A stretch of DNA of 63,606 nucleotides, filler included, from Candidatus Sysuiplasma jiujiangense (lineage in GTDB: Archaea; Thermoplasmatota; Thermoplasmata; Sysuiplasmatales; Sysuiplasmataceae): NCBI GenBank assembly GCA_019721075.1. It is 4 parts of 4 records of this genome, joined end to end, with 100 filler letters (N's around TTAATTAATTAA, not from the genome) between each part and the next. Parts side by side here need not be neighbours in the genome. Positions count along the whole stretch, not along the records: positions 1 to 18,677 come from JAHEAD010000024.1; 3 more parts are not named here. One strand, given 5' to 3'. Both the position numbers and the translations under genes were made by a program. Each line of letters begins with the position of its first letter. Within the stretch, counting starts at the first letter, position 1. Below, one piece after another: positions 1-63,606 of this stretch. The notes beneath the pieces are model-generated. The model was not told where the DNA came from, did not search any database, and saw nothing but the letters and a program-made list of their open reading frames with translations.

Positions 1-92
1 TTGGGAACCACTTCCATAATTAATATCCGAGATCTCAGGCCCTCGAGGGTGAGATCTCAGCTCTCCTGGGAAAAAATTCGGCGATTGATGAA

Positions 93-1097
93 TCAGAGTT
101 TCCCGGATATCTCGTTTATCAGCCACCTTGCGTTGTTCATAACCCTATCAAGGTTCTCCTTCCCGAAATCTTCTCCTTGGGACCTGGCATTATCAAGCCA
201 TCCCTTCATGTATGCCGATGAGTCGTCTTTGAAGTCAAACCCAAAATGCGAACCAACCATGTAAGTGGAAAGTTCCGCCTCAGATTCAGCGATCCCTCTT
301 GGCAGTTTCTTGTAAAGATGCTCTAGTCTTGCATGTGACATCTCGTGTATGAGAGTATGTAACATATTGGTGTCCTCTCCCGGTATTTTCATGACCACGA
401 TTTTCTGTCCTTCATCCGAATGCGCAGTATATCCTCTTGCACCGTTCTTTATGGAACCTTCCTCCACAGTGTAATGCTCTTTTGCTATCTTCTTCAGGAT
501 ACCATACAGTTTTGTCGCCTTGACGTCCTCCTCAACGGGCTTTCCCTTTCCCGGTATCACCAACGTTTGTGATATGTCATATACAGTACCGGTGCTGAAG
601 ACATGGGCGGAACCGCCTCCCTGGAGATTGAACTTCTCCTTCACCAGCTCATCTATGGCCTCATCGCTCAGCCCTTCTCTTCTCTTTTCTTCTATGAAGG
701 CTTTCACCTTCCCGGGACCGTCCTTCCCTGCGATGCCCACAGGATAGAGTACTGATATGGGGTTGGCATCATCCTTGACGTCCCTTCCGAAGTATTTCCA
801 CTCATTTCTTGACCTGACAATTGAGGGATTTGGGAACTGGTCCTGAATCAGTATTGAGTTGAATGCGGAATAATCTCCCAACGTGCCTGAGTATTTCCGC
901 ATCTGCAGCAGCAGCTGATCCACGCTTGTCACCTTGGAGAGATCTCCGAGGATTCCCCATGCTTCCCTTTCCAGATCCCTGACTGAAGGTCCCGGATTCT
1001 TGATCCGTATTTCCATCACGGTCCTGCTGCTATCCATCAGTATGTGCTTTTTCTCTTCTCCCTTTCCCTTTGTTATCCACTTCTTTGCCATTTTCAT
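93..1097 (-). CDS. ArdC-like anti-restriction/ssDNA-binding protein (ArdC-N plus HExxH zincin-like domain) with basic N-terminal tag
   Basis: YSAFNSILIQDQFP...EWKYFGRDVK (ArdC-N-like); TLIHEMSH...EAELSTY...SSAYMKGW; N-terminus KWITKGKGEEKKHI. Confidence 0.75.
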   Translation of the reverse strand: MKMAKKWITKGKGEEKKHILMDSSRTVMEIRIKNPGPSVRDLEREAWGILGDLSKVTSVDQLLLQMRKYSGTLGDYSAFNSILIQDQFPNPSIVRSRNEWKYFGRDVKDDANPISVLYPVGIAGKDGPGKVKAFIEEKRREGLSDEAIDELVKEKFNLQGGGSAHVFSTGTVYDISQTLVIPGKGKPVEEDVKATKLYGILKKIAKEHYTVEEGSIKNGARGYTAHSDEGQKIVVMKIPGEDTNMLHTLIHEMSHARLEHLYKKLPRGIAESEAELSTYMVGSHFGFDFKDDSSAYMKGWLDNARSQGEDFGKENLDRVMNNARWLINEISGKL

Positions 1098-1240
1098 TCC
1101 TCCTTTCTGTGCACGTTCTCAATTTCAGGTTTATCCGGATCCAGGGGATCCACGATTATGGCCTTGCCGTCCATTGACCATACCTGCCTTGCGTACTGCT
1201 TCCTGCTCTTTATCCTGTATTTTTCCTCCTCCGTCTTCAT
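1094..1240 (-). CDS. Small hypothetical protein (48 aa, MKTEEEKYRIKSRKQ...)
   Basis: Hand-translated; GGAGG SD; ATGA overlap with the ArdC-like gene; TATA-like box near 1303-1312. Confidence 0.6.
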   Translation of the reverse strand: MKTEEEKYRIKSRKQYARQVWSMDGKAIIVDPLDPDKPEIENVHRKEE

Positions 1241-1418
1241 TCTTTCAACCTCCAGTATTTAAACCGACCAAAAAATCGACCTAGGATCGCCGCTTGAATC
1301 ATGTATATATAATAATAGGAGAGCAACCGCCGCCACATGCCATTTCCCATCATTTTCCCCTGATATCACGGCTTCCGCGTGGCTGGCATGTAAGTGGCAC
1401 ATGCCGTCCGGCATGCCA

Positions 1419-2597
1419 TCATTCCTGGCTATCATCCTTGCTGTCCCCCTTCTTCCTGTCGCCGTCGTCTTCCAACTTCTTCTCTCCATGCTTTGCTACC
1501 CCCTCTGCAAGCCTCTCCATCAGGTCCTTCATTTCAGGCGTGATCTTATTGCCCTTGCGGATCATGCTCTCCGCCATGATGTCGAATATCTCCTCCTTTG
1601 TCATCCCAGGCCTGTACGGAGTGTTCATAGGATCGAAGGGATCCTCCTGCATGGTTCCCGCAACGTCTTTAACCACGTTGACGTGCTGCTCGCAGTTCGG
1701 GCACACAGTGCGCTTGGCACCGCCCGTATACGTCCAGGAATAGCCGCAGTGCCTGCACTTCACCTTCACGCCTGTTTCCTCCTTTTCCTCCAAATCCGAC
1801 ACATATATCCGGTGATCACAGTTTGGGCACCTCGCCACTGCCCTGTGGCCGGAATAGTCCCACTCATAACCGCACTCGTCACACTGGACCGATACGGCAG
1901 GCATTCCATTCTTTATCAGCAACCTGTCCCCGTTCAGCAGTTCCAGTTCCTCCTGGAACTCCCTGAACCTCGTCTCCATGTACTCCTTCTTCTTTGCCTC
2001 ATATTTCTCCCACAACTCCTTGGCGGGAAGCTGGAACTTGACCATCATGACCTTTATCTCCGATATCCCCCTGTGGATCCTCGGGAACTTTCCAAGGGGA
2101 CGTTCCGGGTCGAACGTGTTCCTTGAAAGCAGTTTCATCTTCATGACCCCCTGCACATCGGTCGATTCAAACCGTATGTGCACCAGTTTCCTGCTCTGTC
2201 TTTCAATGAACGTCTCGTCCGGAACTGTGATGAAGGTCAGTATCTGCTTGTACCTGAATCCCTGGGTGAGCATCCCGAAGACACGGGCAGACATCTCCTG
2301 CCACAACCTGGCGTTTATCCCCAGTCCGGCATCGTCGAACACTATGACCGACCCGGGAGGAAGCCCCTGGTTCACCAGCGCAAGGAAATCCTTCACGGTG
2401 AACACGATCCTGTCCACTGAGAAATTGGGGTCAACCCTCTCGGCAAGCCGTATGGATGACAGGGATTTCCCTGATCCCGTGTCGCCAATGAACAGTGCTA
2501 TGAGGTTGCGGTTCTTCTTTATCCGGTTGCGGATCCACTGCAGCAGCCACACGCTGTTTTTCATTGGATCGTCTTTGCCGCTCGTATTCCCCGTCAT
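1419..2597 (-). CDS. Zot/pI-like P-loop ATPase with C-terminal double Zn-ribbon
   Basis: Walker A GDTGSGKS, Walker B VIVFDD, FITVP...IERQSR; four CxxC; start moved to MTGNT (ATGA overlap, matches copy B). Confidence 0.8.
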   Translation of the reverse strand: MTGNTSGKDDPMKNSVWLLQWIRNRIKKNRNLIALFIGDTGSGKSLSSIRLAERVDPNFSVDRIVFTVKDFLALVNQGLPPGSVIVFDDAGLGINARLWQEMSARVFGMLTQGFRYKQILTFITVPDETFIERQSRKLVHIRFESTDVQGVMKMKLLSRNTFDPERPLGKFPRIHRGISEIKVMMVKFQLPAKELWEKYEAKKKEYMETRFREFQEELELLNGDRLLIKNGMPAVSVQCDECGYEWDYSGHRAVARCPNCDHRIYVSDLEEKEETGVKVKCRHCGYSWTYTGGAKRTVCPNCEQHVNVVKDVAGTMQEDPFDPMNTPYRPGMTKEEIFDIMAESMIRKGNKITPEMKDLMERLAEGVAKHGEKKLEDDGDRKKGDSKDDSQE

Positions 2598-2956
2598 ATT
2601 CCCTCCTCTCCCCCTTCCGTGTACGTCATGTTCTCGGGAATCATCAGGCCAAGACGCTTGTATAACCTTGACAATGAACCAAGCCATTCGTACAGTGCCT
2701 CGTAACCATCCACAATGTATTGCTCGGATGGATAGTTTCCTGACAGTTCCCGGATGTTCTTCTGTGCCAGCCTGTATTCCTGCAGGTACTCAGGATCGTG
2801 ATACGCGGACATGATCTGGTGCAGGGACTTCAGCTTCTTTCCCCAGCTGTATAAATTCCGGGGATTGTCTGCGGCTTCCCCGGGATATTCTGAAGCCTTG
2901 ACCAGCAGGTCATACAGCATCCTGAGGCCTTCGGGCGTTTCAGTATCACTCATCAT
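2594..2956 (-). CDS. Conserved helical hypothetical protein
   Basis: Ortholog of 37471-37830. Confidence 0.8.
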   Translation of the reverse strand: MMSDTETPEGLRMLYDLLVKASEYPGEAADNPRNLYSWGKKLKSLHQIMSAYHDPEYLQEYRLAQKNIRELSGNYPSEQYIVDGYEALYEWLGSLSRLYKRLGLMIPENMTYTEGGEEGI

Positions 2957-3203
2957 TGTCCCTCCTTGCAATGAATCTTAGTGTCCTGGGCATGTTTACG
3001 AGGCTTATTGCCGTCCTCTCATCGCTCATGGGCATTCTTTTCCCACCATCATCGAATATCATAGCCAGGGGCGGTGCCCTCTCTCCCTCGTCCTCCTCCT
3101 CTTTGTTTGCCTGGTAAAGGTGCTTTATGAACTCGTTCTCTCTCATCTCGGGCAGGGAGAAGAACAGGTCCCGGAAGGCGTGTTCCTTTCCCCAGTCCTT
3201 CAC
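2946..3203 (-). CDS. Conserved hypothetical protein (85 aa)
   Basis: GTGA-coupled start; ortholog of 37820-38077. Confidence 0.75.
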   Translation of the reverse strand: MKDWGKEHAFRDLFFSLPEMRENEFIKHLYQANKEEEDEGERAPPLAMIFDDGGKRMPMSDERTAISLVNMPRTLRFIARRDNDE

Positions 3204-4048
3204 GACGTTTCTTGCCGTGCGGCTTCACTCCTTTTCTTTATGAGCGCCTGGAGGTATTCCGGATTGCTGAGCAGCTCCTCCACCTCCTTCTCGTATATCT
3301 TGGTCTCCTCCTCCGTCAACCTCCCCTTCCTCAGGACAGACATTATGCTGTCCTTATGCGCTGAGGTGATGGCCCCAATGAGCTCCCTGGACTGTCTTGT
3401 GCCTTCAGTGATGCTCTTCACGTCCCCTGTCTGCTTCAGCTTCGCAACTTCCAGGAGTGCATCCTTGAGCATCGTCGTCAGGTCGTCGAGGACTGACACA
3501 AACATGGCATACTTTGCACGATTGTAGTGCGCCCAGGCGATCTCGACAAACCATGGGATGTTTGATCCCTCGAGGTATTTTATATCGGTGCACCAGTACG
3601 TTATCCTTCCATTTATGCGGCCCTGCTCAAGTGTCAGGCCGGTTTTCTTCTCAACAAGTGACCATATTTCATCGCTGACAAAGAGTCGATCCCAGTCCAT
3701 GAAGTCGGACGTGGGAACCATGATAAATACTCCGTTGCGGGTCCTGAGCGTTCTTGAGTAGAAATAAATCATGGGTACGTAGACCAGGACTGATACCAGT
3801 GTGTACGTGATGCCCACCAGGTCATACTCCACGTATGCCAGGATAACGCCGATGATGAGCTGAGGCAGCATCGCCCTCGCCAGCGACCGGAGGGATACGA
3901 ACTTCATGAGCCGCTGGATGTTCTCCCCAGATTTCGTTTCGAAGGCTTTCTTCAGCTCTTCCCTCCTCTCCTCCGCCGATCTCTGGGAATTCTCGAATGC
4001 GTTCTCTCTTCTCCGTTGAAAGAATCCCCTGCCCATTGCGTCCTTCAT
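3200..4048 (-). CDS. Two-TM membrane protein with C-terminal coiled coil
   Basis: Hydrophobic hairpin near aa 60-97; ortholog of 38074-38925. Confidence 0.85.
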   Translation of the reverse strand: MKDAMGRGFFQRRRENAFENSQRSAEERREELKKAFETKSGENIQRLMKFVSLRSLARAMLPQLIIGVILAYVEYDLVGITYTLVSVLVYVPMIYFYSRTLRTRNGVFIMVPTSDFMDWDRLFVSDEIWSLVEKKTGLTLEQGRINGRITYWCTDIKYLEGSNIPWFVEIAWAHYNRAKYAMFVSVLDDLTTMLKDALLEVAKLKQTGDVKSITEGTRQSRELIGAITSAHKDSIMSVLRKGRLTEEETKIYEKEVEELLSNPEYLQALIKKRSEAARQETS

Positions 4049-4884
4049 ATCCTGATGACCTCCCTTCTCTCCCTCTCCAGGAGGTATTTGCGGGCAGTGA
4101 AGAGCGCGATTATTATGGCGAACGCACTGGCAACGAAAGCCCTCGCGATTCCGTACTCGTACTGCGATAGGGTGTACTGGAGCGACGGCGGCTGCGGCCC
4201 ATAGTATTTCTGGATCGGTATTGTGGCAACAAGTTCGTTCGGGAACTTGTATACGGAATTCCCGAGGCCGATGGTCACAGTTGCCGTCGATCCGGAAATG
4301 TTGAACTGCACAATCTTCGAGCCATACACATTGCCGGAGAGGAGCTCCTGGCCGTTCAGGTATATGGAGTATGACTCGTTCTGGGTGCTCTGCATCGTCA
4401 CCGACCAGTCAGGATACATGAGTGCCCCTGCCGTGCCCGGTGCAACGGTCAGGAACTGGTCCTGTCCGGGGTACGAAGAGGATACGGACACGGACTGGAT
4501 AACCTTGTTTGACAGCGGCCCCGTGATAATATCGGCAAAGGTGTACGAAATCCCCTGGAAAACGAGTAACGCATTCGCAGGGGCACCCCCCGGCACGTTC
4601 CACACATACGTGAAATTGAATGCCCCCAGGGAATCTCCGGATTCCTTCACCGAGCCGTTGATCGAGAACGTGAAGGTACCGGATCCATACAGGTAGACAT
4701 GCCAGTCCGGATAAACCGAGACTCCGGAAGAATTGGCAGGCACATAGATGTATAAATCGGGATCCTGGTAAGTGGAATAAATGATGACATGTCCGGATGG
4801 AGTTGGAGATGCATCGACCACGGGAACGAATACAAGCCCAATAAGGGCTGTAAAAAGAAGAAGAGGCATTACGATTCGATTCAG
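4045..4884 (-). CDS. Secreted, C-terminally anchored protein with a duplicated beta domain; probable CTG start
   Basis: Signal peptide, YPDWHV/YPDWSV repeat, C-terminal TM; ortholog of 38922-39758. Confidence 0.8.
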   Translation of the reverse strand: MNRIVMPLLLFTALIGLVFVPVVDASPTPSGHVIIYSTYQDPDLYIYVPANSSGVSVYPDWHVYLYGSGTFTFSINGSVKESGDSLGAFNFTYVWNVPGGAPANALLVFQGISYTFADIITGPLSNKVIQSVSVSSSYPGQDQFLTVAPGTAGALMYPDWSVTMQSTQNESYSIYLNGQELLSGNVYGSKIVQFNISGSTATVTIGLGNSVYKFPNELVATIPIQKYYGPQPPSLQYTLSQYEYGIARAFVASAFAIIIALFTARKYLLERERREVIRI

Positions 4885-5177
4885 GGGTTTCTACCTCCTT
4901 CTTGAGGCTGTTTTGGCAGTATTCTAATTCGCTCGAGGAAGATCTTCCTCTTCAGGAATTCCTTTACCCTGATCCTCTTCTCCCTGATCCTCGAAGCGGT
5001 CAGGGACATGCCCATGATGATCCCGGAGGTTGCATTGGTCGCCGAACCGGAAGAGGGGAAGAAGAACTTGTGGAACATGCTCTCGATGGCTGGAAGATTC
5101 AGGCCAAGCCTTGTAAAGATCCACAGACCTATTATGAGGATGATGACTGCAATTGCCGCATCGGTGATCTTTCCCAT
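4881..5177 (-). CDS. Small membrane protein with basic C-terminus
   Basis: N-terminal TM; ortholog of 39755-40051. Confidence 0.8.
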   Translation of the reverse strand: MGKITDAAIAVIILIIGLWIFTRLGLNLPAIESMFHKFFFPSSGSATNATSGIIMGMSLTASRIREKRIRVKEFLKRKIFLERIRILPKQPQEGGRNP

Positions 5178-5181
5178 GATC

Positions 5182-6228
5182 TCACTCCATCCTTGGGGCT
5201 ATGATTCCCTTCACTTCGATGTGCTCACCATTTGGCCCTATCTTCCTTGTAGAAAACTCCACTGGATAGTCCCGCTTCATCCTGAGGGTCAGAACCGCCT
5301 CTTTTGGGTTCTGAAATTCATTCCTTCCCAGCATTGTCCGTATTGTTGATCGAAGATATTCTGTGGCGAAGGTTGCCTTCTCTGACGTAACCCATCCTGA
5401 TGGAACATCCCTGGGCTGCCTTGATGAAACTGCACTGACTGTTTCAATCAGCTCACGTTTCGGCTTGTATGAATCCGGATCATCAACAGACCTGTAGATT
5501 CCAACACTGGCCTTCTTTGTATCCCCTTCGAGCGAGAATCTCACTGTATCATCCTTTGTTTTCTGGAGGAAGTTCAGGAATGGCCTGAGCTGATCCCCTT
5601 CCAGCCTGACATCCCATGAATCTTGTTCGTAGTCCAGGGATGGCCAGCGAAGATTTGTTCCGCTTTTTGGCGGATTGTTCATCCATTCGGTTGAAAATTC
5701 CTTCCCATAGGATGTGGGATCAAGATATCCGTTTGGAAGATTGGTCTCCATGGTTTCCTGAATCATGGCAACATGTGACGGGTCCACGGATATGAAAGTC
5801 AGCGTGCCATTGTCAATGGTTATCTTCATGTTACCGGACGAAAAGAACATCTTCAGGTCCTCAGAATTCAGGTTCAGTTTTCCCCGCAGGTTGTCGATTC
5901 CGATGAGTTCCCGGACATCCACCTTATCGCCATAGGAAATGTTACGCTGTTTCGAGGGACCGGCTGCATTTTCCGTGGTTACTGATACGGGTTCAGGCGC
6001 TCTGGCCGGCTTCGCTGTCGCCGATGATTCTTGAAGCAGCATTCCTTCATACGGGGCGTAAAGGTCAAGCCTCTGGTTGGTCTTGATGAGCCTTGCCCTC
6101 TTGCCCTGCTTCCTCAGTTCCTGCACCTCATCGTATGCCAGGTTCCTTGGTACGCCGAACGCCTGCCTCTTCTTCACTGGATATATTTTCCTCTCCTTTC
6201 CCTTTCCTTTTGTTCTAAATTCTGTCAT
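5182..6228 (-). CDS. Divergent PCNA-like sliding clamp with tagged N-terminal extension
   Basis: SVDPSHVAMI, FATEYL, DYPVEF and terminal IIAPRME match PCNA signatures. Confidence 0.7.
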   Translation of the reverse strand: MTEFRTKGKGKERKIYPVKKRQAFGVPRNLAYDEVQELRKQGKRARLIKTNQRLDLYAPYEGMLLQESSATAKPARAPEPVSVTTENAAGPSKQRNISYGDKVDVRELIGIDNLRGKLNLNSEDLKMFFSSGNMKITIDNGTLTFISVDPSHVAMIQETMETNLPNGYLDPTSYGKEFSTEWMNNPPKSGTNLRWPSLDYEQDSWDVRLEGDQLRPFLNFLQKTKDDTVRFSLEGDTKKASVGIYRSVDDPDSYKPKRELIETVSAVSSRQPRDVPSGWVTSEKATFATEYLRSTIRTMLGRNEFQNPKEAVLTLRMKRDYPVEFSTRKIGPNGEHIEVKGIIAPRME

Positions 6229-6590
6229 TTCATTCTTCCTCCGATCCTCGTCTTTCCTCCTTCCTTGAATCCTCTTATATCGGCATAAAAAACAGAGGAG
6301 ACCTCTTTTCCGCTGCTGTAAAAGCTTGCTGCTTCCTCTCCTAGATATACTTGATTTATCCCAGACAAACGCATACCGTTGATGCTGAATTCTCTTGAAG
6401 GCCCCTTGAACTCAAACGGATCGTCATCGCTGTTCTCGAACCCGGATGATCTTATTATTTTGGCAACCTTTTGTGGTGCGAATTTCAATAAGTCCCTGGA
6501 ATTCACCCTTCGCTGAACCGAAAATTTTCTCTTCTCTATTGGCACTACCCTCTTCTTTCCGTTTTTCCTTACTGTCCTGAATGTTGTCAT
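6225..6590 (-). CDS. Tagged small basic protein
   Basis: MTTFRTVRKNGKKRVVPI; ortholog of 41130-41495. Confidence 0.8.
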   Translation of the reverse strand: MTTFRTVRKNGKKRVVPIEKRKFSVQRRVNSRDLLKFAPQKVAKIIRSSGFENSDDDPFEFKGPSREFSINGMRLSGINQVYLGEEAASFYSSGKEVSSVFYADIRGFKEGGKTRIGGRMK

Positions 6591-6914
6591 TTAATCCTCC
6601 TCAAACTTTCCCGTTGCCACATACGCAATGTCCGAATCGATCACTCTTTCCATCCTCTCGTTACCCTTATATTTTGATCTGAGCAGGGAGAGTTCCGCCA
6701 TTGTGTCAGCTTTGCCATATCTATCTACGGCTTTCCCCAGAGACCTCTTCCTGATATCATCCGCCAGGTCCACAGCATATCCTGCCAGGGACAGGCCATG
6801 GATGTGAATCTTCTTCAGGTCTGTCGTGCTGAGAACCTTGGATATCCCACTGAATCCGACACCTTTTCTCTTGGGATATGCTCTCCCGTCTTTCCTCCTT
6901 CCAAACTCAGTCAT
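6591..6914 (-). CDS. Tagged small basic helical protein (paralog of the next gene), putative DNA-binding
   Basis: LAGY...RKRSLGKAVDRYG...DIAYV; ortholog of 41498-41830. Confidence 0.8.
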   Translation of the reverse strand: MTEFGRRKDGRAYPKRKGVGFSGISKVLSTTDLKKIHIHGLSLAGYAVDLADDIRKRSLGKAVDRYGKADTMAELSLLRSKYKGNERMERVIDSDIAYVATGKFEED

Positions 6915-7251
6915 TTTTCTTCCCTCCCGATACATACCTTATGTCCTGCACTATCCTGGTCTTCAGCTCCGGCTTGTTGTAGTCCAGCCTGTACAACTCC
7001 CCGAGTTTCCGGAGCGTTTCCTTCTTCCCGTATTTTCCAATTGCCCTGTTCAATGCTGCATGCTTCGCGCCCTCCGTGCCGCTGATGTGATATCCCAATC
7101 CAGTGAGTGTCCCGGGATGCCTTATCCCCACTCCAGTCATGTCCTCGATCTGCTTCGGCGTCAGTTGCCTCTCCTTGCGGGTGATCCTGGTGCCCATTGG
7201 CACCACACTTTTCTTTCCGTTTTTCTTTATTGTCCTAAACTTTGTTCCCAT
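6907..7251 (-). CDS. Tagged small basic helical protein, putative DNA-binding
   Basis: MGTKFRTIKKNGKKSVVPM; GTLTGLGY...HAALNRAIGKYG...DIRYV; ortholog of 41823-42167. Confidence 0.8.
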   Translation of the reverse strand: MGTKFRTIKKNGKKSVVPMGTRITRKERQLTPKQIEDMTGVGIRHPGTLTGLGYHISGTEGAKHAALNRAIGKYGKKETLRKLGELYRLDYNKPELKTRIVQDIRYVSGGKKND

Positions 7252-7255
7252 TCTT

Positions 7256-10200
7256 TCACCTCTTCGTGTCCAGCTTGTATGTCTTGGTCTTGCCGCCGCT
7301 GGTAGCGACAACGTCTATGGGTGGCTTGCGCAGTTGTATGGCTGCTATCCCGATCCCTGCCAGTGTCAGCATGATAATGAGAAAGTTAGACAGGCCTCCG
7401 AAGAATGATATCAGTGTCCCAATTGTGAACGGGTTTGATGACAGGGAATTGGAGACAGAAAAGGGCATGACCATGGAATTGCTCGCAGAATTGTTGTTGA
7501 AAACAACCACCTTTATCCCGTACGTTCCCGAATCAAACTGTCCCTGGTTCATTGTGAGGTTGAAATATCCAATCTCCCCTGATGGCGTGTACGTGGAATT
7601 TATCGCTGTGGGGGAGTACATAGTGCTGCCGATGAAGGCTTCAACCGCCGTGATCCCATGCAGTGACTGCACCTTGATCGTGTAATAAGTCATAGGCCCA
7701 ACGGAGTGCTGCTCATAGGAAAGGACGATGCTGCTGTTCGTTCCCTGTGGTAGGACGCTGATGTATTGAGTTGAAGTCGAAGATGCCCCGAGACCATCGG
7801 TCACGGTGACTGATATGGTGTAGTTTCCCGCATGACTGAAGTAGAATAACACCGACTGCCCGGAATACGATGACCCGTTGATATCCCATGAATAGGAGAA
7901 GGTCGATGAGTCCGGCGCTGTGGCAGTGGCATTCAGGGAGAGCATGGTCCCAACGGGTATCTCCTTGGGGGGCGAGAATGAAATGGTTGGTTTGGCAGGT
8001 ATCATCCTCACTGTGAGGTCCTGAGTCCATGTTTTTCCGTTGTCGTAGGAGAATGTAGCGATCACAGGGTTGAACTCGTTGTATACAGGAAATTTGTAGC
8101 TTATGCTTAAGCCGGTGAGTGTCTGGCCATTTGGAAATGACCATGACATATTGTATGGGCCCTGGGCATCCCAATTAGGGGTGGCAGTGAAACGAAATAC
8201 CTGTGTGATGTTCAGGTTGGAAGAATAATTGAACTCAACAGGGGGAGGCAGGCTCTGTATGCTGATGTTCCTGGATCCGGTTGCTCCGTTTGCGCTAGAG
8301 ACGGTGAAATGAACAGAATAATTGCCCACAGGGAAAGAGTAAACGGGGTTCGGCAGCAGGGACGAGTGGTTTGGGGAGAAGGACCAGTTGTATGAGTATC
8401 CCGATCCACCCAGCACACTCGAACTGAACTGCACCGCCAGCGGTCCGAGACCGGATGTCTGGTTTGCGGCTATGGCGACGAAGAGGTGCACCTGGACTGT
8501 GAAATTCTGTGTGTCCACGTAACCGGATGAATCCGTTACCCTGGCCTCTATGGTATCGGGCCCGGATGACGAGAATACGTGCTGGATTGAAGTTCCGGAT
8601 TCTCTCTGCCCCGATGGGAAAATCCATGCTATGTTGTATGGGGCAATGCCGCCAGTCACATTGGCATATAATGGAAATTCCTCGGAAACTACAGCCTTTC
8701 CGGACCATGATACTGACACTGCCGGGTCACTGTATACTGTTACACTTACGGTAGATGATGCGTCCTTGCCGAATGAATCGGAAATGATGAGCTGAACCGT
8801 GTAATTGCCGGGAGTGGTGAATGAGTATGACACGGTTGCATTCTCATACATATGCCCGGCAATAAGCCATGTGTAACTGTAGGGCCCCACGCCTCCCGAT
8901 CCTGAAGACCGGAATGCATCCGTGACATTGGCATCAAGTAACGTCCTGGATGCTATTATGGATGCCACCGGGTATGATTCCACTGTGACGTCCAGGACAT
9001 GGGTTGAACTATCACCTTGGGAATCCTCCACAAGGAGCTTCACGGGATAAATTCCCGGCCTTGAGAATGAATAGTTAAGGGAGGATGCACTTCCGGAGAG
9101 GGAGCCGTTCACGTACCATGAGTATGAGTACCCCGGAGTGCCTCCTGTGATTACTGAGTTGAAGCTGTCAGTTACGTTGGGATCCACATTTGGGTACTGT
9201 GCAGATATCGTCACTGATGGAATGGAATTAATCCGGATCTCAATGGAAGAGGATGCCGAATTTCCAGCACCATCCGATACTTTCACTGTGACATTATAAT
9301 AACCTGACAGGCTGAAAGAATATATGAGATCCTGCTGGTACCCCACGTATCCGATGCCGGATATGGACCACGTGTAATTGTAGAATGGCGTCCCGCCCGA
9401 TATGGATGAATTGAAGTACACTGGAAATCCTATGTCCGTTGTAGTCCGGGATTCGGAGGGGGATACAACTGGCAGGGGTTTCACCGTGATATCCATGTAT
9501 GTGCTTGCCTTTGATCCCTGGCTGTCCACGATGAGCAGGGAAATATTATACGGGCCGGTTTTCGGGAAAGAATACTGGAAATACAGCCCGGATGAGGTGT
9601 TGACGCCATTCAGGTACCAGTAGTAGTTGTATGGGGCCGTACCATAGGACCCGAATCCTTCCCAGTACGTGGTCGTGGAAACATCCGTTTGGCTGGATCC
9701 CTCAATGAGTGCTGACGGTTTGGCAATCACCTTGATTGTGATAGACGATGCCGTTTGCTCGCCCAGGGAATCGGTTACCGTGAGGTTGACCGCGTATGAC
9801 CCGGGATCTGTGAATTGGAGGCGGAACTCCTGGGAGTAGTTTATGATCTTGCTGCCCAATGACCATGTATAATTGAAGGGTGAGCTCCCTCCGGTCACCT
9901 GGGCGAACAGCGTGTCATTTATCCCCTGATCCACGGTCGCATACTGGGCCTGTATGGACACCGTGGGGTCAGGGTTCACAACCTCGTTCACGGTATTTGA
10001 TGCCTGGTTTCCGCTGGCATCGGTGATTGTGAGCGATACAGTATATGTGCCGGAAGAGGTGAATGTGTAGTTCACATAGGAAGTGGTATACGCCTCACCG
10101 TTCACTGTCCATGCATACGTATAGCCTGGTGTCCCGCCGGATATGGATGCAGAGAAATTGACCCATATCCCGACGTCAGTAGGATTATGGACCACGTGAA

Positions 10201-12703
10201 TCACAACCGAAGGATCAGGGTTCACGGTCTCCGTAAGAGAGTAAGAAGCTGTATGGCCATCCCCGTCAGTGACGGTGACATTGACGTAGTATGATCCCGC
10301 CGAGGTGAAAGAGTAGGAGAATGCTGATGCGGTGGATTCCCGTACGCCATTTATGGTCCACGTATATGTGTCGGTGCCAGTCCCTCCAGAAACAACGGAA
10401 GAGAAGGATATGGAATTGCCAGCGTCAGTGGGGTTCTGCGAGCTGCTCACCGAAACAAGAGGGTTGTTGTTTATGGTAACGTTCACAGACGAGGAATACG
10501 TTTCGCCTAGGCTATCAGTTACTGTAATTTCGACAACATAGAACCCTGCGGAACTGAATGAGTAGGTAAAGTCTTGAGACGTGGACACCTGCGTTCCATT
10601 TATGATCCACGAATATGCATAGGGTGCCGTCCCTCCTGATGGGCTGGATGAAAAAGTTATATTATACCCGACATCCGCCGAACTGACTGAGGAGGATGCG
10701 GATACTATTGGATCGGAGTGCACGGTTTCGGATGTCGTGGCAGTTGCTGTTTCACCTGCCCCATCTGTTATGGACAGATCCTCGGTATATGATCCAGCTG
10801 CCAGGGTGGTGTTGAACGCAGGGGTCGTATAGGTGGACCCGGTACCTGTAAGGCTGTAAGTGTAGCCTGTGCCTGTCCCACCCATAACCGCTGTCAGGAA
10901 GAACTGCGGCACCGCCGCATCGGTGGTGCTCACGATGGGTGGGGTGCCGGAGACGGAGATTGATCCACCCGTAATATTCAGGGCGGACATTGATGCGCCG
11001 CCGCCCAGGTTCCCATTGTCAACTGCAAAGAAATACCATCCTGCCGAGAGTGTTTCCGTACCTGAATAAGCCGTAGCTCCTTGACTGACCCACGCACTGC
11101 TTCCGATGATGGATGTCCAGTCCACCCCGTTGTTGGATATGAACATTGCCCCGTTGTCGTCATATTCGCCATTAAACGTGTAAGTCCCGGCAGCGAAATA
11201 GAGCACCGTTACAGCCATGTACCCTTCATCGTATGCACCACCACTTGGCTCTGTATTCAGGACACCCAGTGATGAAGGGTATGCCACGTTGGGCCGACCA
11301 AGGAAGGACTGCCCGTTGTAATATGGATTTCCGTAGTCAAACCCGAATCCACCGTCATTGAACGTGCCCGTCCAGGTTGACACGTTGTTCGGGAAGGAGT
11401 TTGGCATCGACAGCGGGTAGGAACTGATGTCGGAATACGGAACAGCCCCCTCTGTCGGCCCTGAGGTGTACGAATATACGTAGAATACGCCCGGAGTCAT
11501 CGCATTGATGATGGCTGCCTGCGGATCGGGGTAAACGATCTGAGTCAGGGATGGGCTTTGAGCGGTATAACCATTAGTATCCGTGATGACCACATATACT
11601 GAATTTGATCCACCGGATGTGAAGTCCTCTGTCCACTGGCTGCTTGACGTGGACTGCACCGAATTCCCATTGAGATAGAAGTTGTAGTTGCTGTAGGAGC
11701 CGGAACCGCCAGAACCAGAAGCCGTGAACACAACATTCTGCCCCACATCTGACGGATTCAAATTTGAGGTTATCGAGACTCCGAGAGTGGGGTCAATTGT
11801 TTCCGCGAATGTCGGTGACGTGCCGGTCAAGCCAGAGGATGTGGCCACCACGTAGAAGTCATATGGACTTGAGGAAGAGGAAGATTCTGATGTTGTGTAT
11901 GTAGACCCCGTGGCACCCGAAATTGCCGTTCCTGATCCTGATGCACCGGAGTACCACTGATAAGTGTATGACCCTGAGCCGCCGGTTGCCGATGCGGTGA
12001 GGGTGAACTGCTGGCCGACATCGGCTGGATTTTGGCTTGAACTGACGGAAACGACAACGGGGTTCTCGACAACCTGGGTGTATGAATTGGATGCGGAACC
12101 AGCGTCTGTGGAAATCGACAGTGAAATGGTATATGACCCTGCAACTGAGTCCGTCCATGTCGGGTTGGATGCAGTTGTGCTTGAGAGAGATCCTGCGGAT
12201 GCGCTCCATGAGTATGCCCCTCCGTTCACATCTTCGAAGTTCGCATTGGACGATAAGTCGACTGTCCCGGATGTCACAACCGGGTTCGGGGAGCCCGATA
12301 CCGACGTGAGCGATGGGGCGACAGGGGACCCTGAATAATCGCTGGGATATGTTCCGGCGGTTCCCGAGGTGCCTCCGGAGACAGAATATCCCGGGACGCC
12401 ACCCAATGACCAGCTTATGGTCGGCGACGTCGATGGGTTCCTCAGTGTCACTTGGTATGTGATAGTACCACCGGGTGCAGCGCTTCCATAGCCGCCTATG
12501 GACCATGACGAGATCTCGGTAGACAGGCCTGATTCATCCCATGTCCATGTGTATGTAGTAGTCGTCGTGTCCGGGTTGTATGCAGCGATCTGCTTTTCCG
12601 CCGGGGCAAGCGTGATCAGGAGCATGAGGGATACAAATATCAGTGCAATGGGAACGACGTACCTTTTCCTGCCGTTCAGGGCACGGGCAATGATGGATTT
12701 CAT
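7256..12703 (-). CDS. Giant PKD/Ig-repeat surface protein (1815 aa) with a PA14-like insert
   Basis: N-terminal signal, many GGTxPYxYxW...GxYxVxLxVxD repeats, C-terminal TM and short tail. Confidence 0.9.
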   Translation of the reverse strand: MKSIIARALNGRKRYVVPIALIFVSLMLLITLAPAEKQIAAYNPDTTTTTYTWTWDESGLSTEISSWSIGGYGSAAPGGTITYQVTLRNPSTSPTISWSLGGVPGYSVSGGTSGTAGTYPSDYSGSPVAPSLTSVSGSPNPVVTSGTVDLSSNANFEDVNGGAYSWSASAGSLSSTTASNPTWTDSVAGSYTISLSISTDAGSASNSYTQVVENPVVVSVSSSQNPADVGQQFTLTASATGGSGSYTYQWYSGASGSGTAISGATGSTYTTSESSSSSSPYDFYVVATSSGLTGTSPTFAETIDPTLGVSITSNLNPSDVGQNVVFTASGSGGSGSYSNYNFYLNGNSVQSTSSSQWTEDFTSGGSNSVYVVITDTNGYTAQSPSLTQIVYPDPQAAIINAMTPGVFYVYSYTSGPTEGAVPYSDISSYPLSMPNSFPNNVSTWTGTFNDGGFGFDYGNPYYNGQSFLGRPNVAYPSSLGVLNTEPSGGAYDEGYMAVTVLYFAAGTYTFNGEYDDNGAMFISNNGVDWTSIIGSSAWVSQGATAYSGTETLSAGWYFFAVDNGNLGGGASMSALNITGGSISVSGTPPIVSTTDAAVPQFFLTAVMGGTGTGYTYSLTGTGSTYTTPAFNTTLAAGSYTEDLSITDGAGETATATTSETVHSDPIVSASSSVSSADVGYNITFSSSPSGGTAPYAYSWIINGTQVSTSQDFTYSFSSAGFYVVEITVTDSLGETYSSSVNVTINNNPLVSVSSSQNPTDAGNSISFSSVVSGGTGTDTYTWTINGVRESTASAFSYSFTSAGSYYVNVTVTDGDGHTASYSLTETVNPDPSVVIHVVHNPTDVGIWVNFSASISGGTPGYTYAWTVNGEAYTTSYVNYTFTSSGTYTVSLTITDASGNQASNTVNEVVNPDPTVSIQAQYATVDQGINDTLFAQVTGGSSPFNYTWSLGSKIINYSQEFRLQFTDPGSYAVNLTVTDSLGEQTASSITIKVIAKPSALIEGSSQTDVSTTTYWEGFGSYGTAPYNYYWYLNGVNTSSGLYFQYSFPKTGPYNISLLIVDSQGSKASTYMDITVKPLPVVSPSESRTTTDIGFPVYFNSSISGGTPFYNYTWSISGIGYVGYQQDLIYSFSLSGYYNVTVKVSDGAGNSASSSIEIRINSIPSVTISAQYPNVDPNVTDSFNSVITGGTPGYSYSWYVNGSLSGSASSLNYSFSRPGIYPVKLLVEDSQGDSSTHVLDVTVESYPVASIIASRTLLDANVTDAFRSSGSGGVGPYSYTWLIAGHMYENATVSYSFTTPGNYTVQLIISDSFGKDASSTVSVTVYSDPAVSVSWSGKAVVSEEFPLYANVTGGIAPYNIAWIFPSGQRESGTSIQHVFSSSGPDTIEARVTDSSGYVDTQNFTVQVHLFVAIAANQTSGLGPLAVQFSSSVLGGSGYSYNWSFSPNHSSLLPNPVYSFPVGNYSVHFTVSSANGATGSRNISIQSLPPPVEFNYSSNLNITQVFRFTATPNWDAQGPYNMSWSFPNGQTLTGLSISYKFPVYNEFNPVIATFSYDNGKTWTQDLTVRMIPAKPTISFSPPKEIPVGTMLSLNATATAPDSSTFSYSWDINGSSYSGQSVLFYFSHAGNYTISVTVTDGLGASSTSTQYISVLPQGTNSSIVLSYEQHSVGPMTYYTIKVQSLHGITAVEAFIGSTMYSPTAINSTYTPSGEIGYFNLTMNQGQFDSGTYGIKVVVFNNNSASNSMVMPFSVSNSLSSNPFTIGTLISFFGGLSNFLIIMLTLAGIGIAAIQLRKPPIDVVATSGGKTKTYKLDTKR

Positions 12704-13014
12704 GCCACCCCCCCCACCACGGGCAGGTCATGCACAATCATGCCCATTATCAGTACGATGGAAATGAATAAGGCGAGCAGGATGACAAATATAGGCAACG
12801 CAAACGGTCCCATGGATGCGGCCACCGACACGAATGATGCCATGACTCCGGAAATAACCCCAAAAATAACGCTGAGCATTAAGTTAAACAGTTCAGCCAG
12901 GTAGTACAGGGACATTGCAAAAAAGTACAGGATGATCTGTATGACGTTGTTAATGGCATCCAGCGGGTTCAGCCATGAGATCAGGGAAGGCGGGCTCACC
13001 CCATAATATGACAT
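12700..13014 (-). CDS. Small hydrophobic protein (coat/pilin-like paralog 3)
   Basis: Hydrophobic helices; ortholog of 48628-48942. Confidence 0.8.
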   Translation of the reverse strand: MSYYGVSPPSLISWLNPLDAINNVIQIILYFFAMSLYYLAELFNLMLSVIFGVISGVMASFVSVAASMGPFALPIFVILLALFISIVLIMGMIVHDLPVVGGVA

Positions 13015-13292
13015 TATTCACTCACCATATCCTTTATCGGGACCGTGAAGGAGAATACCAGGAACAATCCTACCAATGTCATGCCTCCCGATGCCACAAT
13101 GATTGTTGGGGCCAGGAATCCGTAATTCCCCTGCCATGCATTGAATACCGAGACAAAATCCCCTGTCACTGAATGAAATAGTGGCAGGATCAGGGTATTT
13201 TCCAGATCCGAGAGGAGGTTCTGGAAGAACGCATATAGAACCTTCAGGAACCCCCAGAGGGGGGACGACTGAATGGCAGAGGCTATGGACAT
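13014..13292 (-). CDS. Small hydrophobic protein (coat/pilin-like paralog 2)
   Basis: YGFLAP...PIKDMV; ortholog of 48942-49220. Confidence 0.8.
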   Translation of the reverse strand: MSIASAIQSSPLWGFLKVLYAFFQNLLSDLENTLILPLFHSVTGDFVSVFNAWQGNYGFLAPTIIVASGGMTLVGLFLVFSFTVPIKDMVSE

Positions 13293-13299
13293 TCATGCC

Positions 13300-13683
13300 T
13301 CACACATCGTCTTCCATGCTCACGAGATCCCTCATTGGCCCCACAAGGGCAAGTATCAGGAAACCAGCAAGCAAAGCGATCCCAATGCCGAAGACAAACA
13401 TCAGGGGGCCGTAGACTCCATACCCGGCTAACGAAAAACCGAATCCCTGGAACATGATATTGATGGAGTTGGAGAACCCGGAGAATATGCCTCCGAACAT
13501 TGTTCCCAGTCCGTTGACTATTACCTGCAGGAAGCCCATCAGGAGATTCCATATGCTGTTGAAAACGGTACTGCCCAGCGAGGATGAGGACGTGGCCATG
13601 GGAATGAAGGTCAGGGAGAAAATAGAGATCTTCATCCTCGCCTTCCTGATTTTCTTCACATGGAATATGAGCCGGTTTAACAT
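13300..13683 (-). CDS. Small hydrophobic protein with basic leader (coat/pilin-like paralog 1)
   Basis: Start MLNRL after a GGGAGGG SD; YGVYGP...PMRDLV; ortholog of 49232-49609. Confidence 0.8.
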   Translation of the reverse strand: MLNRLIFHVKKIRKARMKISIFSLTFIPMATSSSSLGSTVFNSIWNLLMGFLQVIVNGLGTMFGGIFSGFSNSINIMFQGFGFSLAGYGVYGPLMFVFGIGIALLAGFLILALVGPMRDLVSMEDDV

Positions 13684-13684
13684 C

Positions 13685-14914
13685 TCACTTCCCTCCCTTC
13701 TTCGCCGAATTCTGCCTGTCGAACACGCCGATGTCGTACCACGGAGCCACGAGTATGGCAGCAACGAATGTGAATATGGTGCCTATGAGGTACCCGGTCT
13801 GCTCTGCACTGTAAGACCCGATGATGGTCGTTAGGCCTGTGTTGCCATACACGTGGAAGCTGATTGATATGCTCGTAACGTTGCTCTGAACGAGGATCAT
13901 GATGTTCTCTGACTGATTTCCCGTCAGGGATGATGATGAAATCGAAAAGGAGACTGACGTTAGGTTTTTCAGTGACTGGTATGCGAACGGCTCGAAACTT
14001 GATACGTTGAAACCCGTACCCAGTGAAACGTTTGCGGGATGCGAATCAGTAGAAGATATAGATATCTTGGACACTGCGAAGTTGTTCAGCTCCGCAACGG
14101 TGAGGTTGGTACGGATCCATACCTGGTTTGAGTATGAGGTGACGTTGTTCACTGTACTGGATGGGAAATCAAAGGTCGCCGTTCCGTTGACCTGGCCAAA
14201 GGGTATCGCCCCAGAGGATCCGTAAACGTACGAGGTGATGGACTCGGATTGGAGCACCGAGGAATTGTCGGTTCCCGCTACAAGGGCATGGCCGATCCCC
14301 GCAGAGAGGAAAATCATGAGGAAGACGGATATGAGGGCGATAAACAGCCCTAAGAACTTTCGGGCCGCCTTCCCTGATCCGGATTCCTTAAAATTGAGGG
14401 ATTTTACCTTTGGTCCTTTCTGTCCCATATATCCCTTCCTGTCAGACCAGGCTGCATCCCATATGACAACGAGACCGAAAACCAGTATGGATACCAGGTA
14501 CAGTACGGCTGCCTCGTTGCCGTTGAACGCGGGCACGATGATGTACTGGGCAAAGCCAAATTCGTATCCCAGGAAACCGCCGATGAATCCTCCAAGGACA
14601 AAGCCAGCGAATGCCCGCCAGATTAGATCCAGGATGCTCTTCCCGGGTGGCGTCAGGGTTTCGATAACGGCCCAGACGACAGCCCCAAATATGATCGCCG
14701 GGGCAATTATCCCATCATTGAATACAACAACATGACCGACTATGGTATACGTGGGTCTTGCCAGCAGGCCAACAAAAAGCATGAGGGTCGCAAGCAGCCC
14801 TATGACCAGTTCGCCGATTCTCCATTTGCCCACGTGGGTCGGGATGTTCTTTTTCGTCTTTCCAGAACTCTTTGCCGGGTTGCCGGCTTTTGAACCTTTA
14901 TTTTTCTTTGCCAT
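13685..14914 (-). CDS. Polytopic membrane protein with extracellular beta domain and C-terminal TM
   Basis: About 5 N-terminal TMs, N-x-S/T-rich domain; ortholog of 49611-50840. Confidence 0.85.
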   Translation of the reverse strand: MAKKNKGSKAGNPAKSSGKTKKNIPTHVGKWRIGELVIGLLATLMLFVGLLARPTYTIVGHVVVFNDGIIAPAIIFGAVVWAVIETLTPPGKSILDLIWRAFAGFVLGGFIGGFLGYEFGFAQYIIVPAFNGNEAAVLYLVSILVFGLVVIWDAAWSDRKGYMGQKGPKVKSLNFKESGSGKAARKFLGLFIALISVFLMIFLSAGIGHALVAGTDNSSVLQSESITSYVYGSSGAIPFGQVNGTATFDFPSSTVNNVTSYSNQVWIRTNLTVAELNNFAVSKISISSTDSHPANVSLGTGFNVSSFEPFAYQSLKNLTSVSFSISSSSLTGNQSENIMILVQSNVTSISISFHVYGNTGLTTIIGSYSAEQTGYLIGTIFTFVAAILVAPWYDIGVFDRQNSAKKGGK

Positions 14915-14986
14915 CTCTACTTCTCCCCCACGGAAGAAGCGGAGCCTGAACTCACGGAAATTAGCATCCGCCTCTCCGTAAGTTCA
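14915..14986 (-). promoter_or_regulatory. Structured RNA leader (12-bp hairpin, pseudoknot, alternative SD-sequestering hairpin)
   Basis: Stem 14947-14958/14975-14986 with one G-U pair on the minus strand; same architecture at 50841-50917. Confidence 0.6.
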
Positions 14987-15283
14987 CTTACCCTTACGAC
15001 GTCCTTCATTAAATAGAACACTCTTCTTGTATCGAGATCCCCTCGAAGCAGTTCGCAGGTGAATCACATCAACCCGACCCATTTCCCCAAGACCCCGTAA
15101 GATTTTCTGGACACGGTAGATGGATGACCTACTGGAATCACTCAAGTATCCATCTCGGACCAGGATCGTGGTAATTCTTTTACAAGAGAATGACAAATTC
15201 GGATACCTGTCAAGAACAGAGAACACTCTCTGTTCCTCTTCAGACAGCAGCGACCTCCTTTCCTCTGGCGACTGTAACTGCAT
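14984..15283 (-). CDS. Putative winged-helix DNA-binding protein
   Basis: Basic 99 aa with LSEEEQRVF...RVQKILRGL...GRV pattern; coupled to the upstream gene. Confidence 0.5.
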   Translation of the reverse strand: MQLQSPEERRSLLSEEEQRVFSVLDRYPNLSFSCKRITTILVRDGYLSDSSRSSIYRVQKILRGLGEMGRVDVIHLRTASRGSRYKKSVLFNEGRRKGK

Positions 15284-15822
15284 TATTTCGATACTTTATC
15301 ACCATCCTTGCTTTCAGTATCTGGAGCTGTATCCGGACCCCACGTCAGCTCTATTTCACAGGATCCAAGGAGCAGCTTCTCGTTCTTCTTGCAGCTCCTG
15401 ACCAGGCTCCTCTTTCCCGCCGGACCAACGGAATACAGGACAAACTGGTACTTGTTCCGGCTGTACGACAGGAGATATTTCTCTCTCTCGGGGTTAACGT
15501 TTTGGGTTAACGGATTGACGGATTCATGCGTTAACCTTTTAGATGGCCTATTGAAAATGAATTCTGATGGCTTTCCCGGAATACGGAGCTGCTGGAAGTG
15601 TTCGCACTTCTCCACAGGCCTGAATGATCTCTTCGGGTCCATCTGGTTATGTAAGATGCAGACAGGGCAGATTCCCATCCAGTATCCATCCTCGTAGGAA
15701 CCGGAGACCTGGGACGTCCTTCCCCGGTTAACGGGTTTACGGTTAACAGGGTTAACGTTAACCTTGTGAGCTCTTCTCTGTCTCATGTACTCTGCCATCT
15801 TTGCTGGGTCCTTGTAGGGCAT
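15283..15822 (-). CDS. Hypothetical protein with MPYKDP...EYMR start, VN repeats and CxxC/CxH
   Basis: ORF track; stop/start coupling. Confidence 0.7.
   Translation of the reverse strand: MPYKDPAKMAEYMRQRRAHKVNVNPVNRKPVNRGRTSQVSGSYEDGYWMGICPVCILHNQMDPKRSFRPVEKCEHFQQLRIPGKPSEFIFNRPSKRLTHESVNPLTQNVNPEREKYLLSYSRNKYQFVLYSVGPAGKRSLVRSCKKNEKLLLGSCEIELTWGPDTAPDTESKDGDKVSK
15493..15762. repeat. Cluster of seven GTTAAC palindromes
   Basis: GTTAAC at 15493, 15506, 15530, 15727, 15742, 15751 and 15757; GTTTAC variant at 15735. Confidence 0.8.
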
Positions 15823-15956
15823 CAGGTCTTCCTCCCGAAATTATGATACTTCCTGGCAGCTGCTATGTCTGACTGGATTACCTCAAAGAAGATCTCCTCT
15901 TCACCAGGTGTGAGGTCCAGCTGGACCTTGAGGTTTCCGTAAGTTAGGGTCTTCAT
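15822..15956 (-). CDS. Small hypothetical protein (44 aa, MKTLTYGNLKVQ...)
   Basis: Hand-translated; fills the gap with ATGA and TGATG overlaps. Confidence 0.6.
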   Translation of the reverse strand: MKTLTYGNLKVQLDLTPGEEEIFFEVIQSDIAAARKYHNFGRKT

Positions 15957-16723
15957 TTCAGGACCTCCAGACTGACATCAGGAGCTTCCAGGTATAGCGG
16001 ACGCATCTTCCTCTTAACTTCTTCCTTAATTCGCTCATCGGTTATCTTTGGAAAATATGCCCTCAGTTCCGAAACAAGGGTTTGGTCAGAAATTATGCCC
16101 GCTTCCATGTCGGCAAAGAACTTCCTGTCAACCGATATGTTCAGTGAATCAAACGAAGCAGGCGATACGTAAGCTTTCAAATGCTCCGGGTCGGGTACAA
16201 CCCTGCCGTTCCTTATGGTGAGCTTCACTTTTGCAAGGGACCGCAACACATCCTGGTCGTTGCCTTCATAGATTACACTGCTGCCGAGGAACATGAAATT
16301 ATACTTTTTCCTGTCCTTGAGCTCCCTGCAGAGGTCAGAAATTTCACCTTCAGGCATCGGAACCGGAGTAATTCTTCTTATCCTGTTCGATTCTATCAAG
16401 GTATGGAGATACCACGCTCCGCAATCTTCCTCCACCCTGATGTCCACCTGCAGGCTCTTCTTCCTTGCAACGTTCTCCCTCAGGTACTTTGCCCTGGATT
16501 GCAGCGGTGCAAGCTCCTCAATGAGCAATCTTATTTTCTGGTCAATGTCCTCCAGTTCTTTCTCTTCCGGATCCTTTCCAAGGGCAAGGTCAATGTCCCT
16601 CTCAACCATTTTACCGATATCAAGTCCCAGTTCCCTTGCCCGTGCAAGCTTGCTTGCCCTCATGCTAATAGATACCGGGACTTTTCTGTCTTCCACCGGT
16701 GGTCTTCCCATCACAGAATTCAT
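15953..16723 (-). CDS. RHH/CopG-like regulator with coiled coil
   Basis: MGRPP...KVPVSISM...ARELGLDIGKMV. Confidence 0.55.
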   Translation of the reverse strand: MNSVMGRPPVEDRKVPVSISMRASKLARARELGLDIGKMVERDIDLALGKDPEEKELEDIDQKIRLLIEELAPLQSRAKYLRENVARKKSLQVDIRVEEDCGAWYLHTLIESNRIRRITPVPMPEGEISDLCRELKDRKKYNFMFLGSSVIYEGNDQDVLRSLAKVKLTIRNGRVVPDPEHLKAYVSPASFDSLNISVDRKFFADMEAGIISDQTLVSELRAYFPKITDERIKEEVKRKMRPLYLEAPDVSLEVLK

Positions 16724-16970
16724 GGTTTGACCTCCGTTAAGGGTAGATTTCCAGTAGAAAATAAAGTAAGAAGTGAGTAAGTAAGTAAGTTCAAGAAAGA
16801 GTTTAATAATTTAATTATTAAAGTCAATTGTAAAAAATAAGATAATAGCGGTTTTCCGAGAACCACCATTTTTACTTTCCTTATTAAGAAAAGTCCTACA
16901 TGGCTAAAATACACGTTCTCCGAGACATTGTTAAACTCTGCACTTTTCTTAATAAGATTAATAAGAAAAC
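16724..16970. promoter_or_regulatory. AT-rich intergenic region with a 15-bp inverted repeat; candidate origin or operator
   Basis: CTTATTAAGAAAAGT 16880-16894 / ACTTTTCTTAATAAG 16942-16956; GTAA tandem repeats near 16763-16790. Confidence 0.5.
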
Positions 16971-17381
16971 TCATGGCGACACCCCCAGGTCATTCATGAA
17001 CTCCAGCACGAGGGCGCGAACTCTTATGCGCAGCTTCTCTTCCTCCTGGGTCAATGTGTTTTCCCCAGGATCCACGATCCCCTCAACATCTTTCCTTTCA
17101 TACAGCGCAAGGACCAGCACCTTCCGGAACCGGTTGTCGAGAAAGTCTTTCACCAAGTTGCCTCTCACTTCCATCTTTCTTTTCATCAGAGCGTATTCCT
17201 GATTGAGGCCAGAATCTATCAGCCTCTCCAGTTCTTTCTGTTCTTCCCTGGCAGCTTCGCTAAGGAGGAGGTAAAAATCAGAAGACGGAAGCTTCTGGAG
17301 TCTTTTTCCTTTTGTTTCCCTGTTGACCAGGGCCGGAAGATCTGAAAGTATCTTTTCCGTGCGGTTCGCTGAGTGAATCAT
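16971..17381 (-). CDS. GINS A-domain-like protein
   Basis: LQKLPSSDFY...RFRKVLVLA...LTQEEEKL resembles the archaeal GINS helical domain. Confidence 0.6.
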   Translation of the reverse strand: MIHSANRTEKILSDLPALVNRETKGKRLQKLPSSDFYLLLSEAAREEQKELERLIDSGLNQEYALMKRKMEVRGNLVKDFLDNRFRKVLVLALYERKDVEGIVDPGENTLTQEEEKLRIRVRALVLEFMNDLGVSP

Positions 17382-17725
17382 CTTCTCCCCCTCCTGTAAG
17401 GCCTCTGCTCTGGCCATCTTCCCTCGCGAAAACGCTTCTGCTTCCTTACAAAGTTATCCCTCAGAACTCTTTGCTCTGGATCCTTTGAGGCCGGCATGGT
17501 GTACTTGATCCTTAGGGGGTTTCGCCCAACAACAGTACAATCCTTCTCATGCCTTTCCAGGAAGACCCTGAATTGATCCTCAGCTTCCAGGAGATCGTAT
17601 CCTATTATGGTCACTATTTCCCGGCAATTCATCAGGTCAGGCGTGGAAGTCTCGATCCCGGATCTGGACTCCATGAAGCGATCAAGTACGTTCTTGATCT
17701 TCTCCTGGTCACAAGCTGGGATCAT
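17378..17725 (-). CDS. Hypothetical protein
   Basis: GGAGGTG SD before MIPAC; ATGA overlaps at both ends. Confidence 0.6.
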   Translation of the reverse strand: MIPACDQEKIKNVLDRFMESRSGIETSTPDLMNCREIVTIIGYDLLEAEDQFRVFLERHEKDCTVVGRNPLRIKYTMPASKDPEQRVLRDNFVRKQKRFREGRWPEQRPYRRGRR

Positions 17726-17871
17726 TCGAGCACCTCCAGGAGACCTCCAAGGCTTTTCGGGAGCTCTCTCAGGGGCCACCTCATGGCGTATCTCTTTTCT
17801 AGCTCCTCAATGACTGTCGGCGGGACAAGGTTGCCCTGGATTATGCTGCTCTTTGGAATCGTTTCTAGCAT
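17722..17871 (-). CDS. Small hypothetical protein (49 aa, MLETIPKSS...)
   Basis: Hand-translated; GAGGTG SD; ATGA overlap. Confidence 0.45.
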   Translation of the reverse strand: MLETIPKSSIIQGNLVPPTVIEELEKRYAMRWPLRELPKSLGGLLEVLE

Positions 17872-18162
17872 GACACAAAACACCTCGCACCCATGTCGTC
17901 GAATCCCTCTCCCCGCGCTTTAAACTATTTGGAGAATATAGTTTTAATATGTATAACGGAATACAATCTCTTCCCATATTGACTCAAGCTTTAGTTTTGG
18001 ATAATCTGCTTTCCACCTGAAGGAAGAGTTTGCGACATATCCAACATCTCTTAGCGCTCCAAATTCTCTTTTGTCATAAAATCAGATTTTCGCTCAATAT
18101 ACTCTTCGTAAAGAGATTCATGAAAAGGGTAATTTCAATAGGAAGATTGCATTTTGATAATT

Positions 18163-18677
18163 ATGGAGCCATCCGCCACGGATTCTGACAAGATGAGGTT
18201 TGCTCTTCTCATAGATGCTGAAAATGCACGGCCAACTCTCATAGACTCGGTGATCGATGAGGTCGGCAAATACGGGTACATTATCATAAAGCGGATATAT
18301 GGCGATTTTACCATGCCAAATATGAATCCCTGGAAGAAAGTGGTAACAGATCTGGCAATACAGCCTGTACTTCAGCTGCACAATGTTTCCGGCAAGAATT
18401 CATCCGATTTTGCTATGACAATCGATGCCATGGACATCCTTTACAGCAAGGAAATAGACGCCTTCTGTCTGGTTTCAAGCGATAGCGATTTCACCAGACT
18501 CGTGACCAGGTTGAGAGAAAATGGCAAATTTGTCATGGGGGTAGGGAAAAAGGGAACATCGTCATCACTGGTGAACGCGTGCAACGTGTTCGTCTTTACG
18601 GAGATTCTCGAGAGCACGGAGAAAGAAGCCAAGTCCAAGATCAGGACACCCAAGAGAGAATCACTGAAGAGCGACGA
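18163..18677 (+). CDS. NYN (LabA/DUF88) domain protein, truncated at the contig end
   Basis: LIDAEN, GKNSSD, DAMD, LVSSDSDF motifs. Confidence 0.9.
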
Positions 18678-18777
18678 NNNNNNNNNNNNNNNNNNNNNNN
18701 NNNNNNNNNNNNNNNNNNNNNTTAATTAATTAANNNNNNNNNNNNNNNNNNNNNNNNNNNNNNNNNNNNNNNNNNNN
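18678..18777. other. Artificial contig spacer
   Basis: N-run containing TTAATTAATTAA. Confidence 0.99.
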
Positions 18778-19257
18778 ATACTACTAACTATTTAGACTCT
18801 TCGGTCCGAGCACACTGGCAATTCAAAAATCGAATCAAAAACGCTTATTTTCCTAACCCTTTATGGCCGCCATAGCCCCAGAGTTGGCCGGATCAACGTA
18901 TAATACTGCAGAAGAAGTACAGTACACAGCAGATTCCACGCGTAACTGCTGTGGAATGGAGTTGCGATGCGCATCTTGGCTACAGAACAGTTGAGGAATG
19001 CGATCTGCAGTGCTGTTCTACAACAGAGGGCTGGATGACCACACAGCCCGTTGTGTGAATGAAATCCGGCACCATTTCAGTTAAGCCGTAATCCGCAGCA
19101 AAAATAAATTTCCTTCCTGCGAATACATTTTTCCAGTCCTGAAGACTGGTTCTTGCCGATTTGAATCCTATTTCCGCGCGGAAGTCGGAAGAGAGATAAC
19201 CAATCCTTCATCGATTTAAGGAACCAATTTAATAGTTCAAACATTTACGAGTTTTTC

Positions 19258-19773
19258 ATGATGGCGGAGGGCATTGAGGAGTCAAAGCGATTCTTCACTT
19301 CGGGTGTCGCGCTTGTCACTGCTTCATTCCGTGGAACAGAGAACGTTATGTCTGCTGAGTGGTCTCTTCGTGTATCGATCGAGCCGTATCTTGTTGCCGT
19401 CTTTGTCGGTTTTGAGAGAGGGACGCTCCCACTGATAGACAGATCCGGTGAATTCGGGCTGAGCTACTGTTCTGAAGATCAGGCATTACTTGCACATGTG
19501 GCGGGAAGATATTCAATCAACGAAGGAACAGAGAAATGGACAATGGCTGAATTCAGGAAGTTCAGGGGAAAATTCATTGAGGCGCCGCTTATCGGCGGAT
19601 GCACGCTCAATCTCGAGTGCAGGGTTGTAAACCGTTTTGTCACCGGAGACCACGTCGAATTTGTAGGTGAGGTGCTCAACGCATTCTACGACAGTGAAAA
19701 GAAGCCGCTGATATACAGGGGCGGAAAGTATTTCAAAATCGGTGAAAGTGTCCAAAAAGAGGGGATGGACTGA
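19258..19773 (+). CDS. Flavin reductase family protein
   Basis: GVALVT...LECRV...GDHVEFVGEV...PLIY. Confidence 0.9.
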   Translation: MMAEGIEESKRFFTSGVALVTASFRGTENVMSAEWSLRVSIEPYLVAVFVGFERGTLPLIDRSGEFGLSYCSEDQALLAHVAGRYSINEGTEKWTMAEFRKFRGKFIEAPLIGGCTLNLECRVVNRFVTGDHVEFVGEVLNAFYDSEKKPLIYRGGKYFKIGESVQKEGMD

Positions 19774-19825
19774 ATTACCTTCGCCAGAGGATTCATTCGC
19801 TGTCGCAGAGGGCCGGTTAAGAGGG

Positions 19826-20272
19826 CTATTCATTTTTTGCTGTTTCTCTTGCCATCAGAGTTCCATCGGGAAAAATTACCACCCGCATATCCAGCTGAAT
19901 TATCCCGTTCCTGACGGATCGCCCGGAAGCAGTTCTTATCAGCGAAACTATGTCAATTGCACTGCTCTTAAGCCTTATTTCTGCCCTGTCAGCCTCTTCA
20001 ATGACCGTTCTCGCCGCGGTGAGTATATGTACACCGTTCTCCAGCTCGATCACCCTTGCAATGCCCGCCTTTGATGCTATCGCTACAGCCTCCTCAGCTG
20101 CCTTGAGATTTCTGATTGCCCTCGCCTCAAGTATTGAAACATTCTGACGGGAGGTGCCCAGGATATGTGCAATCTCTTTCTGGGTCTTATGCATTGAACG
20201 CAGTTTCAGTATCTCCCTTTGCCTGCTGGTCAGTATCCCCCGTTCACTCCGATTGCTGTTCGACCGGGACAT
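19826..20272 (-). CDS. Tfx-family HTH regulator
   Basis: LTSRQREILKLR...TQKEIAHILGTSRQNVSILEARA. Confidence 0.85.
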   Translation of the reverse strand: MSRSNSNRSERGILTSRQREILKLRSMHKTQKEIAHILGTSRQNVSILEARAIRNLKAAEEAVAIASKAGIARVIELENGVHILTAARTVIEEADRAEIRLKSSAIDIVSLIRTASGRSVRNGIIQLDMRVVIFPDGTLMARETAKNE

Positions 20273-20362
20273 GTTTATTCCCCGTTTTTTGCATCTACTT
20301 TTGTTTGCTTTATGGCAATAAGAAAGCATATTTATAAACTTCCGGCACATATCCTGTCCGGT

Positions 20363-21382
20363 ATGCGCTCAAAGCGCCTGATTTCGATATTCATAGTGAT
20401 TTCGGTTGTTGCTGCGGCTTCAGCCTACACCGTCCTCACCCATGGGCAGAAGCGGCAGCTTATCGTCTACACGGCAGACGCATATGTCAGGGAGACAAAT
20501 TATCTGCTCGCGCAGTTCCATTCGTCCACAGGCAACCCGGTCGCACCTGCCAGAGGCGGCGGCTCCTACACCGATGCGAGGGAAATAGGACAGGGTGCGC
20601 CGGCTGACATACTGATTTCGGTCGCCCTTAACGCCTACCAGAGAAATTACCTCGGGGCAAGATACAGCGGCTGGGCGGTTGCGTTTGCAGCTGATCAAAT
20701 GGTCATCTCATATTCCAACGCGACACTTAACTCCACTGCCGCAGTGCACGTAATTCATGCGTTTCAAAATGCATCCGCGAGCAATAGCAGTTCCGCATTC
20801 TACGGTGCATTTTACAACCTCACATCGGGCCGGATAAAGGTGGGAATTTCGAACCCGGACAGCGATCCTGCAGGACTAAGGGCATATCTGGCGCTTGAGA
20901 TTGCCGGCTTCCTCTACGCGGGGAATCAGTCTTACTTTCTCCAGAGGGCATCAGACAACAATGGGACCGTGTCAGCGTCAAACGCCGCTGAACTCGTATC
21001 ACCGCTGGAGTTCGGGAGCATACAGTTCCTCTTCATATACAGGTCAGCTGCCATATCGGACCACATCCGGTATATTACGCTCCCCCCGCAGCTGAATCAG
21101 GGCGATCCAAACCTCAGTGCTTTCTATTCCCGATTCTCATACACACTTGTCGGAGGATCTGTAAACGCCTCCCCGGTCTATCTCTTCGTTTCCGTAATGG
21201 CAAACTCTTCACTCAACGCGGAGGCGTACTCCTTCACTTATTTCCTGCTGAACAGCTCCTCCGAGCTGGAGAATTTCGGGCTGATGGCGCTGAAAGTGCC
21301 GCTGCTGTTTTACAACAAAATGCCGCAGCAGTTCTCGAATATGATTAGGGAGGGTGAAATGGATGTCGGAGGCACGCTCTGA
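20363..21382 (+). CDS. wtpA: Molybdate/tungstate ABC transporter substrate-binding protein (WtpA/ModA-like)
   Basis: GGS...AREI, SNPDSDPAGLRA, FIYRSAA. Confidence 0.75.
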   Translation: MRSKRLISIFIVISVVAAASAYTVLTHGQKRQLIVYTADAYVRETNYLLAQFHSSTGNPVAPARGGGSYTDAREIGQGAPADILISVALNAYQRNYLGARYSGWAVAFAADQMVISYSNATLNSTAAVHVIHAFQNASASNSSSAFYGAFYNLTSGRIKVGISNPDSDPAGLRAYLALEIAGFLYAGNQSYFLQRASDNNGTVSASNAAELVSPLEFGSIQFLFIYRSAAISDHIRYITLPPQLNQGDPNLSAFYSRFSYTLVGGSVNASPVYLFVSVMANSSLNAEAYSFTYFLLNSSSELENFGLMALKVPLLFYNKMPQQFSNMIREGEMDVGGTL

Positions 21383-21440
21383 TAAACAGGGCTGCCTGCG
21401 CATAATCCACCGTTGCGCCGGAATGTCCTACTGAACACAT

Positions 21441-22265
21441 ATGCAGGTAAAAATGATGAACGGAAACTCAGGAAGCAGACTTGACTTCATAGGCATCTGG
21501 TCGGCAGCATCGGTTTTGTTTCTAGCGGTGCCTATAGCCATTCTGGTATGGTACGGCCTGGTCGTCTTCAGGAGCTCCGTCGGCTTCGGCAGCACTGTCT
21601 TCTATTCAATAGAGCTTACCATAATATCTTCAGCAGTATCGTCCCTGGTCGTATTCCTTGCATTCACACCCGCAGCATATGACCTTGCCAGAAAGAGAAA
21701 CCCGGGACTTGAAACACTTTCGGATCTTCCAGCCTCGATACCGCATCCCATAGTGGGAATTTCGCTCCTCCTCCTGGACAGCAACATTACGCCGGCGGGC
21801 AGATTTCTACAGTCAGTCGGCATAAACTTCTTTGACACCTTCCAGGGACTCGTGATAGCACTGATGTTTGTTTCTGCACCGATATACATTCGCGCTGCAC
21901 AGTCGCTATTCTCCTCCGCCGGATACCAGCAGGAACTCTTTGCCTCCTCGCTCGGTGCATCAAGAACGAGGACATTATTCACCGTGCTTGTCCCGTCCCA
22001 CGCAAGAGAGCTTCTTTCGATAACACTTACATCCATGAGCCGTGCAATGAGCGAGTTCGGTTCAATTGCAATCATCGCGTATTACATCAATCAGGTGCCC
22101 TTCAGGGGGATAGAGCCCGCGCCGGTGCTCATCTACGAATACTACGGCTATTACGGTCCACAGGTTGCAATTACAGCCGCATCGCTCATGATACTGTTTT
22201 CCATCTCCATTCTCGTAATTGTCAGGATACTGAAAATACATGATAGGAAAGCACAATTCCGTTAA
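21441..22265 (+). CDS. wtpB: Molybdate/tungstate ABC transporter permease
   Basis: DLPASIPHPIVGI, ASSLGAS loop, SRAMSEFG. Confidence 0.8.
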   Translation: MQVKMMNGNSGSRLDFIGIWSAASVLFLAVPIAILVWYGLVVFRSSVGFGSTVFYSIELTIISSAVSSLVVFLAFTPAAYDLARKRNPGLETLSDLPASIPHPIVGISLLLLDSNITPAGRFLQSVGINFFDTFQGLVIALMFVSAPIYIRAAQSLFSSAGYQQELFASSLGASRTRTLFTVLVPSHARELLSITLTSMSRAMSEFGSIAIIAYYINQVPFRGIEPAPVLIYEYYGYYGPQVAITAASLMILFSISILVIVRILKIHDRKAQFR

Positions 22266-22309
22266 CTGCCCAAAAACTTAAACAAGTTAAACGCTGTGGA
22301 ATGTGGATT

Positions 22310-22906
22310 ATGCTGAAAGCAGTGTGCAGAAAGAGGCTTGACAGTTTCCTGCTCAATGCCGAAATGACTGACAGTGGTATGATCTTTCTTACGGGACCGA
22401 ACGGTTCAGGCAAGACAACCTTTCTGATGTGTCTTGCCGGGCATTATACGCTGGATGAGGGACTGATTGAACACAACGGTGTCGAAATGACCGGCAGGCC
22501 GCCGCCGTACAGAAAATTCGTCTACATCGACCACAATTCCGTCTTCATGCACATGTCCGTTGATAAACACCTGAGATGGGCAATGGGGGCAGACAGCAAC
22601 GATGCTCTGCTGGAGACAGTGAAGGCCAGGCTGCATGTAAATTTCGCGGGGAAGGTTCGTGACCTGAGCCTCGGGCAGAGAACCAGGGTGTCAATAGCCA
22701 CCGCAGTCCTGTCCGGCCCGAACGCGCTGCTGCTCGATGAGGTCGTCTCCAGCATAAACGAAAGGCTCGGCTTCCTGGCAGAACTGAAAGAGCTGTCGGT
22801 TTCGCGCGGCTTCGATGTCATCTATGTTACACAGGAACGCAATGACGGAGCCGTCGCGGATCATCAGTATGTCATGGAGAAGGGGAGGCTCAGCAGGATT
22901 GAATAA
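22310..22906 (+). CDS. ABC transporter ATP-binding subunit (short)
   Basis: GPNGSGKT, LSLGQ, LLLDE. Confidence 0.85.
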   Translation: MLKAVCRKRLDSFLLNAEMTDSGMIFLTGPNGSGKTTFLMCLAGHYTLDEGLIEHNGVEMTGRPPPYRKFVYIDHNSVFMHMSVDKHLRWAMGADSNDALLETVKARLHVNFAGKVRDLSLGQRTRVSIATAVLSGPNALLLDEVVSSINERLGFLAELKELSVSRGFDVIYVTQERNDGAVADHQYVMEKGRLSRIE

Positions 22907-22962
22907 GCTGCCATAAGCTGCCATTTCATGCGGCGGATGTTTTACCGTATTGCCGCAGGACT

Positions 22963-24291
22963 CTACTGCGGACTTTTCTCAATCCAGGTTGTCTTCAGAT
23001 TTGTAAATTCAAGCAGGCCGTATCTTGAAAGTTCCCTGCCGTAGCCGCTTTTCTTCACACCGCCAAACGGCACACGCGGATCTGATGCTACAATTTTGTT
23101 GACGAATACCATTCCTGCATCGATGAATGGAGCGAGCTTTTCGGCCTCGTCCGCATCGCCCCAGATGGAACAGCCAAGACCAAAGGGCGTTTCGTTGGCT
23201 AACCGCACGGCCTCGTCGCTGTTACGGAATTTTCTGAGAACGGCCACGGGTCCGAAGATTTCCTCATCATACGGCTCTGATGGCGAGGCGATGACGGGAT
23301 GGATGACATTCCCGTCGCCGCCACCATGCGGGTGAACAGGTCCCAGCTTTCCGAGCTCTTGAATCTGCTTCCTTACGGTTTCTGCCTGCTGTGCTGACGA
23401 AAGGGGGCCGAGGAATGTGCTCTCCTTCATGGGGTCGCCGATTGCAACTGAGGAAAACTGCCTCCTGAGTTCCTCCTGGAATTCATCATATACATTCTCG
23501 CTGACAATGAAGCGCTTCGATGCAATGCAGCTCTGTCCTGCATTCTGAAGCCTTCCAATTGCGGCGTGTTTTGCAGTCTTCCTTATGTCTGCGCCATCCA
23601 GAACTATGAAAGGGTCGGATCCTCCGAGTTCAAGTACGCTTTTCCTGATCAGGCTGCCGGCCTTTTCCGCTATTTTGCTGCCTGCGGCAGTCGAACCCGT
23701 GAACGAAACGCCGTCGACATATCTTATTGCCTCAAGCGCATCGGGTCCCTTCAATATTACCGATTTGAAGAGCGGCGTGTCGAATATACGCTGGATAAGG
23801 AGACTTGTGCCGCTCACTATGGACGCATGTTTCAGCACTACGCCGTTTCCCGCTATGAGTGCCGGAACGGCTGCCCTCATAACCTGCCAGAGAGGATAAT
23901 TCCAGGGCATTACGAGCATCACCACACCTATTGGATCGAAGCGGATATAGCTCCTGGCAGCATCTGTTTTTACTTGTTCCGGCTCAAGAAAAGAAGAGGC
24001 TTTTTCCAGGTAGAAATCCAGAAGACTGAAACACTTCCTTACCTCCGCAAGACTCTGCGAGATTGGTTTCCCCATTTCGAGAGTCATCGATTCGGCCATT
24101 TCGCGCTCCGATTCCTTCAGGTTTTTCAGGAGGGTGTTCCCAACATAGTCGATCCTCCTGCCCAAATCCCTTTTCCATTCGGATTGTGAAACCCTGATTC
24201 CATGAATCTTCTTTGCGACAGATTCAATGGCCTCCTCCTCGTATTCGTTCAGTTTTTCCCCGCTGTACGGATTAACCGTCCTGATAGACAC
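22963..24291 (-). CDS. gabD: NAD(P)-dependent succinate-semialdehyde dehydrogenase-like ALDH
   Basis: MPWNYP, FTGS, LELGGSDP, NAGQSC, PFGGVKKSG; probable GTG start. Confidence 0.85.
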   Translation of the reverse strand: MSIRTVNPYSGEKLNEYEEEAIESVAKKIHGIRVSQSEWKRDLGRRIDYVGNTLLKNLKESEREMAESMTLEMGKPISQSLAEVRKCFSLLDFYLEKASSFLEPEQVKTDAARSYIRFDPIGVVMLVMPWNYPLWQVMRAAVPALIAGNGVVLKHASIVSGTSLLIQRIFDTPLFKSVILKGPDALEAIRYVDGVSFTGSTAAGSKIAEKAGSLIRKSVLELGGSDPFIVLDGADIRKTAKHAAIGRLQNAGQSCIASKRFIVSENVYDEFQEELRRQFSSVAIGDPMKESTFLGPLSSAQQAETVRKQIQELGKLGPVHPHGGGDGNVIHPVIASPSEPYDEEIFGPVAVLRKFRNSDEAVRLANETPFGLGCSIWGDADEAEKLAPFIDAGMVFVNKIVASDPRVPFGGVKKSGYGRELSRYGLLEFTNLKTTWIEKSPQ

Positions 24292-24677
24292 TGCTTCATC
24301 TCCTATTTCCTTCGGTAAAGTCAACCATAAAGACACGGGATCCTCGCACATATATAGCTAAGCCTGCCGGCGGCGCGCTGCCAAAACTCAATGAGCCGAT
24401 ATTTTCCAGTGAATCGCCTTCCACCATCATCCCGGCACTTCACTCCGGGCATCCGGCACAACGCACAGTCGGGCACTCTGTCATACTGAGTCGATTCGCC
24501 ATTTGTCACTTAATATATCAAAATTGCCGGCCTTCTCAGAAGCTGCTGTCCTCTCCAATAACTGCGCTGCCCGGATAAATGAGTTTATGGATGAAAACAG
24601 CATATCATTACGGAACTGAATTAAGCGTCAGGAAAATTATTTATCAGGTATGAACATCGTTCGTGAGGTGCGTCTTC

Positions 24678-25859
24678 TTGTCAACTGTGACGATAATAGG
24701 AGGAGCGGGCCTTGTGAGCAGGGGGGTTGCATATGATCTCGCCTCTGATGACAGCATAGAGGAAATAAGAATTGCTGACATTGATGCGGAAGGCGCGAAG
24801 AAAGTTGCGCTTGAAGCGAACAGAATTGCCGGATGGAAGAAGGCAGCGGCATCAAGGATCGATGTTCTGAAAAAAAAGGAATCGCTGAGCGTGCTGAAGG
24901 GCACGGACTTCATTGTCAACGGAGTGCAGTATGACTTCAATCTTGAAGTCATGGATCTGGCGCTGAAGGCGGGCAGCCATTACCTTGACTTCGGCGGTCT
25001 TTACTGGATGACAAAGAAGCAGCTGCGCCTGAACGGTGCCTTCCGGAAAGCCGGTCTGCTCGGTATAGCCGGAATGGGGGCGGAGCCGGGACTGAGCGGT
25101 GTTCTCGCATCTTCCCTGTGCGGTGGAATGGAGAGCGTCGATACAATCAAAATAAGAGACGCATGGAGGGATAACACAAAGGGGGTTCCGCCTTTTTTTG
25201 TTACATGGTCGATACAGACCCTGATGGATGAGTACACAATGCCTGCAGAAATTTTCGAGGACGGCTTGATAAGAAGGGTTGATCCGCTGTCAATGAAAGA
25301 ATCCTACGATTTTCCGGTACCAGTCGGCACTACAGAAGTTTTTGTAACAAGGCACAGCGAGGTGGCAACCTTTCCAGGATCTTTCCGCAAAAAAGGTATC
25401 AGGAAGGTCAACTGGATGGAGGGAGGCCCCGGCTTTATCGAGCAGAAACTGCTGGCTGATGCCGGTTTTGCGGATGGTGAGCCTCTCCGGATTGGCGGAT
25501 GTGAAATTTCCCCGAGAAGATTTCTTACAGGCCTGCTGAAAAAAAAGGGACTGCTTGGCTACCCTGATAAGGTAAGAATAGAAAGCGTGGAGTGTCTTTG
25601 CGTTGAAGTTTCCGGGATCGAGAAGGGAGAAACGGCCATGAAGAGGGCGACATGCGTGTTCCCTTCCAAACCGGAATGGGGACTCGGTGCCGCAGAATAC
25701 TCTGTATGCATGCCTGCGGCCGTGGCGGTCAGGCATGTGCTATCGGGGAAGGTGGCGGAGAGAGGCGTAAAGCCGCCGGAAGTGCTCTTTGACACTGAAT
25801 GTTTCATATCCGACCTGAGACAGAAAGGATTCCGGATCGGTGTGGAGAAAATAGAGTGA
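24678..25859 (+). CDS. Saccharopine dehydrogenase/carboxyspermidine synthase-family oxidoreductase
   Basis: IIGGAGLV, HYLDFGG, GMGAEPGLS, HSEVAT. Confidence 0.85.
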   Translation: MSTVTIIGGAGLVSRGVAYDLASDDSIEEIRIADIDAEGAKKVALEANRIAGWKKAAASRIDVLKKKESLSVLKGTDFIVNGVQYDFNLEVMDLALKAGSHYLDFGGLYWMTKKQLRLNGAFRKAGLLGIAGMGAEPGLSGVLASSLCGGMESVDTIKIRDAWRDNTKGVPPFFVTWSIQTLMDEYTMPAEIFEDGLIRRVDPLSMKESYDFPVPVGTTEVFVTRHSEVATFPGSFRKKGIRKVNWMEGGPGFIEQKLLADAGFADGEPLRIGGCEISPRRFLTGLLKKKGLLGYPDKVRIESVECLCVEVSGIEKGETAMKRATCVFPSKPEWGLGAAEYSVCMPAAVAVRHVLSGKVAERGVKPPEVLFDTECFISDLRQKGFRIGVEKIE

Positions 25860-26080
25860 CACTCTGCATCATGCACGCATCTCCGCAGCATCGCAATTGT
25901 CCTGCCGGCAGATGAAAAGCCGGAGAGGTTCATGTGCTTTGCATATTGTTCATAAACCAATTAATTTCGATATACATTTTCCAGTAAAAAGAAACAAATG
26001 ATAAACTTTAAATAAATACATTCCACCTATTCCATGTCAACAGTTGCGGCATTTGACGAAACTGGGCCGGAGGTGTTGCT

Positions 26081-27454
26081 ATGGTTGTTTCAGCTTCAAG
26101 GGAAAAGACTGAAGGAAAGGATGAGGGCACGCGAATAACGAGGGAATACAACTACGGGACCTGGAGAAAGCAGGGAGGGTGGAATCCCAAACTTATCGTT
26201 TCCGCCGAGGGCTGTTATTTCACCGATTCGGAGGGTAAAAAGTACCTGGATTTCTCGTCGCAGCTCATGTGCTCGAATCTCGGGCATGGAAACAGGGCTG
26301 TGATCGATGCCATAGTAAAGCAGGCCAACGAGCTTCCATACATATCGCCTGAATTCACCACAAATGCAAGAGTGGAACTCACAAAGAAACTGCTGGAGGT
26401 GCTGCCTGACAATCTTGTAAAATTCTTCTTCGGGACGTCAGGGACAGAAGCAAATGAAGCGGCTGTCAAAATGATTCGCATGTACTTTCAGAAAGAGGGA
26501 AAATTCAAAGTTATCAGCAGATACGTCTCATACCACGGGTCAACAGCAGCCAGCATAGCCCTTACGGGCGATCAGAGAAGGTATTCCTCTGAAACGCCTG
26601 GCAATGCCGGCGGTGTCGTCAGGGCACCGGACCCGTACTGCTACAGGTGCCCTTTCAACCTCAAATATCCGGAGTGCGGCATCGCCTGCGTTGAATACAT
26701 AGACTACATGATAAAACACGAGGGAAATATCGCCGGCGTCATGGTCGAACCGATAACGGGCACCAACGGCGTGATTGTCCCGCCCGATGGCTACATGCAG
26801 AGGCTCAGGGAGATTACAAGGGATCGCGGTGTTTTTCTGATTGCTGATGAGGTAATGTCCGGATGGGGAAGGGCAGGCGAATGGTTTGCTGTGAACAAAT
26901 GGAAGGTGAAACCGGACATAATGACAACAGCAAAGGGGATTACGGGTGCCTACATTCCACTGTCTCTCACTGCGACATCAAAGGAAGTTGCTGACTACTT
27001 CGAAGACAACATGTTTGCACATGGACACACCTATGAAGCACATCCGCTCACTCTGCTTCCGGCGGTAGCGGCAATTGAAGAGTACCAGAGGATGCATCTT
27101 ATCGAGGCGTCTGCGAGAAACGGCAGGTACCTGGGCGAACGACTGCACGAGCTGGAAGAAAGGCATGAGAGCGTAGGCGACGTCAGGGGAGCCGGCATGT
27201 TCTGGGCCGTTGAACTCGTAAAGAACAGGAAGACGAGGGAACCGTTCAACACGAGGGAGGACAAGCTTGCGGGCCGGCAGACAGTTGCAGGCAGGGTAGC
27301 CCAGGAGATGGGCAGGAACGGTGTTTTTGTCAATTCATGGATAACACATCTGACAGTGGCTCCACCCCTCATTGCAGGGAAGGACGATATCGACCGTGGT
27401 GTTGAAGCGCTGGATGCTGCGCTGAAGGTTTCTGACGAGCTTGCCGTGAATTGA
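26081..27454 (+). CDS. Class III PLP aminotransferase (omega-amine type)
   Basis: SGTEANE, SYHG, IADEVMSGWGR, TAKG. Confidence 0.9.
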   Translation: MVVSASREKTEGKDEGTRITREYNYGTWRKQGGWNPKLIVSAEGCYFTDSEGKKYLDFSSQLMCSNLGHGNRAVIDAIVKQANELPYISPEFTTNARVELTKKLLEVLPDNLVKFFFGTSGTEANEAAVKMIRMYFQKEGKFKVISRYVSYHGSTAASIALTGDQRRYSSETPGNAGGVVRAPDPYCYRCPFNLKYPECGIACVEYIDYMIKHEGNIAGVMVEPITGTNGVIVPPDGYMQRLREITRDRGVFLIADEVMSGWGRAGEWFAVNKWKVKPDIMTTAKGITGAYIPLSLTATSKEVADYFEDNMFAHGHTYEAHPLTLLPAVAAIEEYQRMHLIEASARNGRYLGERLHELEERHESVGDVRGAGMFWAVELVKNRKTREPFNTREDKLAGRQTVAGRVAQEMGRNGVFVNSWITHLTVAPPLIAGKDDIDRGVEALDAALKVSDELAVN

Positions 27455-27835
27455 GCTGACTGTACAGACAAATTGCAGGCTGAGGATGCATAACACCGAG
27501 TATGTTTTGGCGACTTTCCGGACAGCTGATTTGCCGACAGCACAACGGAGATTCAGGAGATATCCGGTCCAGAGACCGGAAAAGCGGTCGCCGCTTTCGA
27601 GCGAAGAATAAGCAGGTGGAAGAGCGGTTGAGGCCGTCACAGCTACGGGCTGTGGCCGGCGCGCTATGCGAACAGCTGAAATTGTGCACTGGTCAGCAGG
27701 TCTCGGCGAAATGAGACCGGCAGGAAGACACAGCCGCTCATTCCCAGGGAGTGCCATCGTATTCAGTTTTCCACTTAGAGGAAGACCGTGGCATGAGGAT
27801 GACGCCGGAGGCAATGCAACAACATTTATTTCATT

Positions 27836-28381
27836 ATGTCATTTACCTCTTCCATGCCAGAAGAGACGGCGGAAGATATCGATTCGCTTGACAGAAAAAT
27901 ACTCCAGATTCTCTCCCATGACGGGAACATGAGTTTCCAGAATATAGCAAACAGGCTGTCGATCTCAAAATCAACTGTCCACAACAGGGTCAACACACTG
28001 CAGAAAAAGGGCATCATAAAGGGATTCTATGCCATGCTCGACCCTGAAAAGCTCGAGAACGGCATCACTGCAATCTCACTTGTCAAGGGGAGATACGGCC
28101 CGAAATATTCGCAGAATATCGGTAACGCAATATCGCAGATAAAGGGGGTATGGGGCGTTTATTTTGTCATGGGAGATGTTGATTTCATCGTACTGATAAG
28201 ATGCAGGACAAAAAACGAGCTTTCCGGCATCATTGAGCATCTCAGTAAAACGGAGGGCGTGGAGAGAAGCAGCACATTTTATGTCCTGGAAACACTCAAG
28301 GAGGCTTACAACGAGTCGGTGCTGATCGAACAGGACAGCGAAGCGGTAAAACAGACAAGACGGCCAAGAAGGTTGAAATGA
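27836..28381 (+). CDS. Lrp/AsnC family regulator
   Basis: IDSLDRKIL HTH; VMGDVDF. Confidence 0.9.
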   Translation: MSFTSSMPEETAEDIDSLDRKILQILSHDGNMSFQNIANRLSISKSTVHNRVNTLQKKGIIKGFYAMLDPEKLENGITAISLVKGRYGPKYSQNIGNAISQIKGVWGVYFVMGDVDFIVLIRCRTKNELSGIIEHLSKTEGVERSSTFYVLETLKEAYNESVLIEQDSEAVKQTRRPRRLK

Positions 28382-28735
28382 AAGACAAAGGATTGCAGAC
28401 GGGCTGGCCATGCAGCATGACTGAAACCGGTTCCGGTTTCGTGCCGGACCCTGTCATCTCTTTCCGATAAGGGAAAGTGAACAGTCCATTTGTTTGTCGT
28501 AAAGCCACTTCGATTTAATTTCGTTCAGCAGCCCATACGATCAAATGGATTTTGGGCAGCTGCGCTAAGTGATGCCAGTACAATAATTAGTAAATTTTAT
28601 TGTTTATGAAATGCCCTTTATTAAGGCGACGGAAAGGTATTAAAACGCCCTCTCTAAAGCTATTTGTAATCGTGGAGGTATCTTCAAATCAACCCATTCT
28701 GCTGATGCCGGCAAAGACGGCAGGAGGCATGGATT

Positions 28736-29200
28736 ATGACTGTTACACAGAAATACGGGCTCATTTTCGACCCGCTGAAATGCACAGGATGCAGAGAATG
28801 CGAGAAGGCGTGCGTTGATGCTCATCCTGACGACATCGTAAAGGAGCCGAGAATAAAGATAAAGAGCGGCAGCGCGGGCCCGTTCAAGGCAACCTACTGC
28901 GTACAGTGCAACGAGTGCGCCCCTTCCGCAGTCTGCCCGTCAGATCTCATTACATTCGACAAAGCCAGGTTTACATGGCTCCTGGAAGAGGAAAGATGCA
29001 TCGCATGCAACGCCTGCATACCAAAGTGCCCTTTCAACGCTATCTTCCTTGACCCTACGATGGGGGTTGAGACCGCATACAAATGCGATATGTGCATAGG
29101 TGTTACGGGCGGCCCGAAGTGCGTGTCTGCATGTCCCACATCCGCCATAGCATTTAGCATAGCCCCAATCGAGAAAGTCAGGGAGGGTGCCGTTACTTGA
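28736..29200 (+). CDS. Multi-[4Fe-4S] ferredoxin-like subunit
   Basis: CTGCRECEKAC, CVQC...CP, CIACNACIPKCP, KCDMC...CVSACP. Confidence 0.9.
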   Translation: MTVTQKYGLIFDPLKCTGCRECEKACVDAHPDDIVKEPRIKIKSGSAGPFKATYCVQCNECAPSAVCPSDLITFDKARFTWLLEEERCIACNACIPKCPFNAIFLDPTMGVETAYKCDMCIGVTGGPKCVSACPTSAIAFSIAPIEKVREGAVT

Positions 29201-30750
29201 CCGCGGACGTAAACATCAGGGAAGAAGGGAAGACACCCGAAAAAAAGACGATTCCCGAAAGAGATGCGGGTCTGCAGAATCTCGACCTTCCCGCCTGGGT
29301 ACCGGCATGGGCAAGACTTGCACCCAAGATTTCCGTCGCGCCCCCCGGGCCCAAGAGCAAGGAGATTGTGAAGCTTGACAAGGAATACGTCTCGCACGCC
29401 TATGACAGGGTGTTTACCTTCACGATAGACAGGGCGGCTGGAGCCACGGTTGCCGATGTGGACGACAACCTGTATATCGACTGGACCTCCGGAATTGCCG
29501 TTATGAATGCGGGATGGGGTCATCCTGCAGTCGTTGATGCTGTAAAATCCCAGAGCGAGAAGCTCATACACTCATTCGCGAATGATACCTATTTTGACAA
29601 GGAGGCAGAACTGGCCAGACTTCTTTCAGACATATCATTCTCGGGCAAACTCAGGGGAACATTTTTCGGAAACAGCGGTGCTGAGGCTGTTGGAGCAGCT
29701 GCAAAGCTGGCGACTTACCACACGAAGAAATTCGAATTCCTTTCATTCTACGGTGCGTACCACGGCAGGATAGGCCCTGCGCTCAATTTCACCAGCAAAC
29801 TGAAATACAGGTTCGGATTTGGCCCGCTGAACAATACACTGTTCGCACCTTATGCGTACTGCTACAGATGCCCGTTCAAGATGGAGTATCCGAGCTGTGA
29901 CCTGTACTGCATGCATTTCATGGAAGACCAGCTGATGAATTTTGGAGGCGGCACAGGATCACTGGCGGCTGTCGTCGTGGAACCAGTCCAGGGCGAAGGC
30001 GGATACGTCGTGCCTCCTGACACGTTTATGCCTTTCCTCCGTAAATTCTGTGACAGGAATAACGCACTGCTCATCGCGGACGAAGTCCAGTCCGGACTGG
30101 GCAGAACGGGTAAGATGTGGGCTTCCGAGTGGTCAGATACCGTTCCGGACATCCTTGTCACCGGCAAGGCCGTAGGAGGAGGCGTTCCGCTCGGTGCCAT
30201 CATAGCCAAACCGGAAATAATGAAAAAGTGGAGACCCGGAACACATTCAAGCACATTCGGAGGCAATGCCATCCAGATGGCCGCCGGGATTGCGCACATA
30301 AATGCCATACTGAACGAAAAGCTTGCCGACAGGGCGCTTCTGGCAGGCAATTACGTCCTGAAGAGACTGCGCGAAATGCAGGAGAGATGGGAAATCATCG
30401 GGGATGTAAGGGGCAGGGGACTGATGATTGGCGTTGAATTTGTGAAGGACCGGAAGACAAAGGAACCGCTGGACCTTACACAGATGCAGGTCAGATGCCT
30501 GAAGAAGGGGTTGCTTACCCTCACTGCAGGGCCTTACGGCAATGTGATGAGAATTGCCCCGCCGCTTATAATTTCATTGGAATTCATGGACAAGGGGCTC
30601 GAGATATTCGAATCCGTGGTGAAAGAGATGCAGACAGAACTCACGAACGCGCAGTCGCCGCCTCCGGCCTCTCAGCCGGAGGGCGGCCAGCCGGTTGCAC
30701 AGCCTAAGCCCGATTCGGCACCGGCAAGCCAGCATCAGGAAGCCATGTAG
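29197..30750 (+). CDS. gabT: 4-aminobutyrate aminotransferase-like class III enzyme
   Basis: NSGAEA, EPVQGEGG, ADEVQSGLGRTG, TFGGN; Pro/Gln-rich tail. Confidence 0.75.
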   Translation: MTADVNIREEGKTPEKKTIPERDAGLQNLDLPAWVPAWARLAPKISVAPPGPKSKEIVKLDKEYVSHAYDRVFTFTIDRAAGATVADVDDNLYIDWTSGIAVMNAGWGHPAVVDAVKSQSEKLIHSFANDTYFDKEAELARLLSDISFSGKLRGTFFGNSGAEAVGAAAKLATYHTKKFEFLSFYGAYHGRIGPALNFTSKLKYRFGFGPLNNTLFAPYAYCYRCPFKMEYPSCDLYCMHFMEDQLMNFGGGTGSLAAVVVEPVQGEGGYVVPPDTFMPFLRKFCDRNNALLIADEVQSGLGRTGKMWASEWSDTVPDILVTGKAVGGGVPLGAIIAKPEIMKKWRPGTHSSTFGGNAIQMAAGIAHINAILNEKLADRALLAGNYVLKRLREMQERWEIIGDVRGRGLMIGVEFVKDRKTKEPLDLTQMQVRCLKKGLLTLTAGPYGNVMRIAPPLIISLEFMDKGLEIFESVVKEMQTELTNAQSPPPASQPEGGQPVAQPKPDSAPASQHQEAM

Positions 30751-32093
30751 CGCAGTGCGCCTTCTATCACTTCAACCGTCCGCCGCATTTCCGGCTTGGT
30801 TATTGCAGTGGAAACAAACATCGGCATTCCGCCCGTATTGAATATACCGTTATTGAGCAGATAGATGTCAAAGATTTTTCTGGCGGCACCGTCCGAGCGC
30901 AGGAGATCACGGTATCCCTTGATTTTTCCCCTGGAAAACACTATGTTTATTATGGAAGAGAGTCCGAGCACCTGGCAGTTCAGAGAATGCGCCTCGTCGA
31001 GTGACGAGACAGACTTGCGTATTGTCTGGGATATCTTCTCGAGATAAGCGTAGGTCCCTCCCCTCCTGAGTTCGCTGAGCGTCGCCAGCCCTGCGGCCAT
31101 GCTTATCGGATTGCCGTTGAATGTGCCGCCATGATAGACCTCGGCAGCCCCCTTCTTGTACCTGTCGAGCGAATCCATCAGGTCGCGGCTGCCCGCCACA
31201 GCACCGATGGGGAAGCCGCCGCCCAGTATCTTGCCGAGGGTCGTCATATCGGGCGTAATCCTGTATCTTTCCTGCGCCCCTCCGAGACCGAGCCTGAAAC
31301 CGGTTGTAATTTCATCCAGTATAAGGGGTATATCATATCTGTCCGTTATTTCACGGACGCCTCTCATGAAATCCCTGGTTGCTGCCCTGTAGCCGCCGGC
31401 AACCGGCTCCATGATAAGGCATGAGAGCTCCTTCCTGTTTTTCTTTATTATTGCTTCGGTCTCTTCAAGCCGGTTGAACGGCATTACCACCGTTCTGTAA
31501 AGGGTATGCTCCTGTATATCGGCCGAACGTGAATAAGGGTATGGGGAACGGGCCGGACCGAGCTCCTCTCTCGGAGTGTCGCAGCTTATGAGACCGTAAT
31601 CGAAGGAGCCGTGATAATGCCCTTCAAACTTGGCCACCTTTCCCTTTCTCCTGTTTCCCATTGCGATGCGAAGTGCCAGCAGATTGGCCTCTGTTCCGCT
31701 GGAAGTGAATGCAACCATCTCGGCGGATCTCACAATATCCGAAATTTCTGTTGCCAGCTGCATTTCGAGCGGGTTGGTTGCGCCGACGAGATTTGTGCCG
31801 TATGAATCGAATATCGATGATATTGCCTTCATTACTTTGGGGTCGCCGTGACCGAGAATGAGCGAGGAGGAGCCCATGTTGTAATCTATGTAGCTGTTGC
31901 CGTCAGCATCCTTGATCCTGGCGGCCTCCGCACCCTCAATCTGCAGCGGGTACGGGAACGAAGCGAAATCGTCTCCGCTCACGCCTCCCGGAAGGACTCT
32001 TCTTGCCCGGTGCCAGGCTTCCCTGGATGACGGCGTCATTTTTCTGAATTTCCGGATCTGCTCCCTGAGTTTTCTTTCTGCGTCCTGTTGCAT
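30735..32093 (-). CDS. Glutamate-1-semialdehyde aminomutase-like class III aminotransferase
   Basis: LPGGVS, SGTEA, KFEGHYHG, DEITTGFR, GTFNGNP. Confidence 0.85.
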   Translation of the reverse strand: MQQDAERKLREQIRKFRKMTPSSREAWHRARRVLPGGVSGDDFASFPYPLQIEGAEAARIKDADGNSYIDYNMGSSSLILGHGDPKVMKAISSIFDSYGTNLVGATNPLEMQLATEISDIVRSAEMVAFTSSGTEANLLALRIAMGNRRKGKVAKFEGHYHGSFDYGLISCDTPREELGPARSPYPYSRSADIQEHTLYRTVVMPFNRLEETEAIIKKNRKELSCLIMEPVAGGYRAATRDFMRGVREITDRYDIPLILDEITTGFRLGLGGAQERYRITPDMTTLGKILGGGFPIGAVAGSRDLMDSLDRYKKGAAEVYHGGTFNGNPISMAAGLATLSELRRGGTYAYLEKISQTIRKSVSSLDEAHSLNCQVLGLSSIINIVFSRGKIKGYRDLLRSDGAARKIFDIYLLNNGIFNTGGMPMFVSTAITKPEMRRTVEVIEGALRYMAS

Positions 32094-32496
32094 CGGCTTT
32101 CAGTGTATAAATAAAAGACGTTATATTTAAAATGGAAATCGGAAAAACCAATTTAAAAGGATCGCTGACCGAAACGGCCGCGCTCAAATCCGAAAATGCA
32201 CAGAACGCAACGTGAGAAAGGAAAACTTCCGGTCATCCCGGATATTAATGTCACGTAAGCGCGAACTCGTGCCCGGTGCGACGCACCAATGATGGTTGGA
32301 TGTGATGGCGCACACCGTTCGCGGAGAGCTGTCTGCTGATTCGCAGCACCGTAATGACAATGACTCTTCTGCTGCAAATCCTCAATGCAGCAGAACCACG
32401 GTTTGTGCAGTTTCCGATCCTTTCACACCCAAGAACCGCCGAGATCATGACTTTTTTTGCTGCAAACAAAGATATCCCTAGAAGATTATCCGGCCC

Positions 32497-32985
32497 GTGA
32501 TCCTGTCTCACGGAAGCAGAACACATGCGGCTGTGCATGGGAAACGGGTGGCGGAATTACGGAAGAGATACATAAAAGAAAATTATGTCATGGTGAAGAA
32601 GGCGCATTTCCCGTACGGGCGCTATATTTTTCGGGAAGAGAACGGGGAGACATACGCTTCTTGGATTCCCTTATACAGAGACAAGAGGATAGAAGGGTCT
32701 CTCAATGATCCTGACGGAAAGGCGCTTCTCAATTCCATAATGGATGTCCGGCGCATACCCGAACATGGCGGATTGATGCTCTTCACCATCTATGATGCTG
32801 GCGGTGGAGTTGCAGCCACGTTCATGAAACCGCCCGGCATCAGACTGATTGGCGAGGAGCATTATGCTGTCATGGTGGATGACTCGGTTTATCTCAGGCT
32901 TGACGACACCTCGGGCCGCGGAAACTATTCGATCCTGGCCCTGCGGGAAGAGTCGCAGAGGTGGAACGCACAGAAAAGCATTTGA
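32497..32985 (+). CDS. Hypothetical protein
   Basis: 162-aa ORF only; start uncertain. Confidence 0.45.
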   Translation: MILSHGSRTHAAVHGKRVAELRKRYIKENYVMVKKAHFPYGRYIFREENGETYASWIPLYRDKRIEGSLNDPDGKALLNSIMDVRRIPEHGGLMLFTIYDAGGGVAATFMKPPGIRLIGEEHYAVMVDDSVYLRLDDTSGRGNYSILALREESQRWNAQKSI

Positions 32986-33352
32986 GAATATCATCGTATC
33001 TGATAAATGTCGAAGGTACTGTCAATATGCCGATTGCATTGGAATCTCTGGTCCTTGCTGGCATATACACCGGGATGGAAGCAAACATGTTAATGGAGTC
33101 GCTGGTTTGAGTGCCTGAATGACGCTGGCAAATAAGCCTGAGGCTTTACATCAGATAACCGGTGATTCTCCGCCTTCCAGGTGATGAAATTGCGTTTGAC
33201 TACAGTACACATTGCTCTCAATTCAATGGGGTTTAACCAATGACTCGAATCATTTCGCGGTCAGGCTGCCTCCAACTTGCCGCAGAATACAGGAGTCTAT
33301 TTCAATATTGAGAGTATAATGAGATCTGGAAGAAACATCGGAAGCGGCACAT

Positions 33353-34498
33353 ATGTTAAGCCAAACAGAAAATACAGCCATGAGATCTGACAGCGGAACT
33401 CTCCTCAGGATCGAAAAACTCTCCGCGTCTTACAGTACCCCTTCAGGAAAGGTCAGGGCACTCAATTCTGTCAGCCTTGAAGTGAAGAGGGGCGAAGTTC
33501 TGGGAATTGTCGGTGAGACGGGTTGCGGAAAAAGCACACTCGGCCATTCGATACCCAGGCTGCTGCCGGAGCCTCCTTCTTCAATAGATTCCGGAAGAAT
33601 AATATTTGATGGTGTCGATCTGCTCTCGGTTAAGAAAAAGGACATGCCCCTGTACAGGGGTACGGGCATCGCCATGATTTTCCAGGAGCCGATTAATTCT
33701 CTTAATCCGGCATACAGAATATATGATCAGGTCGCAGAAGCAATAAGGATAAGGAAGATGAGGGAAAACGGAAGGAATCTTCCATCCGACATCAGGCCGT
33801 TCAATTATGGGCATCCGGAAAAAAATATCCCCAGTCCGGTGAAGACGGTGCTCCTGCCGTCGACGGATATCCGGCATTCTGCCAGAACTGGAGGAAGCGA
33901 AGAAATGAAGAAGGAAGTCATAGAGTTTCTTTCAACCGTGAGAATCAATGATCCGGAAAGAATACTCAGGCTGTTTCCACATGAGCTTTCGGGCGGAATG
34001 AGACAGAGAGTCATGATTGCAATGGCGCTGTCCGAGAGGCCGAAACTCATCATTGCAGACGAACCAACAAGCGCACTTGATGTAACAATACAGGCTCAGG
34101 TTCTCTCATTGATGAAGGATCTTATCAAGAAGGTGAATACATCCATACTCTTCATAAGCCACGACCTTGGCGTCATTGCAGAGATTGCCGACAGAATTGG
34201 CGTCATGTATGCAGGGCATCTGGTGGAGATAGGGAGTTCAGAGGACGTATTCAACAGCCCTGGCCACCCATACACAAGATCGCTGCTGAAATCTTTTCCT
34301 CATGGATACAAAAGCGACGGAAGACTACCGACCATAAAAGGAAACGTTCCGAGCCTGATCAGTTTGCCTGCCGGCTGCCCTTTCAACCCGAGATGCGAAA
34401 TGTGCATGAATGAATGCTGTGATGAGTATCCGGCCGTTATTGATCTGGGAGGAGGACATCTTGTTTCATGTCACCTCTATGACGGGGGCACGAGCTGA
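33353..34498 (+). CDS. dppD: Peptide ABC transporter ATPase
   Basis: GETGCGKS, LSGGMRQR, HPYT, C-terminal CPFNPRC. Confidence 0.9.
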   Translation: MLSQTENTAMRSDSGTLLRIEKLSASYSTPSGKVRALNSVSLEVKRGEVLGIVGETGCGKSTLGHSIPRLLPEPPSSIDSGRIIFDGVDLLSVKKKDMPLYRGTGIAMIFQEPINSLNPAYRIYDQVAEAIRIRKMRENGRNLPSDIRPFNYGHPEKNIPSPVKTVLLPSTDIRHSARTGGSEEMKKEVIEFLSTVRINDPERILRLFPHELSGGMRQRVMIAMALSERPKLIIADEPTSALDVTIQAQVLSLMKDLIKKVNTSILFISHDLGVIAEIADRIGVMYAGHLVEIGSSEDVFNSPGHPYTRSLLKSFPHGYKSDGRLPTIKGNVPSLISLPAGCPFNPRCEMCMNECCDEYPAVIDLGGGHLVSCHLYDGGTS

Positions 34499-35533
34499 TT
34501 GGAAGACGGCACACTTTTCGAAGCAAAGAAGGTGACCAAATACTTTGAACTTCAGAAAACCTTTTCCGAGACACTTTTCAGAAAGAAAGCAAGACGTGTT
34601 CATGCTGTTGACGGGGTAAGTCTCAAGGTGAAGCGTGGCGAGGTTATGGGACTGATAGGCGAAAGCGGTTCGGGAAAAACAACCTTCGGATGGCTTGCAA
34701 CGAAGCTGCTTACGCCAACATCCGGAAGAGTGATTTTCAACGACACAGACGTTACAGACCTGCATGGCGAAGAACTCAGGACCTGGAGACGCAATATACA
34801 GATTGTCTTCCAGGATCCGCTAACCTCGCTTGATCCGAGGTTAAAGGTCTGGCAGATAATTGGTGAACCTCTCAGAGCGTCGGGAATCAGGAACAGGAAA
34901 GAGATACTAGAGAGGGTAAAGACGGTCCTTGACGAAGTTGGCCTTCCGGAGAACAGTTACAACCAGTATCCGCACGAATTCAGCGGCGGAGGCAGACAGA
35001 GAATATCAGTTGCAAGGGCAATAGTCCTCAACCCGAAGATGATTGTTCTTGATGAACCTACGAGCGCACTCGATGTTGCCGTTCAGGCACAGATTCTTAA
35101 CAGACTTGTTGAACTTCAGAACGAACGCCACCTTACCTATCTTTTCATTTCCCACAACATCGGTGCCGTCCGCTACATTTCCGATTCAGTCGCAATAATG
35201 TATCTTGGAAAAGTTATGGAGACTGGAAGCGTGATGGAAGTAATTGAGAAACCGATGCACCCATACACCAAAGCACTTCTCATTTCCGTACCCGTTCCTG
35301 ATCCGAAGAGAAGAAAATTCAAATTCGAAATGGAGGGTGAAATACCTTCCCTGATCGATATACCTCGGGGGTGCAGGTTTGCCGGCAGATGCCCGTTTAC
35401 AAAAGAAGAGTGCAGGACGGCGGAGCCGGAACTGAGGGATCTTGGCTCCGGTCACTATGTGGCATGCCATTTTGCTGAAGAACTTGCCGAGAATAACACA
35501 TTAACATCAGGATGGCGGCGTCACAATTTCTGA
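34499..35533 (+). CDS. dppF: Peptide ABC transporter ATPase
   Basis: AVDGVS, GESGSGKT, FSGGGRQR, HPYT. Confidence 0.9.
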   Translation: MEDGTLFEAKKVTKYFELQKTFSETLFRKKARRVHAVDGVSLKVKRGEVMGLIGESGSGKTTFGWLATKLLTPTSGRVIFNDTDVTDLHGEELRTWRRNIQIVFQDPLTSLDPRLKVWQIIGEPLRASGIRNRKEILERVKTVLDEVGLPENSYNQYPHEFSGGGRQRISVARAIVLNPKMIVLDEPTSALDVAVQAQILNRLVELQNERHLTYLFISHNIGAVRYISDSVAIMYLGKVMETGSVMEVIEKPMHPYTKALLISVPVPDPKRRKFKFEMEGEIPSLIDIPRGCRFAGRCPFTKEECRTAEPELRDLGSGHYVACHFAEELAENNTLTSGWRRHNF

Positions 35534-35542
35534 GAATCGCAA

Positions 35543-36460
35543 CTACCTCACAATTATCTTTCTTGCGCGGGGATCAAGCAGTTCTCTCAGCGCGTCACCG
35601 AGAAGGCTGAATGCGAATACCGCGAAGAATATGGCGAAGCCTGGAGCAAGGGCTATCCAGGGCGCCTGGAAAATAAAGCTCTCACCCCTGAACACCATTC
35701 TTCCCCATTCGGGAATTGGTGAAGGAACCCCGACACCAAGAAAACTTAGAGTGGAAAACGTGAGGATGACTGTGCCGATGTCCATTGTAAGGTAAATGAT
35801 GAGCGTATCGAATATATTTCTCAGTATATGTCTGAACAGTATAACAATTTCGCTGACGCCTGCGGCCCGCGCTGCAACGACATACAGCTGGTTCTTAGCA
35901 GAAAGTGTCTGACCCCTTGCGAGTCTTGCGTAGGCGGTCCACCAGATAACTGAAAGTGCTTCAATCGAATGTATTACGGAAGGACCGAGGAGCACAGCAA
36001 CCGCAAGAGCCAGTACGAGTGTCGGAAATGAAAGAAATACATCTGTTATCCTCATTATCACAGTGTCTGCCTTTCCTCCAAGATAGCCTGAAATCATGCC
36101 TACGGTTCCGCCGATGAACATCGCTATAAGGCCAATGCTCAGACCTATTCCCAGGTCCAGCGGAGTCGCATCCAGCGTTCTCGAAAATACATCTCTTCCG
36201 AGTTCGTCCGTTCCAAAAAGAAATTTTGGGCCCGGTGGAAGAAATGGTTTTCCTGTAAGTATGCGGTAAGGGTTGTAGGGAAGGACTGAATTACCGAATA
36301 TCAGAACCGCCAGCGCGGCTACCACGTAAGCCATCACAAGAACAAGCCCTATGATAGACAGCGGATTGCTCCTTAGTATGAACCATATATTCGATAATCC
36401 GAATTTGAATCTCGAATTTCTTTTGAATAGTGACTTCACCTGAAAATGCAACACTTTCAT
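35543..36460 (-). CDS. dppC: Peptide ABC transporter permease
   Basis: FGTDELGRDVFSR, PEWG, LGDALR; sequence upstream of ATG 36460 is IS-derived. Confidence 0.9.
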   Translation of the reverse strand: MKVLHFQVKSLFKRNSRFKFGLSNIWFILRSNPLSIIGLVLVMAYVVAALAVLIFGNSVLPYNPYRILTGKPFLPPGPKFLFGTDELGRDVFSRTLDATPLDLGIGLSIGLIAMFIGGTVGMISGYLGGKADTVIMRITDVFLSFPTLVLALAVAVLLGPSVIHSIEALSVIWWTAYARLARGQTLSAKNQLYVVAARAAGVSEIVILFRHILRNIFDTLIIYLTMDIGTVILTFSTLSFLGVGVPSPIPEWGRMVFRGESFIFQAPWIALAPGFAIFFAVFAFSLLGDALRELLDPRARKIIVR

Positions 36461-36653
36461 CCGCTCCTTGAAACTTACCCGCTCATCCCTAAGGATATGG
36501 TGTTCATTTCCTGAATCACAGGGGGACACTGAGCAAGGAGTTCTGCAACCTCCAGCCTCAAACAGGCGTTTAAACTCTCCGCCGAACTGGCGGCGAGCCC
36601 TGACAGATTGATCGCGGCGTTGAGGTCGCGATCAATCCTCGAGTTGCACATCT
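36461..36653 (-). mobile_element. Right end of a TnpB-encoding IS (IS607-like end), including the predicted omegaRNA region
   Basis: TnpB C-terminus followed by ...GTAAGTTTCAAGGAGCGG; GC-rich hairpins. Confidence 0.7.
36475..36651 (-). CDS. tnpB: TnpB C-terminal fragment (contig-truncated)
   Basis: Hand translation CNSRIDRDLNAAINLSGLAASSAESLNAC (RuvC-III DRDxNAAxN). Confidence 0.85.
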   Translation of the reverse strand: MCNSRIDRDLNAAINLSGLAASSAESLNACLRLEVAELLAQCPPVIQEMNTISLGMSG

Positions 36654-36753
36654 NNNNNNNNNNNNNNNNNNNNNNNNNNNNNNNNNNNNNNNNNNNNTTA
36701 ATTAATTAANNNNNNNNNNNNNNNNNNNNNNNNNNNNNNNNNNNNNNNNNNNN
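36654..36753. other. Artificial contig spacer
   Basis: N-run containing TTAATTAATTAA. Confidence 0.99.
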
Positions 36754-37474
36754 ACTCGTCACACTGGACCGATACGGCAGGCATTCCATTCTTTATCAGC
36801 AACCTGTCCCCGTTCAGCAGTTCCAGTTGCTCCTGGAACTCCCTGAACCTCGATTCCATGTACTCCTTCTTCTTTGCCTCGTATTTCTCCCAGAGTTCCT
36901 TTGAGGGCAGCTGGAACTTCACCATCTTCACCACTATCTTTGATATGCCTCTGTGGATCCTCGGGAATTTGGCAAGAGGATGCTCAGGATCGAAGGTGTT
37001 CCTGGACAGGAGCTTCATCTTCATCAACCCCTGAACGTCGGTTGATTCGAACCTTATGTGCACCAGCCTCCTGGACTGCCTCTCGATAAAAATCTCATCA
37101 GGCACCGTGATGAACGTCAGTATCTGCTTGTACCTGAACCCCTGCGTAAGCATGCCGAACACCTTGGCACTCATTTCCTGCCAGAGCCTCGCATTTATGC
37201 CAAGGCCGGCATCGTCGAAAACTATCACTGATCCTGGCGGAAGTCCGGCATTCACCAAAGCTATGAACTCCTTGACCGTGAACACGATCCTGTCCACGCT
37301 GAAGGTAGGATCAACCCTTTCTGCAAGCCTTATGGAAGCCAGCGACTTCCCCGACCCTGTGTCGCCAATGAATAAGGCGATCAGGTTCCTGTTTTTCCTG
37401 ATCCTGTGCCTTATCCACTGCAGAAGCCAAACGCTGTTCTTTGTGGTGTCATCCTCACTTACATTCTCTGTCAT
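36754..37474 (-). CDS. Zot/pI-like ATPase (C-terminus cut by the contig end)
   Basis: GDTGSGKS; ortholog of 1419-2597. Confidence 0.85.
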
Positions 37475-37830
37475 ATTCCTTCATCTCCTCCTTCAGTATA
37501 CGTGAGATTCTGAGGGATCATCAGCCCTAGCCTGGAGTAAAGCCGGGAGATGGATCCGAGCCACTGGAACAGGGCATCATAGCCCTCTGACACGTACCTT
37601 GCGGACGGGTAGTCCCTGGACACGTCCCTGATCCTCTTCATGGCAGCCCTGTACTCGGCCTCATATTCCTGGTCATGGTACCCTGATAGTAGGTGGTGCA
37701 GTGCCTTCAGTTTCTCTCCCCAGCTGTACAGGTTCCTCGGATTGTGAGGCGTTTCCCCAGGGTATTCCGACGCCTTGACCAGCAGGTCGTAGAGTAGCCT
37801 CATGCCCTCTGGCGTCTCGTTATCTGCCAT
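37471..37830 (-). CDS. Conserved hypothetical protein
   Basis: Ortholog of 2594-2956. Confidence 0.8.
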   Translation of the reverse strand: MADNETPEGMRLLYDLLVKASEYPGETPHNPRNLYSWGEKLKALHHLLSGYHDQEYEAEYRAAMKRIRDVSRDYPSARYVSEGYDALFQWLGSISRLYSRLGLMIPQNLTYTEGGDEGI

Positions 37831-38077
37831 TCTTCCTCCCTATCCTGAAGTCAAGCGTTTCCGGAAGGTCGATGAGGCTCAGCCTGGTGAACTCACTGCT
37901 CCCGTTCATCGGGTGCGAGGACTCGTCGAAGATCTCCGAGAGCGGCGGCGATCTTTCACCCTCGTCCTCCATCTCTGCAAACGACCGGTACATGTGCCTG
38001 ACCCATTCATTATCCTTCATTTTCGGGTTGGAGAAGAACAGGTCCCTGAACACGTTCTCCGTGTTCCAGTCCCTTAT
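37820..38077 (-). CDS. Conserved hypothetical protein; probable ATA start
   Basis: Homology with 2946-3203 extends to the ATA overlapping the upstream TAA. Confidence 0.7.
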   Translation of the reverse strand: MRDWNTENVFRDLFFSNPKMKDNEWVRHMYRSFAEMEDEGERSPPLSEIFDESSHPMNGSSEFTRLSLIDLPETLDFRIGRKNGR

Positions 38078-38925
38078 GACGTTTCTGGACGTGGCTTCTC
38101 ATCCTCCTTCTTCCTGATCAGCGCCCTGATGTATTCCGGATTGCCAAGCAAGTCCTGCACCTCCTTTTCGTATGCATCCGCCTCCTCCTGCCTCACGTTC
38201 TGCTTCCTCAGCACAGCCATTATGCTGTCCCTGTGCGCCGAGGTTATGGCGTCTATGCTCTCCTCGTTCTGCCTTGTGGCCTCCACAATGCTCTCAACCT
38301 TCCCCATCTTCCTTAGCTTGGCCACCTCAAGGAGCGTGTCCTTGAGCATCCTTGTCAGGTCATCCAGCACGGACTGGAACATGGCATACTTTGCCCTGTT
38401 GTAGTGAGCCCATGCGATGTTCACGAACCATGGAATGCTGGTGCCGTCCAGGTACCTGACCTCTATGCACCAGTACGTTATCCGGCCGTTTATCCTGCCG
38501 GATTCCAGCGTAAGCCCCGTTTCCTTCTCCACCAGCGACCAGATCTCGTCGCTGATGAATAGCCGGTCCCAGTCCATGAAATCGGAAGTTGGCACCATGA
38601 TGAACACGCCGTTCCTGGTGCGCAGGGTGCGGGAATAGAAGTATATCATGGGAACGTAGACAAGCACGGAAATCAGGGTATACGTGAGTCCCACAAGGTC
38701 ATATTCCACGTACGCAAGAATGATGCCTATGATGAGCTGCGGAAGCATCGTCCTGATGAGCGACCTGAAGGACACGAACTTCTGGAGCCTACCGATGTTC
38801 TCTCCGGATCTTGATCGCATGGCCTTCTTCAGGTCCTCGCGCCTCCTGTCTGCATCCGCCCCGGATTTCTCGAAGGCATTCTCGCGCCTTCTCTGCCAGA
38901 AGCCCCTGCCCATTGCATCCTTCAT
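38074..38925 (-). CDS. Two-TM coiled-coil membrane protein
   Basis: Ortholog of 3200-4048. Confidence 0.85.
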   Translation of the reverse strand: MKDAMGRGFWQRRRENAFEKSGADADRRREDLKKAMRSRSGENIGRLQKFVSFRSLIRTMLPQLIIGIILAYVEYDLVGLTYTLISVLVYVPMIYFYSRTLRTRNGVFIMVPTSDFMDWDRLFISDEIWSLVEKETGLTLESGRINGRITYWCIEVRYLDGTSIPWFVNIAWAHYNRAKYAMFQSVLDDLTRMLKDTLLEVAKLRKMGKVESIVEATRQNEESIDAITSAHRDSIMAVLRKQNVRQEEADAYEKEVQDLLGNPEYIRALIRKKEDEKPRPETS

Positions 38926-39758
38926 ATGCGGATCACCTCCCTCCTCTCCTTCTCAAGCAGGTATTTGCGGGCCGTGAACAGTGCGATCATGATGGCGAAG
39001 AACGACGCCACAAAAGCCCTGGCTATGCCGTACTCGTACTGCGAAAGAGTGTACTGCAGTGAAGGCGGCTGCGGGCCATAGTATTTCTGGATGGGTATTG
39101 TTGCCACGAGCTCATTAGGGAACTTGAATATCCCGTTTCCGAGACCAATGGTAACGGTGGCAGATGATCCGGATATGTTGAAATCCACGGTCCTGGAACC
39201 GTAAACGTGTCCTGACATTAGCTCCTGGCCGTTCAGGTATATGGAATATGAGACATTCTGCGTGCTCTGCATGGTAACTGACCAGTCGGGGTACATCAGT
39301 GCCCCTGATGTGCCTGGTGCCACTGTCAAGAACTGGTCCTGCCCCGGGTATGAGCTTGATACCGATACGGATTCTATGGCCTGGTTGGACAGCGGACCCG
39401 TGATTATGTCAGCAAAGGAATAGGATACGCCCTGGAAGACCAGCACGGCACTGGCAGTAGAACCGCCGGGCAGGTTCCACACGTATGTGAAATTGAAAAC
39501 ACCCAGTGAAACACCGGACTCCACCGCTGTGCCATTGACCTGGAACGTGAAAGATCCGGAACCGTACAGGTACACGTGCCAGTCCGGGTATACGGTTATG
39601 CCGGTCGAATTGACTGGAACGTAAAGGTCTTCATTTCCGGAACCGTAGGTCGAATAGATGATCACGTGACCTGAAGGCGGCGATGCATCCACAACCGGAG
39701 CGAATACAAGCCCGATAAGGGCTATGAACATTATGGAGGGTAGGATTATGCCCTTCAG
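38922..39758 (-). CDS. Secreted membrane-anchored protein; probable CTG start
   Basis: Ortholog of 4045-4884. Confidence 0.8.
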   Translation of the reverse strand: MKGIILPSIMFIALIGLVFAPVVDASPPSGHVIIYSTYGSGNEDLYVPVNSTGITVYPDWHVYLYGSGSFTFQVNGTAVESGVSLGVFNFTYVWNLPGGSTASAVLVFQGVSYSFADIITGPLSNQAIESVSVSSSYPGQDQFLTVAPGTSGALMYPDWSVTMQSTQNVSYSIYLNGQELMSGHVYGSRTVDFNISGSSATVTIGLGNGIFKFPNELVATIPIQKYYGPQPPSLQYTLSQYEYGIARAFVASFFAIMIALFTARKYLLEKERREVIRI

Positions 39759-40051
39759 GACCTTCCGCCCCCTCTATTCGGAGATTTAGGCAGGATATGG
39801 TTATGATCCAGGAATATTTTCCGCCTGATGTATTCCAGGATCCTTTTTTTCTTCTCCCTCAGCCTTGACGCGGAGGCAGCCATGGCGAGTATCAGGCCGG
39901 AGGTTACATTCGTGCCGGATCCGGAAGAGGGGAAGAAGAACTGGTGGAACATCTTCTCTATGGCGGGCAGCGTAAGGCCGAGCCTCGTCAGTATCCACAG
40001 CCCAATGACAAGGACAATGATGGCAATGGCGGCATCGGTTATCTTACCCAA
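39755..40051 (-). CDS. Small membrane protein
   Basis: Ortholog of 4881-5177; TTG start inferred from alignment. Confidence 0.8.
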   Translation of the reverse strand: MGKITDAAIAIIVLVIGLWILTRLGLTLPAIEKMFHQFFFPSSGSGTNVTSGLILAMAASASRLREKKKRILEYIRRKIFLDHNHILPKSPNRGGGRS

Positions 40052-40056
40052 TGCTC

Positions 40057-41133
40057 TCACTCCATCCTTGGGGCTATAAGGCCGCGTGTCTCTATTCGCT
40101 CATTATTAGGTCCGAGTCTCCTGATCATGGCGCTGAGAGGATAGTCAGCCTTGAGGTCCAGGCTTATCGCCATGCCGTTGTCAGTCTTCACCGTTCTCCT
40201 TGCCATCATGGTCTTGATCATGTTCCCGAGCATTTCCCGATCGAAGTTCGCTGTATGCCACGTATCGTCATTTACGCTGCTGGTGCTCTTTGAGGGCTGT
40301 GCAGTGAATTCCAGAACTGTTACTGTGTTCTTGTCAGGTGAATGAGAGTCCTTGAGTTGCCTTTCCCTTCCCGCTTCCTTCTCGTTAAATCCTGTGACCA
40401 GGACCCTGTTGCCCTTCATCTGGAAAGTTACAGTTTTACTGAACGGATCATCCTTGGCTGGCTTCCTGAGGAAAGCCATTAGGCTCACCAGGTTACCGCC
40501 ATCAATCTGCGCCTTCCATGAATTGGTCTCAAAGTCCAATTTTGGCATGTTGAATCTTGCAGCTGCTGGGTCTATTCCGGACTCAAGCGTGAACCTCTTA
40601 TCCTCACCCTGTTCTATGTGGTAGAAGTCGTTGGGCAGAGACGTGGGCAGAGTTTCCTCGACCATCATCACGTGTGAAGGGTCAACGCCGATATACCTCA
40701 TCTCTCCATTGTTGACGGATATCTTGGCATCGATGAAAAAATCCCTCAGCTGCTCATTTGTCATCTGGAGTTTTCCATTCTCTGTCAGGAGGCCTATGAG
40801 CTTTAACGCTTGATCCTTTTCTCGGCTGATGGTGCCGATGTGCGGAGTGTGATCGACAATATCATGTTTAGCCTCAGATTCCCCAGTTACAGGATGCGAT
40901 GGTTCCTGCGTGGCGGAAGCTGATGATGCTGCAGCCTCTGGAAGAATAGATTCGTACGGTGCATAAAGATCAAGGCGGGTGTTTGTTTCAATCAGCCTTG
41001 CCCTCTTGCCCTGCTTCCTCAGTGCCTGCACTTCATCGTATGCCAGGTCCCGCGATACCCCAAACGCCTGCCTCTTCTTCACCGGATATACTTTCCTCTC
41101 CTTTCCCTTTCCCCTTGTCCTGAATTCCGTCAT
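40057..41133 (-). CDS. Divergent PCNA-like clamp with N-terminal tag
   Basis: GVDPSHVMMV, DYPLS, LIAPRME. Confidence 0.7.
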   Translation of the reverse strand: MTEFRTRGKGKERKVYPVKKRQAFGVSRDLAYDEVQALRKQGKRARLIETNTRLDLYAPYESILPEAAASSASATQEPSHPVTGESEAKHDIVDHTPHIGTISREKDQALKLIGLLTENGKLQMTNEQLRDFFIDAKISVNNGEMRYIGVDPSHVMMVEETLPTSLPNDFYHIEQGEDKRFTLESGIDPAAARFNMPKLDFETNSWKAQIDGGNLVSLMAFLRKPAKDDPFSKTVTFQMKGNRVLVTGFNEKEAGRERQLKDSHSPDKNTVTVLEFTAQPSKSTSSVNDDTWHTANFDREMLGNMIKTMMARRTVKTDNGMAISLDLKADYPLSAMIRRLGPNNERIETRGLIAPRME

Positions 41134-41495
41134 TTCTTTCTTCCTCCAATTCTTGCCTTTCCGCCTGTGTTGAAACTTCCAATATCGAAATAAAACACCG
41201 TGGCCGACTCCTTTCCCGAACTGTAAAATGATACTGATTCCTCCCCGAGGTAAATCCGGTCTATGCCTGAGAGCCTCATTCCATTGATGCTGAATTCCCT
41301 GGGAGACCCTGAGAATTCGAAGGGCTCATCGCTGCTGTTCACAAACCCCTCCAATCTTGCAATCCTTGAGATTTTCTCCGGAGGCCATCTCATCAGGTCC
41401 CGGGCAGAGGCTTTCCTCTCCGGCGCCAGCTTCCTCTTTGTAACCGGTATCACCCGCTTCCTGCCATTCCTGGTCACTGTCCTGAACTCCGGCAT
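41130..41495 (-). CDS. Tagged small basic protein
   Basis: MPEFRTVTRNGRKRVIPV. Confidence 0.8.
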   Translation of the reverse strand: MPEFRTVTRNGRKRVIPVTKRKLAPERKASARDLMRWPPEKISRIARLEGFVNSSDEPFEFSGSPREFSINGMRLSGIDRIYLGEESVSFYSSGKESATVFYFDIGSFNTGGKARIGGRKK

Positions 41496-41497
41496 GA

Positions 41498-41830
41498 TCA
41501 GGCCTCCTCGAATCTGCCCCTGGCAATATAGGCAATGTCAGAATCGATGACGCGCTCCATTCTCTCGTTTCCCTGGTACTTTGTCCTGAGGACCGAGAGT
41601 TCGGTCAGTGTGTCCGATTTCCCGTATTTCTCCACCGCCCTGGTGAGTGCTTTTTTCCTCAGATCGTCCGCCAGGTCCACAGCATAACCTGCCATTGATA
41701 GCCCGTGGATGTGGATCTTCTTCAGGTCAGCCTGTGAGACCCTCTTGGTGATTCCAGAGAATTTTCTGTTATTGACTGGCACTGCCTGACTCTTCCCCCT
41801 GTATTTCCTTGTTATCCATCCGTTAGTCAC
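41498..41830 (-). CDS. Tagged small basic helical protein
   Basis: MTNGWITRKYRGKSQAVPV; ortholog of 6591-6914. Confidence 0.8.
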   Translation of the reverse strand: MTNGWITRKYRGKSQAVPVNNRKFSGITKRVSQADLKKIHIHGLSMAGYAVDLADDLRKKALTRAVEKYGKSDTLTELSVLRTKYQGNERMERVIDSDIAYIARGRFEEA

Positions 41831-42167
41831 TTCTCTTCCCTCCAGACACGTATCTGATATCCTGCACGATCTTCGCCTTCATCTGCGGCCTGTTGTAATC
41901 AAGCCGGTACAGTTCACCCAGTTTCCTCAGGACTTCCTTCATGCCGTACTTCTGCACTGCCCTGTTAAGAGCCGCATGCTTCTGTTGAACGGGCGCGGAG
42001 ATGTGATATCCCAGTCCAGTCAGGGAACCGGGATGCTTTACTCCTACACCCGTCAGGTCCTCTATCTCCCTTGGGGTCAACAGTCTCACAATCGCCGTCT
42101 TTCTGGTGCCCATTGGCACCACGCGCTTCTTTCCCTTTCTCTCTATTGTCCTAAACTTTGTTGCCAT
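41823..42167 (-). CDS. Tagged small basic helical protein
   Basis: MATKFRTIERKGKKRVVPM; ortholog of 6907-7251. Confidence 0.8.
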   Translation of the reverse strand: MATKFRTIERKGKKRVVPMGTRKTAIVRLLTPREIEDLTGVGVKHPGSLTGLGYHISAPVQQKHAALNRAVQKYGMKEVLRKLGELYRLDYNRPQMKAKIVQDIRYVSGGKRSD

Positions 42168-42175
42168 TCTTTCAC

Positions 42176-45100
42176 CTACTTCTTTGTGTCCAGCTGGTAT
42201 GTGTGCGTCTTGCCGCCGCTGGTGGCGACAACGTCTATTGGCGGCTTCCTCAGCTGCATCGCCGCAATCCCTATTCCCGAGAGCGTCAGTATGATGATCA
42301 AAAAGTTAGGCAGCCCCCCGAAGAATGATATCACCGTGCCGAGCGATATGGGATTCTGCGACAGGATCGATGATACGGTGAATGGCATGGTGATGCTGTT
42401 TGAGGCGGAATCGTTGTTGAATGCCACCACCCTTATGCCGTACGTACCGGAATTGTAATTGCCCTGATCCATGGTGAGGTTGAAGTATGCCACCTCGCCG
42501 CCCTGCGGTGTGTATGATGAATTGATCTCGACAGGCGAGATCATGGTTGTACCAAGGAATGCCTCAACTGCCGTTATGCCATGGAGGCTCTGAACCTTGA
42601 TTGTGTAGTACGTCATCGGTCCTGCAGCCGATTTCGTGTATGACAGCACGATGCTGCTGTTTGTCTCCTGCGGCAGAACCTGGATATTACGAGTGACAGA
42701 TGCTGCTGCACCAAGGCTGTCTGTAACCGTGACTCTTACCGAGTAATTGCCAGGATTCTGGAAATAATACAGTACTGATTGACCCGAATCCGAGGTTCCA
42801 TTGATGTCCCATGCATAGGTGAATGAGTTACTGTCCGGTGCTTTTGCAGTGGCATTCAGGGATAGCATTGTGTCTACGGGTATGATGGATGGGGGGCTGA
42901 AGGAAACTGATGGTATTGCGGGTACCATCCTCACTGTCAGATATTGGGTCCATGACTTTCCAGAACCGTAGTTCAAGGTCGCAATCACCGTGTTGATCTC
43001 ATTATACACTGGGAATTTGTAGGAGATATTCATCCCAGTAACAGTCTGGCCGTTGGGGAATGACCATGACATATTGTAAGGGCCTTTAGCATCCCAGTTT
43101 GGAATCGCCGTGAAATGGAATGTCTGAGTGATATTCAGGCCAGACGAATACTCAAATGACACCGGTGGCGGGAGACTCGTTATGGTGATGTTCTCCTCAC
43201 CAGTCGCCCCGTTTGCGCTTGTAACTTTGAAAGTGACCGAGTAATTTCCCGGCTGGAAGCTGTATGCCGGATTCTGCTGCAATGAGTGCTGGCCGTTTCC
43301 AAAAGACCAGTTGTAGGCATAGTCTGATCCTCCAAGGACGGATGATGAGAATTGCACGGCAAGAGGCCCCAGCCCGGAAGTGGTGTTGGCAGCAATGGCA
43401 ACGAAGAGATGCACATCGACAGTGAAGTTCTGCGTATCGGTGTAGCCGGATGAATCCGTCACCTGCGTTTCAATGGTATCCGGTCCGGACGACGAGAATG
43501 CATGCGTGACGTTGTTCCCGCTGATCTGTTCGCCGCTGGGGAAATACCACTGTATTGCATATGGGGCAATTCCGCCGGATATGTTCAGCGACAGGGGTTC
43601 CTCGATGGATGCCCGAATATAGGTTGGCGCGACAAAGCTTGCATGCGGGTCAGCATATACGGTCTCGTTGACGCTGGCAATGGCTTCCCTTCCGAATGCA
43701 TCGGTCACGGTGAGCTGTATGCTATATGCTCCGGATGATGAGAAGGAGTAAACCAGTGTAGCATTGGTGTAAGTATGCCCGGCTATGAGCCATGAATAAC
43801 CGTAAGGGCCAGTTCCGCCGGATAGTATACCCCTGAATGAAATGGGCACATTCGCGTCAGTCTTGTTTGTCGGGGTAACTATGGTCACCGTTGGGTTTGC
43901 TCTTACCACTATGGTGGAAGAGAGTTCAATACTCTCAGCCATTGAATCGTTCACGTATGCAGTGATGTCATACGTGCCTGGAATGGTAAAGTACTGCGCA
44001 TACGAGTCTGAGGAAGAGACGACCGCCCCGTTGATCATGATCACGTAAGTATACGGACCCGTCCCGTTGGCTGCAGTCAGGGACAGCGTATCTGTGATGT
44101 TGGTGTCCACTGTGGCGTATTGCCTGCTGAGAGTCGCAGACAGTCCCGGTTCCACCGTAATGCTCACGACCGCCGTTGCTCTCTCACCGAGGGCATCGGT
44201 GACTATCAGGGTGATGTTGTAGTCTCCCGGCTGGAAGGAATACGTGAAGTTCTCCTGCGACGATGCGGCATTGCCGTTTATTTCCCAGAGATAGTAGTAT
44301 ACCGGAGTTCCGCCGGCTACGCCGGAAGTGAACGTGTCCGACTGCCCGGAGTCGATCCTGGAATGCAGCGGCGAGATTGAAGCGGTCATGGGTGTGTTCA
44401 CAGTGATGCTCAGGGATGCACTGCCGGTGTTGCCGAAAGAGTCGCTGACGACCAGTGTAACGGTGTATGAGCCGGCTGATACAAACGTGTGGGATATGAT
44501 CGAACCATAGCCTATTACCGATCCGGAAAGTTCCCATGTGTAGTTATACGGCATGGTTCCGCCGGAAACTCCCGAGAGGAAGGAAACGGACATGCCCTGG
44601 TCCACAATGGTCCTGTTAGCCAGTATGCTTGGGACGGGAAGCCCGAAAACCGTGATGGTAGCGGGAGAAGAGGTTGTGCTGCCGTCAGCGTCCCTCAGTA
44701 TGACCTTGACAGAATACGAGCCTGCAGTAGTGAACGCATATGAAAGGGAGCTGCCATATCCTGCGGTTTGACCGTTAATCTCCCACGTGTAGTTGTAAGG
44801 AAGTGTACCATAACTACCTGTCGCGCTGAACAAGTCCTTGACGTTCACGTCAATGGCGGAATGGGAGGCAGACATTGACACCTCCGGCGGCGGGTTTATG
44901 GTCACATTGGTATAGGCTGTGACGCTGTTGCCAGCGAAATCCGTAATCCTGACCTCAATCTCCATGGTGCCTTCGGAGTTGAAGGTGTATGTCAGGTTCG
45001 GCTGCGACCCCACTTCAGACCCTCCTATGGTCCAGGAGTAGGTGTACGGAGAGGAACCGCCGGAGGCCGTGGCTGAAAATGAACCGACAAGCCCAGGGTC

Positions 45101-48100
45101 TCCAGATGATACGGATGATGAGATAGATAAAGTGGGCCTGCTTGACACCGTCACAAGGAGGTATGACGTGGCGGACGCATCCTGCGAATCGACCGCCTTG
45201 ATCGACACATTGTAAGTTCCCGGTGAGGTAAAAGAATAGCTCAGGTACAATCCTGATGAGGAGGGCGTAACGTTCACGCCGTTGACGAACCAGTAGAAAT
45301 TGTACGGTTCGGTGCCATAGGTCGCATTGCCCGTGAAGGTGGCCAGGGTGGATACATCCGTTTTATCCGGCCCGTTGATGGATATAGACGGTTTCTGGAT
45401 GACACTGATGCTAACCGATGTTGTGTAAGATTCTCCCAAGCTGTCTTTCACCACCAGCTTGATTGCCTGTGTGCCGGTATCGGGGAATGCCATGTGGAAG
45501 CTCTGCGAGTAGTTCACCACGGTAGGCCCGTCATACCATGTGTAGTTGAAGGGGTACGTCCCCCCGTTCACGTTGGCCGTGAAAGTGTCGTTCACGCCCT
45601 GATCAACCGTAGCGTATTCAGAGGAAATTGTTGCTGCCGGATCCGCATTGACTGTTTGGGTCAGGGATGCGGATGCAGTATTACCGTTGGCGTCCCGCAC
45701 AGTCAGGAGCACAGAATATGAACCTGCGGAGGTGAAGGTGTACTGGAAGGAGGATGCGTAGGACACCACCACCGAATTGATCTCCCATGTGTAGTTATAC
45801 GGTGTGGTTCCGCCGGTTGGGGATGATGAGAAGGAGACAGGCACGCCGGCGTCCGTTGGTGCGGGAGATGATGAGATGGTCACGGAGGGATCGGAGTTCA
45901 CCGTCTCAGTGAAAGAGTAGGAGGATGCGTCGCCAAGGCTGTCCTTTACGGTGACATTGACATAGTATGTTCCCGGTGAGGAGAAGGTGTAGTCCAGGCT
46001 CTGGGAGGTGGATGACTGGGTCGCACTGTTGACATACCACGTATAGGAGAAGGAGCCTGTGCCCTGCGCGGCTGATGCGGTGAATGTAACGGAATTGCCA
46101 ACATCGGTGGGATTCTGTGAACTGCTTATGCTCACTGTCGGGTCTGCATTGACTGTTTCCGTCAGCGTCGATGACGTTGCGGTGTTTCCGATGCCGTCCG
46201 TCAGGATAACGTAAATGGCGTCAGTTCCGGACGAACCGAAGGAGGTGGTGTAAGTCGATGACGTTGCACCGCTTACCGCTGCCCCGTTCAGGTACCACTG
46301 GTACGTATATGATCCGGATCCCCCGGACCCTGATGCGGTGAATGTTACGCTGTTCCCGACATCGGTTGGGTTCTGTGAACTCGAAATTGAGACAGAGGGA
46401 TCGGCGTTCACGGTTTCATCCAGCGTTGAGGAAGTGGCTGAATTGCCCACGCCATCCTTGATTGTGACATATATAGAGTCAGTTCCGGACGAGCTGAAAG
46501 AGGTGGAGTAGGTGGATGCAGTGGCTCCGGATACGGCATTCGAGTTGAGGTACCACTGGTACGAATACGAACCTGATCCACCGGATGGGGATGCAGTGAA
46601 CGTCACTGAGTTGCCCACGTCGGCTGGATTCTGGGAACTTGCTATGCTCACTGAAGGGTCCGAATAAACGGTTTCGGTGAGGGAAGCACTTGCTGTATGT
46701 CCGTCACCATCCGTTACAGTGACTTCAATTGTATATGACCCGGAAGAACTGAAAGAATAGCTCAGAGTTGAACCTGAGCCCTCTGACGCCCCGTTAACAG
46801 TCCATGCGTACGATATTGTGCCAGTGCCTCCGCTCTCGGAAGCCGTGAACGTCACTGAGTTGCTAACGTCGGTAGGGTTCTGGCTGCTTGACACCGACAC
46901 TGAGGGGTTGTTGTTGATCGTAACCGATACAGAGGCGGAATAAGTTTCGCCGAGGCTATCCGTCACCGTAACCGTGACGGTGTACGATCCGGCGGAGGAG
47001 AAGGAATAGGAGAAGTCCTGGGAAGTGGATACCTGCGTGCCTCCAATTGTCCATGAATAGGTATACGGGGAAGTCCCTCCGGAAGGCGAGGCTGAGAATG
47101 TGATTGAGTATCCCACGTCAGCCGTTGTTGTGCTTGCAGATGCTGAAACCGTTGGGTCGGAGTTCACCGTTTCATCTATTGTATTTGAGTTGACAGTGTA
47201 TCCGGCTCCATCTGTCAAGGAAACGTAATAACTATAGGTTCCCGAGGAAGAATAATCCCCGGGTGAATATGTGGACGAGGTTGCACCGCTAATTGCATTA
47301 CTGTTGGCGTACCACTGGTATGAATATGATCCGGAGCCTCCTGATGGCGATGCCGTAAGGGTTATGCTTTTTCCAACATCAGTGGGGTTCTGTGAACTCG
47401 AAATTGAGACAGAGGGATCGGAGTTCACCGTCTCGGTGATAGTATTCGACATGACAGAATAGCCGCTGTTATCCACATAGACAACGAAGATGGAATACGT
47501 GCCGGCAGATAATGAGGTACTGTATGACGATCCCGTGCCGATCTGGTCCGACGTTGATCCGGAATACCATGTGTACGATCCTCCCCCGGAACCGCCTGAT
47601 ACTGAGGAACTGAATGTGATCTGCTGGCTGGCATCCGCCGGGTTCAGGCTGGTCGAGGCGCTTACTGAGGGGTCGGAGTTCACAGTTATGGTGAGGGTGT
47701 TGGAATTGACCCCGTATCCGGCGCTGTCAGAGAGATGGACATAAACATAATAAGTGCCGGCAGAAGGGAAGGAATAGGACGGGTTCTGAGAGGTGGAAAA
47801 TGATGAATAGGACCCGCCGGACGGTTCCTCGTACCATGTGTAGCTGTACGGTGTTGTTCCTCCGGAAGGCGAGGATGAGAATGAAATGCTCTGCCCCGCA
47901 TCAACGGTCTGGACATTTGCCGAAGCGGATATTGTCGGGTCTGAGTTCACTGTCAGCGTCGTGGAAACTGTCGACGTTGATCCGGCATCCGTTGAATAGT
48001 ACAGGTATTCCGTTCCACCCGACCCACCGGAGTAAGTAGGGTTTGAGGAACTGCTTGAAACCAGTCCGGACCAGTGGTAAGTGCCGCCGTTGACGTCATT

Positions 48101-48631
48101 CGATGAAACACCGCTGGCGGAAAATGTGGTGGTCTGCCCTGCATCCACCGGATTGGGTGAGGCTGACACCGAAGAAAGAGTGGGGCCAGCAGGGCTGCCC
48201 GAATAGGTTCCAGTCTCGTCATATGTGTTGTAACCGGATGTCTTGCCGGTTACTGCTACGGTCACACTTCCGGGCGTTGAGTAGCCCGGAACGCCGCCCC
48301 ATGAAAGGGTGACGGTGAATGCGGAAGTAGTGTCCACTACCGTGATTGTTCCAGAGCTGCCTGGTGCTGGGGCGATGGTGTTTTCTCCATAAGTTGACGA
48401 AGCTGACCAGCTTGATATCTCAGATGAAAGACCACTTTCGGAAACACTCAGGTAGGCATAATAATCAGAACCACCTCCACCGCCTCCTGGCCGGCTAAAT
48501 GGGTTATAGGATGCAATCTGCTGCTCCGCAGGAGCAAGAACTACGAGCAACATCAGGGATGCGAATATCACCGCGATGGGAATGACGTATCTCTTCTTTC
48601 CTTTCAGGGAACGCACAATAATGGATTTCAC
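42176..48631 (-). CDS. Giant PKD/Ig-repeat surface protein (2151 aa)
   Basis: Signal peptide, tandem PKD-like repeats, C-terminal TM. Confidence 0.9.
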   Translation of the reverse strand: MKSIIVRSLKGKKRYVIPIAVIFASLMLLVVLAPAEQQIASYNPFSRPGGGGGGSDYYAYLSVSESGLSSEISSWSASSTYGENTIAPAPGSSGTITVVDTTSAFTVTLSWGGVPGYSTPGSVTVAVTGKTSGYNTYDETGTYSGSPAGPTLSSVSASPNPVDAGQTTTFSASGVSSNDVNGGTYHWSGLVSSSSSNPTYSGGSGGTEYLYYSTDAGSTSTVSTTLTVNSDPTISASANVQTVDAGQSISFSSSPSGGTTPYSYTWYEEPSGGSYSSFSTSQNPSYSFPSAGTYYVYVHLSDSAGYGVNSNTLTITVNSDPSVSASTSLNPADASQQITFSSSVSGGSGGGSYTWYSGSTSDQIGTGSSYSTSLSAGTYSIFVVYVDNSGYSVMSNTITETVNSDPSVSISSSQNPTDVGKSITLTASPSGGSGSYSYQWYANSNAISGATSSTYSPGDYSSSGTYSYYVSLTDGAGYTVNSNTIDETVNSDPTVSASASTTTADVGYSITFSASPSGGTSPYTYSWTIGGTQVSTSQDFSYSFSSAGSYTVTVTVTDSLGETYSASVSVTINNNPSVSVSSSQNPTDVSNSVTFTASESGGTGTISYAWTVNGASEGSGSTLSYSFSSSGSYTIEVTVTDGDGHTASASLTETVYSDPSVSIASSQNPADVGNSVTFTASPSGGSGSYSYQWYLNSNAVSGATASTYSTSFSSSGTDSIYVTIKDGVGNSATSSTLDETVNADPSVSISSSQNPTDVGNSVTFTASGSGGSGSYTYQWYLNGAAVSGATSSTYTTSFGSSGTDAIYVILTDGIGNTATSSTLTETVNADPTVSISSSQNPTDVGNSVTFTASAAQGTGSFSYTWYVNSATQSSTSQSLDYTFSSPGTYYVNVTVKDSLGDASSYSFTETVNSDPSVTISSSPAPTDAGVPVSFSSSPTGGTTPYNYTWEINSVVVSYASSFQYTFTSAGSYSVLLTVRDANGNTASASLTQTVNADPAATISSEYATVDQGVNDTFTANVNGGTYPFNYTWYDGPTVVNYSQSFHMAFPDTGTQAIKLVVKDSLGESYTTSVSISVIQKPSISINGPDKTDVSTLATFTGNATYGTEPYNFYWFVNGVNVTPSSSGLYLSYSFTSPGTYNVSIKAVDSQDASATSYLLVTVSSRPTLSISSSVSSGDPGLVGSFSATASGGSSPYTYSWTIGGSEVGSQPNLTYTFNSEGTMEIEVRITDFAGNSVTAYTNVTINPPPEVSMSASHSAIDVNVKDLFSATGSYGTLPYNYTWEINGQTAGYGSSLSYAFTTAGSYSVKVILRDADGSTTSSPATITVFGLPVPSILANRTIVDQGMSVSFLSGVSGGTMPYNYTWELSGSVIGYGSIISHTFVSAGSYTVTLVVSDSFGNTGSASLSITVNTPMTASISPLHSRIDSGQSDTFTSGVAGGTPVYYYLWEINGNAASSQENFTYSFQPGDYNITLIVTDALGERATAVVSITVEPGLSATLSRQYATVDTNITDTLSLTAANGTGPYTYVIMINGAVVSSSDSYAQYFTIPGTYDITAYVNDSMAESIELSSTIVVRANPTVTIVTPTNKTDANVPISFRGILSGGTGPYGYSWLIAGHTYTNATLVYSFSSSGAYSIQLTVTDAFGREAIASVNETVYADPHASFVAPTYIRASIEEPLSLNISGGIAPYAIQWYFPSGEQISGNNVTHAFSSSGPDTIETQVTDSSGYTDTQNFTVDVHLFVAIAANTTSGLGPLAVQFSSSVLGGSDYAYNWSFGNGQHSLQQNPAYSFQPGNYSVTFKVTSANGATGEENITITSLPPPVSFEYSSGLNITQTFHFTAIPNWDAKGPYNMSWSFPNGQTVTGMNISYKFPVYNEINTVIATLNYGSGKSWTQYLTVRMVPAIPSVSFSPPSIIPVDTMLSLNATAKAPDSNSFTYAWDINGTSDSGQSVLYYFQNPGNYSVRVTVTDSLGAAASVTRNIQVLPQETNSSIVLSYTKSAAGPMTYYTIKVQSLHGITAVEAFLGTTMISPVEINSSYTPQGGEVAYFNLTMDQGNYNSGTYGIRVVAFNNDSASNSITMPFTVSSILSQNPISLGTVISFFGGLPNFLIIILTLSGIGIAAMQLRKPPIDVVATSGGKTHTYQLDTKK

Positions 48632-48942
48632 GCCACCGCCCCCACTACCGGAATGTCATGCAGGACCATCATGAAGATCAGTGCGAAGGAGAAGAACGAA
48701 AAGAGCAGTATGACGAATACTGGCAGGGACAGGATACCAAGGCCCGTTACTGCCTGGACAAACATGCCCACAATGCCGGATACTATACCCTCAATGACGG
48801 AAAACAGCAGGTTGACTAGTTCAGCAAGGTAATACAATGCCATGGCGAAGAAATAGAGAATGATCTGGATCACGTTGTTTATGGCATCGAGGGGGTTCAG
48901 CCAGGAAATCAGTGACGGAGGGCTTACGCCATAGTATGACAT
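48628..48942 (-). CDS. Small hydrophobic protein (paralog 3)
   Basis: Ortholog of 12700-13014. Confidence 0.8.
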   Translation of the reverse strand: MSYYGVSPPSLISWLNPLDAINNVIQIILYFFAMALYYLAELVNLLFSVIEGIVSGIVGMFVQAVTGLGILSLPVFVILLFSFFSFALIFMMVLHDIPVVGAVA

Positions 48943-49220
48943 TATTCACCCACCATGTCCTTCACCGGGACAACGAACGAGAAGAGCAGGTACAGGCCAA
49001 CAAATGTGAATCCTGCGGACGCTGTCAGCATCATGGGCATCAGGATGCCATAATTCCCCTGCCACGCCTGAAACACCTGGACAAAGTCCTGGGTGAGTGC
49101 TTGAAACAGGGGCAGTATGAGGGTGTCCTCCAGGTCCAGTAGAAGATTCTGGAAGAACCTGTATATGACCTGCAGGAACACCCATAAGGGCGATGACATT
49201 ATCGCTGAACCCAGAGACAT
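48942..49220 (-). CDS. Small hydrophobic protein (paralog 2)
   Basis: Ortholog of 13014-13292. Confidence 0.8.
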   Translation of the reverse strand: MSLGSAIMSSPLWVFLQVIYRFFQNLLLDLEDTLILPLFQALTQDFVQVFQAWQGNYGILMPMMLTASAGFTFVGLYLLFSFVVPVKDMVGE

Positions 49221-49231
49221 CCATGATTACC

Positions 49232-49609
49232 TCAGAGATCGTCTTCCATGCCCACGAGATCCTTAAGCGGGCCGATGACCGCGAATATAAGGAAACCGAG
49301 CAGCAGTGCAATGCCGATGCCGAAGACGAACATCATGGGGCCATAAACGCCGTATCCTGACAGGCTGAAGCCGAACCCCTGGAACATGATGTCAATGGAC
49401 TGTGTGAAGCCGGAGAATATGCCTCCGAACATTGTCCCAAGACCATTCATGATGGTCTGCAGGAAACCCATAAGCAGTCCCCATATGCTGTTGAATATGG
49501 TCGTGCCCAGGGAGCTTGTGGCCATGGGGATGAAGGTCAGTGAGATCATGGAGATTTTCATCCTCGCCCTCTTGATTTTCTTCACATGGAAAATGAGCCG
49601 GTTCAACAT
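49232..49609 (-). CDS. Small hydrophobic protein with basic leader (paralog 1)
   Basis: Ortholog of 13300-13683. Confidence 0.8.
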   Translation of the reverse strand: MLNRLIFHVKKIKRARMKISMISLTFIPMATSSLGTTIFNSIWGLLMGFLQTIMNGLGTMFGGIFSGFTQSIDIMFQGFGFSLSGYGVYGPMMFVFGIGIALLLGFLIFAVIGPLKDLVGMEDDL

Positions 49610-49610
49610 C

Positions 49611-50840
49611 TCACTTCCCTCCCTTCGCAGCCTGGTTCTTCCTGTCGAATACACCCAGGTCATACCATGGAGCCACCAGTATGGCCGAAACAAAGGTGAA
49701 TATGGTGCCGATCAGGTATCCCGTCTGCTCTGCTGAATATGATCCAAAGATTGTGGTAAGGCCGTTGTTCCCGTATGCATGGAAGCTGATCGATATGCTG
49801 GTGACGTTGCTCTGCACCAGCACCATGATGTTTGCGGACTGGTTTCCCGTCAGCGAGGATGATGCTATGGGGAATGAGGCTGACGTGAGGTTCTTCAGGC
49901 TCTGGTACGCAAATGGCTCGAAACTTGACACGTTGTAGCCTGTACCCAGGGAGACATTGGCGGCATGGACATCAGTGGAATCGATCACGAGCTTGGACAC
50001 GGCGAAGTTGTTCATTTCCGCCACTGTGAGATTGGTCCTGATCCACACCTCCCCCTGGTATGTGGTCACATTGTTCACGGTGCTGGACGGAAAGTCAAAG
50101 GTGGCTGTTCCGTTGACCTGGCCGAAGGGTATCGCACCTGACGACCCGTAAACATATGATGTGATGGCCTCGGACTGCAGAACCGGAGAATTATCGCTGC
50201 CTGCGACCAGGGCATGCCCTATTCCAGCAGAGAGAAAAATCATCAGGAATACCGAGATGAGGGCAATGAACAGGCCTATGAACTTCCTTGCAGCCTTCCC
50301 CGATCCCGATTCCTTGAAATTCAGCACCCTGGTGTTCTTGGCCTTCTGCCCCATGTATCCCTTCCTGTCGGACCATGCGGCATCCCATATGACCACAAGG
50401 CCGAATACCAGGATGGATACCAGGTAAAGGATTGCAGCGGAATTGCCTGCATATGCAGGCACAATGATGTACTGGGCAAACCCGAACTCATAGCCCAGGA
50501 AACCGCCTATGAACCCACCCACGACGAAACCAGCAAAAGCACGCCACACAAGGTCTATGATGCCTTTACCAGGGGGCGTCAGTGTTTCGATGATAGCCCA
50601 CACAACCGCCCCGAATATAATCGCAGGCGCAATGATGCCGTCATTGAAAACCACCACATGATTCAGTATGGTGTATGTCGGCTTCGCCAGGAGGCCAACA
50701 AACAGCAGCATTGTCGCCAAAAGCCCAATAACAAGCTCCCCTATGTGCCACTTCCCAACGTGCGTTGGGATATTCCTCTTCGTCTTTCCAGAACCCTTTG
50801 CCGGATTACCGGCGCCTGAACCTTTATTTTTCTTAGCCAT
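49611..50840 (-). CDS. Polytopic membrane protein
   Basis: Ortholog of 13685-14914; start MAKKNK. Confidence 0.85.
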   Translation of the reverse strand: MAKKNKGSGAGNPAKGSGKTKRNIPTHVGKWHIGELVIGLLATMLLFVGLLAKPTYTILNHVVVFNDGIIAPAIIFGAVVWAIIETLTPPGKGIIDLVWRAFAGFVVGGFIGGFLGYEFGFAQYIIVPAYAGNSAAILYLVSILVFGLVVIWDAAWSDRKGYMGQKAKNTRVLNFKESGSGKAARKFIGLFIALISVFLMIFLSAGIGHALVAGSDNSPVLQSEAITSYVYGSSGAIPFGQVNGTATFDFPSSTVNNVTTYQGEVWIRTNLTVAEMNNFAVSKLVIDSTDVHAANVSLGTGYNVSSFEPFAYQSLKNLTSASFPIASSSLTGNQSANIMVLVQSNVTSISISFHAYGNNGLTTIFGSYSAEQTGYLIGTIFTFVSAILVAPWYDLGVFDRKNQAAKGGK

Positions 50841-50951
50841 TTCCGCTTCCTCCGCTCCGGAGAGAGGGGAAGCCACTTGCTTTTCGGAGGTCTATGGCTT
50901 CCGCTCCTCCGAAAAGCTTTGCAATTATTGAATGCTAGGAAGTTTATATAT
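50841..50951 (-). promoter_or_regulatory. TATA promoter plus structured 5' leader
   Basis: ATATATAAA at 50951-50943; perfect 12-bp stem 50879-50890/50906-50917; loop complementary to 50868-50875. Confidence 0.65.
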
Positions 50952-51000
50952 TCCTTACTCTAAAATCAACTAACGGCGAGAATCTTACGATAAAAATAGG

Positions 51001-52578
51001 CTAATTTCGATCCCAAAGATTATTTTTCCAGTAGGGCCTTAGAAAACGGTCATCCAGTAGCCAGATATTTACTGAATCCTTGGCGCTTCTATTCGCCCTT
51101 CCCACTGCCTGTTTTACTGATATCAGGGCGGGTTCGTTGTAAAGCAGGTCTTCCTTTTTTGCTCCTCCTTTTTTCTGAACATTTTTGAAGATAAAGTCAG
51201 ACATATCCTTGCGGTAATCATCAGGTGGAGGGACGGGAACCCCCGCAAGTATGACGTCACTCAACAGGTTATCTTTATTTGGAGCCATAAACTCGACTCC
51301 CTCAAGGAGAGAGCTATTGTAGGCGGTAAGAACCACTCTCTTCCCATCAAGCATCTCCCTTCTTACGCCAGCTGCCTTGTGTGGGCCAGAAGGAAGAACA
51401 CATTTATCTCCTATCTCCGGGAAGTCTTTTAAGAGATTTGCGGCGGAGGATGCCATATTTCCATTTGGGAATGCAACAAGAACGCTTTTCTCGCTCTTAC
51501 TGAATATTTCCCTCACTTTCAGTACATAATTCTTAATTAGCGCCATCCAGTCTTCTTCAGGGAGTTTCGACGCTCCTAGGGTTGTTAGCCCCCTATTTTT
51601 GAAGAAATTTCTGCTCCCTCTTTGTATTTTTATGGCGTTTTCGGGCGTCAGGTATACAGTTTCCGGCATTCCCCACATCAACTCTATGGCATCCTTTGAT
51701 GGCAACGTTCCCGACATGAAAAGGGTACAGTTTCCTCCGAGGAATGCGAAGTATTGAGAATGGTTGAAATTCATTATCCTGAGCCTCCTGAGCTTCAGAT
51801 CCCTGTTTTCGGGTTTCTTTGACTCGTATTCTTCGCAATAAATGCCGGATTCTGAACTGGACAGCGAAAACGCCTCGGTAAGAAACGAAAATACGGCATG
51901 AAGGCTCCGGTTAATATATCTTCCACTCTCTTCATCTATCCCTTCGGCCAACTTTGAAAAACTCACTCTGGATGTGATAAACAATTCCCGTATGTGATCC
52001 GGTATTGCATATCTCTTAAGATGATCATTCTTGTTTATCTTAAAGTCCTCAAGAGATTTTAAAAGCTCCAAGAGAATTTCCGCGATATTTACCATGGCCT
52101 CTGCACCTTGATGCTTTAACGCGTATGCCCTGATTTCCTCCATCTTAAGGGCAATCGTATCGCCGAATAATTCCCGAAACGCATGTCTTAAAGTGCTGAC
52201 GGAAAGCTTTCTCCCGAAATTCTCCACCGTTGAGTCGAGATTGTGAGCCTCGTCGAATATCACCAGGTCAAATAGATCAAAGACGTTCAAAGATGATTGG
52301 TCGTTCAAGGGCTCTGAGTCATCATTTCGACTCACGCTGATAGCTTCGTGGTCATTTTCCTGTCTTATTTCCTCTTCCATGGGTGTCTCGAACACGTTTT
52401 TCCTTATTGATGGGTTAAGCGCATAATTGTACGTTCCAAGGACGATTCTGGCATCTGAAAGGGAATTTCTTACTGAATAGTACGGGCAGAAGCCTTTTGG
52501 TTCAACGCCTTCTTTTATTACCCTTGAAAACCCAGCGGGGTCATCGAGAGGATACAGTTTCGCATGCCTGTCTACTGC
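51001..52578 (-). CDS. XPD/Rad3/DinG-family helicase (N-terminus cut by the contig end)
   Basis: Frame open to the contig end with CPYY and TYNY; DEAHN, MSGTL, EGVEF, QAVGRANR, LDDRF. Confidence 0.9.
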   Translation of the reverse strand, partial: AVDRHAKLYPLDDPAGFSRVIKEGVEPKGFCPYYSVRNSLSDARIVLGTYNYALNPSIRKNVFETPMEEEIRQENDHEAISVSRNDDSEPLNDQSSLNVFDLFDLVIFDEAHNLDSTVENFGRKLSVSTLRHAFRELFGDTIALKMEEIRAYALKHQGAEAMVNIAEILLELLKSLEDFKINKNDHLKRYAIPDHIRELFITSRVSFSKLAEGIDEESGRYINRSLHAVFSFLTEAFSLSSSESGIYCEEYESKKPENRDLKLRRLRIMNFNHSQYFAFLGGNCTLFMSGTLPSKDAIELMWGMPETVYLTPENAIKIQRGSRNFFKNRGLTTLGASKLPEEDWMALIKNYVLKVREIFSKSEKSVLVAFPNGNMASSAANLLKDFPEIGDKCVLPSGPHKAAGVRREMLDGKRVVLTAYNSSLLEGVEFMAPNKDNLLSDVILAGVPVPPPDDYRKDMSDFIFKNVQKKGGAKKEDLLYNEPALISVKQAVGRANRSAKDSVNIWLLDDRFLRPYWKNNLWDRN

Positions 52579-52580
52579 AA

Positions 52581-52680
52581 NNNNNNNNNNNNNNNNNNNN
52601 NNNNNNNNNNNNNNNNNNNNNNNNTTAATTAATTAANNNNNNNNNNNNNNNNNNNNNNNNNNNNNNNNNNNNNNNNNNNN
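52581..52680. other. Artificial contig spacer
   Basis: N-run containing TTAATTAATTAA. Confidence 0.99.
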
Positions 52681-52779
52681 AAAAAAAAATAAAAAAAGAG
52701 ATTGTGTGTGTAAAGATTTATATGCTACCATGCATTGTCATGTTATCCCTGGGACAGGGGATGAGGAAATGAAAATGGA
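52681..52779 (+). repeat. Left terminal inverted repeat (99 bp) containing TATA box, SD and start codon
   Basis: Exact reverse complement of 63508-63606. Confidence 0.95.
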
Positions 52780-52942
52780 TGATAAAGAAGAAGTTAAATC
52801 AAGATGGAAAATAACAAATTATGATGGGTTCGTTGTAATAGAATATTCAGGTTTTTATGGTTCTCAATTTCTCACGTTATTCGATTATGATCTTGATGAT
52901 CTTATAGATTACATTGAACAGTATAGGGAGGCTGGGTTCTGA
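52769..52942 (+). CDS. Small acidic protein starting inside the ITR
   Basis: SD plus ATG within the ITR. Confidence 0.65.
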   Translation: MKMDDKEEVKSRWKITNYDGFVVIEYSGFYGSQFLTLFDYDLDDLIDYIEQYREAGF

Positions 52943-53229
52943 TGGCATGCAAATGTAGACATGAAGCAGTTGATCATGCTTACGATGACAAAACAGCAAT
53001 AGACCCTCGCTTTCCCTGTAAGAAATGCGAATGCCTCGATTATGACATGGCACCTAAAGAAGCATATAAATTTCTTGTTAGGTGGTTGACCGCTTCCTTT
53101 ATTGTTGAATTTCTAGACCTAACCGTATGGCAGAATGTAAATTTTGTTACTCTTTTAGAATTGGATTTTGTTACGTGCCTTACATTGATAATTATAATTG
53201 ATTATATCATGGCACTATGGTTAGCATGA
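52942..53229 (+). CDS. Cys/His-rich small protein with hydrophobic C-terminus
   Basis: CKCRH...H...CKKCEC; TGATG coupling. Confidence 0.55.
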   Translation: MACKCRHEAVDHAYDDKTAIDPRFPCKKCECLDYDMAPKEAYKFLVRWLTASFIVEFLDLTVWQNVNFVTLLELDFVTCLTLIIIIDYIMALWLA

Positions 53230-53245
53230 TTAAATTGGAGGTGAT

Positions 53246-53283
53246 AATGGATCGGTGGACAAGGAAGAAAATACCGATCCATT
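53246..53283. terminator. 11-bp hairpin between the convergent genome arms
   Basis: AATGGATCGGT / ACCGATCCATT. Confidence 0.45.
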
Positions 53284-53310
53284 TCACAAAAATATATTTA
53301 TTTGGAATAT

Positions 53311-53508
53311 TTAAGGTTTTGGAACAATGGCCTGTTCTGATGCCAGGGCATTACTGATAAAGTGTTTCCCGAAGTATGCACTTATCCCTGCCATCACTGC
53401 ATAACCGATTGCCATTTTTATTGAATCACCTGACATTATCAGGTAATCTCCAACTACTATGGCAGCCCCCATCGCTGATTCTACTTTTGTTAGACTATAT
53501 TTAGGCAT
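53311..53508 (-). CDS. Small two-TM protein (holin-like topology)
   Basis: Two hydrophobic segments; GGAGG SD. Confidence 0.6.
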   Translation of the reverse strand: MPKYSLTKVESAMGAAIVVGDYLIMSGDSIKMAIGYAVMAGISAYFGKHFISNALASEQAIVPKP

Positions 53509-53510
53509 TC

Positions 53511-53702
53511 TTATACTACCTCCTTCTTGATATCCTCTTTAACCTTATTAACTTCTTCTTTTACCTTGTTTTCTGCGGGTTCGTTTTCCCTGGGCTTGGA
53601 TGCTTCTTCCAGTGCCTTTTCAAGTCTTGTGATCCTTTCATCTAACCTATTCTTTACTTCGTTCAGTTCTTGTTTCATTCTTTTTTCATGTAGATATCCC
53701 AT
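53511..53702 (-). CDS. Small coiled-coil protein
   Basis: ORF track; TAATG coupling. Confidence 0.65.
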   Translation of the reverse strand: MGYLHEKRMKQELNEVKNRLDERITRLEKALEEASKPRENEPAENKVKEEVNKVKEDIKKEVV

Positions 53703-53905
53703 TACTTTCGCCTCATCTTTTTTAATGTTCGTGCAAGGGTGATCTCTTTCTCCCTTGTCTTTTCATTGTGTTTCCTTGCGAATCCCATTGCTTTCCGGAG
53801 ATTGATATCACCGTTAACATCCATGAAATTGTGTTCCTTTGCCCATTTTTCAAGTTTGCCCCTGTGATTCTCTGGAATGGCTTTCCTGATCCATTGCTTG
53901 TTCAT
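53702..53905 (-). CDS. Small basic protein, putative virion DNA-binding
   Basis: WIRKAI...GKL...LARTLKKMRRK. Confidence 0.65.
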   Translation of the reverse strand: MNKQWIRKAIPENHRGKLEKWAKEHNFMDVNGDINLRKAMGFARKHNEKTREKEITLARTLKKMRRK

Positions 53906-54069
53906 TTTAACACCACTATGATTATACTGGTAAATGAGATTATCATGGATCCAATTAACCCGATCAGGTAACCTTTGTTCATTTGCTTTGCTTGTTTCAT
54001 TTCTTTTAAGGATTCTTTGATCCATTTTATATCTGTTTTCAGTTCTGATATGTCCTGTTCAACTGTCAT
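53902..54069 (-). CDS. Coiled-coil protein with C-terminal TM
   Basis: DISELKTDIKWIK followed by a TM. Confidence 0.65.
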   Translation of the reverse strand: MTVEQDISELKTDIKWIKESLKEMKQAKQMNKGYLIGLIGSMIISFTSIIIVVLK

Positions 54070-54070
54070 T

Positions 54071-55483
54071 TTAAACCGCCTCCACTTCCACTGTGCCAAT
54101 GGTAGCGTTTGTTACTACCAGTTCATAATACCATCCTGCTGGGACTACCATGTCATAAGTAAGGATTTGACCGTCTGCTGCTGTTAATCCTGATGGTAAG
54201 CTTACCTTTGTTGATGTTGTTACAGTGGATGTGGATGATATCCCTGTTGCAAGGGTAGCCGCTGCTGATGTTGATGGATTATACGTTATGGGTATTTTTA
54301 ATCTTATGCCATATGGATTGGTGTTCTGATAGACTGTTCCACTGACTGGGGGATTGGCTATTAAGGTCGTATCTACAAAGTCTTGAGGATATACCTTGCC
54401 TATATTTATTAGGCCATAGACATTTGTGCCATTATTGTTCGCTATTCCAATGTTTAAACTTGCAAGTACTGGACTACTGGCTTCGTGCCACACACCAATA
54501 TAAATTGGAGATGCTGGATTAATATTGTTTTGTATATAGTATTTTACTGTTCCACCGTATGGTGATGTTCTGTCTGCTACTTGTATTTTCCCTATCCAAA
54601 GCATTGAAGTTAAATTTGTATTTGCGTTATATATTGATATTTCACATGCCCCTATAGCTGCTTGCACTATATTCATATCATGTGTCAGATCGCTAGTGCT
54701 TATTCCATTTACACAACTTTCTATCTGTAAGTAATTGATATGCATGTGTTCTCCTGATAATATTCCGTTATAAAATCCACCAATACTAATAAGACCTGCA
54801 TAAGAAATCTCGCATCCCATTTGCGGAAACTTTATGCCTGTTGCTGGTGAAACTGGTGTATCAATATGATTTGGTTGAGTGAATATATTATCAAATATAC
54901 ATGTCATATCATAGCTGAAATCTATTGCAGATATACCCGTAGCACCTGAATACGGAACTACTGCAAGGTTTAAAAGAGATATTTCAACACCATTAAAACC
55001 GGCTGAACTTGAACCGTTCGCATCTATAACAGATTGATATGTCTCTGTCAATGTTGTTGTTCCGTCATATATTACTGTTCCATTTTCAGAGTATTCTCCA
55101 AGTTGTTCCTGTGTTCCAGAACCTTCTATGATTATTGGTACTTGCTTAGTTGTATATGCTATAAAAGGAAACATAATCTTGGAATAACGTGTTGAATCAG
55201 TGTTTGCCAGTAAGGGTGCATTTGTAAGGTCATAAAATCCCGGCATAATTTTTATTTTTCCGCCATTCTGTGAATAAACATAATTTATTGCGTCCATTAT
55301 ACCTAATGTCTGTGTCTTTAATGTGCTGACATAATCTGCTTTTGTTGGGACATTAACCAGTCTCTTACCGCCATTGATTACATATCCATTAGAATCAACG
55401 ATTATTTTCCCTGTGTCCTGATCGTAAACCATTGGCTGGGGGTTTCCGTTGCTGTCTGTTGGTTGTTGAACAATTACGGTCAT
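54071..55483 (-). CDS. Spike/receptor-binding protein (beta-helix-like)
   Basis: GIMDAINYV...GGKIKIMPG...IIIEGSG; C-terminal VPAGWYY domain. Confidence 0.7.
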   Translation of the reverse strand: MTVIVQQPTDSNGNPQPMVYDQDTGKIIVDSNGYVINGGKRLVNVPTKADYVSTLKTQTLGIMDAINYVYSQNGGKIKIMPGFYDLTNAPLLANTDSTRYSKIMFPFIAYTTKQVPIIIEGSGTQEQLGEYSENGTVIYDGTTTLTETYQSVIDANGSSSAGFNGVEISLLNLAVVPYSGATGISAIDFSYDMTCIFDNIFTQPNHIDTPVSPATGIKFPQMGCEISYAGLISIGGFYNGILSGEHMHINYLQIESCVNGISTSDLTHDMNIVQAAIGACEISIYNANTNLTSMLWIGKIQVADRTSPYGGTVKYYIQNNINPASPIYIGVWHEASSPVLASLNIGIANNNGTNVYGLINIGKVYPQDFVDTTLIANPPVSGTVYQNTNPYGIRLKIPITYNPSTSAAATLATGISSTSTVTTSTKVSLPSGLTAADGQILTYDMVVPAGWYYELVVTNATIGTVEVEAV

Positions 55484-56238
55484 CCCAAATTCACCTCGAT
55501 GTATGAGATGTATGCGGTTACAGTAGCAGATTCTCCTCCAATGAGTAATGATAACAGTTCATTTGAAAATACTTCAAATCCTCCAGTAACCATTTGTTCT
55601 GTTACCTCTGCCCCTTCAATGTCAGTAGCAGATCGTGATTGAACATATTTTGCCAGATCGACAACATACGTATAGTCCGCTGTAGTGGAAACAGATGCAA
55701 ATAATAGATTAAGTGATTCCGATACATCAGTTGATACCGCACCACTCGGATATATTTGCACCTGAGGGGTATCTGTGCCTGTTGCACCGGCTTGCCATCT
55801 CATGACGATACTCCTTAAAATCCATTTTTTACCTGATGGTGGACTCATTGTTATACCAACATCCCCTGTAAAGGTATTGGATACGGTTACTGGTGTTCCT
55901 GTTTCCTGTGTATAGATAAATCCTGACTGGTAATCGATATCAATGTAAGGTATGCCGGATGCCGTTGTTTTTACGATGTAAGATATGATAACATTGTAAC
56001 TGTTTGAATCGGAAAATGTTATCGAACCAACCTGAACATCCTTTAATATGACTTTTGCCGGCACTGTAAGGGTAATGGGATTTTCTGTTACATTGTTTCC
56101 TTCTGTATCGGTTATTGATATGGACTGGTTTATTGTTTGGTTTTGAATGGAAATTATCATATCATAGTATGATCCTTGTGTATTCCTAAATGAAACCGTT
56201 GATGTGGAACTTGTTGTTTTTACTTTTGGATTAAACAT
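55480..56238 (-). CDS. Beta-rich virion protein (penton/turret candidate)
   Basis: S/T/V/I-rich; located before the spike gene. Confidence 0.55.
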   Translation of the reverse strand: MFNPKVKTTSSTSTVSFRNTQGSYYDMIISIQNQTINQSISITDTEGNNVTENPITLTVPAKVILKDVQVGSITFSDSNSYNVIISYIVKTTASGIPYIDIDYQSGFIYTQETGTPVTVSNTFTGDVGITMSPPSGKKWILRSIVMRWQAGATGTDTPQVQIYPSGAVSTDVSESLNLLFASVSTTADYTYVVDLAKYVQSRSATDIEGAEVTEQMVTGGFEVFSNELLSLLIGGESATVTAYISYIEVNLG

Positions 56239-56244
56239 TTCATA

Positions 56245-56640
56245 TCACCTTATCGCAATTACAAGGGCAATAATAGCTATTGCTACAATTACAATGACTA
56301 TGATCCATAAATCTTTCTGCAGTCCAGAAAAGAAATTATTGATTGGGCCCCACATATCATTCCCTATACCACCAAAGAAATTTGAAATACCTGAACCAAG
56401 CGCACCGATACCGCCTTCGATTCCACTGCCTATACTCGAAAATGTTGACCCTGCTGCACTGCCAACGGCATTAGCTGCCCCAGTCAATGCACCGGCTGTA
56501 TCATTGGCTGCTGTGCCAAGCCCATTATAAACCCCTGATCCAACTGATGAGATGCCCTGGGATAGACTGGATGCCCCTGAACTTATTGCGTTCCCTGCAC
56601 CCTCGATACTTGATATTATTTGACTAAATGGCCACGTCAT
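56245..56640 (-). CDS. Gly/Ser-rich membrane-anchored virion protein
   Basis: MTWPFSQI start; C-terminal TM. Confidence 0.75.
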   Translation of the reverse strand: MTWPFSQIISSIEGAGNAISSGASSLSQGISSVGSGVYNGLGTAANDTAGALTGAANAVGSAAGSTFSSIGSGIEGGIGALGSGISNFFGGIGNDMWGPINNFFSGLQKDLWIIVIVIVAIAIIALVIAIR

Positions 56641-57161
56641 TTTATCACCATGAATCCAACTATGAGAGCAATTATTGCTACAATGATTATAATGTACACT
56701 GGAATCCCAAGGATTTTATATGAAAGAAAGCCAACCGGACTCTCAGAGCTTGTAACAATTGATGGATTTGTCGGTACTGTCTTTGGTGATCCCATAGATG
56801 TAACTGCGTGAGATTTTGTTTTAAGTAATGATATCCCGCTTCCAATCCCTGAAAATGATTCGATTGATCCAACTGTTCCGTTGACAATCTCTCCAGCACC
56901 GGAATTGATAACCTTTCCTAAACTTTTTGCATCGTTACCAACTCCCGAGAAAACACCATTTCCATAAGCACCTATTCCCTGTTCAATTTTCTTAAGAGAA
57001 CTGTTCATCCCTGAAACTGTATTATTTACATCTCCAACAAGTCCAGAATAGATTTTTGATCCAGAAGAATCTATACCCTGAGCTATGGCTGCACCGCCTG
57101 TTGCTACAGTGTGCCCTATACTCTCTGCACCTGACACAATTTGGCTAAAAGGCCATGACAT
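56637..57161 (-). CDS. Gly/Ser-rich membrane-anchored virion protein
   Basis: MSWPFSQI start; C-terminal GIPVYIII...GFMVIK. Confidence 0.75.
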   Translation of the reverse strand: MSWPFSQIVSGAESIGHTVATGGAAIAQGIDSSGSKIYSGLVGDVNNTVSGMNSSLKKIEQGIGAYGNGVFSGVGNDAKSLGKVINSGAGEIVNGTVGSIESFSGIGSGISLLKTKSHAVTSMGSPKTVPTNPSIVTSSESPVGFLSYKILGIPVYIIIIVAIIALIVGFMVIK

Positions 57162-57175
57162 TTAAATCATACCCC

Positions 57176-57241
57176 TTAGAACAGAACCAGAACTGCCAGT
57201 GCAATTATCGCTACAATTAAGATTATCTCCAAGGTACTCAT
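57176..57241 (-). CDS. 21-aa single-TM microprotein MSTLEIILIVAIIALAVLVLF
   Basis: Hand-translated; ATGA overlap with the upstream gene. Confidence 0.6.
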   Translation of the reverse strand: MSTLEIILIVAIIALAVLVLF

Positions 57242-57462
57242 TTTATCACCATGAACCCAATTATAAGAGCAATTATTGATATTACGATTATGATATACAC
57301 TGGAATCCCGAAAACTTGTTTTTTCAGGAAACTTTCAGTTGATGAAACTATTGATGAAGTCATTGGAACTGGTTGAGTTGTGTTCCCACTTGTAGTTGTT
57401 CCGAAAATGGAAGAAAGGGAAGAAAATATTGACTGTCCCTGATAGTAGTTACCTGATCCCAT
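57238..57462 (-). CDS. Small membrane protein
   Basis: C-terminal GIPVYIII...GFMVIK. Confidence 0.75.
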   Translation of the reverse strand: MGSGNYYQGQSIFSSLSSIFGTTTSGNTTQPVPMTSSIVSSTESFLKKQVFGIPVYIIIVISIIALIIGFMVIK

Positions 57463-58379
57463 TAGAACATCACCATCTTAAGGGTACTAAGGTATCCAGA
57501 TTCTGATGTATTGACTTTCAGGTTTATGGATTTGTTCAGGACTGGATTTGACAGGTTCAAAAGGTCGTTTGGATTTTCGTCTGACATGAACTGTTGAAGT
57601 GCGAATCCTGTGTCCGGTGTTCTTCCATATTCTGACTGATTGTCTGACTGTAACGTGTTAAAATAGTCTTCAAACAACGAAATATTGTTATTGACAATTA
57701 AATCCATGTAGTTGATAAGGGAATTTGAGCCGTTTGCTGAATAAATGGGTGCTGTCTGACTTGTGTATGCAAAATGGAGAAGTCCCTGGTAAAATGCATC
57801 TGTTGACAAATAATTTGTCAGGTCATTATCGCCTGTGATACTCAAAGTAGCCGCAACTTTCAACATTTTATATTTGAATAACTTGAAATCCACACTTGAT
57901 CTGGATATATCTCTCTCGGTCAGATACAGGGTTGAACCGGTTGTACCAGTTGGTGATCCTGACGTTACTTGGGAAAGCGGTGGAAGGGTAACTTTCATGG
58001 TGTTATTGACAAATGCGTAACTCGGAAATGCTGTCTCTTTGATATAGGTTTTCTTGCTGAAATCAAGGGCTGTCATTGGAATCTTGAATTGTGTTCCAAC
58101 CATGCTTGATACATTTCTTACTAATCTGCGAAGTTCATTGAGTTGTGGAACATCTGCGGAAACCATGGTCTCGTTATCGGCCTCGATTTTTACAGAGGAA
58201 ACCAACGGGTTCAGATAAGTGTCAGTAAAAGCCGGACTTGTTCCGCCGCTGAGAGTTCCAGGCACGATAACTAAATCGTATGCTGTTACTAAATCTGTAT
58301 TTTTCAGGGTTATATCTATGGTTGACCCCCAATCACTATCAATATTCACGGTACTGTATTTATGACTTATTTTTACCAT
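57462..58379 (-). CDS. Major capsid protein, probable double jelly-roll
   Basis: 305-aa beta-rich protein near the A32-like ATPase and before membrane proteins; own TATA box. Confidence 0.65.
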   Translation of the reverse strand: MVKISHKYSTVNIDSDWGSTIDITLKNTDLVTAYDLVIVPGTLSGGTSPAFTDTYLNPLVSSVKIEADNETMVSADVPQLNELRRLVRNVSSMVGTQFKIPMTALDFSKKTYIKETAFPSYAFVNNTMKVTLPPLSQVTSGSPTGTTGSTLYLTERDISRSSVDFKLFKYKMLKVAATLSITGDNDLTNYLSTDAFYQGLLHFAYTSQTAPIYSANGSNSLINYMDLIVNNNISLFEDYFNTLQSDNQSEYGRTPDTGFALQQFMSDENPNDLLNLSNPVLNKSINLKVNTSESGYLSTLKMVMF

Positions 58380-58399
58380 AATACTAATATTTCAGTAGA

Positions 58400-58407
58400 T
58401 TATATAA
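58400..58407 (-). promoter_or_regulatory. TATA box for a probably leaderless capsid operon transcript
   Basis: TTATATAA about 21 nt upstream of the ATG; no SD. Confidence 0.6.
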
Positions 58408-58454
58408 GGATTACTATTTTCTTGGTAATTGATAAATTAATAGTAGATACTTAA

Positions 58455-58643
58455 TTATGGGTAAATAACTTCTTTCAGGTCTTTAATCAGGTCTTGGAAT
58501 TTCAGTTCCAGGTCAATGTCATTATTAGGATCACTAAAATAATCATCCAATTTCGATTTTGCTATCCCCTTGATCCATTTTGGGATCAACAGGCCATCTA
58601 AATTTTTCACTGATTGACGATATAAAAATTCCTTGTAATTCAT
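58455..58643 (-). CDS. Hypothetical protein
   Basis: ATGA coupling to the ATPase gene. Confidence 0.65.
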   Translation of the reverse strand: MNYKEFLYRQSVKNLDGLLIPKWIKGIAKSKLDDYFSDPNNDIDLELKFQDLIKDLKEVIYP

Positions 58644-59242
58644 TGTACAATCTCCAGCCTATCAGTTTGTAAATTCAATTTGACAATGTATCTTTCCTCG
58701 CTATCAAATTCATACTGGAAAAATTGATACTTCTCAAGATGTGGAATAATCTTCTCACTGTCAGGGATATACTCTCCCAAATATTGGACATCATTGGGTA
58801 ACGTTGTCTTGGGAATGAAGATATGATGGGAATTATACAGTAACTGTTTATGGATATTGTTTGCACGTCTAAAAAGGAACATACATCCCATGCCCTTGTG
58901 TCTTCCCCTGATTATGAGATCATAAATGGGCATTGGTAGTTTTGATTGACTTATCAATACGTCAGCATCCTCAAAAACAATCATACCGGAATTGTTTGAT
59001 TCGATAAATGCGGATATTTTTCTCTCATATCCGGAAAAATAATCTTCAAGTCCTTTCGTCTTATAGATAACCGCATTTTCAAATTCATTCTTGGAATATT
59101 CACTATTGACATCCATTATGAGTATTGGATATTCTGATTTATCCATTTGCCTCAAAAAGTGTTTAGCGATTTCACTTTTACCTGAACCTCTCTTTCCCAA
59201 TATACAGAAAATGTCAGTAACGTTAATTTCCATCTGAAACAC
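58640..59242 (-). CDS. A32-like (FtsK/HerA) genome packaging ATPase
   Basis: GKRGSGKS, IVFEDAD, IRGRHKG. Confidence 0.85.
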   Translation of the reverse strand: MFQMEINVTDIFCILGKRGSGKSEIAKHFLRQMDKSEYPILIMDVNSEYSKNEFENAVIYKTKGLEDYFSGYERKISAFIESNNSGMIVFEDADVLISQSKLPMPIYDLIIRGRHKGMGCMFLFRRANNIHKQLLYNSHHIFIPKTTLPNDVQYLGEYIPDSEKIIPHLEKYQFFQYEFDSEERYIVKLNLQTDRLEIVQ

Positions 59243-59816
59243 CGCTACCTATTGATTGATAAACCTCTGATGGCTTGGTTTCTTTGCGTCCCTGTTCAAC
59301 CTTTCGTTTCTTCTCCTCTAGATCCAACTTCCTGGATTCATTTTCCAATTCGATTTTTTCGGCTTGGGCTTTTAGAACCCTTGTCAAATGTGGGAATAAC
59401 ATAGAAATTACATATTGGACAACAACAATGATCTTAGGCATCTCATACAATTCTGCAAGTTGCTTTGAAGATGATTCTATAAATTCCTGTTCAGTGTTCT
59501 TTAGTTCCTTGTCCTTGTGTACCTGTAAAGTCAGTTTTTCAATACTCACTGACATCTTGGCAAAAGCTTCCGGATTCAGGGGAATCCGGTCTGTTCCTTT
59601 TTTCTTTGACTTCTTCGCTGGGGGCTTTTTGATATCTTCCTTTACAATCTTCTTATTGTCTTTGTTATCTTCTTGTTCCTGTTCCTTGGGTGATTCTTCA
59701 AGGGACAGATCGGGATCGTCTATCTTATCAGATTCAGGGTTATCTTCATTCTTGACCTGTTCTTCTTTTTTCTTCTTACGATATTCCCTTTGCCATGCTG
59801 CCTTGTCAAAACTCAT
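59223..59816 (-). CDS. Charged hypothetical protein
   Basis: 197-aa ORF coupled to neighbours. Confidence 0.7.
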   Translation of the reverse strand: MSFDKAAWQREYRKKKKEEQVKNEDNPESDKIDDPDLSLEESPKEQEQEDNKDNKKIVKEDIKKPPAKKSKKKGTDRIPLNPEAFAKMSVSIEKLTLQVHKDKELKNTEQEFIESSSKQLAELYEMPKIIVVVQYVISMLFPHLTRVLKAQAEKIELENESRKLDLEEKKRKVEQGRKETKPSEVYQSIGSGVSDGN

Positions 59817-59947
59817 TTCCCGAATCCCCCCATACTCATAGCCATACTCAAAATCTGTTTAACCTTGGGTGCATCCTTTTTGCACACTCCAAATAACTCC
59901 TCACATGGTGATTTCAATTCTTCATTGCATAAAATACAATTACTCAT
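59813..59947 (-). CDS. Small Cys-containing protein
   Basis: MSNCILC...C...GVC; start uncertain. Confidence 0.5.
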   Translation of the reverse strand: MSNCILCNEELKSPCEELFGVCKKDAPKVKQILSMAMSMGGFGK

Positions 59948-59981
59948 AAATGAGTAGTGATTAAAAGTATATAAATTATCT

Positions 59982-60335
59982 TCAATGTTTGTATCTGTTT
60001 TTCCATTCCCTTGTTTCACGGTCATAATCTTCATGGCATTTTTCACATTGTAAAATATAAGATAATGGATGGTTAACAATGTCATAAATCCTTTCCGGTA
60101 ATCCCCTTCCCAATCCTTTTAAATTTGATGGGAAACCATGGCGATGTGAAAACTGTAAGTCAGAATCATGATGACAGTATGACTGGAACTGGAACTGGAA
60201 TCGTAAATCTTCCATCTGCAAAGTAAATCTTCTTTGTCTTGGGAATCCATTAAACATTCTTAAGGAATTTAAATTAAATGAAAATGAGAAATCAGCGATA
60301 ACCTGATCTCCCTTGATGATTATTGGATTCCTCAT
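59982..60335 (-). CDS. Hypothetical protein
   Basis: TAATG coupling; CxxC near the C-terminus. Confidence 0.55.
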   Translation of the reverse strand: MRNPIIIKGDQVIADFSFSFNLNSLRMFNGFPRQRRFTLQMEDLRFQFQFQSYCHHDSDLQFSHRHGFPSNLKGLGRGLPERIYDIVNHPLSYILQCEKCHEDYDRETREWKNRYKH

Positions 60336-60496
60336 TAATAGCCCTCTTTGGCTATCCTTTGTAATGCCGTGTACACATCATGCCAGTATTGTTCACCTTC
60401 CTTGGTACGATCCCATCGGAATCCACCCAATATCATGACAGCCAATTTTTCTGCAATCTCTCGTTCCACTTTATACATTCCTTTTATTTCGTTCAT
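60335..60496 (-). CDS. Small protein (53 aa) with FRWDRTKEGEQYW motif
   Basis: Hand-translated; coupled at both ends. Confidence 0.65.
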   Translation of the reverse strand: MNEIKGMYKVEREIAEKLAVMILGGFRWDRTKEGEQYWHDVYTALQRIAKEGY

Positions 60497-60624
60497 CTTT
60501 TATCACCATTATAATTATGTTTTCCAATGTGCCTCAATCTCTCATGGTAAGGAATGATATCATGACACTTTTGGCACTCATAGGTATCATCACCACACTG
60601 TTTATACCATCCTCTATAGTTCAT
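60493..60624 (-). CDS. C2H2 zinc-finger microprotein
   Basis: YECQKC...RLRHIGKH. Confidence 0.6.
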   Translation of the reverse strand: MNYRGWYKQCGDDTYECQKCHDIIPYHERLRHIGKHNYNGDKR

Positions 60625-60625
60625 G

Positions 60626-60856
60626 TTAATCAATCTCCCACAAACCAATAGCAGCCCCAAATAACAATGTGAATACAATTATATCTGTAAAAGCAAAGAG
60701 GATAAAAACCATGATAAATACAATGATATAGGCAACAAGGTATGAAACAGAACCTGATAGTGCAGATTCAAAGAATCCGTGCAAAAGGATATACTCGCCC
60801 CACATAATGACACCAATAGTAGCCAGTGCCAACACACTCAATATTTTATTAATCAT
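60626..60856 (-). CDS. Small membrane protein
   Basis: 2-3 hydrophobic segments. Confidence 0.65.
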   Translation of the reverse strand: MINKILSVLALATIGVIMWGEYILLHGFFESALSGSVSYLVAYIIVFIMVFILFAFTDIIVFTLLFGAAIGLWEID

Positions 60857-61266
60857 TGAATCATCATCTCCGATATGTCAATCCAAGGGCCAACCTTATA
60901 GACCACACCATTTTTAACTTTCATCTCAAAGATTCTGTTAATTTCTTCTTCACCTTGGATGGCTAATCTTCTTAGGTCAATTCCCATTCTCCAGGGATCA
61001 TCGTGCAGTAATGCACGTACCTTAAACTGATCCAATACTGACATTTCAGACGGTACAATCAATCTCAAGTGCACGTTGCCTGATGATGATTTCCTATACC
61101 ATAAAGGAAGAAGAATGTTCAAATATTCCTTTCCCTGATATTTCAACAAAATATCAATTACATATTTCCAGTTCTCCTTGATGTACTCAAATGTTCTGGA
61201 TTTTTTGAATTGTCTAAAATTCTGATCTATATCAATGTACAGCTCTTTATATTGCATTGTTATCAT
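60853..61266 (-). CDS. Minimal AEP (primase-polymerase)-like protein
   Basis: YIDID (DxD), KSSSGNVH (SxxxxxH), LHDDPWR. Confidence 0.55.
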   Translation of the reverse strand: MITMQYKELYIDIDQNFRQFKKSRTFEYIKENWKYVIDILLKYQGKEYLNILLPLWYRKSSSGNVHLRLIVPSEMSVLDQFKVRALLHDDPWRMGIDLRRLAIQGEEEINRIFEMKVKNGVVYKVGPWIDISEMMIQ

Positions 61267-61873
61267 ACCTCTTTTTCTTTTCTTCTCTTTGTATTCTCCT
61301 CATCTCTTTTCTCCTCTCATATTCCTTTGTCCTATCCCCATGATGTGATACCCCTGGCTTGTTCTTGGGCCCTGCAGGGTGCAATTCACTATTGATCTTA
61401 TCATAGAGATCATTATACGCTTTGCTTTGACTTATCACCTTTCCCTTGTTACCATATAATTCCTCACGAAAATTTATAGTAATTGTTTTGTCGCTATCAC
61501 TATCTGGATCAGGGAACATCATCAAACCCTTTGCATTTAAATAATCATTGATCTGTTCCGCTATTTTCTCTTTATCTCGTGTACTTCTAATGTAAAATTC
61601 ACTGTACACACTCTTAGCGGTATGGCTTCTCGAATCTGTTACCACATTTCCTGATACCACGATCTGCATCTTCTTTGATTTCTTCACTGGGGGCTTTTTT
61701 GGTTTCAACTTACCCAGTGGTTTCCGTTTACCATGATGTCCTCTTAGTTGTGATAATGATGCCCTTGGATAACTCTTATGCTCCCTTTGTATTCTTTCTG
61801 TGTACTCATTCTTGTAATTGTGGGCTGCTTTCCATTCACTGTATGTTCTAAATTTTGGTGAGAATCTAGTCAT
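61247..61873 (-). CDS. Basic protein (terminal-protein or DNA-binding candidate)
   Basis: K/R-rich; SLSQLRGH motif; adjacent to the AEP-like gene. Confidence 0.6.
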   Translation of the reverse strand: MTRFSPKFRTYSEWKAAHNYKNEYTERIQREHKSYPRASLSQLRGHHGKRKPLGKLKPKKPPVKKSKKMQIVVSGNVVTDSRSHTAKSVYSEFYIRSTRDKEKIAEQINDYLNAKGLMMFPDPDSDSDKTITINFREELYGNKGKVISQSKAYNDLYDKINSELHPAGPKNKPGVSHHGDRTKEYERRKEMRRIQREEKKKRYDNNAI

Positions 61874-62087
61874 AGACTCTCACCGCTTTTATATTTGTTA
61901 TCATGATATATTCTGTAGAATACTCATTTTTCAGGGTTAAAACACCCTTTTTTACCTCGGTTACGTGTCCTGTGTAGGGTTTATAAGTTCCTTCAACAAG
62001 TATGGATACCCGATTCCTATTCTCCAATGCGTCCACAAGTATAACATTCCAGGGACTCTCAAACATGCTACCATACTTGTCATTCAA
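61866..62087 (-). CDS. Sm/Hfq-like small beta-barrel protein
   Basis: VSILV...YTGHV...LTL...YIMITNIKAV. Confidence 0.55.
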   Translation of the reverse strand: MNDKYGSMFESPWNVILVDALENRNRVSILVEGTYKPYTGHVTEVKKGVLTLKNEYSTEYIMITNIKAVRVYD

Positions 62088-62331
62088 ATACGGACACCCT
62101 TTTAATGTCGATGATCCTCATGGTAGTACTGTACCTTTCCCCGTCCTCTGTCTCCGAAGACAAGGTGATCGAACCGTGCTGAATCCCTGAAATGTACCCT
62201 GAGACCCCTTTATATGTCCCGGATGCAAAGATATTGACCTTTTTTCCATCCTTAAACGCTTTCTGCAATTGTGACCTGATTGTAAGGGCTGCCTCCTGTT
62301 TTTCCTCTCTCTTATCAATTTTATCTGTCAA
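62080..62331 (-). CDS. Sm/Hfq-like small beta-barrel protein
   Basis: GKKVNIF...VSGYI...ITL...IIDIKRV. Confidence 0.55.
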   Translation of the reverse strand: MTDKIDKREEKQEAALTIRSQLQKAFKDGKKVNIFASGTYKGVSGYISGIQHGSITLSSETEDGERYSTTMRIIDIKRVSVFE

Positions 62332-62515
62332 CTTTGGACACCTCTAATTCTTCCATGGATGCAATCATCCCTGATTGTATCGTAACCTGTCTTCCATTAT
62401 CAAGGTATAACAGTACTGTTCCCTTTGAAAGTTGTTTTACTGTGCCTGTGTACTGTCCACCTGTACGTAAGCGGACATGTACCCTCTTTTCCATCATTCC
62501 TGTATCTATTTTCAT
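62321..62515 (-). CDS. Sm/Hfq-like small beta-barrel protein
   Basis: KRVHVRLRTGGQYTGTV...VLL...VTI...IASM. Confidence 0.6.
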   Translation of the reverse strand: MKIDTGMMEKRVHVRLRTGGQYTGTVKQLSKGTVLLYLDNGRQVTIQSGMIASMEELEVSKVDR

Positions 62516-62538
62516 TCTTTCACCATAAAAAATTGGGA

Positions 62539-62898
62539 TTAGGATTTAATTCCCACGATGAACAGCCCAATATTTTTCCTCTTTCCGGACTTTGTTTCAA
62601 ACAGTCTTTCCTCTCTTTTCACGGTTATAGATTTCCCAAAGAGTTCATCAAAGGTTTTAAATCCTTCATCCTTGAGAAAACCAATATTTGTCCGGTTCAA
62701 AACCATACCAACTTCTTGACCTTCCAAACCTTTCAGAATTAACATGGGTTTGATTCCATCCTCAAAGTTCCTGTCTTCCTCTGATATCACTTTGTACTTT
62801 CTTTCCTCACCAAATTCCCAATCGGATGCCCTCAAAAATTCGACACCTGAATTTAGGTAGTCCTCTATTCCTTTTCTTTTTTCGCTTTCCATTTTCAT
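62539..62898 (-). CDS. Putative OB-fold/SSB-like protein
   Basis: FLRASD...VLNRTN...GKSITV; AGGTGA SD before MKMES. Confidence 0.45.
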   Translation of the reverse strand: MKMESEKRKGIEDYLNSGVEFLRASDWEFGEERKYKVISEEDRNFEDGIKPMLILKGLEGQEVGMVLNRTNIGFLKDEGFKTFDELFGKSITVKREERLFETKSGKRKNIGLFIVGIKS

Positions 62899-62917
62899 TT
62901 CACCTATTCCGGTCTCT

Positions 62918-62976
62918 TGGCCGGCAGACATCCCTTGGGATGTTTCGACCCCAGCCACGGGGTCATCGTCAGTGCC
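62918..62976 (-). ncRNA. Type I hammerhead ribozyme
   Basis: GGCA-CUGACGA-U-GACCCC(GUGGCU)GGGGUC-GAAA-CAUCCC(AA)GGGAUG-UC^UGCC. Confidence 0.85.
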
Positions 62977-63105
62977 TTAATTCACCTGTATACTTACCTG
63001 TTGTTGGAAATGCCCACAAGACCATATCGGTACACAAAATTCCGTGAAGGTCTCACTGTATATGGGTGCACCGCATATTTTACATTCTCCTATTTTTGTC
63101 TGCAT
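62977..63105 (-). CDS. Zn-ribbon microprotein (42 aa)
   Basis: Hand-translated MQTKIGECKICGAPIY...WSCGH; AGGTGGA SD. Confidence 0.6.
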   Translation of the reverse strand: MQTKIGECKICGAPIYSETFTEFCVPIWSCGHFQQQVSIQVN

Positions 63106-63106
63106 T

Positions 63107-63220
63107 TTAATCCACCTGACATCCACATTTTCTACAGTACCATTCCTCATTTTGCATGTTCATGTAAATCCCTTCGGGATCACATGCACACTGACAATCC
63201 TTTAAGCAATGATTACACAT
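63107..63220 (-). CDS. Cys-rich microprotein (37 aa)
   Basis: Hand-translated MCNHCLKDCQCAC...WYCRKCGC; GAGGT SD. Confidence 0.6.
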   Translation of the reverse strand: MCNHCLKDCQCACDPEGIYMNMQNEEWYCRKCGCQVD

Positions 63221-63227
63221 GTTACCT

Positions 63228-63518
63228 CTACTCCCCATGCATAGGAACTATTTCCCTAAAAACTATATCCAAGGTTCTTTCATTCCATCTACAGACAAAA
63301 ATCTTAATGAACCTCAAACCTATTTTTTCCATGCTACTTATCAGCACATTAAACACACTGGCCGGAAGTCCAACTCCCTCTTTGTCATGCTGATATTCAA
63401 TAATGATCCAATCATGTTTTCCCGATGTATAATCAAAATGGTATCCAATATCATCTTGAATATCTACCAACACTTCCTCTATTCTCCTATTCTTCTCTTG
63501 TTCGTTTTCCATTTTCAT
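63228..63518 (-). CDS. Hypothetical protein starting inside the right ITR
   Basis: SD plus ATG within the ITR. Confidence 0.65.
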   Translation of the reverse strand: MKMENEQEKNRRIEEVLVDIQDDIGYHFDYTSGKHDWIIIEYQHDKEGVGLPASVFNVLISSMEKIGLRFIKIFVCRWNERTLDIVFREIVPMHGE

Positions 63519-63606
63519 TTCCTCATCCCCTGTCCCAGGGATAACATGACAATGCATGGTAGCATATAAATCTTTACACACACAATCTCTTTTTTTATTT
63601 TTTTTT
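63508..63606 (-). repeat. Right terminal inverted repeat (99 bp)
   Basis: Exact reverse complement of 52681-52779. Confidence 0.95.

Follow-up and report, generated by a model that had tools for sequence, protein, structure and literature searches.

Unrelated proteins encoded by integrative elements of Thermoplasmata begin with the same short module, which contains a predicted beta-hairpin and is strictly N-terminal, modular, and restricted to the elements. The module was found in a window (the whole stretch of DNA analyzed, 63,606 nucleotides) composed of four contigs (C17, C18, C19, and C24) of one Thermoplasmata MAG joined by runs of N. The original prediction spoke of two elements; there are indeed two copies, located on two different contigs of the joined window. 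A third, partial copy is present on another contig (C17, C19, and C40 being the three copy-bearing contigs), and the complete copy examined (G133) spans ~19 kb. The relevant features of the window are as follows.

93-1097, minus strand: gene of the ArdC-like protein, HEMSH (HExxH) present
1032..1097, minus strand: diverged tag (KWITKGKGEEKKHI) of the ArdC-like protein (gene 93-1097)
1419..2597, minus strand: DnaA-like P-loop ATPase with zinc ribbons (phrog_5484, 6.6e-12)
2594..5177, minus strand: conserved block of small acidic proteins p125 and p85 and membrane proteins m282, m274, and m98 (conserved synteny)
5182..6042, minus strand: disordered linker and PCNA-fold body of protein D (AF2 pLDDT 84; Foldseek PDB)
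6043..6228, minus strand: N-terminal module (residues 1-62) of PCNA-like protein D (gene 5182-6228); hairpin 1-20, helix 28-40, beta-hairpin 45-61
6486..6590, minus strand: tag (~35 aa) of small basic protein A, 121 aa (gene 6225-6590)
6810..6914, minus strand: short-loop tag variant (MTEFGRRKDGRAYP) of small protein B (gene 6591-6914), body paralogous to C
7144..7251, minus strand: tag of small basic protein C, 114 aa (gene 6907-7251), body a three-helix bundle, DUF5771-like
7256..12703, minus strand: PKD-repeat surface protein, 1815 aa, with signal sequence and C-terminal anchor (Pfam PKD_4, 1.6e-66; conserved synteny)
12700..14914, minus strand: a membrane protein of 409 aa with three small hydrophobic proteins, forming the upstream portion of the conserved module (synteny)
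40948..41133, minus strand: N-terminal module of the second PCNA-like protein (gene 40057-41133)
41391..41495, minus strand: tag, second copy of protein A (gene 41130-41495)
41726..41830, minus strand: W-I-T tag variant, second copy of protein B (gene 41498-41830, GTG start)
42060..42167, minus strand: tag, second copy of protein C (gene 41823-42167)

The motif M-T-x-F-R-T-x3-5-G-K-x-R-V-x-P opens eight proteins in the two copies, with start codons at 6228, 6590, 6914, 7251, 41133, 41495, 41830, and 42167, all on the minus strand. A regular-expression scan of the window returned nine matches, namely these eight and a chance match at 13092 inside an overlapping frame. The ninth reported case, the ArdC-like protein, lacks the proline and was missed by the expression; its tag is a diverged W-I-T-K version that is conserved among relatives, and all nine proteins originally listed are accounted for in this way. 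A six-frame scan of the whole 2.29-Mb genome, comprising 21,897 frames of at least 50 aa, gave 28 matches to a loose pattern. Ten of these matches sit 3-4 residues past the start codon of genes on the three copy-bearing contigs, while the remaining 18 are internal or in short noncoding frames. A strict pattern gave 13 matches, nine in the elements and four elsewhere, none of the latter being N-terminal. The conserved stretch proved longer than first described: it runs to ~35 aa across the hairpin, basic linker, and helix start, and reaches 62 aa among the PCNA-like proteins.

When a profile of the motif was searched against 1.84 billion protein representatives, 65 were matched, 64 of them at or near residue 1. 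The match began at residue 1-2 in 60 and at residues 8-15 in four, whose starts were probably mis-called. The lone internal match, to three stretches of a repetitive ABC-transporter-like protein, is likely a false positive, as judged by eye. The motif was present in 9 of 401 Thermoplasmata genomes, always within mobile-element gene clusters and in no case in a core host gene. Of 10 genomes belonging to the order of the MAG, only the MAG itself carries it. In all six genomes having both, the motif and the m282 marker lie within ~3 kb of each other, and cases away from m282 occupy other mobile-element contexts. A second tagged element type was recognized in two genomes (G335 and G372). IMG/VR viral contigs yielded no relative of the clamp protein, and none of 14 pattern matches there was confirmed. 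The profile search and the genome contexts uphold the proposal of a modular N-terminal tag on unrelated, element-linked proteins, with respect to both the position of the motif (not random) and its linkage (not in unlinked host proteins).

Behind the shared 20-62 residues stand at least eight unrelated bodies. These include a PCNA fold, an ArdC-like protein, DUF3560 (1.2e-34), an unassigned GKIYAAVITGTDPKYG domain, the DUF5771-like bundle, protein A, P0137, P0149, and Fusello_VP2_Capsid. The protein with the GKIYAAVITGTDPKYG domain and the clamp protein share only residues 1-61, and the GKIYAAVITG domain had no usable match in the ESM Atlas. Single-linkage clustering was unusable for the bodies, as unrelated proteins became chained to one another through mosaic linker segments; families were therefore separated by pairwise comparison. 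Of the three small-protein pairs, those at 6591-6914 and 6907-7251 are mutually paralogous (BLASTP, 4e-8); the window therefore holds four body families, in agreement with the "at least four" of the original prediction. Tag variants are shuffled between families; the predicted ortholog pair with different variants was recovered (EFGRRKDGRAYP versus GWITRKYRGKSQAVP), and one protein keeps its hairpin N-terminal despite a VP2 domain inserted behind it.

The tag is under selection at the protein level. Two clamp orthologues have 15 identical residues and only 4 identical codons, and across 64 homologues of the clamp family the mean pairwise identity is 67-68% for the N-terminal module versus 27.5% for the PCNA domain. 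The small B/C family shows lower conservation in its tag (50%) than in its body (60%). The shared start could also reflect a constraint on translation or protein stability, such as gene overlap or coupling, N-terminal processing, or a degradation signal. Indeed, the tagged genes are tightly packed, overlapping their neighbors by a few bases, and the initial M-T is nearly invariant. However, conservation over 20-62 residues with many synonymous changes does not fit a nucleotide constraint limited to the start, and the hairpin is predicted to be a folded element. We regard this explanation as very improbable.

AF2 models suggest, with moderate or low confidence, that the tag is a free-standing beta-hairpin. 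In protein C, strands were predicted at residues 4-10 and 13-19 (pLDDT ~72), and the residues between them and the body (pLDDT 56-58) gave no confident connection. The predicted hairpin comprises 16-20 residues, is amphipathic with a tight N-G or G-K-G turn, and is followed by the basic linker and helix start. No conserved cleavage motif was visible after the tag; the conserved S/T-x-x-D/E stretch coincides with the helix start in the AF2 model. Likewise, reading the sequences for Sec, Tat, and class III (pilin-type) signal peptides revealed no hydrophobic stretch behind the hairpin. For the tag and the 62-aa module, Pfam (E <= 10) gave only HIRA_B and scattered HTH matches, a PDB profile search gave nothing below E 0.17, and ESM Atlas scores stayed below 0.8. 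The tag G-K-K-R-V-V-P-I-E-K-R locally resembles the AbrB/SpoVT signature G-R-V-V-I-P-K-E-I-R, and the clamp protein module has a beta-beta-alpha-beta-beta order reminiscent of the AbrB/SpoVT swapped hairpin. An AbrB/SpoVT identity was rejected: PF04014 occurs at five places of the genome (six-frame), none on the contigs with element copies, and tag alignments compared with the five AbrB domains of the same genome had an hhalign probability of 0.1-0.2%. The hairpin may also resemble the three-stranded DNA-binding sheet of AP2/Tn916 integrase and the first hairpin of Sso7d. Should it prove to be no more than a DNA-binding arm, it would still count as an undescribed domain that matches nothing in Pfam; the literature searched yielded no account of the motif.

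A plain DNA-binding arm would account for most of the same facts. The hairpin would then be a generic nucleic-acid-binding arm that increases the DNA affinity of the element's replication and chromatin proteins within the host cell and takes no part in packaging or transfer. Residues 1-30 carry a net charge of +6 to +10 in proteins A to D, whereas several of the bodies behind the tag are neutral or acidic; every identifiable body handles DNA, and the hairpin is predicted to be free-standing. However, the ArdC-like subgroup retains the hairpin shape (W-I-T-K...G...K-H-I) while much of the charge is lost (+4), which argues that shape rather than charge is conserved. The most conserved positions (F4, T6, and P17) are nonbasic, and an arm of this kind needs no strict N-terminal placement, which is nevertheless kept in 64/65 representatives and even with a domain inserted behind it. 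On balance, we consider the generic arm unlikely.

Alternatively, the hairpin could be a docking motif that joins a protein hub by beta-strand addition, for purposes of replication or regulation and not export. The hairpin of the HIRA B domain binds ASF1 in this manner, and the tags show a weak likeness to HIRA_B (PF09453; 3/11 tags, best E 0.069), which falls short of significance and amounts to an analogy at best. Candidate hubs are a host factor or one element protein (m282, the acidic p125/p85 pair, or the ATPase). The motif remains highly conserved between elements even where the bodies retain only 24-29% identity, which would be consistent with a docking function, as would the retention of the small acidic p125/p85 proteins next to the ATPase across loci. 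In contrast, AF2 left the hairpin of clamp protein D undocked on its own body (pLDDT ~55), and only the shared N-module stretch of the window's module proteins was matched in the second element type (tblastn, E <= 1e-3), which makes a single element-encoded partner hard to name. This explanation appears improbable to us.

The gene context of the tag is that of a virus-like element. The ATPase is the sole ATPase of the element and is of the DnaA-like initiator type. It matches the DnaA-like protein from Haloferax lemon-shaped virus LSV-48N at 2e-17 (30% identity) and a fusellovirus at 3e-3; a tblastn search of 72,556 plasmid records found nothing similar to it. Neither the ATPase nor the ArdC-like protein had a significant match in PDB sequence searches. 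The PKD-repeat surface protein is encoded immediately upstream of the tagged genes, which lie between this giant surface protein and the membrane proteins, a position also occupied by TPV1 gp24. The signal-peptide N-region of the PKD protein (NGRKRYVVPIA) resembles the second strand of the tag; this likeness was attributed to chance, as it is confined to the two copies of this genome and absent at other loci with the protein start in the fetched DNA. No family matches were obtained for the proteins of 12700..14914, most element genes had no match in Pfam and PHROGs, and no capsid, particle, or protein translocase was identified in these databases. The element was not listed in any of 24 RNA runs.

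The identifiable bodies act on DNA or resemble proteins that do. Protein D has a clamp fold: AF2 pLDDT exceeds 90 for most of residues 100-348, and every one of its top Foldseek matches in the PDB is a PCNA (best E 3.3e-9 with probability 1.0; TM relative to the target, 0.45-0.54), with no Pfam match at the sequence level. The 93-1097 protein is, by full-length homology and its HExxH motif, a true ArdC relative. It had tblastn matches in 1784 plasmid records, 1004 of them typed conjugative, and matched the ArdC-like protein of E. faecium pT17-1-4 at E 2e-16 over residues 5-330. Its relatives carry PF08401 or PF18818, and the window protein alone scores PF18818 at 0.044. Among 102 full-length homologues, 77 start with x-K-W-I-T-K, and a few have the canonical F-R-T...V-Y-P. 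Protein C reached 21.2 bits (3.4e-4) and second-element B2 14.6 bits against DUF5771 (PF19075), both under the Pfam cutoff of 26.2 bits, while first-element B (6591-6935) had no DUF5771 match at E <= 0.1. A precomputed PF19075 match exists in 15 of 57 homologues of protein C, the body of which also resembles TPV1 gp24 (5e-4); Foldseek found no match for protein C at E <= 0.001. Fusello_VP2_Capsid (PF25632) was detected in tagged proteins of related elements (3.5e-22 and 1.1e-18), with scores of 79 bits in G335 and 67.8 bits in G372 (cutoff, 27), and a tblastn match to SSV1 VP2 reached 3e-6. The window's own small proteins had no VP2 match at Pfam E <= 0.1, and a direct link between the VP2 domain and the B/C bodies found no support past their common I-K/R-H-P-G start (hhalign probability, 3%).

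We tentatively favor the reading that the hairpin is a common address, binding one shared ligand and keeping DNA-handling helpers with the element genome for transfer. The N-terminal module appears to have been fused repeatedly to unrelated accessory proteins of integrative virus-like elements in acidophilic Thermoplasmata. Its ligand might be the DNA of the element itself or a conserved, element-encoded protein located where assembly takes place. If the hairpin binds one such ligand, a changing set of helpers (the clamp, the ArdC-type antirestriction protein, DUF3560, and VP2-type and other small basic proteins) could be kept on the element genome, leave the cell with its DNA, and be ready for action on arrival. 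The shared ligand, packaging, and delivery are inferred; the types of cargo would fit delivery with DNA, as ArdC-type and VP2 domains are among the tagged bodies. The position, modularity, selection, and linkage of the tag and its predicted structure also speak for this reading. Against it stand the failure of Pfam and PHROGs to reveal a particle, capsid protein, or protein translocase, the initiator type of the only ATPase, the weaker conservation of the tag in the B/C family, the absence of a visible cleavage motif, and the simpler view of so basic a hairpin as a DNA-binding arm that acts within the cell. The originally proposed packaging signal is plausible but unproven. In its most specific form, the hairpin would be a signal dedicated to loading cargo into a virus-like particle or vesicle of archaea, would be read by a conserved element protein, and would suffice to bring any protein fused to it into a recipient cell along with the DNA. 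We consider this form doubtful; if true, archaea would have their first counterpart of the T4 capsid targeting sequence.

The means by which archaeal viruses and plasmids that lack icosahedral capsids select their cargo are largely unknown, and the literature searched yielded no protein-sorting signal for them. A 20-residue label on a clamp, an antirestriction protein, a virion DNA-binding protein, and unknowns offers a concrete and directly testable handle. The tag also marks unannotated proteins as likely early-acting helpers or counterdefense factors of Thermoplasmata elements, and if sufficient for loading, it could serve as a protein-delivery tool for acidophilic archaea.

Among the closest parallels is the capsid targeting sequence of phage T4, a label of ~10 residues that is removed by the prohead protease. 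It binds the scaffolding core of an icosahedral prohead, whereas capsid, scaffold, and prohead-protease families had no match among the scanned element proteins (Pfam and PHROGs), and the sole peptidase motif in the element is the HExxH of the ArdC-like protein. According to PMC3012670, the T4 sequence is a conserved N-terminal label on otherwise very diverse proteins (IPI-III and Alt), several of them antirestriction proteins, and suffices to load internal and foreign proteins into the particle for delivery with DNA. The original view that no system of this kind had been described was therefore too strong. Both labels are N-terminal, conserved, and placed on diverse proteins, but they have no sequence likeness, and no N-terminal label of the T4 kind was found in the archaeal literature.

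Polyvalent proteins of phages and conjugative elements contain the same kinds of domains as the tagged proteins. According to Iyer et al. 2017 (PMC5512222), ArdC-N and zincin metallopeptidase domains are predicted or shown to enter the new cell with DNA, and ArdC-type proteins are transferred with DNA in bacterial conjugation; for the ArdC of pSa, both transfer to the recipient and antirestriction activity have been described. Genes for DUF3560 are common on plasmids (PMC6965323). In polyvalent proteins the activities reside in one giant polypeptide, whereas here separate proteins carry a common short N-terminal module. The archaeal pT26-2 family and pR1SE-type plasmids, for which a new DNA/protein transfer device or vesicle spread has been proposed (PMC6972569, in excerpt), share the layout of mid-sized integrative elements with a membrane-protein block and an ATPase; no sequence similarity was found in the comparison of the ATPase with the 72,556 plasmid records, and the excerpt makes no mention of a shared N-terminal module. 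The window ATPase resembles the DnaA-like ATPase of fuselloviruses and lemon-shaped viruses, and VP2, which was purified from SSV1 virions and binds DNA (PMC3367457), has its domain carried by tagged proteins of related Thermoplasmata elements, where the matches begin only at query residue 28, behind the tag.

The short basic tag was confirmed by searching the 63.6-kb window, which joins four contigs with N runs between them from a 2.29-Mb genome of 55 contigs. Of the nine matches to a regular expression, eight were N-terminal and the ninth, in an overlapping frame, was due to chance.

Parts of the window.
1-18677: contig C17, with one copy of the element (minus strand)
Between C17 and C19: contig C18
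36754-52580: contig C19, with another copy of the element (minus strand)
52681-63606: contig C24
18678-18777, 36654-36753, 52581-52680: N runs

A six-frame translation of the genome gave 21,897 frames of 50 amino acids or more, in which a loose pattern matched 28 times. Ten of these matches, on C17, C19 or a contig outside the window (C40), sat 3-4 residues past a start codon, and the other 18 were internal or within short frames. Alignment extended the conserved stretch beyond that originally noted, to about 35 residues with the consensus M-T-x-F-R-T-x2-K-x-G-x-K-R-V-x-P-x3-R-K-x4-R-x-L-x3-D-L. The profile search proposed with the original prediction, run with 41 positions against 1.84 billion representative proteins, gave 65 matches at E <= 0.001 (ten at E <= 1e-10) and placed the tag at the N terminus: matches started at residue 1 in 58 proteins, at residue 2 in two and at residues 8-15 in four, in which a start codon was probably mis-called upstream. 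The one internal match was judged a false positive, as it lies in a repetitive protein (ABC-transporter-like by eye) with three matched stretches. Selection on the tag acts at the protein level, because conserved residues use differing codons; two clamp orthologues, for example, shared 15 identical residues and just 4 identical codons. A constraint on translation or stability is a very improbable explanation of the tag. Full-text searches of freely accessible papers found no description of the motif, and no match was found in Pfam or the PDB. On these grounds, we regard the motif as undescribed.

The original prediction that the tag is modular, with bodies from at least four families, was borne out beyond what could be seen in the window, where the bodies are PCNA-fold, ArdC-like, protein A and the B/C pair; further families were found among database relatives.

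Protein bodies found behind the tag.
Clamp protein (5182-6228): PCNA fold; AF2 mean pLDDT 84; top Foldseek matches in the PDB all PCNA (best E 3.3e-9, probability 1.0)
ArdC-like protein (93-1097): HEMSH motif; tblastn matches in 1784 plasmid records (1004 typed conjugative)
Protein A: 121 amino acids, own body family
Proteins B and C: mutual paralogues (4e-8); three-helix body with a weak DUF5771 match
Database relatives: DUF3560 (1.2e-34)
Database relatives: unknown domain "GKIYAAVITGTDPKYG"
Database relatives: at least two further unknown bodies (P0137, P0149)
Two other Thermoplasmata genomes: Fusello_VP2_Capsid of Pfam (3.5e-22 and 1.1e-18)

The region common to the clamp protein and the DUF3560 and "GKIYAAV" proteins was limited to the first 61-64 residues, over which the "GKIYAAV" protein was 61% identical to the clamp protein. 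Tag variants are also swapped between families: a short-loop form (F-G-R-R-K-D-G-R-x-Y-P) was seen on B, one member of the C family and clamp-type proteins. In one VP2-type protein (genome G372), the VP2 domain was interposed between the hairpin and the remainder of the 62-residue N-module, the longer form of the tag on the clamp protein; the hairpin was still at residue 1. The ArdC-like protein matched an Enterococcus plasmid ArdC-like protein with a pairwise E of 2e-16. Among 102 full-length homologues, 77 started x-K-W-I-T-K...G...K-H-I/V and a few carried the canonical F-R-T...V-Y-P; the ArdC-like tag is a conserved, less basic variant. Three natural deletion or chimeric forms were also observed: the tag with the C-terminal part of the small acidic protein p125 (P0123), the N-module with the last 70 residues of the clamp alone (P0132) and a 43-residue tag with the end of B (L033:~10526). 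These suggest either that the tag boundary often recombines or that the forms are chimeras of assembly.

In the AF2 model of protein C, the hairpin (strands 4-10 and 13-19, pLDDT about 72) was followed by an ill-defined linker, a short helix and a confident helical bundle. The link from hairpin to body was not confident, the intervening residues having a pLDDT of 56-58. In the clamp protein, the hairpin was weak (pLDDT about 55). Behind it the model has a helix (28-40) and another hairpin (45-61), both at pLDDT 76-87, and residues 64-93 form a disordered linker that leads to the clamp. Mean pairwise identity in the clamp family (64 sequences) was 67-68% for the N-module versus 27.5% for the body, whereas in the B/C family the relation was reversed (50% for the tag, 60% for the body). 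The net charge of residues 1-30 was +6 to +10 in A, B, C and the clamp protein and +4 in the ArdC-like variant; that of the bodies ranged from -6 to +7. The main rival explanation, that the tag serves as a DNA-binding arm and plays no part in transfer, is rather unlikely: the ArdC variant is less basic yet conserves the shape, and the strictly N-terminal position also weakens this reading.

The two elements of the original prediction are two diverged copies of one gene cluster, which sit on the separate contigs C17 and C19, each truncated by the start of its contig. A third, partial copy was found on C40. Named relatives of the proteins treated here were all from Thermoplasmata, and a near-unchanged element was seen in acid-mine metagenomes from 8 studies. 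At the right end of C17 (~17445-18677), where an NYN-domain gene is located, summed contig depth climbed 10- to 40-fold, and a loose end at 18116 was common to three independent runs. The area around 18116 is probably a junction of the element with more widely shared (host) sequence, so that the element is probably carried by only part of the population. The G+C content of C24 was 36-39%, compared with about 50% for the rest of the window; C24 may thus be DNA of another organism or a foreign island.

Across ten related loci of named Thermoplasmata genomes, the gene order was largely kept. It runs from membrane proteins through small hydrophobic proteins and a giant PKD surface protein to a group of 0-3 small tagged proteins and the tagged clamp; next come a set of three membrane proteins, a pair of small acidic proteins, a DnaA-like ATPase and the ArdC-like protein. 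The acidic proteins, p125 (net charge -7) and p85 (-5), are conserved at a position immediately upstream of the ATPase (2594-3203 and 37471-37830); p125 has a conserved tail, T-Y-T-E-G-G-E-E-G-I, and both are candidate chaperones or adaptors for the basic tags. All homologues of the ATPase start with M-T-G-N-T-S..., and the longest reading frame of its gene (1419-2687) begins 30 codons before that point; the actual start is probably at 2597, where the gene would abut the end of p125. The N-region of the PKD protein signal peptide (12652-12703 and 48580-48631) reads N-G-R-K-R-Y-V-V-P-I-A and resembles the second strand of the tag, probably by chance, since the likeness was seen only in the two copies of this genome.

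Within the order of the host, the tag was present in 1 of 10 genomes, the host itself. Across the class, 9 of 401 genomes carried it; as eight of these belong to another family, the element moves between lineages. The membrane-protein marker m282 was likewise present in 9 of 401 genomes. Linkage was upheld, as tag and marker occurred together in six genomes and lay within about 3 kb of each other in all six. Where the tag would be expected, a seemingly marker-only genome (G242) had a diverged version of it (E 0.0054), and in one with the tag and no marker (G084), a tagged protein lay about 300 bases from an ArdC-like gene truncated by the contig end. In the tag-only genomes G335 and G372, the element is of a different type. 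A resolvase and an AAA ATPase are present in both, and G335 adds a tyrosine integrase and an 1852-residue protein. Genome and class-wide searches found no tag in a conserved host gene; neither a random placement of the motif nor its presence in unlinked host proteins, which would count against the original prediction, was observed. In a complete Ferroplasma genome (L028-L030, G133:C1:1810703-1859109), two copies of a 19-kb unit, 99.9% identical, lie 29.4 kb apart. The unit carries an MCM helicase, a tyrosine integrase, the block of membrane proteins, two tagged proteins and an ArdC-like gene. The DNA that separates the copies holds a type II restriction-modification gene and an integrase, and the second copy reaches the contig end. 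Upstream of a related element on a 556-kb Thermoplasmata contig (L003:15-1622), a DUF5131 gene is split by an intein with a LAGLIDADG endonuclease, and DUF5131 also flanks the G372 element.

As a short, conserved, strictly N-terminal module on changing bodies, the tag follows the pattern of sorting labels. The same pattern is known from encapsulin cargo peptides, from the signals on payloads of contractile injection systems and from the trafficking domains of polymorphic toxins. The T4 capsid targeting sequence, described as a sorting label (PMC3012670), is likewise a short, conserved, strictly N-terminal module on varying bodies. The recognizable cargo (ArdC-type, VP2, clamp and DUF3560) is useful at DNA entry into a new cell or in coating DNA in a particle. 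Where a packaging or translocation signal was originally proposed, our best reading, tentative and at slightly less than an even chance, is a common address that keeps the cargo proteins with the DNA of the element and hence sends them along with it. The tag would hold the proteins on this DNA, and they would travel out with it; direct binding of the hairpin to DNA and binding to a protein at the assembly site are about equally likely. Docking to a protein hub, unrelated to export, is an improbable alternative to such an address.

The element leans towards a virus-like, membrane-based vehicle. Its ATPase was 30% identical (2e-17) to the DnaA-like ATPase of a Haloferax lemon-shaped virus and matched that of a fusellovirus at 3e-3; no relatives of the clamp protein were found in IMG/VR. 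The layout recalls that of pT26-2 plasmids, which are proposed to use a novel device for DNA/protein transfer or to be carried in vesicles (PMC6972569), and no sequence similarity to these plasmids was found. VP2 is reported as a virion protein of SSV1 (PMC3367457, PMC4158269), and tblastn gave a match of VP2-type tagged proteins to SSV1 VP2 at 3e-6. In the spindle-shaped virus TPV1, gp24, which comes after two adhesin-like genes, resembles the body of protein C (5e-4).

Follow-up and report, generated by a model that had tools for sequence, protein, structure and literature searches.

Lemon- and spindle-shaped archaeal viruses are the described systems which come closest to the locus studied here. 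As far as the excerpts cited go, the Haloferax virus LSV-48N is described as having no ORF resembling a known capsid protein (PMC12714723), and Tebi-SV1 of the proposed Almyrocitroviridae integrates at a tRNA 3’ end by a 14-bp att site (PMC13612827). In SSV19 a glycosylated beta-rich protein (VP4) and a beta-sandwich protein (B210) each end in hydrophobic helices, according to the cited part of PMC9351363. Among archaeal dark-matter islands, the ATPase family discussed below is counted as virus-associated (excerpt of PMC4158269). Moreover, inovirus-like proviruses of archaea have been proposed (excerpt of PMC6813254).

The window analysed here is a stretch of 63,606 nt (filler included). It joins four contigs from a single draft assembly of Thermoplasmata, with N44-TTAATTAATTAA-N44 linkers in between. 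Since the window consists of N-linked contigs, the two copies of the gene block lie on separate contigs, copy A on C17 and copy B on C19 of the 55-contig assembly. A summary is given in Table 1. The first-pass annotation had described a block of 15 genes in two diverged copies with the same gene order. This order is borne out by blastp, as all 15 best matches between copy A (minus strand, 1419-14914) and copy B are collinear, with protein identities of 40-90%. Both copies are real, but the block is wider than described. A 16th gene follows the ATPase downstream, and a gene at 15283-15822 (179 aa) extends the block on its upstream side. Further partial copies are present on C27, C40 and C47 of the same assembly, together with distant analogues on C14 and C1. 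Within the upstream region of copy A, clear conservation across other elements is limited to the 179-aa gene. Apart from it the region is variable, the 133-aa gene being weakly conserved (25-27% identity in one element).

Table 1. Features of the window. Coordinates count along the whole window; the last column gives protein identity between copies A and B (blastp).
Feature	Size	Coordinates	Strand	Properties	Identity A/B
Contigs		1-18677; 18778-36653; 36754-52580; 52681-63606
ArdC-like protein	334 aa	93-1097	-	ssDNA-binding N domain and zincin metalloprotease with invariant HEMSH
P-loop ATPase	~391 aa	1419-2594 (ORF to 2687)	-	Walker A GDTGSGKS, Walker B VFDDAG, two C-terminal zinc ribbons	90% over the 241 aa present in copy B
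Two small acidic soluble proteins	120; 85 aa	2594-3203	-	pI 4.8; pI 5.1	51, 70%
2-TM protein	282 aa	3200-4048	-	adjacent TM segments at 55-94, charged helical flanks (hydropathy)	77%
Ig-like anchored surface protein	274 aa	4045-4869	-	signal helix, two tandem Ig-like beta-sandwiches, C-terminal TM helix	83%
Basic TM protein	98 aa	4881-5177	-	pI 11.5, one N-terminal TM segment	67%
Four basic soluble proteins	348; 121; 107; 114 aa	5182-7251	-	pI 9.2-10.4, common N-terminal tag	72, 74, 60, 40%
PKD giant	1815 aa	7256-12703	-	acidic; N-terminal signal/anchor, at least 8 PKD/Ig-like repeats, C-terminal TM anchor	50% over 1244 aa
Three small hydrophobic paralogs	~111; 92; 104 aa	12700-13641 (frames 13300-13641, 13014-13292, 12700-13014, set by homology)	-	long helix, nearly invariant Gly, TM helix, acidic tail	81, 68, 69%
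Polytopic membrane protein	409 aa	13685-14914	-	basic; five N-terminal TM segments, C-terminal TM segment	87%
Upstream small genes of copy A	99; 179; 256; 84; 148; 133 aa	14984-17779	-	no family matches
Copy B		36754-50876	-	same 15 genes; ATPase truncated by contig start; PKD giant 2151 aa

The block is part of a mobile element and not a fixed chromosomal operon, which is supported by its distribution and its surroundings. The ATPase is present in two of ten genomes of the order and absent from the other eight, and its relatives at 67-81% identity are only found in another family (G302, G182, G133, G344). In two other genomes the block lies within elements of 26-35 kb, which show short att repeats at the 3’ ends of tRNA-Cys or tRNA-Pro and carry a tyrosine integrase each. 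One of these genomes (G133) has two tandem elements of 29,432 bp and ~25.8 kb. They are flanked by the 14-nt core AGGATAGGTTGGGA, common to the tRNA-Cys 3’ end, and each contains the whole block, the integrase and an MCM helicase. The element of the other genome (G401) spans 35,262 bp from the tRNA-Pro att to a 45-nt repeat (95.6% identity), and its integrase adjoins the tRNA.

A host chromosomal operon for a surface structure or adhesion, duplicated within the genome, would fit a glycosylated PKD adhesin and membrane proteins, and the GC content of the block equals that of its source assembly. It is hardly credible and already contradicted by the absence from eight genomes of the order with closest relatives in another family, and by the att repeats, integrases and tRNA genes bounding the block in G133 and G401. 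Moreover, block and flanks are discordant in GC (0.47-0.50 vs 0.33-0.42) in G401 and L058. The first-pass annotation had taken the block for an element rather than a fixed surface-structure operon, and the patchy distribution and tRNA integration argue the same way. The circular forms which it had proposed to look for did not appear, as the contigs of four runs contain no circular junction. The 15 CRISPR spacers of the assembly include no match to the elements, IMG/VR yielded no relative with the queries used, and no description of the block was found in the literature searched.

Just two genes tie to known families, the ATPase and the ArdC-like gene. The zinc ribbons of the ATPase are Pfam matches, and the protein matches phrog_5484 (PHROGs, E 6.6e-12). 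It shares 31% identity with the LSV-48N ATPase (E 7e-18). In hhalign its profile reaches 99.6% against LSV-48N (E 5e-24), the homology spanning the whole P-loop domain, 92.9% against SSV1 B251 (E 3.8e-7, 185 columns) and 83.8% against His1 ORF16 (E 7.9e-6). It is a member of the ‘DnaA-like’/B251 family of lemon- and spindle-shaped archaeal viruses. Because it groups with these ATPases, one gene maps onto known virus families, while the element itself is a member of none of them.

The former designation of the ATPase as ‘Zot/pI-like’ is replaced by this assignment, as Pfam Zot does not match the ATPase of the window itself and hhalign against M13 pI gives 4%, i.e. no match. Within the ATPase family alignment (29 members), Pfam Zot matches 10, which are distant ones, with a best E of 6.7e-8. 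These matches would suit a filamentous, inovirus-like element whose extrusion is driven by an ATPase of Zot/pI type. So would the coat-like small hydrophobic proteins, which recall pVIII, and the adhesin with its C-terminal anchor, which recalls pIII, as well as the proposal of archaeal proviruses of such kind (excerpt of PMC6813254). Such an element is very improbable given the results for the ATPase of the window, which also lacks a TM segment (hydropathy). The coat candidates have 92-113 aa and two hydrophobic helices, compared to a criterion of 30-90 aa and one TMD in the cited part of PMC6813254. No rolling-circle Rep is seen in the parts scanned, the G133 elements carry MCM, and element sizes of 26-35 kb speak against it too.

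A pleomorphic membrane-vesicle virus, member or close kin of the Pleolipoviridae, would be loosely alike in gene content, with an NTPase, small membrane proteins and spike-like proteins that have a C-terminal anchor. The hosts are not known to have a rigid wall, which would fit too. We regard this as quite improbable, with the ATPase profile giving no match to VP8 of HRPV-1 (1.4%, hhalign), five families of the block showing no match above 4.2% to the HRPV-1 ORFs, and elements of 26-35 kb facing an HRPV-1 genome of 7 kb.

The three small hydrophobic paralogs are candidate shell proteins. Their longest-ORF frames 13018-13296 and 13283-13552 were rejected as homology gives other frames. The family HMM recovers all nine copies on C17, C19 and C27 (E 3e-13 to 5e-34), and the family comprises 122 representative clusters among 1.84 billion proteins. 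The AF2 model (pLDDT 93) is all helix and consists of one long helix, hence fold searches are uninformative. Probabilities against SSV1 VP3 and His1 VP21 are below 1% in hhalign, and no solved capsid or pilin sequence matches the family profile at E up to 10.

The PKD giant matches PF18911 (E 1.6e-66), carries 41 N-glycosylation sequons and is the most variable gene (28-79% identity among elements). The Ig-like protein has five sequons. Its AF2 model (pLDDT 84.2) retrieves generic tandem Ig folds only in Foldseek, and among its 95 homologs all organism-named ones are from acidophilic Thermoplasmatales archaea. As proteins, neither these two nor the hydrophobic paralogs matched anything known. 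The polytopic protein (35-88% identity in relatives) exposes an extracytoplasmic Ser/Asn-rich domain with nine sequons. The 2-TM protein is 54-84% identical in most relatives and 31% in one element. The two small acidic proteins are kept in all relatives, in sequence as well as in their position directly upstream of the ATPase. Scans with Pfam, PHROGs and NCBIfam return no family match for the polytopic, 2-TM and acidic proteins.

The N-terminal tag of the basic proteins is ~20 aa long ([FW][RI]T..K.GK...V.P). The C-terminal domains beyond it are unrelated or paralogous, and cross-matches are limited to the N-termini. Of the 12687 ORFs in the assembly, 8 match the regular expression, which was set up post hoc, and C17, C19 and C40 account for 7 of these. 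Elements have one to four basic tagged genes, and the four to five tagged proteins of the block matched no known family. The ArdC-like protein, encoded outside the span of the first-pass annotation, bears the tag too. Its gene comes after the ATPase in G133, G302, G344, L058, L059 and L061. By tblastn it matches 1868 plasmid records at up to 98% cover and 25-31% identity, the proteins being annotated ‘ArdC-like ssDNA-binding domain-containing protein’. In pairwise comparison (E 5e-17) the HExxH is aligned. MPTase-PolyVal is found in six of six and ArdcN in four of six family members, both sub-threshold.

The plasmids so matched are mostly typed conjugative (1036/1868). This, together with the constant presence of the ArdC-like gene, speaks for a non-viral integrative DNA-transfer element, with a membrane module that would build a transfer apparatus relying on cell contact or on vesicles. 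In that case the hydrophobic proteins would be pilin- or channel-like, the PKD giant would serve as an adhesin for mating, and the DNA would be exported together with the ArdC-like protein. Giant adhesins and polytopic membrane proteins fit mating machines too, and the lack of capsid homology and of IMG/VR relatives with the queries used is equally in line. Scans of contig a with Pfam, PHROGs and NCBIfam, however, find no VirB4/HerA-type ATPase, VirD4/FtsK, relaxase, Ced/Ted, T4SS, terminase, portal or jelly-roll, in agreement with the first-pass annotation, which had recognised no VirB4/VirD4, relaxase, terminase, portal or jelly-roll gene. The sole ATPase is from a family otherwise known in spindle-shaped viruses, and solved pilins do not match the hydrophobic family. 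We consider such a transfer element rather unlikely.

Taken together, the block is probably a module for virion morphogenesis, belonging to a new family of archaeal viruses or virus-like elements that are temperate and membrane-assembled. The family would be previously undescribed, non-lytic and of dsDNA type, with acidophilic Thermoplasmata as hosts and integration at tRNA 3’ ends. The first-pass annotation had suggested a new family of archaeal viruses, enveloped or extruded, or else of elements resembling plasmid vesicles, which is supported in part. The mobility of the block, the lack of conjugation hallmarks and its absence from the literature searched are in favour, but one gene, the ATPase, does map to known virus families. 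Against a virus we count the missing capsid homology, the absence from IMG/VR with the queries used, the lack of a CRISPR spacer match and of a circular junction, and the ArdC-like proteins typical of conjugative plasmids.

We infer the functional roles, and likewise that a particle exists and what shape it has, as follows. The three hydrophobic paralogs would insert in the cytoplasmic membrane and build the shell of the particle by polymerisation. Held by C-terminal hydrophobic helices, the polytopic protein, the Ig-like protein and the PKD giant may form a glycosylated host-recognition end or surface. The basic tagged proteins would bind the element DNA, and the B251-type ATPase would aid its condensation and its loading at the membrane. 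Particles may leave by budding or extrusion without lysis, comparable to fuselloviruses. Proteins that travel with the DNA would be marked by the common tag; the ArdC-like protease would be one of them and would blunt host defences at entry.

Inoviridae resemble the block in their overall logic, with small coat proteins inserted in the membrane (pVIII), an adhesin that is anchored (pIII) and a P-loop ATPase for assembly (pI/Zot), whereas the elements are dsDNA-type with an MCM helicase. Halspiviridae (His1) share the ATPase homology (ORF16), proteins with signal plus C-terminal anchor and small 2-3-TM proteins (His1 record annotation). In contrast, the block shows no VP21 similarity, and the linear, protein-primed His1 has a type B polymerase, of which none is seen here. 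ArdC anti-restriction/polyvalent proteins of conjugative plasmids and phages share ArdcN and a zincin with HExxH, aligned over 98% of the length. Here the protein is stand-alone, archaeal, bears an element-specific tag and lies within a structural gene block; it may be exported or packaged.

Fuselloviridae (SSV1, SSV19) share the B251 homology and small hydrophobic paralogous structural candidates comparable to VP1/VP3, and the basic proteins resemble VP2 of spindle viruses. The PKD giant and the Ig-like protein, each ending in a hydrophobic helix, parallel SSV19 VP4 and B210 (excerpt of PMC9351363). Also alike are a temperate way of life with integration at tRNA genes, a large end protein that is glycosylated, and an exit which is probably membrane-based, as far as the cited parts of PMC9351363 and PMC5021807 go. 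However, the VP1/VP3 family is undetectable in the block, the integrase is intact beside the att and not split, and the elements are about twice the size and carry MCM or other replication modules.

The sole detectable tie to known viruses is the ATPase common with lemon-shaped archaeal viruses. Across all ORFs of LSV-48N, SSV1 and His1 the ten non-ATPase families tested have no match (best probability 6.9%; 4.5% in LSV-48N). In LSV-48N, too, two small acidic genes immediately precede the ATPase, and the virus likewise has giant surface proteins and many small hydrophobic proteins with two TM segments. Capsid homology is lacking in both (for LSV-48N, excerpt of PMC12714723). Integration with a 14-nt att resembles the 14-bp tRNA att of Tebi-SV1 in the cited part of PMC13612827. 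LSV-48N and Tebi-SV1 have haloarchaeal hosts, whereas the elements reside in acidophilic Thermoplasmata, and compared to LSV-48N and the Almyrocitroviridae the PKD giant, the tag family, the ArdC-like gene and the two zinc ribbons on the ATPase are features of this block.

Three linkers divide the 63,606 bases into four contigs (a to d). The window thus consists of four separate contigs, and neighbourhood across a linker is without biological meaning. The source assembly (2.29 Mb, 55 contigs) is rated 97% complete with 1.8% contamination, and the names attached to homologs of its genes point to uncultured Thermoplasmata from acidic mine waters. Contig d (10.9 kb) shows a GC content of 37% vs about 50% elsewhere, and its unrecognised small ORFs are crowded on one strand. 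Its two terminal 99-nt stretches are reverse complements of each other, representing either a k-mer artefact or the inverted terminal repeats of a linear element of another host. A HerA-like fragment is located on this contig at 58640-59242.

The first-pass annotation had described a collinear 15-gene module in two diverged copies, and this is borne out: the 15 minus-strand genes running from 14914 down to 1419 on contig a (copy A) recur in order on contig c (copy B). At the protein level the copies are least alike in the 348-aa basic protein, with 40% identity, and most alike in the ATPase, with about 90% over the 241 aa that precede the contig end. The assembly holds more than two copies. 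Contig C27 carries the polytopic membrane protein through the PKD giant with 79-88% identity, its left end being 95% identical to 7220-7519 of contig a, and C40 and C47 carry variants of the PKD giant. Logan contigs from four runs break at identical borders between conserved and variable sequence. We read the multiple copies as several co-assembled variants. Moreover the block is broader than first reported, since a 334-aa ArdC-like gene and a 179-aa gene travel along with it in other genomes.

The block is flanked differently on the two contigs. The NYN-domain gene at the end of contig a has a depth of 130-614 vs about 22-30 for the block, i.e. 5-20x, in contigs of four runs, which indicates repeated or widely shared sequence at the assembly break. 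Copy B has a Rad3/XPD/DinG-type helicase, beginning near position 171 of the 579-position profile, at a place where copy A has unrelated small genes; it could be the replication helicase of the element or a host gene.

Positions of the features discussed; window coordinates unless a locus is named.
Feature	Position	Strand	Remarks
Contig a	1-18677		C17
Linker	18678-18777		N44-TTAATTAATTAA-N44
Contig b	18778-36653		C18; ordinary metabolic and transporter genes
Linker	36654-36753		N44-TTAATTAATTAA-N44
Contig c	36754-52580		C19
Linker	52581-52680		N44-TTAATTAATTAA-N44
Contig d	52681-63606		C24; small ORFs of no recognised kind
ArdC-like gene, 334 aa	93-1097		downstream of ATPase
Hydrophobic paralog	12700-13014	minus	homology to relative
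Hydrophobic paralog	13014-13292	minus	homology to relative
Hydrophobic paralog	13300-13641	minus	homology to relative
179-aa gene	15283-15822		upstream of block
NYN-domain ribonuclease gene	18154-18677		PF01936, E 4.5e-34; truncated by contig end
Rad3/XPD/DinG-type helicase	51001-52395		phrog_2488, E 1e-33; directly upstream of copy B
DUF5131 (phage Gp37/Gp68-like) gene, split by LAGLIDADG-domain intein	L065:613-2571 (G401:C4:85612-87570)		

Two further regions of the same assembly resemble the block at a distance. A locus on another contig (L051, G000:C14:4000-23145) contains genes for a 387-aa membrane protein, a 1595-aa giant, a 207-aa beta protein, two integrases and three small hydrophobic proteins of 111, 73 and 75 aa; its HMM scores are E 9e-4 for the hydrophobic family and E 1.5e-4 for the anchored protein. 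A chromosomal island (G000:C1:286000-299500) has a distant ATPase relative (33% identity, family HMM E 9e-35) together with a 464-aa secreted protein, a serine-recombinase-like gene and uneven GC, and is possibly a decayed related element.

The ATPase probe matches two of ten genomes of the same order, one being the window's own assembly. At E ≤ 1e-5, 37 of the 401 sampled genomes of the class match, many of them by zinc ribbons only. More than 60% identity over the ATPase domain is reached in four genomes, all from family f18 and not from the window's family. One relative, a one-contig genome (G133), exhibits an 18,976-bp direct repeat of 99.9% identity. Within each repeat copy lie the complete block, the ArdC-like gene, small ORFs and a 673-aa MCM helicase (PF00493, E 4e-43). 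A variable region and then a tyrosine integrase follow each copy; at the DNA level the integrases share 86% identity. The 14-nt core AGGATAGGTTGGGA marks the left end of copy 1 as well as the inter-unit junction, and recurs in the 3' end of a tRNA-Cys just beyond the contig origin. This placement defines a tandem pair of elements, one of 29,432 bp and the other of about 25.8 kb, within a single tRNA gene. Hence at least one complete genome with two intact-looking tandem copies offers an experimental entry point.

On a 556-kb contig of a second relative (L059 in G401), the last 12 nt of a tRNA-Pro and the next 33 nt are repeated 35,262 bp away with 95.6% identity. An integrase adjoins the tRNA-Pro, the interval encloses the block, and another integrase is situated past the second att. 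This element lacks the MCM and encodes, in its place, a DUF5131 protein with an intein, an HNH nuclease and a radical-SAM protein. Repeats of a tRNA 3' end as att sites, accompanied by a tyrosine integrase, are thus present in both G133 (14-nt core) and G401 (45 nt). The GC content of the block is 0.47-0.50 vs 0.33-0.42 in the flanks in G401 and at a further locus (L058). In a deletion derivative (L041, G302:C32:2226-3500) an in-frame fusion links the polytopic protein (N-terminal half) with the 2-TM protein (C-terminal half), and the structural genes between the fusion partners are all gone. Patchy occurrence, att-bounded elements, discordant GC and this derivative argue against a fixed chromosomal surface-structure operon; that the block is an operon of the host is thus barely credible.

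The window's own contigs contain no element ends, no integrase and, by a tRNA search of the whole window, no tRNA; we therefore infer integration from the relatives. Contigs of four runs revealed no end-to-end joint of 1-18677 that would indicate a circular form, the joints listed looking like variants. The sole CRISPR array of the assembly (G000:C1:10891-12010, 36-nt repeat) has 15 spacers, and none of these matches any element or locus examined.

Alignments of the ArdC-like protein with proteins that bear an ArdC-like annotation on 1868 plasmid records span 98% of its length. These plasmids come mostly from Firmicutes; Haloarcula contributes 17 and Natrinema 16. The protein retains the HExxH motif, and both ArdC Pfam domains are detected with sub-threshold scores, i.e. 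an ArdcN ssDNA-binding domain and a zincin HExxH protease domain. Bacterial relatives are delivered together with DNA to counter restriction. The presence of such a gene in the block, as well as the lack of any capsid homology found, would suit a non-viral transfer element. However, every hallmark of T4SS, Ced and Ted is missing in the contig a scans and the PDB pilin search: among 23 contig a ORFs neither a VirB4/HerA-type ATPase nor a coupling protein, relaxase or VirB2-like pilin was found using Pfam, NCBIfam and PHROGs. We therefore regard a non-viral transfer element as unlikely. The same scans agree with the earlier remark that no VirB4/VirD4, relaxase, terminase, portal or jelly-roll gene is recognisable in the visible parts. 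Apart from a weak NCBIfam match of a basic protein, the only matches they gave for contig a were to PKD, NYN, zinc ribbons and phrog_5484.

Four basic proteins (pI 9.2-10.4) have only their first ~20 residues in common, and the N-terminus of the ArdC-like protein is a variant of this motif. A regular expression for the tag matches 8 of 12,687 ORFs of the assembly, seven of them on block contigs; as it was written after seeing the proteins, this demonstrates specificity and is no independent test. Kinship of the 348-aa tagged basic protein (bas348, 5182-6228) to sliding clamps is an unsupported lead, as a PDB profile search found no clamp. The indications were weak, namely a 30-residue NCBIfam match (E 3e-6) and Atlas neighbours with PCNA_N or gp45 at scores <0.9.

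Taking the longest ORFs masks two of the three small hydrophobic paralogs; the frames of all three were set by homology to a relative. The paralogs align mutually around an invariant glycine. A family HMM recovers all nine copies on contigs a, c and C27 (E 3e-13 to 5e-34), and 122 representative clusters are found among 1.84 billion proteins. Using hhalign, the family scores 0.7% against VP3 of SSV1 and 0.2% against VP21 of His1, thus <1% and with the same outcome when repeated. Among PDB sequences its profile finds no related solved sequence and no pilin. The AF2 monomer (pLDDT 93) is essentially one long helix, and structural matches break off around the conserved Gly60. With this model Foldseek returned 0 matches and a wide VIA search generic long helices only (Z ≤ 6.5). 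For comparison, the spindle-virus capsid protein VP1 is described as an alpha-hairpin (PMC9351363). The family represents a new candidate for shell proteins.

In the 274-aa protein (AF2 pLDDT 84) a signal helix is followed by two Ig-like sandwiches and, at the C-terminus, a TM helix; its model matched only generic Ig tandems in a structure search. The PKD giant contains 41 sequons and no fewer than 8 PKD repeats, with a hydrophobic segment at each terminus. Six TM segments and a sequon-rich loop are predicted for the polytopic protein. An Atlas search with the 2-TM protein returned its own cluster only.

Homologs number 159 for the ATPase and 95 for the anchored protein. Near-identical copies of the window's first 10 kb occur in 20 runs from 8 studies, which sampled mine tailings, mine drainage and sediments; three runs from a single study may be where the sequence originates. 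Pieces without differences are found in a run of a further study. IMG/VR contains no relative of the element as judged by queries with the ATPase, the polytopic protein and the alignments A4 and A1. A full-text literature search, its scope excluding subscription journals and supplements, yielded no description of such elements. To our knowledge no virus has been isolated for acidophilic Thermoplasmatales; Aciduliprofundum proviruses were reportedly presented in Krupovic et al. 2014 or Roux et al. 2019. The block provides a recognisable, widespread marker set that could help to locate elements of this kind, which seem to escape automated virus callers.

The ATPase is the only block gene linking to known viruses. 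It belongs to phrog_5484, 'DnaA-like replication initiation protein' (PHROGs, E 6.6e-12). A tblastn search of 50,697 phage and archaeal-virus records found four, one of them the Haloferax lemon-shaped virus LSV-48N (31% identity, E 7e-18); the other three are fusellovirus records, namely SSV3 and Sulfolobales Mexican fusellovirus 1 (two accessions). In hhalign comparisons a 29-sequence profile of the ATPase scored 99.6% (E 5e-24) against the LSV-48N ATPase, 92.9% (E 3.8e-7) against B251 of SSV1 and 83.8% (E 7.9e-6) against ORF16 of His1. M13 pI reached 4% (E 0.01) and VP8 of the pleolipovirus HRPV-1 1.4% (E 0.037). Pfam Zot matches 10 of the 29 family members, the window protein not among them. 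Hence the Zot part of 'Zot/pI-like', as the protein had been called, holds at most as a superfamily resemblance. Excerpts of two papers touch on the family: the ATPase arCOG is listed among virus-associated genes of archaeal dark-matter islands (PMC4158269), and a Fuselloviridae-type ATPase is mentioned in an 'E-plasma' genome with no element described in that excerpt (PMC10354927). Our data add a new class of hosts to the range of the spindle-virus ATPase family.

Small helical membrane proteins, glycosylated beta-rich proteins anchored via hydrophobic C-terminal helices, basic proteins and a spindle-virus-type ATPase, with no terminase, portal or jelly-roll gene, fit a particle that is assembled at the cytoplasmic membrane and released through it without lysis. 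We consider such a particle, together with the predicted roles set out below, fairly probable. A precedent for non-lytic membrane release is SSV1, for which exit by budding has been shown (PMC5021807). The hydrophobic paralogs would form the shell, while the PKD giant, the Ig-like protein and the polytopic protein may form a host-binding end or surface. The ATPase would drive condensation or loading of the DNA, with the basic proteins presumably on the DNA side, and the shared tag might address cargo proteins, the ArdC-like protease included, to the particle.

A more far-reaching proposal, which we hold to be possible and rather doubtful, is a new Thermoplasmata virus family in which the ~20-residue N-terminal basic tag ([FW][RI]T..K.GK...V.P) is a packaging signal, the shell is novel in sequence and proteins are co-delivered with the DNA. 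The tag would then load four to five otherwise unrelated proteins, among them the ArdC-like anti-restriction protease, into a shell built from the hydrophobic family, which would be unrelated in sequence to known capsid proteins. If true, this would amount to an archaeal version, spread over separate genes, of the 'polyvalent protein' strategy of bacteria. The candidate protein-targeting tag, linked to an ArdC-like counter-defence protein, is testable.

For comparison with known systems, 11 block families were run in hhalign against the ORFs of LSV-48N, SSV1 and His1, five of them also against HRPV-1; the 98-aa TM protein, bas121, bas114, the 92-aa hydrophobic paralog, the PKD giant and the upstream small genes lay outside this comparison. 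None of the 10 non-ATPase families matched an ORF of LSV-48N, SSV1 or His1. Membership in the Pleolipoviridae is improbable, as the tests run speak against it: the VP8-type NTPase is not matched, and five families found nothing among the HRPV-1 ORFs (VP3/VP4 core). An inovirus-like filament would be in line with the Zot matches of ATPase relatives. It is highly improbable, however, given the M13 pI score, the coat criterion of 30-90 aa with a single TMD vs block candidates of 92-113 aa with two helices, and the lack of a rolling-circle Rep in the parts scanned, the G133 elements having an MCM instead. In passages of Roux et al. (PMC6813254), Methanosarcinaceae and Aenigmarchaeota are the only groups named.

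With the spindle-shaped viruses (Fuselloviridae and Halspiviridae) the block shares the B251/ORF16-type 'DnaA-like' P-loop ATPase, whereas their major capsid protein of the VP1/VP21 family, a short hydrophobic alpha-hairpin, was not found in it by sequence. Moreover the SSV-type integrase of Fuselloviridae is split on integration, while the integrases of the relatives are intact beside att (350, 326 and 341 aa; G133, G401). LSV-48N is a purified lemon-shaped virus whose ORFs bear no likeness to a known capsid protein (PMC12714723), and has been placed in the proposed family Almyrocitroviridae (PMC13612827). With this family the ATPase is common, whereas the 10 other families tested reach ≤ 4.5%. 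As also described in PMC13612827, its member Tebi-SV1 integrates beside a tRNA with a 14-bp att and encodes a large Ig-like TM protein.

Follow-up and report, generated by a model that had tools for sequence, protein, structure and literature searches.

Translational riboswitch platforms and other leaders that mask the Shine-Dalgarno (SD) sequence operate with an anti-SD strand and an anti-anti-SD strand. Attenuators of the trp type are built from four segments that pair as 1:2, 2:3 and 3:4. Kinetically gated leaders include the 5' UTR of the maturation-protein gene of phage MS2 and the metastable 5' hairpins of the hok mRNA. Stabilizing stem-loops at the very 5' end are known from E. coli ompA and from the 5' UTRs of S-layer gene mRNAs. 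To our knowledge, very few cis-regulatory RNAs have been described from archaea, and switches that mask the SD belong essentially to bacteria.

The DNA studied here (the window, 63,606 nucleotides) consists of joined contigs of one Thermoplasmata metagenome-assembled genome (MAG) with runs of N between them; places 1-18677 are contig C17. Two elements on its minus strand, A and B, are homologous 5' leaders, each located directly 5' of a gene for a paralogous 409-aa membrane protein (Table 1). They had been predicted from the sequence to be an undescribed archaeal translational switch or a protein-responsive leader, and this reading is partly supported by the present analysis. The explanation that we hold to be rather probable is an undescribed bistable 5' leader that would act in cis in the mRNA of a conserved membrane- or surface-protein operon in Thermoplasmata. 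The leader belongs to no known family: it has no Rfam match, no aptamer-like core and a pairing scheme of its own. The window has 0 matches to Rfam 15 at gathering score, and five loci that carry the leader (27,419 bases in total) have none at E≤1. The listings and abstracts of the literature on archaeal and Thermoplasma structured leaders, SD sequestration and bistable leaders do not describe the motif.

Table 1. Positions of the leaders, their segments, the TATA boxes and the first genes in the window
Feature	Positions	Strand	Remarks
Leader A, whole	14915-14986	-	72 nt
TATA box, leader A	15008..15015	-	Starts 101 nt before ATG, 29 nt before first P1 base
Leader A, segment X (arm)	14973..14986	-	P1 5' arm, 14 nt; predicted mRNA 5' end
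Leader A, P1 loop	14961..14972	-	With conserved motif
Leader A, segment W	14947..14960	-	P1 3' arm
Leader A, segment Y	14927..14946	-	Pyrimidine-rich; pairs with SD region (P2) or X (alternative helix)
Leader A, segment Z	14915..14927	-	P2 3' arm with SD GGGAG, then 8 nt to start codon
Leader B, whole	50841-50917	-	77 nt
TATA box, leader B	50943..50950	-	Starts 110 nt before ATG, 33 nt before P1
Leader B, segment X	50894..50917	-	P1 5' arm (50906-50917) and 5' part of loop; partners W or Y
Leader B, segment W	50879..50890	-	P1 3' arm
Leader B, segment Y	50854..50876	-	P2 5' arm region, 3' strand of alternative helix
Leader B, segment Z	50841..50853	-	SD GGAGG (50849-50853), P2 3' arm, spacer
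First gene, cassette A	13685..14914	-	409-aa polytopic membrane protein, sequon-rich C-terminal domain
First gene, cassette B	49611..50840	-	409-aa paralogue, 87% identical to cassette A gene

The two genes open a repeated cassette, in which the polytopic membrane protein of about 400 aa comes first. Its other products are three small hydrophobic proteins, a giant protein with PKD repeats (1815 or 2151 aa) and additional uncharacterized proteins. Contig C27 of this genome carries a third copy, which the contig end truncates within P1. Other Thermoplasmata show the same gene order; some of them have a split first gene with swapped halves. Pfam and PHROGs searches with the cassette proteins recognized PKD and Ig domains in the giant proteins and otherwise gave only weak matches; a protein atlas search with the cassette proteins gave nothing usable, and a tRNA scan found no tRNA genes in the window. 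A viral or plasmid origin was considered and rejected: no relative of the 409-aa protein was found in IMG/VR, GenBank phages or PLSDB plasmids, and two DNA-pattern scans of IMG/VR produced chance matches only (best model score 14.2 bits). Since viral evidence is lacking, the "structural operon" of the original prediction is better named a surface or membrane-protein cassette of unknown function. According to PMC6336744, no virus of a mesophilic acidophilic archaeon has yet been isolated.

All pairings that had been claimed for A and B are present on the minus strand. In A, helix P1 has 12 bp and can be extended to 14 bp, and helix P2 spans the GGGAG SD; in B, P1 has 12 perfect bp and P2 spans GGAGG. 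The predicted fold of A (72 nt) has -38.5 kcal/mol and a z of -6.58, that of B (77 nt) -39.2 kcal/mol and a z of -3.94; 0/200 shuffles were as good in either case. DNA-level mismatches in A had been said to become G-U pairs on the mRNA strand only. This was verified: five of the 29 pairs in A are G-U, and its sense strand folds at -38.5 kcal/mol against -24.3 kcal/mol for the antisense strand. The sense fold is the better one in 8/8 leaders, by 13-15 kcal/mol in A and in two homologues, L019 and L030.

The TATA box that had been noticed upstream of P1 in B is present there, and also in A and in the homologues. It begins 29-33 nt before P1 in the seven leaders whose minimum-energy fold (MFE) shows P1. 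From this position and the usual archaeal spacing between TATA box and start, with the TATA box as the guide, we infer that transcription begins within about 3 nt of P1. In leader A the TATA box falls within the 3' end of an upstream ORF of 99 aa. Scans for promoters and terminators at A detected neither an intrinsic-terminator-like nor a sigma-70-like site.

This genome makes use of SD-led initiation, with GGAG or GAGG at -16 to -5 in 224 of 1468 crude ORFs. The distance from SD to AUG in the leaders is 7-8 nt and fits the genome's own GGAGG peak at -12. Opening of the SD and initiation region is predicted to cost 10.1-17.4 kcal/mol in the leaders, compared with a median of 10.4 (sd 3.6) in a crude reference set of 60 GGAGG-preceded ORFs of the same genome. 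The idea of an exceptionally buried SD was therefore rejected. Because the opening cost is ordinary for this genome, the case rests on conservation and not on unusual stability.

Relatives of the 409-aa protein were collected from a protein database (41 matches), genome contigs (10 loci) and metagenome contigs (five loci). Class-wide genome searches found them in 10 of 401 genomes. The source names of related proteins point to Thermoplasmataceae and Thermoplasmatales. The arrangement of TATA box, P1 and P2 is common to six of the relative loci (L019, L009, L010, L011, L014 and L021). Eight other relative loci are without the leader; they are probably leaderless, as their ATG is preceded by a TATA-like box at a distance of about 25 nt.

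A covariance model was built from six leaders, A being left out. It recovers A at 24.6 bits (E 0.0016-0.0026) and L019 at 20.4 bits, and finds a new copy, L030. Since a model built without A finds A at this score, A and B are diverged homologues and not independent inventions. Within the Thermoplasmata family in which the gene is commonest, 12 of 101 genomes match the model at E≤0.01, the downstream gene having been checked for part of the matches. In divergent leader lineages, the downstream gene is either a split first gene (L176, L184) or one that encodes a different membrane or secreted protein (L178, L181, L182). Three of the matches (L185, L180, L179) were judged to be pseudogene copies; either P1 pairing or the loop motif has decayed in them, which provides a natural control. 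A model search of the leaders' own genome returned only A, B and a 14-bit match on contig C23, which was rejected as sitting in an apparent membrane-protein coding region. A scan of the same genome for stems around the loop motif gave nothing else convincing. The single extra match in 150 other genomes of the class (G144, 29.2 bits) is regarded as chance because it lies antisense inside a 655-aa ORF.

Covariation among homologous leaders had been named as the check on the original prediction. It was found, and it is strong in P1. The leader sequences available are related, few and from a narrow clade. In an eight-leader alignment fitted to P1 and P2, 96.7% of the P1 cells are paired and 7/12 pairs have changed on both sides; for the whole-structure measures of P1 and P2, 0/500 shuffles were as good. 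A 12-leader alignment was fitted to a rival helix (see below) and not to P1. Here 96.7% of the P1 cells are again paired, compared with 23-48% when the strands are slid, 6/11 pairs have changed on both sides (17 cells), and 0/500 shuffles were as good on all five measures. RNAalifold predicts P1 and P2 unaided. P2 is only moderately supported by the same 12 leaders: 79.5% of its cells are paired, 4/13 pairs have changed on both sides (a count reached by 191/500 shuffles), and its covariation score is 0.240 versus 0.159 (0/500 shuffles). It is weaker partly because its register shifts between lineages. The proposal of one structure with diverged sequence in A and B is upheld by this covariation, as a structure at the RNA level that makes sense on the mRNA strand only.

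In each of the eight leaders first examined, the P1 loop has its complement in the strand immediately 3' of P1. The duplexes of loop and downstream strand have -13 to -18 kcal/mol, and shuffled loops match them at a fraction of 0.002-0.074 across the eight leaders; for A and B, the fraction of shuffled loops pairing as well is 0.025 and 0.008, respectively. In the eight-leader alignment 86.3% of the cells of this pairing can pair, and 1/13 pairs has changed on both sides, which 264/500 shuffles also reach. The loop pairing had been read as a pseudoknot. Its complementarity stands; a simultaneous H-type pseudoknot does not. The likeness to an H-type pseudoknot is a hairpin loop complementary to sequence just 3' of it, but the linker has 0-3 nt across a stem of 12-14 bp, and 0-1 nt precede the loop strand. 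Given the groove-spanning geometry usual for H-type pseudoknots, such a linker means that loop pairing and P1 cannot coexist.

When the SD region is blocked in constrained folding, 7/8 leaders refold into one long helix. For its description the leader is divided, from 5' to 3', into segments X (P1 5' arm and 5' half of the loop), W (P1 3' arm), Y (pyrimidine-rich) and Z (SD region). The long helix, X:Y, is referred to as Alt; it has 18-25 pairs across 12 leaders, and the loop complementarity is its core. It takes 9-12 positions of the 11-14-nt P1 arm in 11/12 leaders (4/9 in L019), together with 9-14 loop bases and 7-16 of the 11-17 positions on the 5' side of P2 in the 12 leaders. In leader A its 5' strand is made of the P1 loop and the inner arm (14963-14982). 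By occupying the P1 arm, the loop and the 5' side of P2, Alt excludes both P1 and P2 and frees the SD. The alternative pairings over the SD of the original prediction were found as well, and the two-state idea behind them is strengthened by a conserved Alt that is close in energy to P1+P2.

All energies of Alt are nearest-neighbour predictions, not measurements. The difference Alt minus (P1+P2) ranges from -3.9 to +6.1 kcal/mol in nine of the 13 putatively intact leaders scored, and is 9-13 kcal/mol in A, L009 and L176. The single values, in kcal/mol, are -3.9 (L181), -1.8 (L178), 2.0 (L182), 2.6 (L010), 3.3 (L030), 4.4 (B), 5.4 (L011), 5.4 (L014), 5.8 (L019), 6.1 (L184), 9.2 (L009), 11.3 (A) and 12.8 (L176). 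P1+P2 is the predicted minimum-energy fold in 10/12 intact leaders checked; L181 and L178 favour Alt. Controls were made by permuting the order of the P1 pairs and shuffling the loop, with P1 and P2 kept (200 per leader). Alt is 8-15 kcal/mol worse in these controls, and the observed value was reached in 0-0.5% of them in 11/12 leaders and in 12.5% in L019. The difference between the two folds is predicted to shrink from 25 to 65°C, with a change of sign only in L178 and L182 (2/11 leaders). The idea of an RNA thermometer of the ROSE or fourU type was set aside, the sign of the difference showing no consistent change with temperature.

Every position of X is complementary to both W and Y, across lineages with differing arms. 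Among the X:W:Y triplets are A:U:U, G:C:C and C:G:G at one position and G:C:C versus A:U:U at another; indels leave strict column homology in this position table uncertain. In the eight-sequence alignment, which was fitted to P1+P2, 85-86% of the Alt cells pair and 74/500 shuffles reach the count of changed pairs (264/500 for the core alone), so that on this alignment covariation of Alt beyond conservation is not significant. In the 12-sequence alignment, 85.8% of the cells pair, compared with 40-63% after sliding of the partner strand. Covariation scores 0.225 versus 0.170±0.015 (0/500 shuffles as high), and six cells have changed on both sides (1/500 shuffles), in four pairs (35/500 shuffles). 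This alignment was made to the Alt model and therefore leans towards Alt; L181 and L182 are outside it because they fall below the alignment threshold. Taken over both alignments, covariation of Alt is modest. What the analysis shows, then, are conserved helices that exclude one another, together with the energies predicted for them.

From these folds we infer a model of actual switching, its direction and its trigger. Conformer I would consist of X:W, that is P1 as a hairpin at the very 5' end, and Y:Z, that is P2; the SD would be buried and initiation at the first gene disfavoured. Conformer II would be the X:Y helix of 18-25 bp, with W expelled, SD and AUG single-stranded and initiation allowed. 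P1 would form first, during transcription. The newly made Y could then nucleate on the exposed P1 loop, which is the contact read earlier as a pseudoknot, and displace W. Once Z has been made, the RNA could relax to P1+P2 unless a ribosome or another factor already holds the SD. As an alternative to this relaxation route, a factor bound to a conserved element at the apex of P1 might block the invasion by Y.

A wider claim is possible and is made here tentatively, as one that may well prove too strong: that with this leader a class of natural, bistable translational riboregulators is described in Archaea for the first time. The leader would act as a strand-displacement switch of the toehold type, in which the apical loop of P1 nucleates invasion by the anti-SD strand and translation of the surface operon is gated either kinetically, by ribosome capture of the nascent SD, or by a factor that binds the apical element.

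The proposed bistable leader shares features with each of the described systems. As in translational riboswitch platforms, a pyrimidine strand (Y) has two possible partners, the SD and a purine strand further upstream, and mutually exclusive helices set the access to the SD. It differs from them in lacking a recognizable ligand-binding aptamer, in its archaeal host and in having no Rfam family; moreover, its competitor X is locked in a 5'-terminal hairpin, which results in the scheme 1:2, 1:3, 3:4. With trp-type attenuators it has four segments and competing pairings in common, but the scheme is not theirs, and there is neither a conserved leader peptide nor a terminator. An AUG in the P1 loop of A does open a 16-codon uORF that ends 2 nt before the main AUG; a leader-peptide reading was rejected because B and the L010 group are without such an AUG.

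The early and the final fold differ, as in the MS2 and hok leaders, and translation would need a transient or alternative fold, which is predicted here. Alt is favoured in 7/8 leaders before Z exists, and the full-length minimum is P1+P2 in 10/12 intact leaders, both by prediction. Unlike MS2 and hok, with which there is no relation in sequence or family, the leader has two states that are close in energy in many copies. Like the stem-loops of ompA and of S-layer gene mRNAs, P1 is a stable hairpin a few nt from the predicted 5' end of an envelope-protein mRNA. In contrast to these, both its loop and an alternative partner are conserved, and a plain stabilizer needs neither.

The motif at hand is compact, at about 80 nt; it has the support of covariation, offers two conserved folds predicted to exclude each other, and precedes a multi-copy, fast-diverging surface or membrane cassette of acid-mine Thermoplasmata. 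If the switch is real, it would offer a tractable model for archaeal post-transcriptional control, a natural strand-displacement design and a handle on the regulation of variable envelope proteins in wall-less acidophiles. Read conservatively, it still constitutes a new family of structured RNA, one that could enter Rfam.

A first alternative is a static leader, in which P1 is a 5'-terminal protective stem-loop that stabilizes an abundant mRNA for surface proteins, P2 tunes down initiation and no switching takes place. The X:Y complementarity could then be a by-product of the resemblance of W and Y, both pyrimidine-rich and pairing with purine-rich strands that are themselves alike, for example after an ancient duplication of a hairpin. 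Such a leader agrees with the start of P1 within about 3 nt of the TATA-predicted transcription start, with covariation being strongest in P1, with P1+P2 as the predicted minimum in all intact leaders checked except L181 and L178, with the weak covariation of Alt on the alignment not fitted to it, and with the ordinary opening cost of the SD. In leader A itself, Alt is 11 kcal/mol worse than P1+P2, which speaks against two states. We nevertheless consider a static leader rather unlikely. Compared with controls in which P1 and P2 are retained, Alt gains about 8-15 kcal/mol in 11/12 leaders, it is kept across lineages with different arms, and it is the predicted minimum in L181 and L178; a plain stabilizer hairpin would also leave the conserved sequence of the P1 loop unexplained.

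This loop is the starting point of the next alternative. In most lineages the apex of P1 is a GC-GNRA-GC element with the tetraloop GGAA, GUAA or GAAA. The A lineage has GGAU, with the natural variant GGAC, in place of GNRA. The motif of the loop is kept in sequence while the stem varies. B, L019 and L178 have a GCGGA-type motif similar to the apical element a second time, immediately ahead of the AUG. The leader might accordingly be protein-responsive, and possibly autoregulatory: a protein on the apical GC-GNRA-GC element, perhaps also on the GCGGA-type motif near the SD, would lock the closed fold, in the manner of ribosomal-protein or CsrA-type leaders. The conserved loop on a variable stem, the persistence of GNRA in the most divergent lineages and the second, similar motif before the AUG all point in this direction. 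Against it stand the absence of an identified candidate protein, the GGAU or GGAC of the A lineage, and the fact that loop conservation is equally explained by pairing with Y, and we regard this reading as unlikely. It would be compatible with the bistable leader and would supply its trigger.

A small-molecule riboswitch, with P1 and an internal loop as the aptamer, is very improbable. Although the mutually exclusive helices resemble an expression platform and the gene association is narrow and consistent, the unpaired positions outside GC-GNRA-GC are poorly conserved and variable in length, leaving no conserved core that resembles an aptamer. A single simple hairpin would have to serve as the aptamer, the controlled genes are for surface proteins without a metabolic link, and there is no Rfam match. 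An inverted repeat acting at the DNA level, as the operator of a dimeric transcription factor or as a recombination site, would suit the place at the predicted transcription start, the conserved inner core CGGAG...CUCCG and the copy on contig C27 that ends inside the repeat, but is scarcely credible with arms that change by compensatory substitutions and are not constant, with many G-U pairs that make the opposite strand or DNA palindrome poorer by up to 14.6 kcal/mol, and with three copies in one genome that have different outer arms.

In most locus pairs the leader is the best-conserved segment. L010 and L021 are 60% identical upstream, 99% in the leader and 75-78% in the coding region; the corresponding values for L011 and L014 are 58%, 94% and 60-73%. 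The coding identity of a further locus, L172, is unreliable, as this locus ends 22 nt after the ATG. A and B are the exception, with 59% identity in the leader and 74-88% in coding DNA. Metagenome contigs aligned to A carry a natural variant at 14966, an unpaired base of the loop, and include further paralogue leaders whose P2 arms differ in a compensated manner.

A cassette of approximately 12 kb occurs in the genome as three paralogous copies, each opening with a membrane-protein gene (409 aa in the two window copies); the identity among these first genes is 87-88%. Alongside the membrane protein, every copy encodes three small hydrophobic proteins, one giant protein with PKD repeats (1815 or 2151 aa) and other uncharacterised proteins. 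No relatives were found among viruses or plasmids. The runs of N in the window are junctions between several MAG contigs placed end to end, with position 18677 as the last of contig C17. Leaders A (14915-14986) and B (50841-50917), the homologous 5' leaders of two of the first genes, are therefore located on separate contigs, and the A-B spacing within the window is meaningless.

Features in and around the cassettes and leader A, in window coordinates
Feature	Position	Strand	Remark
Cassette copies, ~12 kb	3200-14914 and 38074-50840	minus	a further copy on own-genome contig C27
Conserved start of coding region	14853-14914	minus	first gene of cassette A
uORF, 16 codons	14919-14969	minus	starts at AUG in P1 loop of A
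99-aa ORF	14984-15283	minus	weak PHROG match, E 0.0012
N runs	18678-18777, 36654-36753, 52581-52680		window sequence

Between the paralogues, the first ~60 coding nt are more conserved than the leader (for A and B, 88% vs. 59%). In many metagenome contigs the match is confined to these ~60 nt and the sequence diverges exactly at the ATG, where recombination or gene conversion may have its limit, or where assembly may have broken off between paralogues.

The uORF of leader A, which neither B nor the leaders of the L010-type group possess, ends 2 nt upstream of the main AUG. Upstream of leader A lies a 99-aa ORF, the sequence of which looks like that of a small winged-helix regulator. The TATA box of the leader sits within the final codons of this ORF, and its TGA stop falls in the first bases of P1, the hairpin at the predicted 5' end of the leader, so that terminating ribosomes would open P1 in any transcript that reads through. 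Neither the homologous locus L019 nor B conserves this overlap of ORF, TATA box and P1.

Some genomes have a split first gene, its halves in swapped order (loci L187 on G302:C48 and L189 on G436:C26). A gene of ~235 aa (C-terminal half) directly follows the leader, then one of ~155 aa (N-terminal half) and the remaining cassette genes. Loci L185, L180 and L179 are first-gene pseudogenes with ORFs cut to 1-34 codons; in their leaders the P1 pairing is broken or the loop motif altered, and these decayed leaders work as a natural negative control.

The leader is missing in many first-gene homologues (L012, L020, L022, L023, L015-L018, L031-L033, L038, L039, L045 and L046). These leader-free homologues have N-termini reading MATTK or MVTTK and a TATA-like box ~25 nt upstream of the ATG, a position that suggests that they are probably leaderless. 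The class thus contains the operon both with the leader and in a probably leaderless version, sometimes within one genome (G302).
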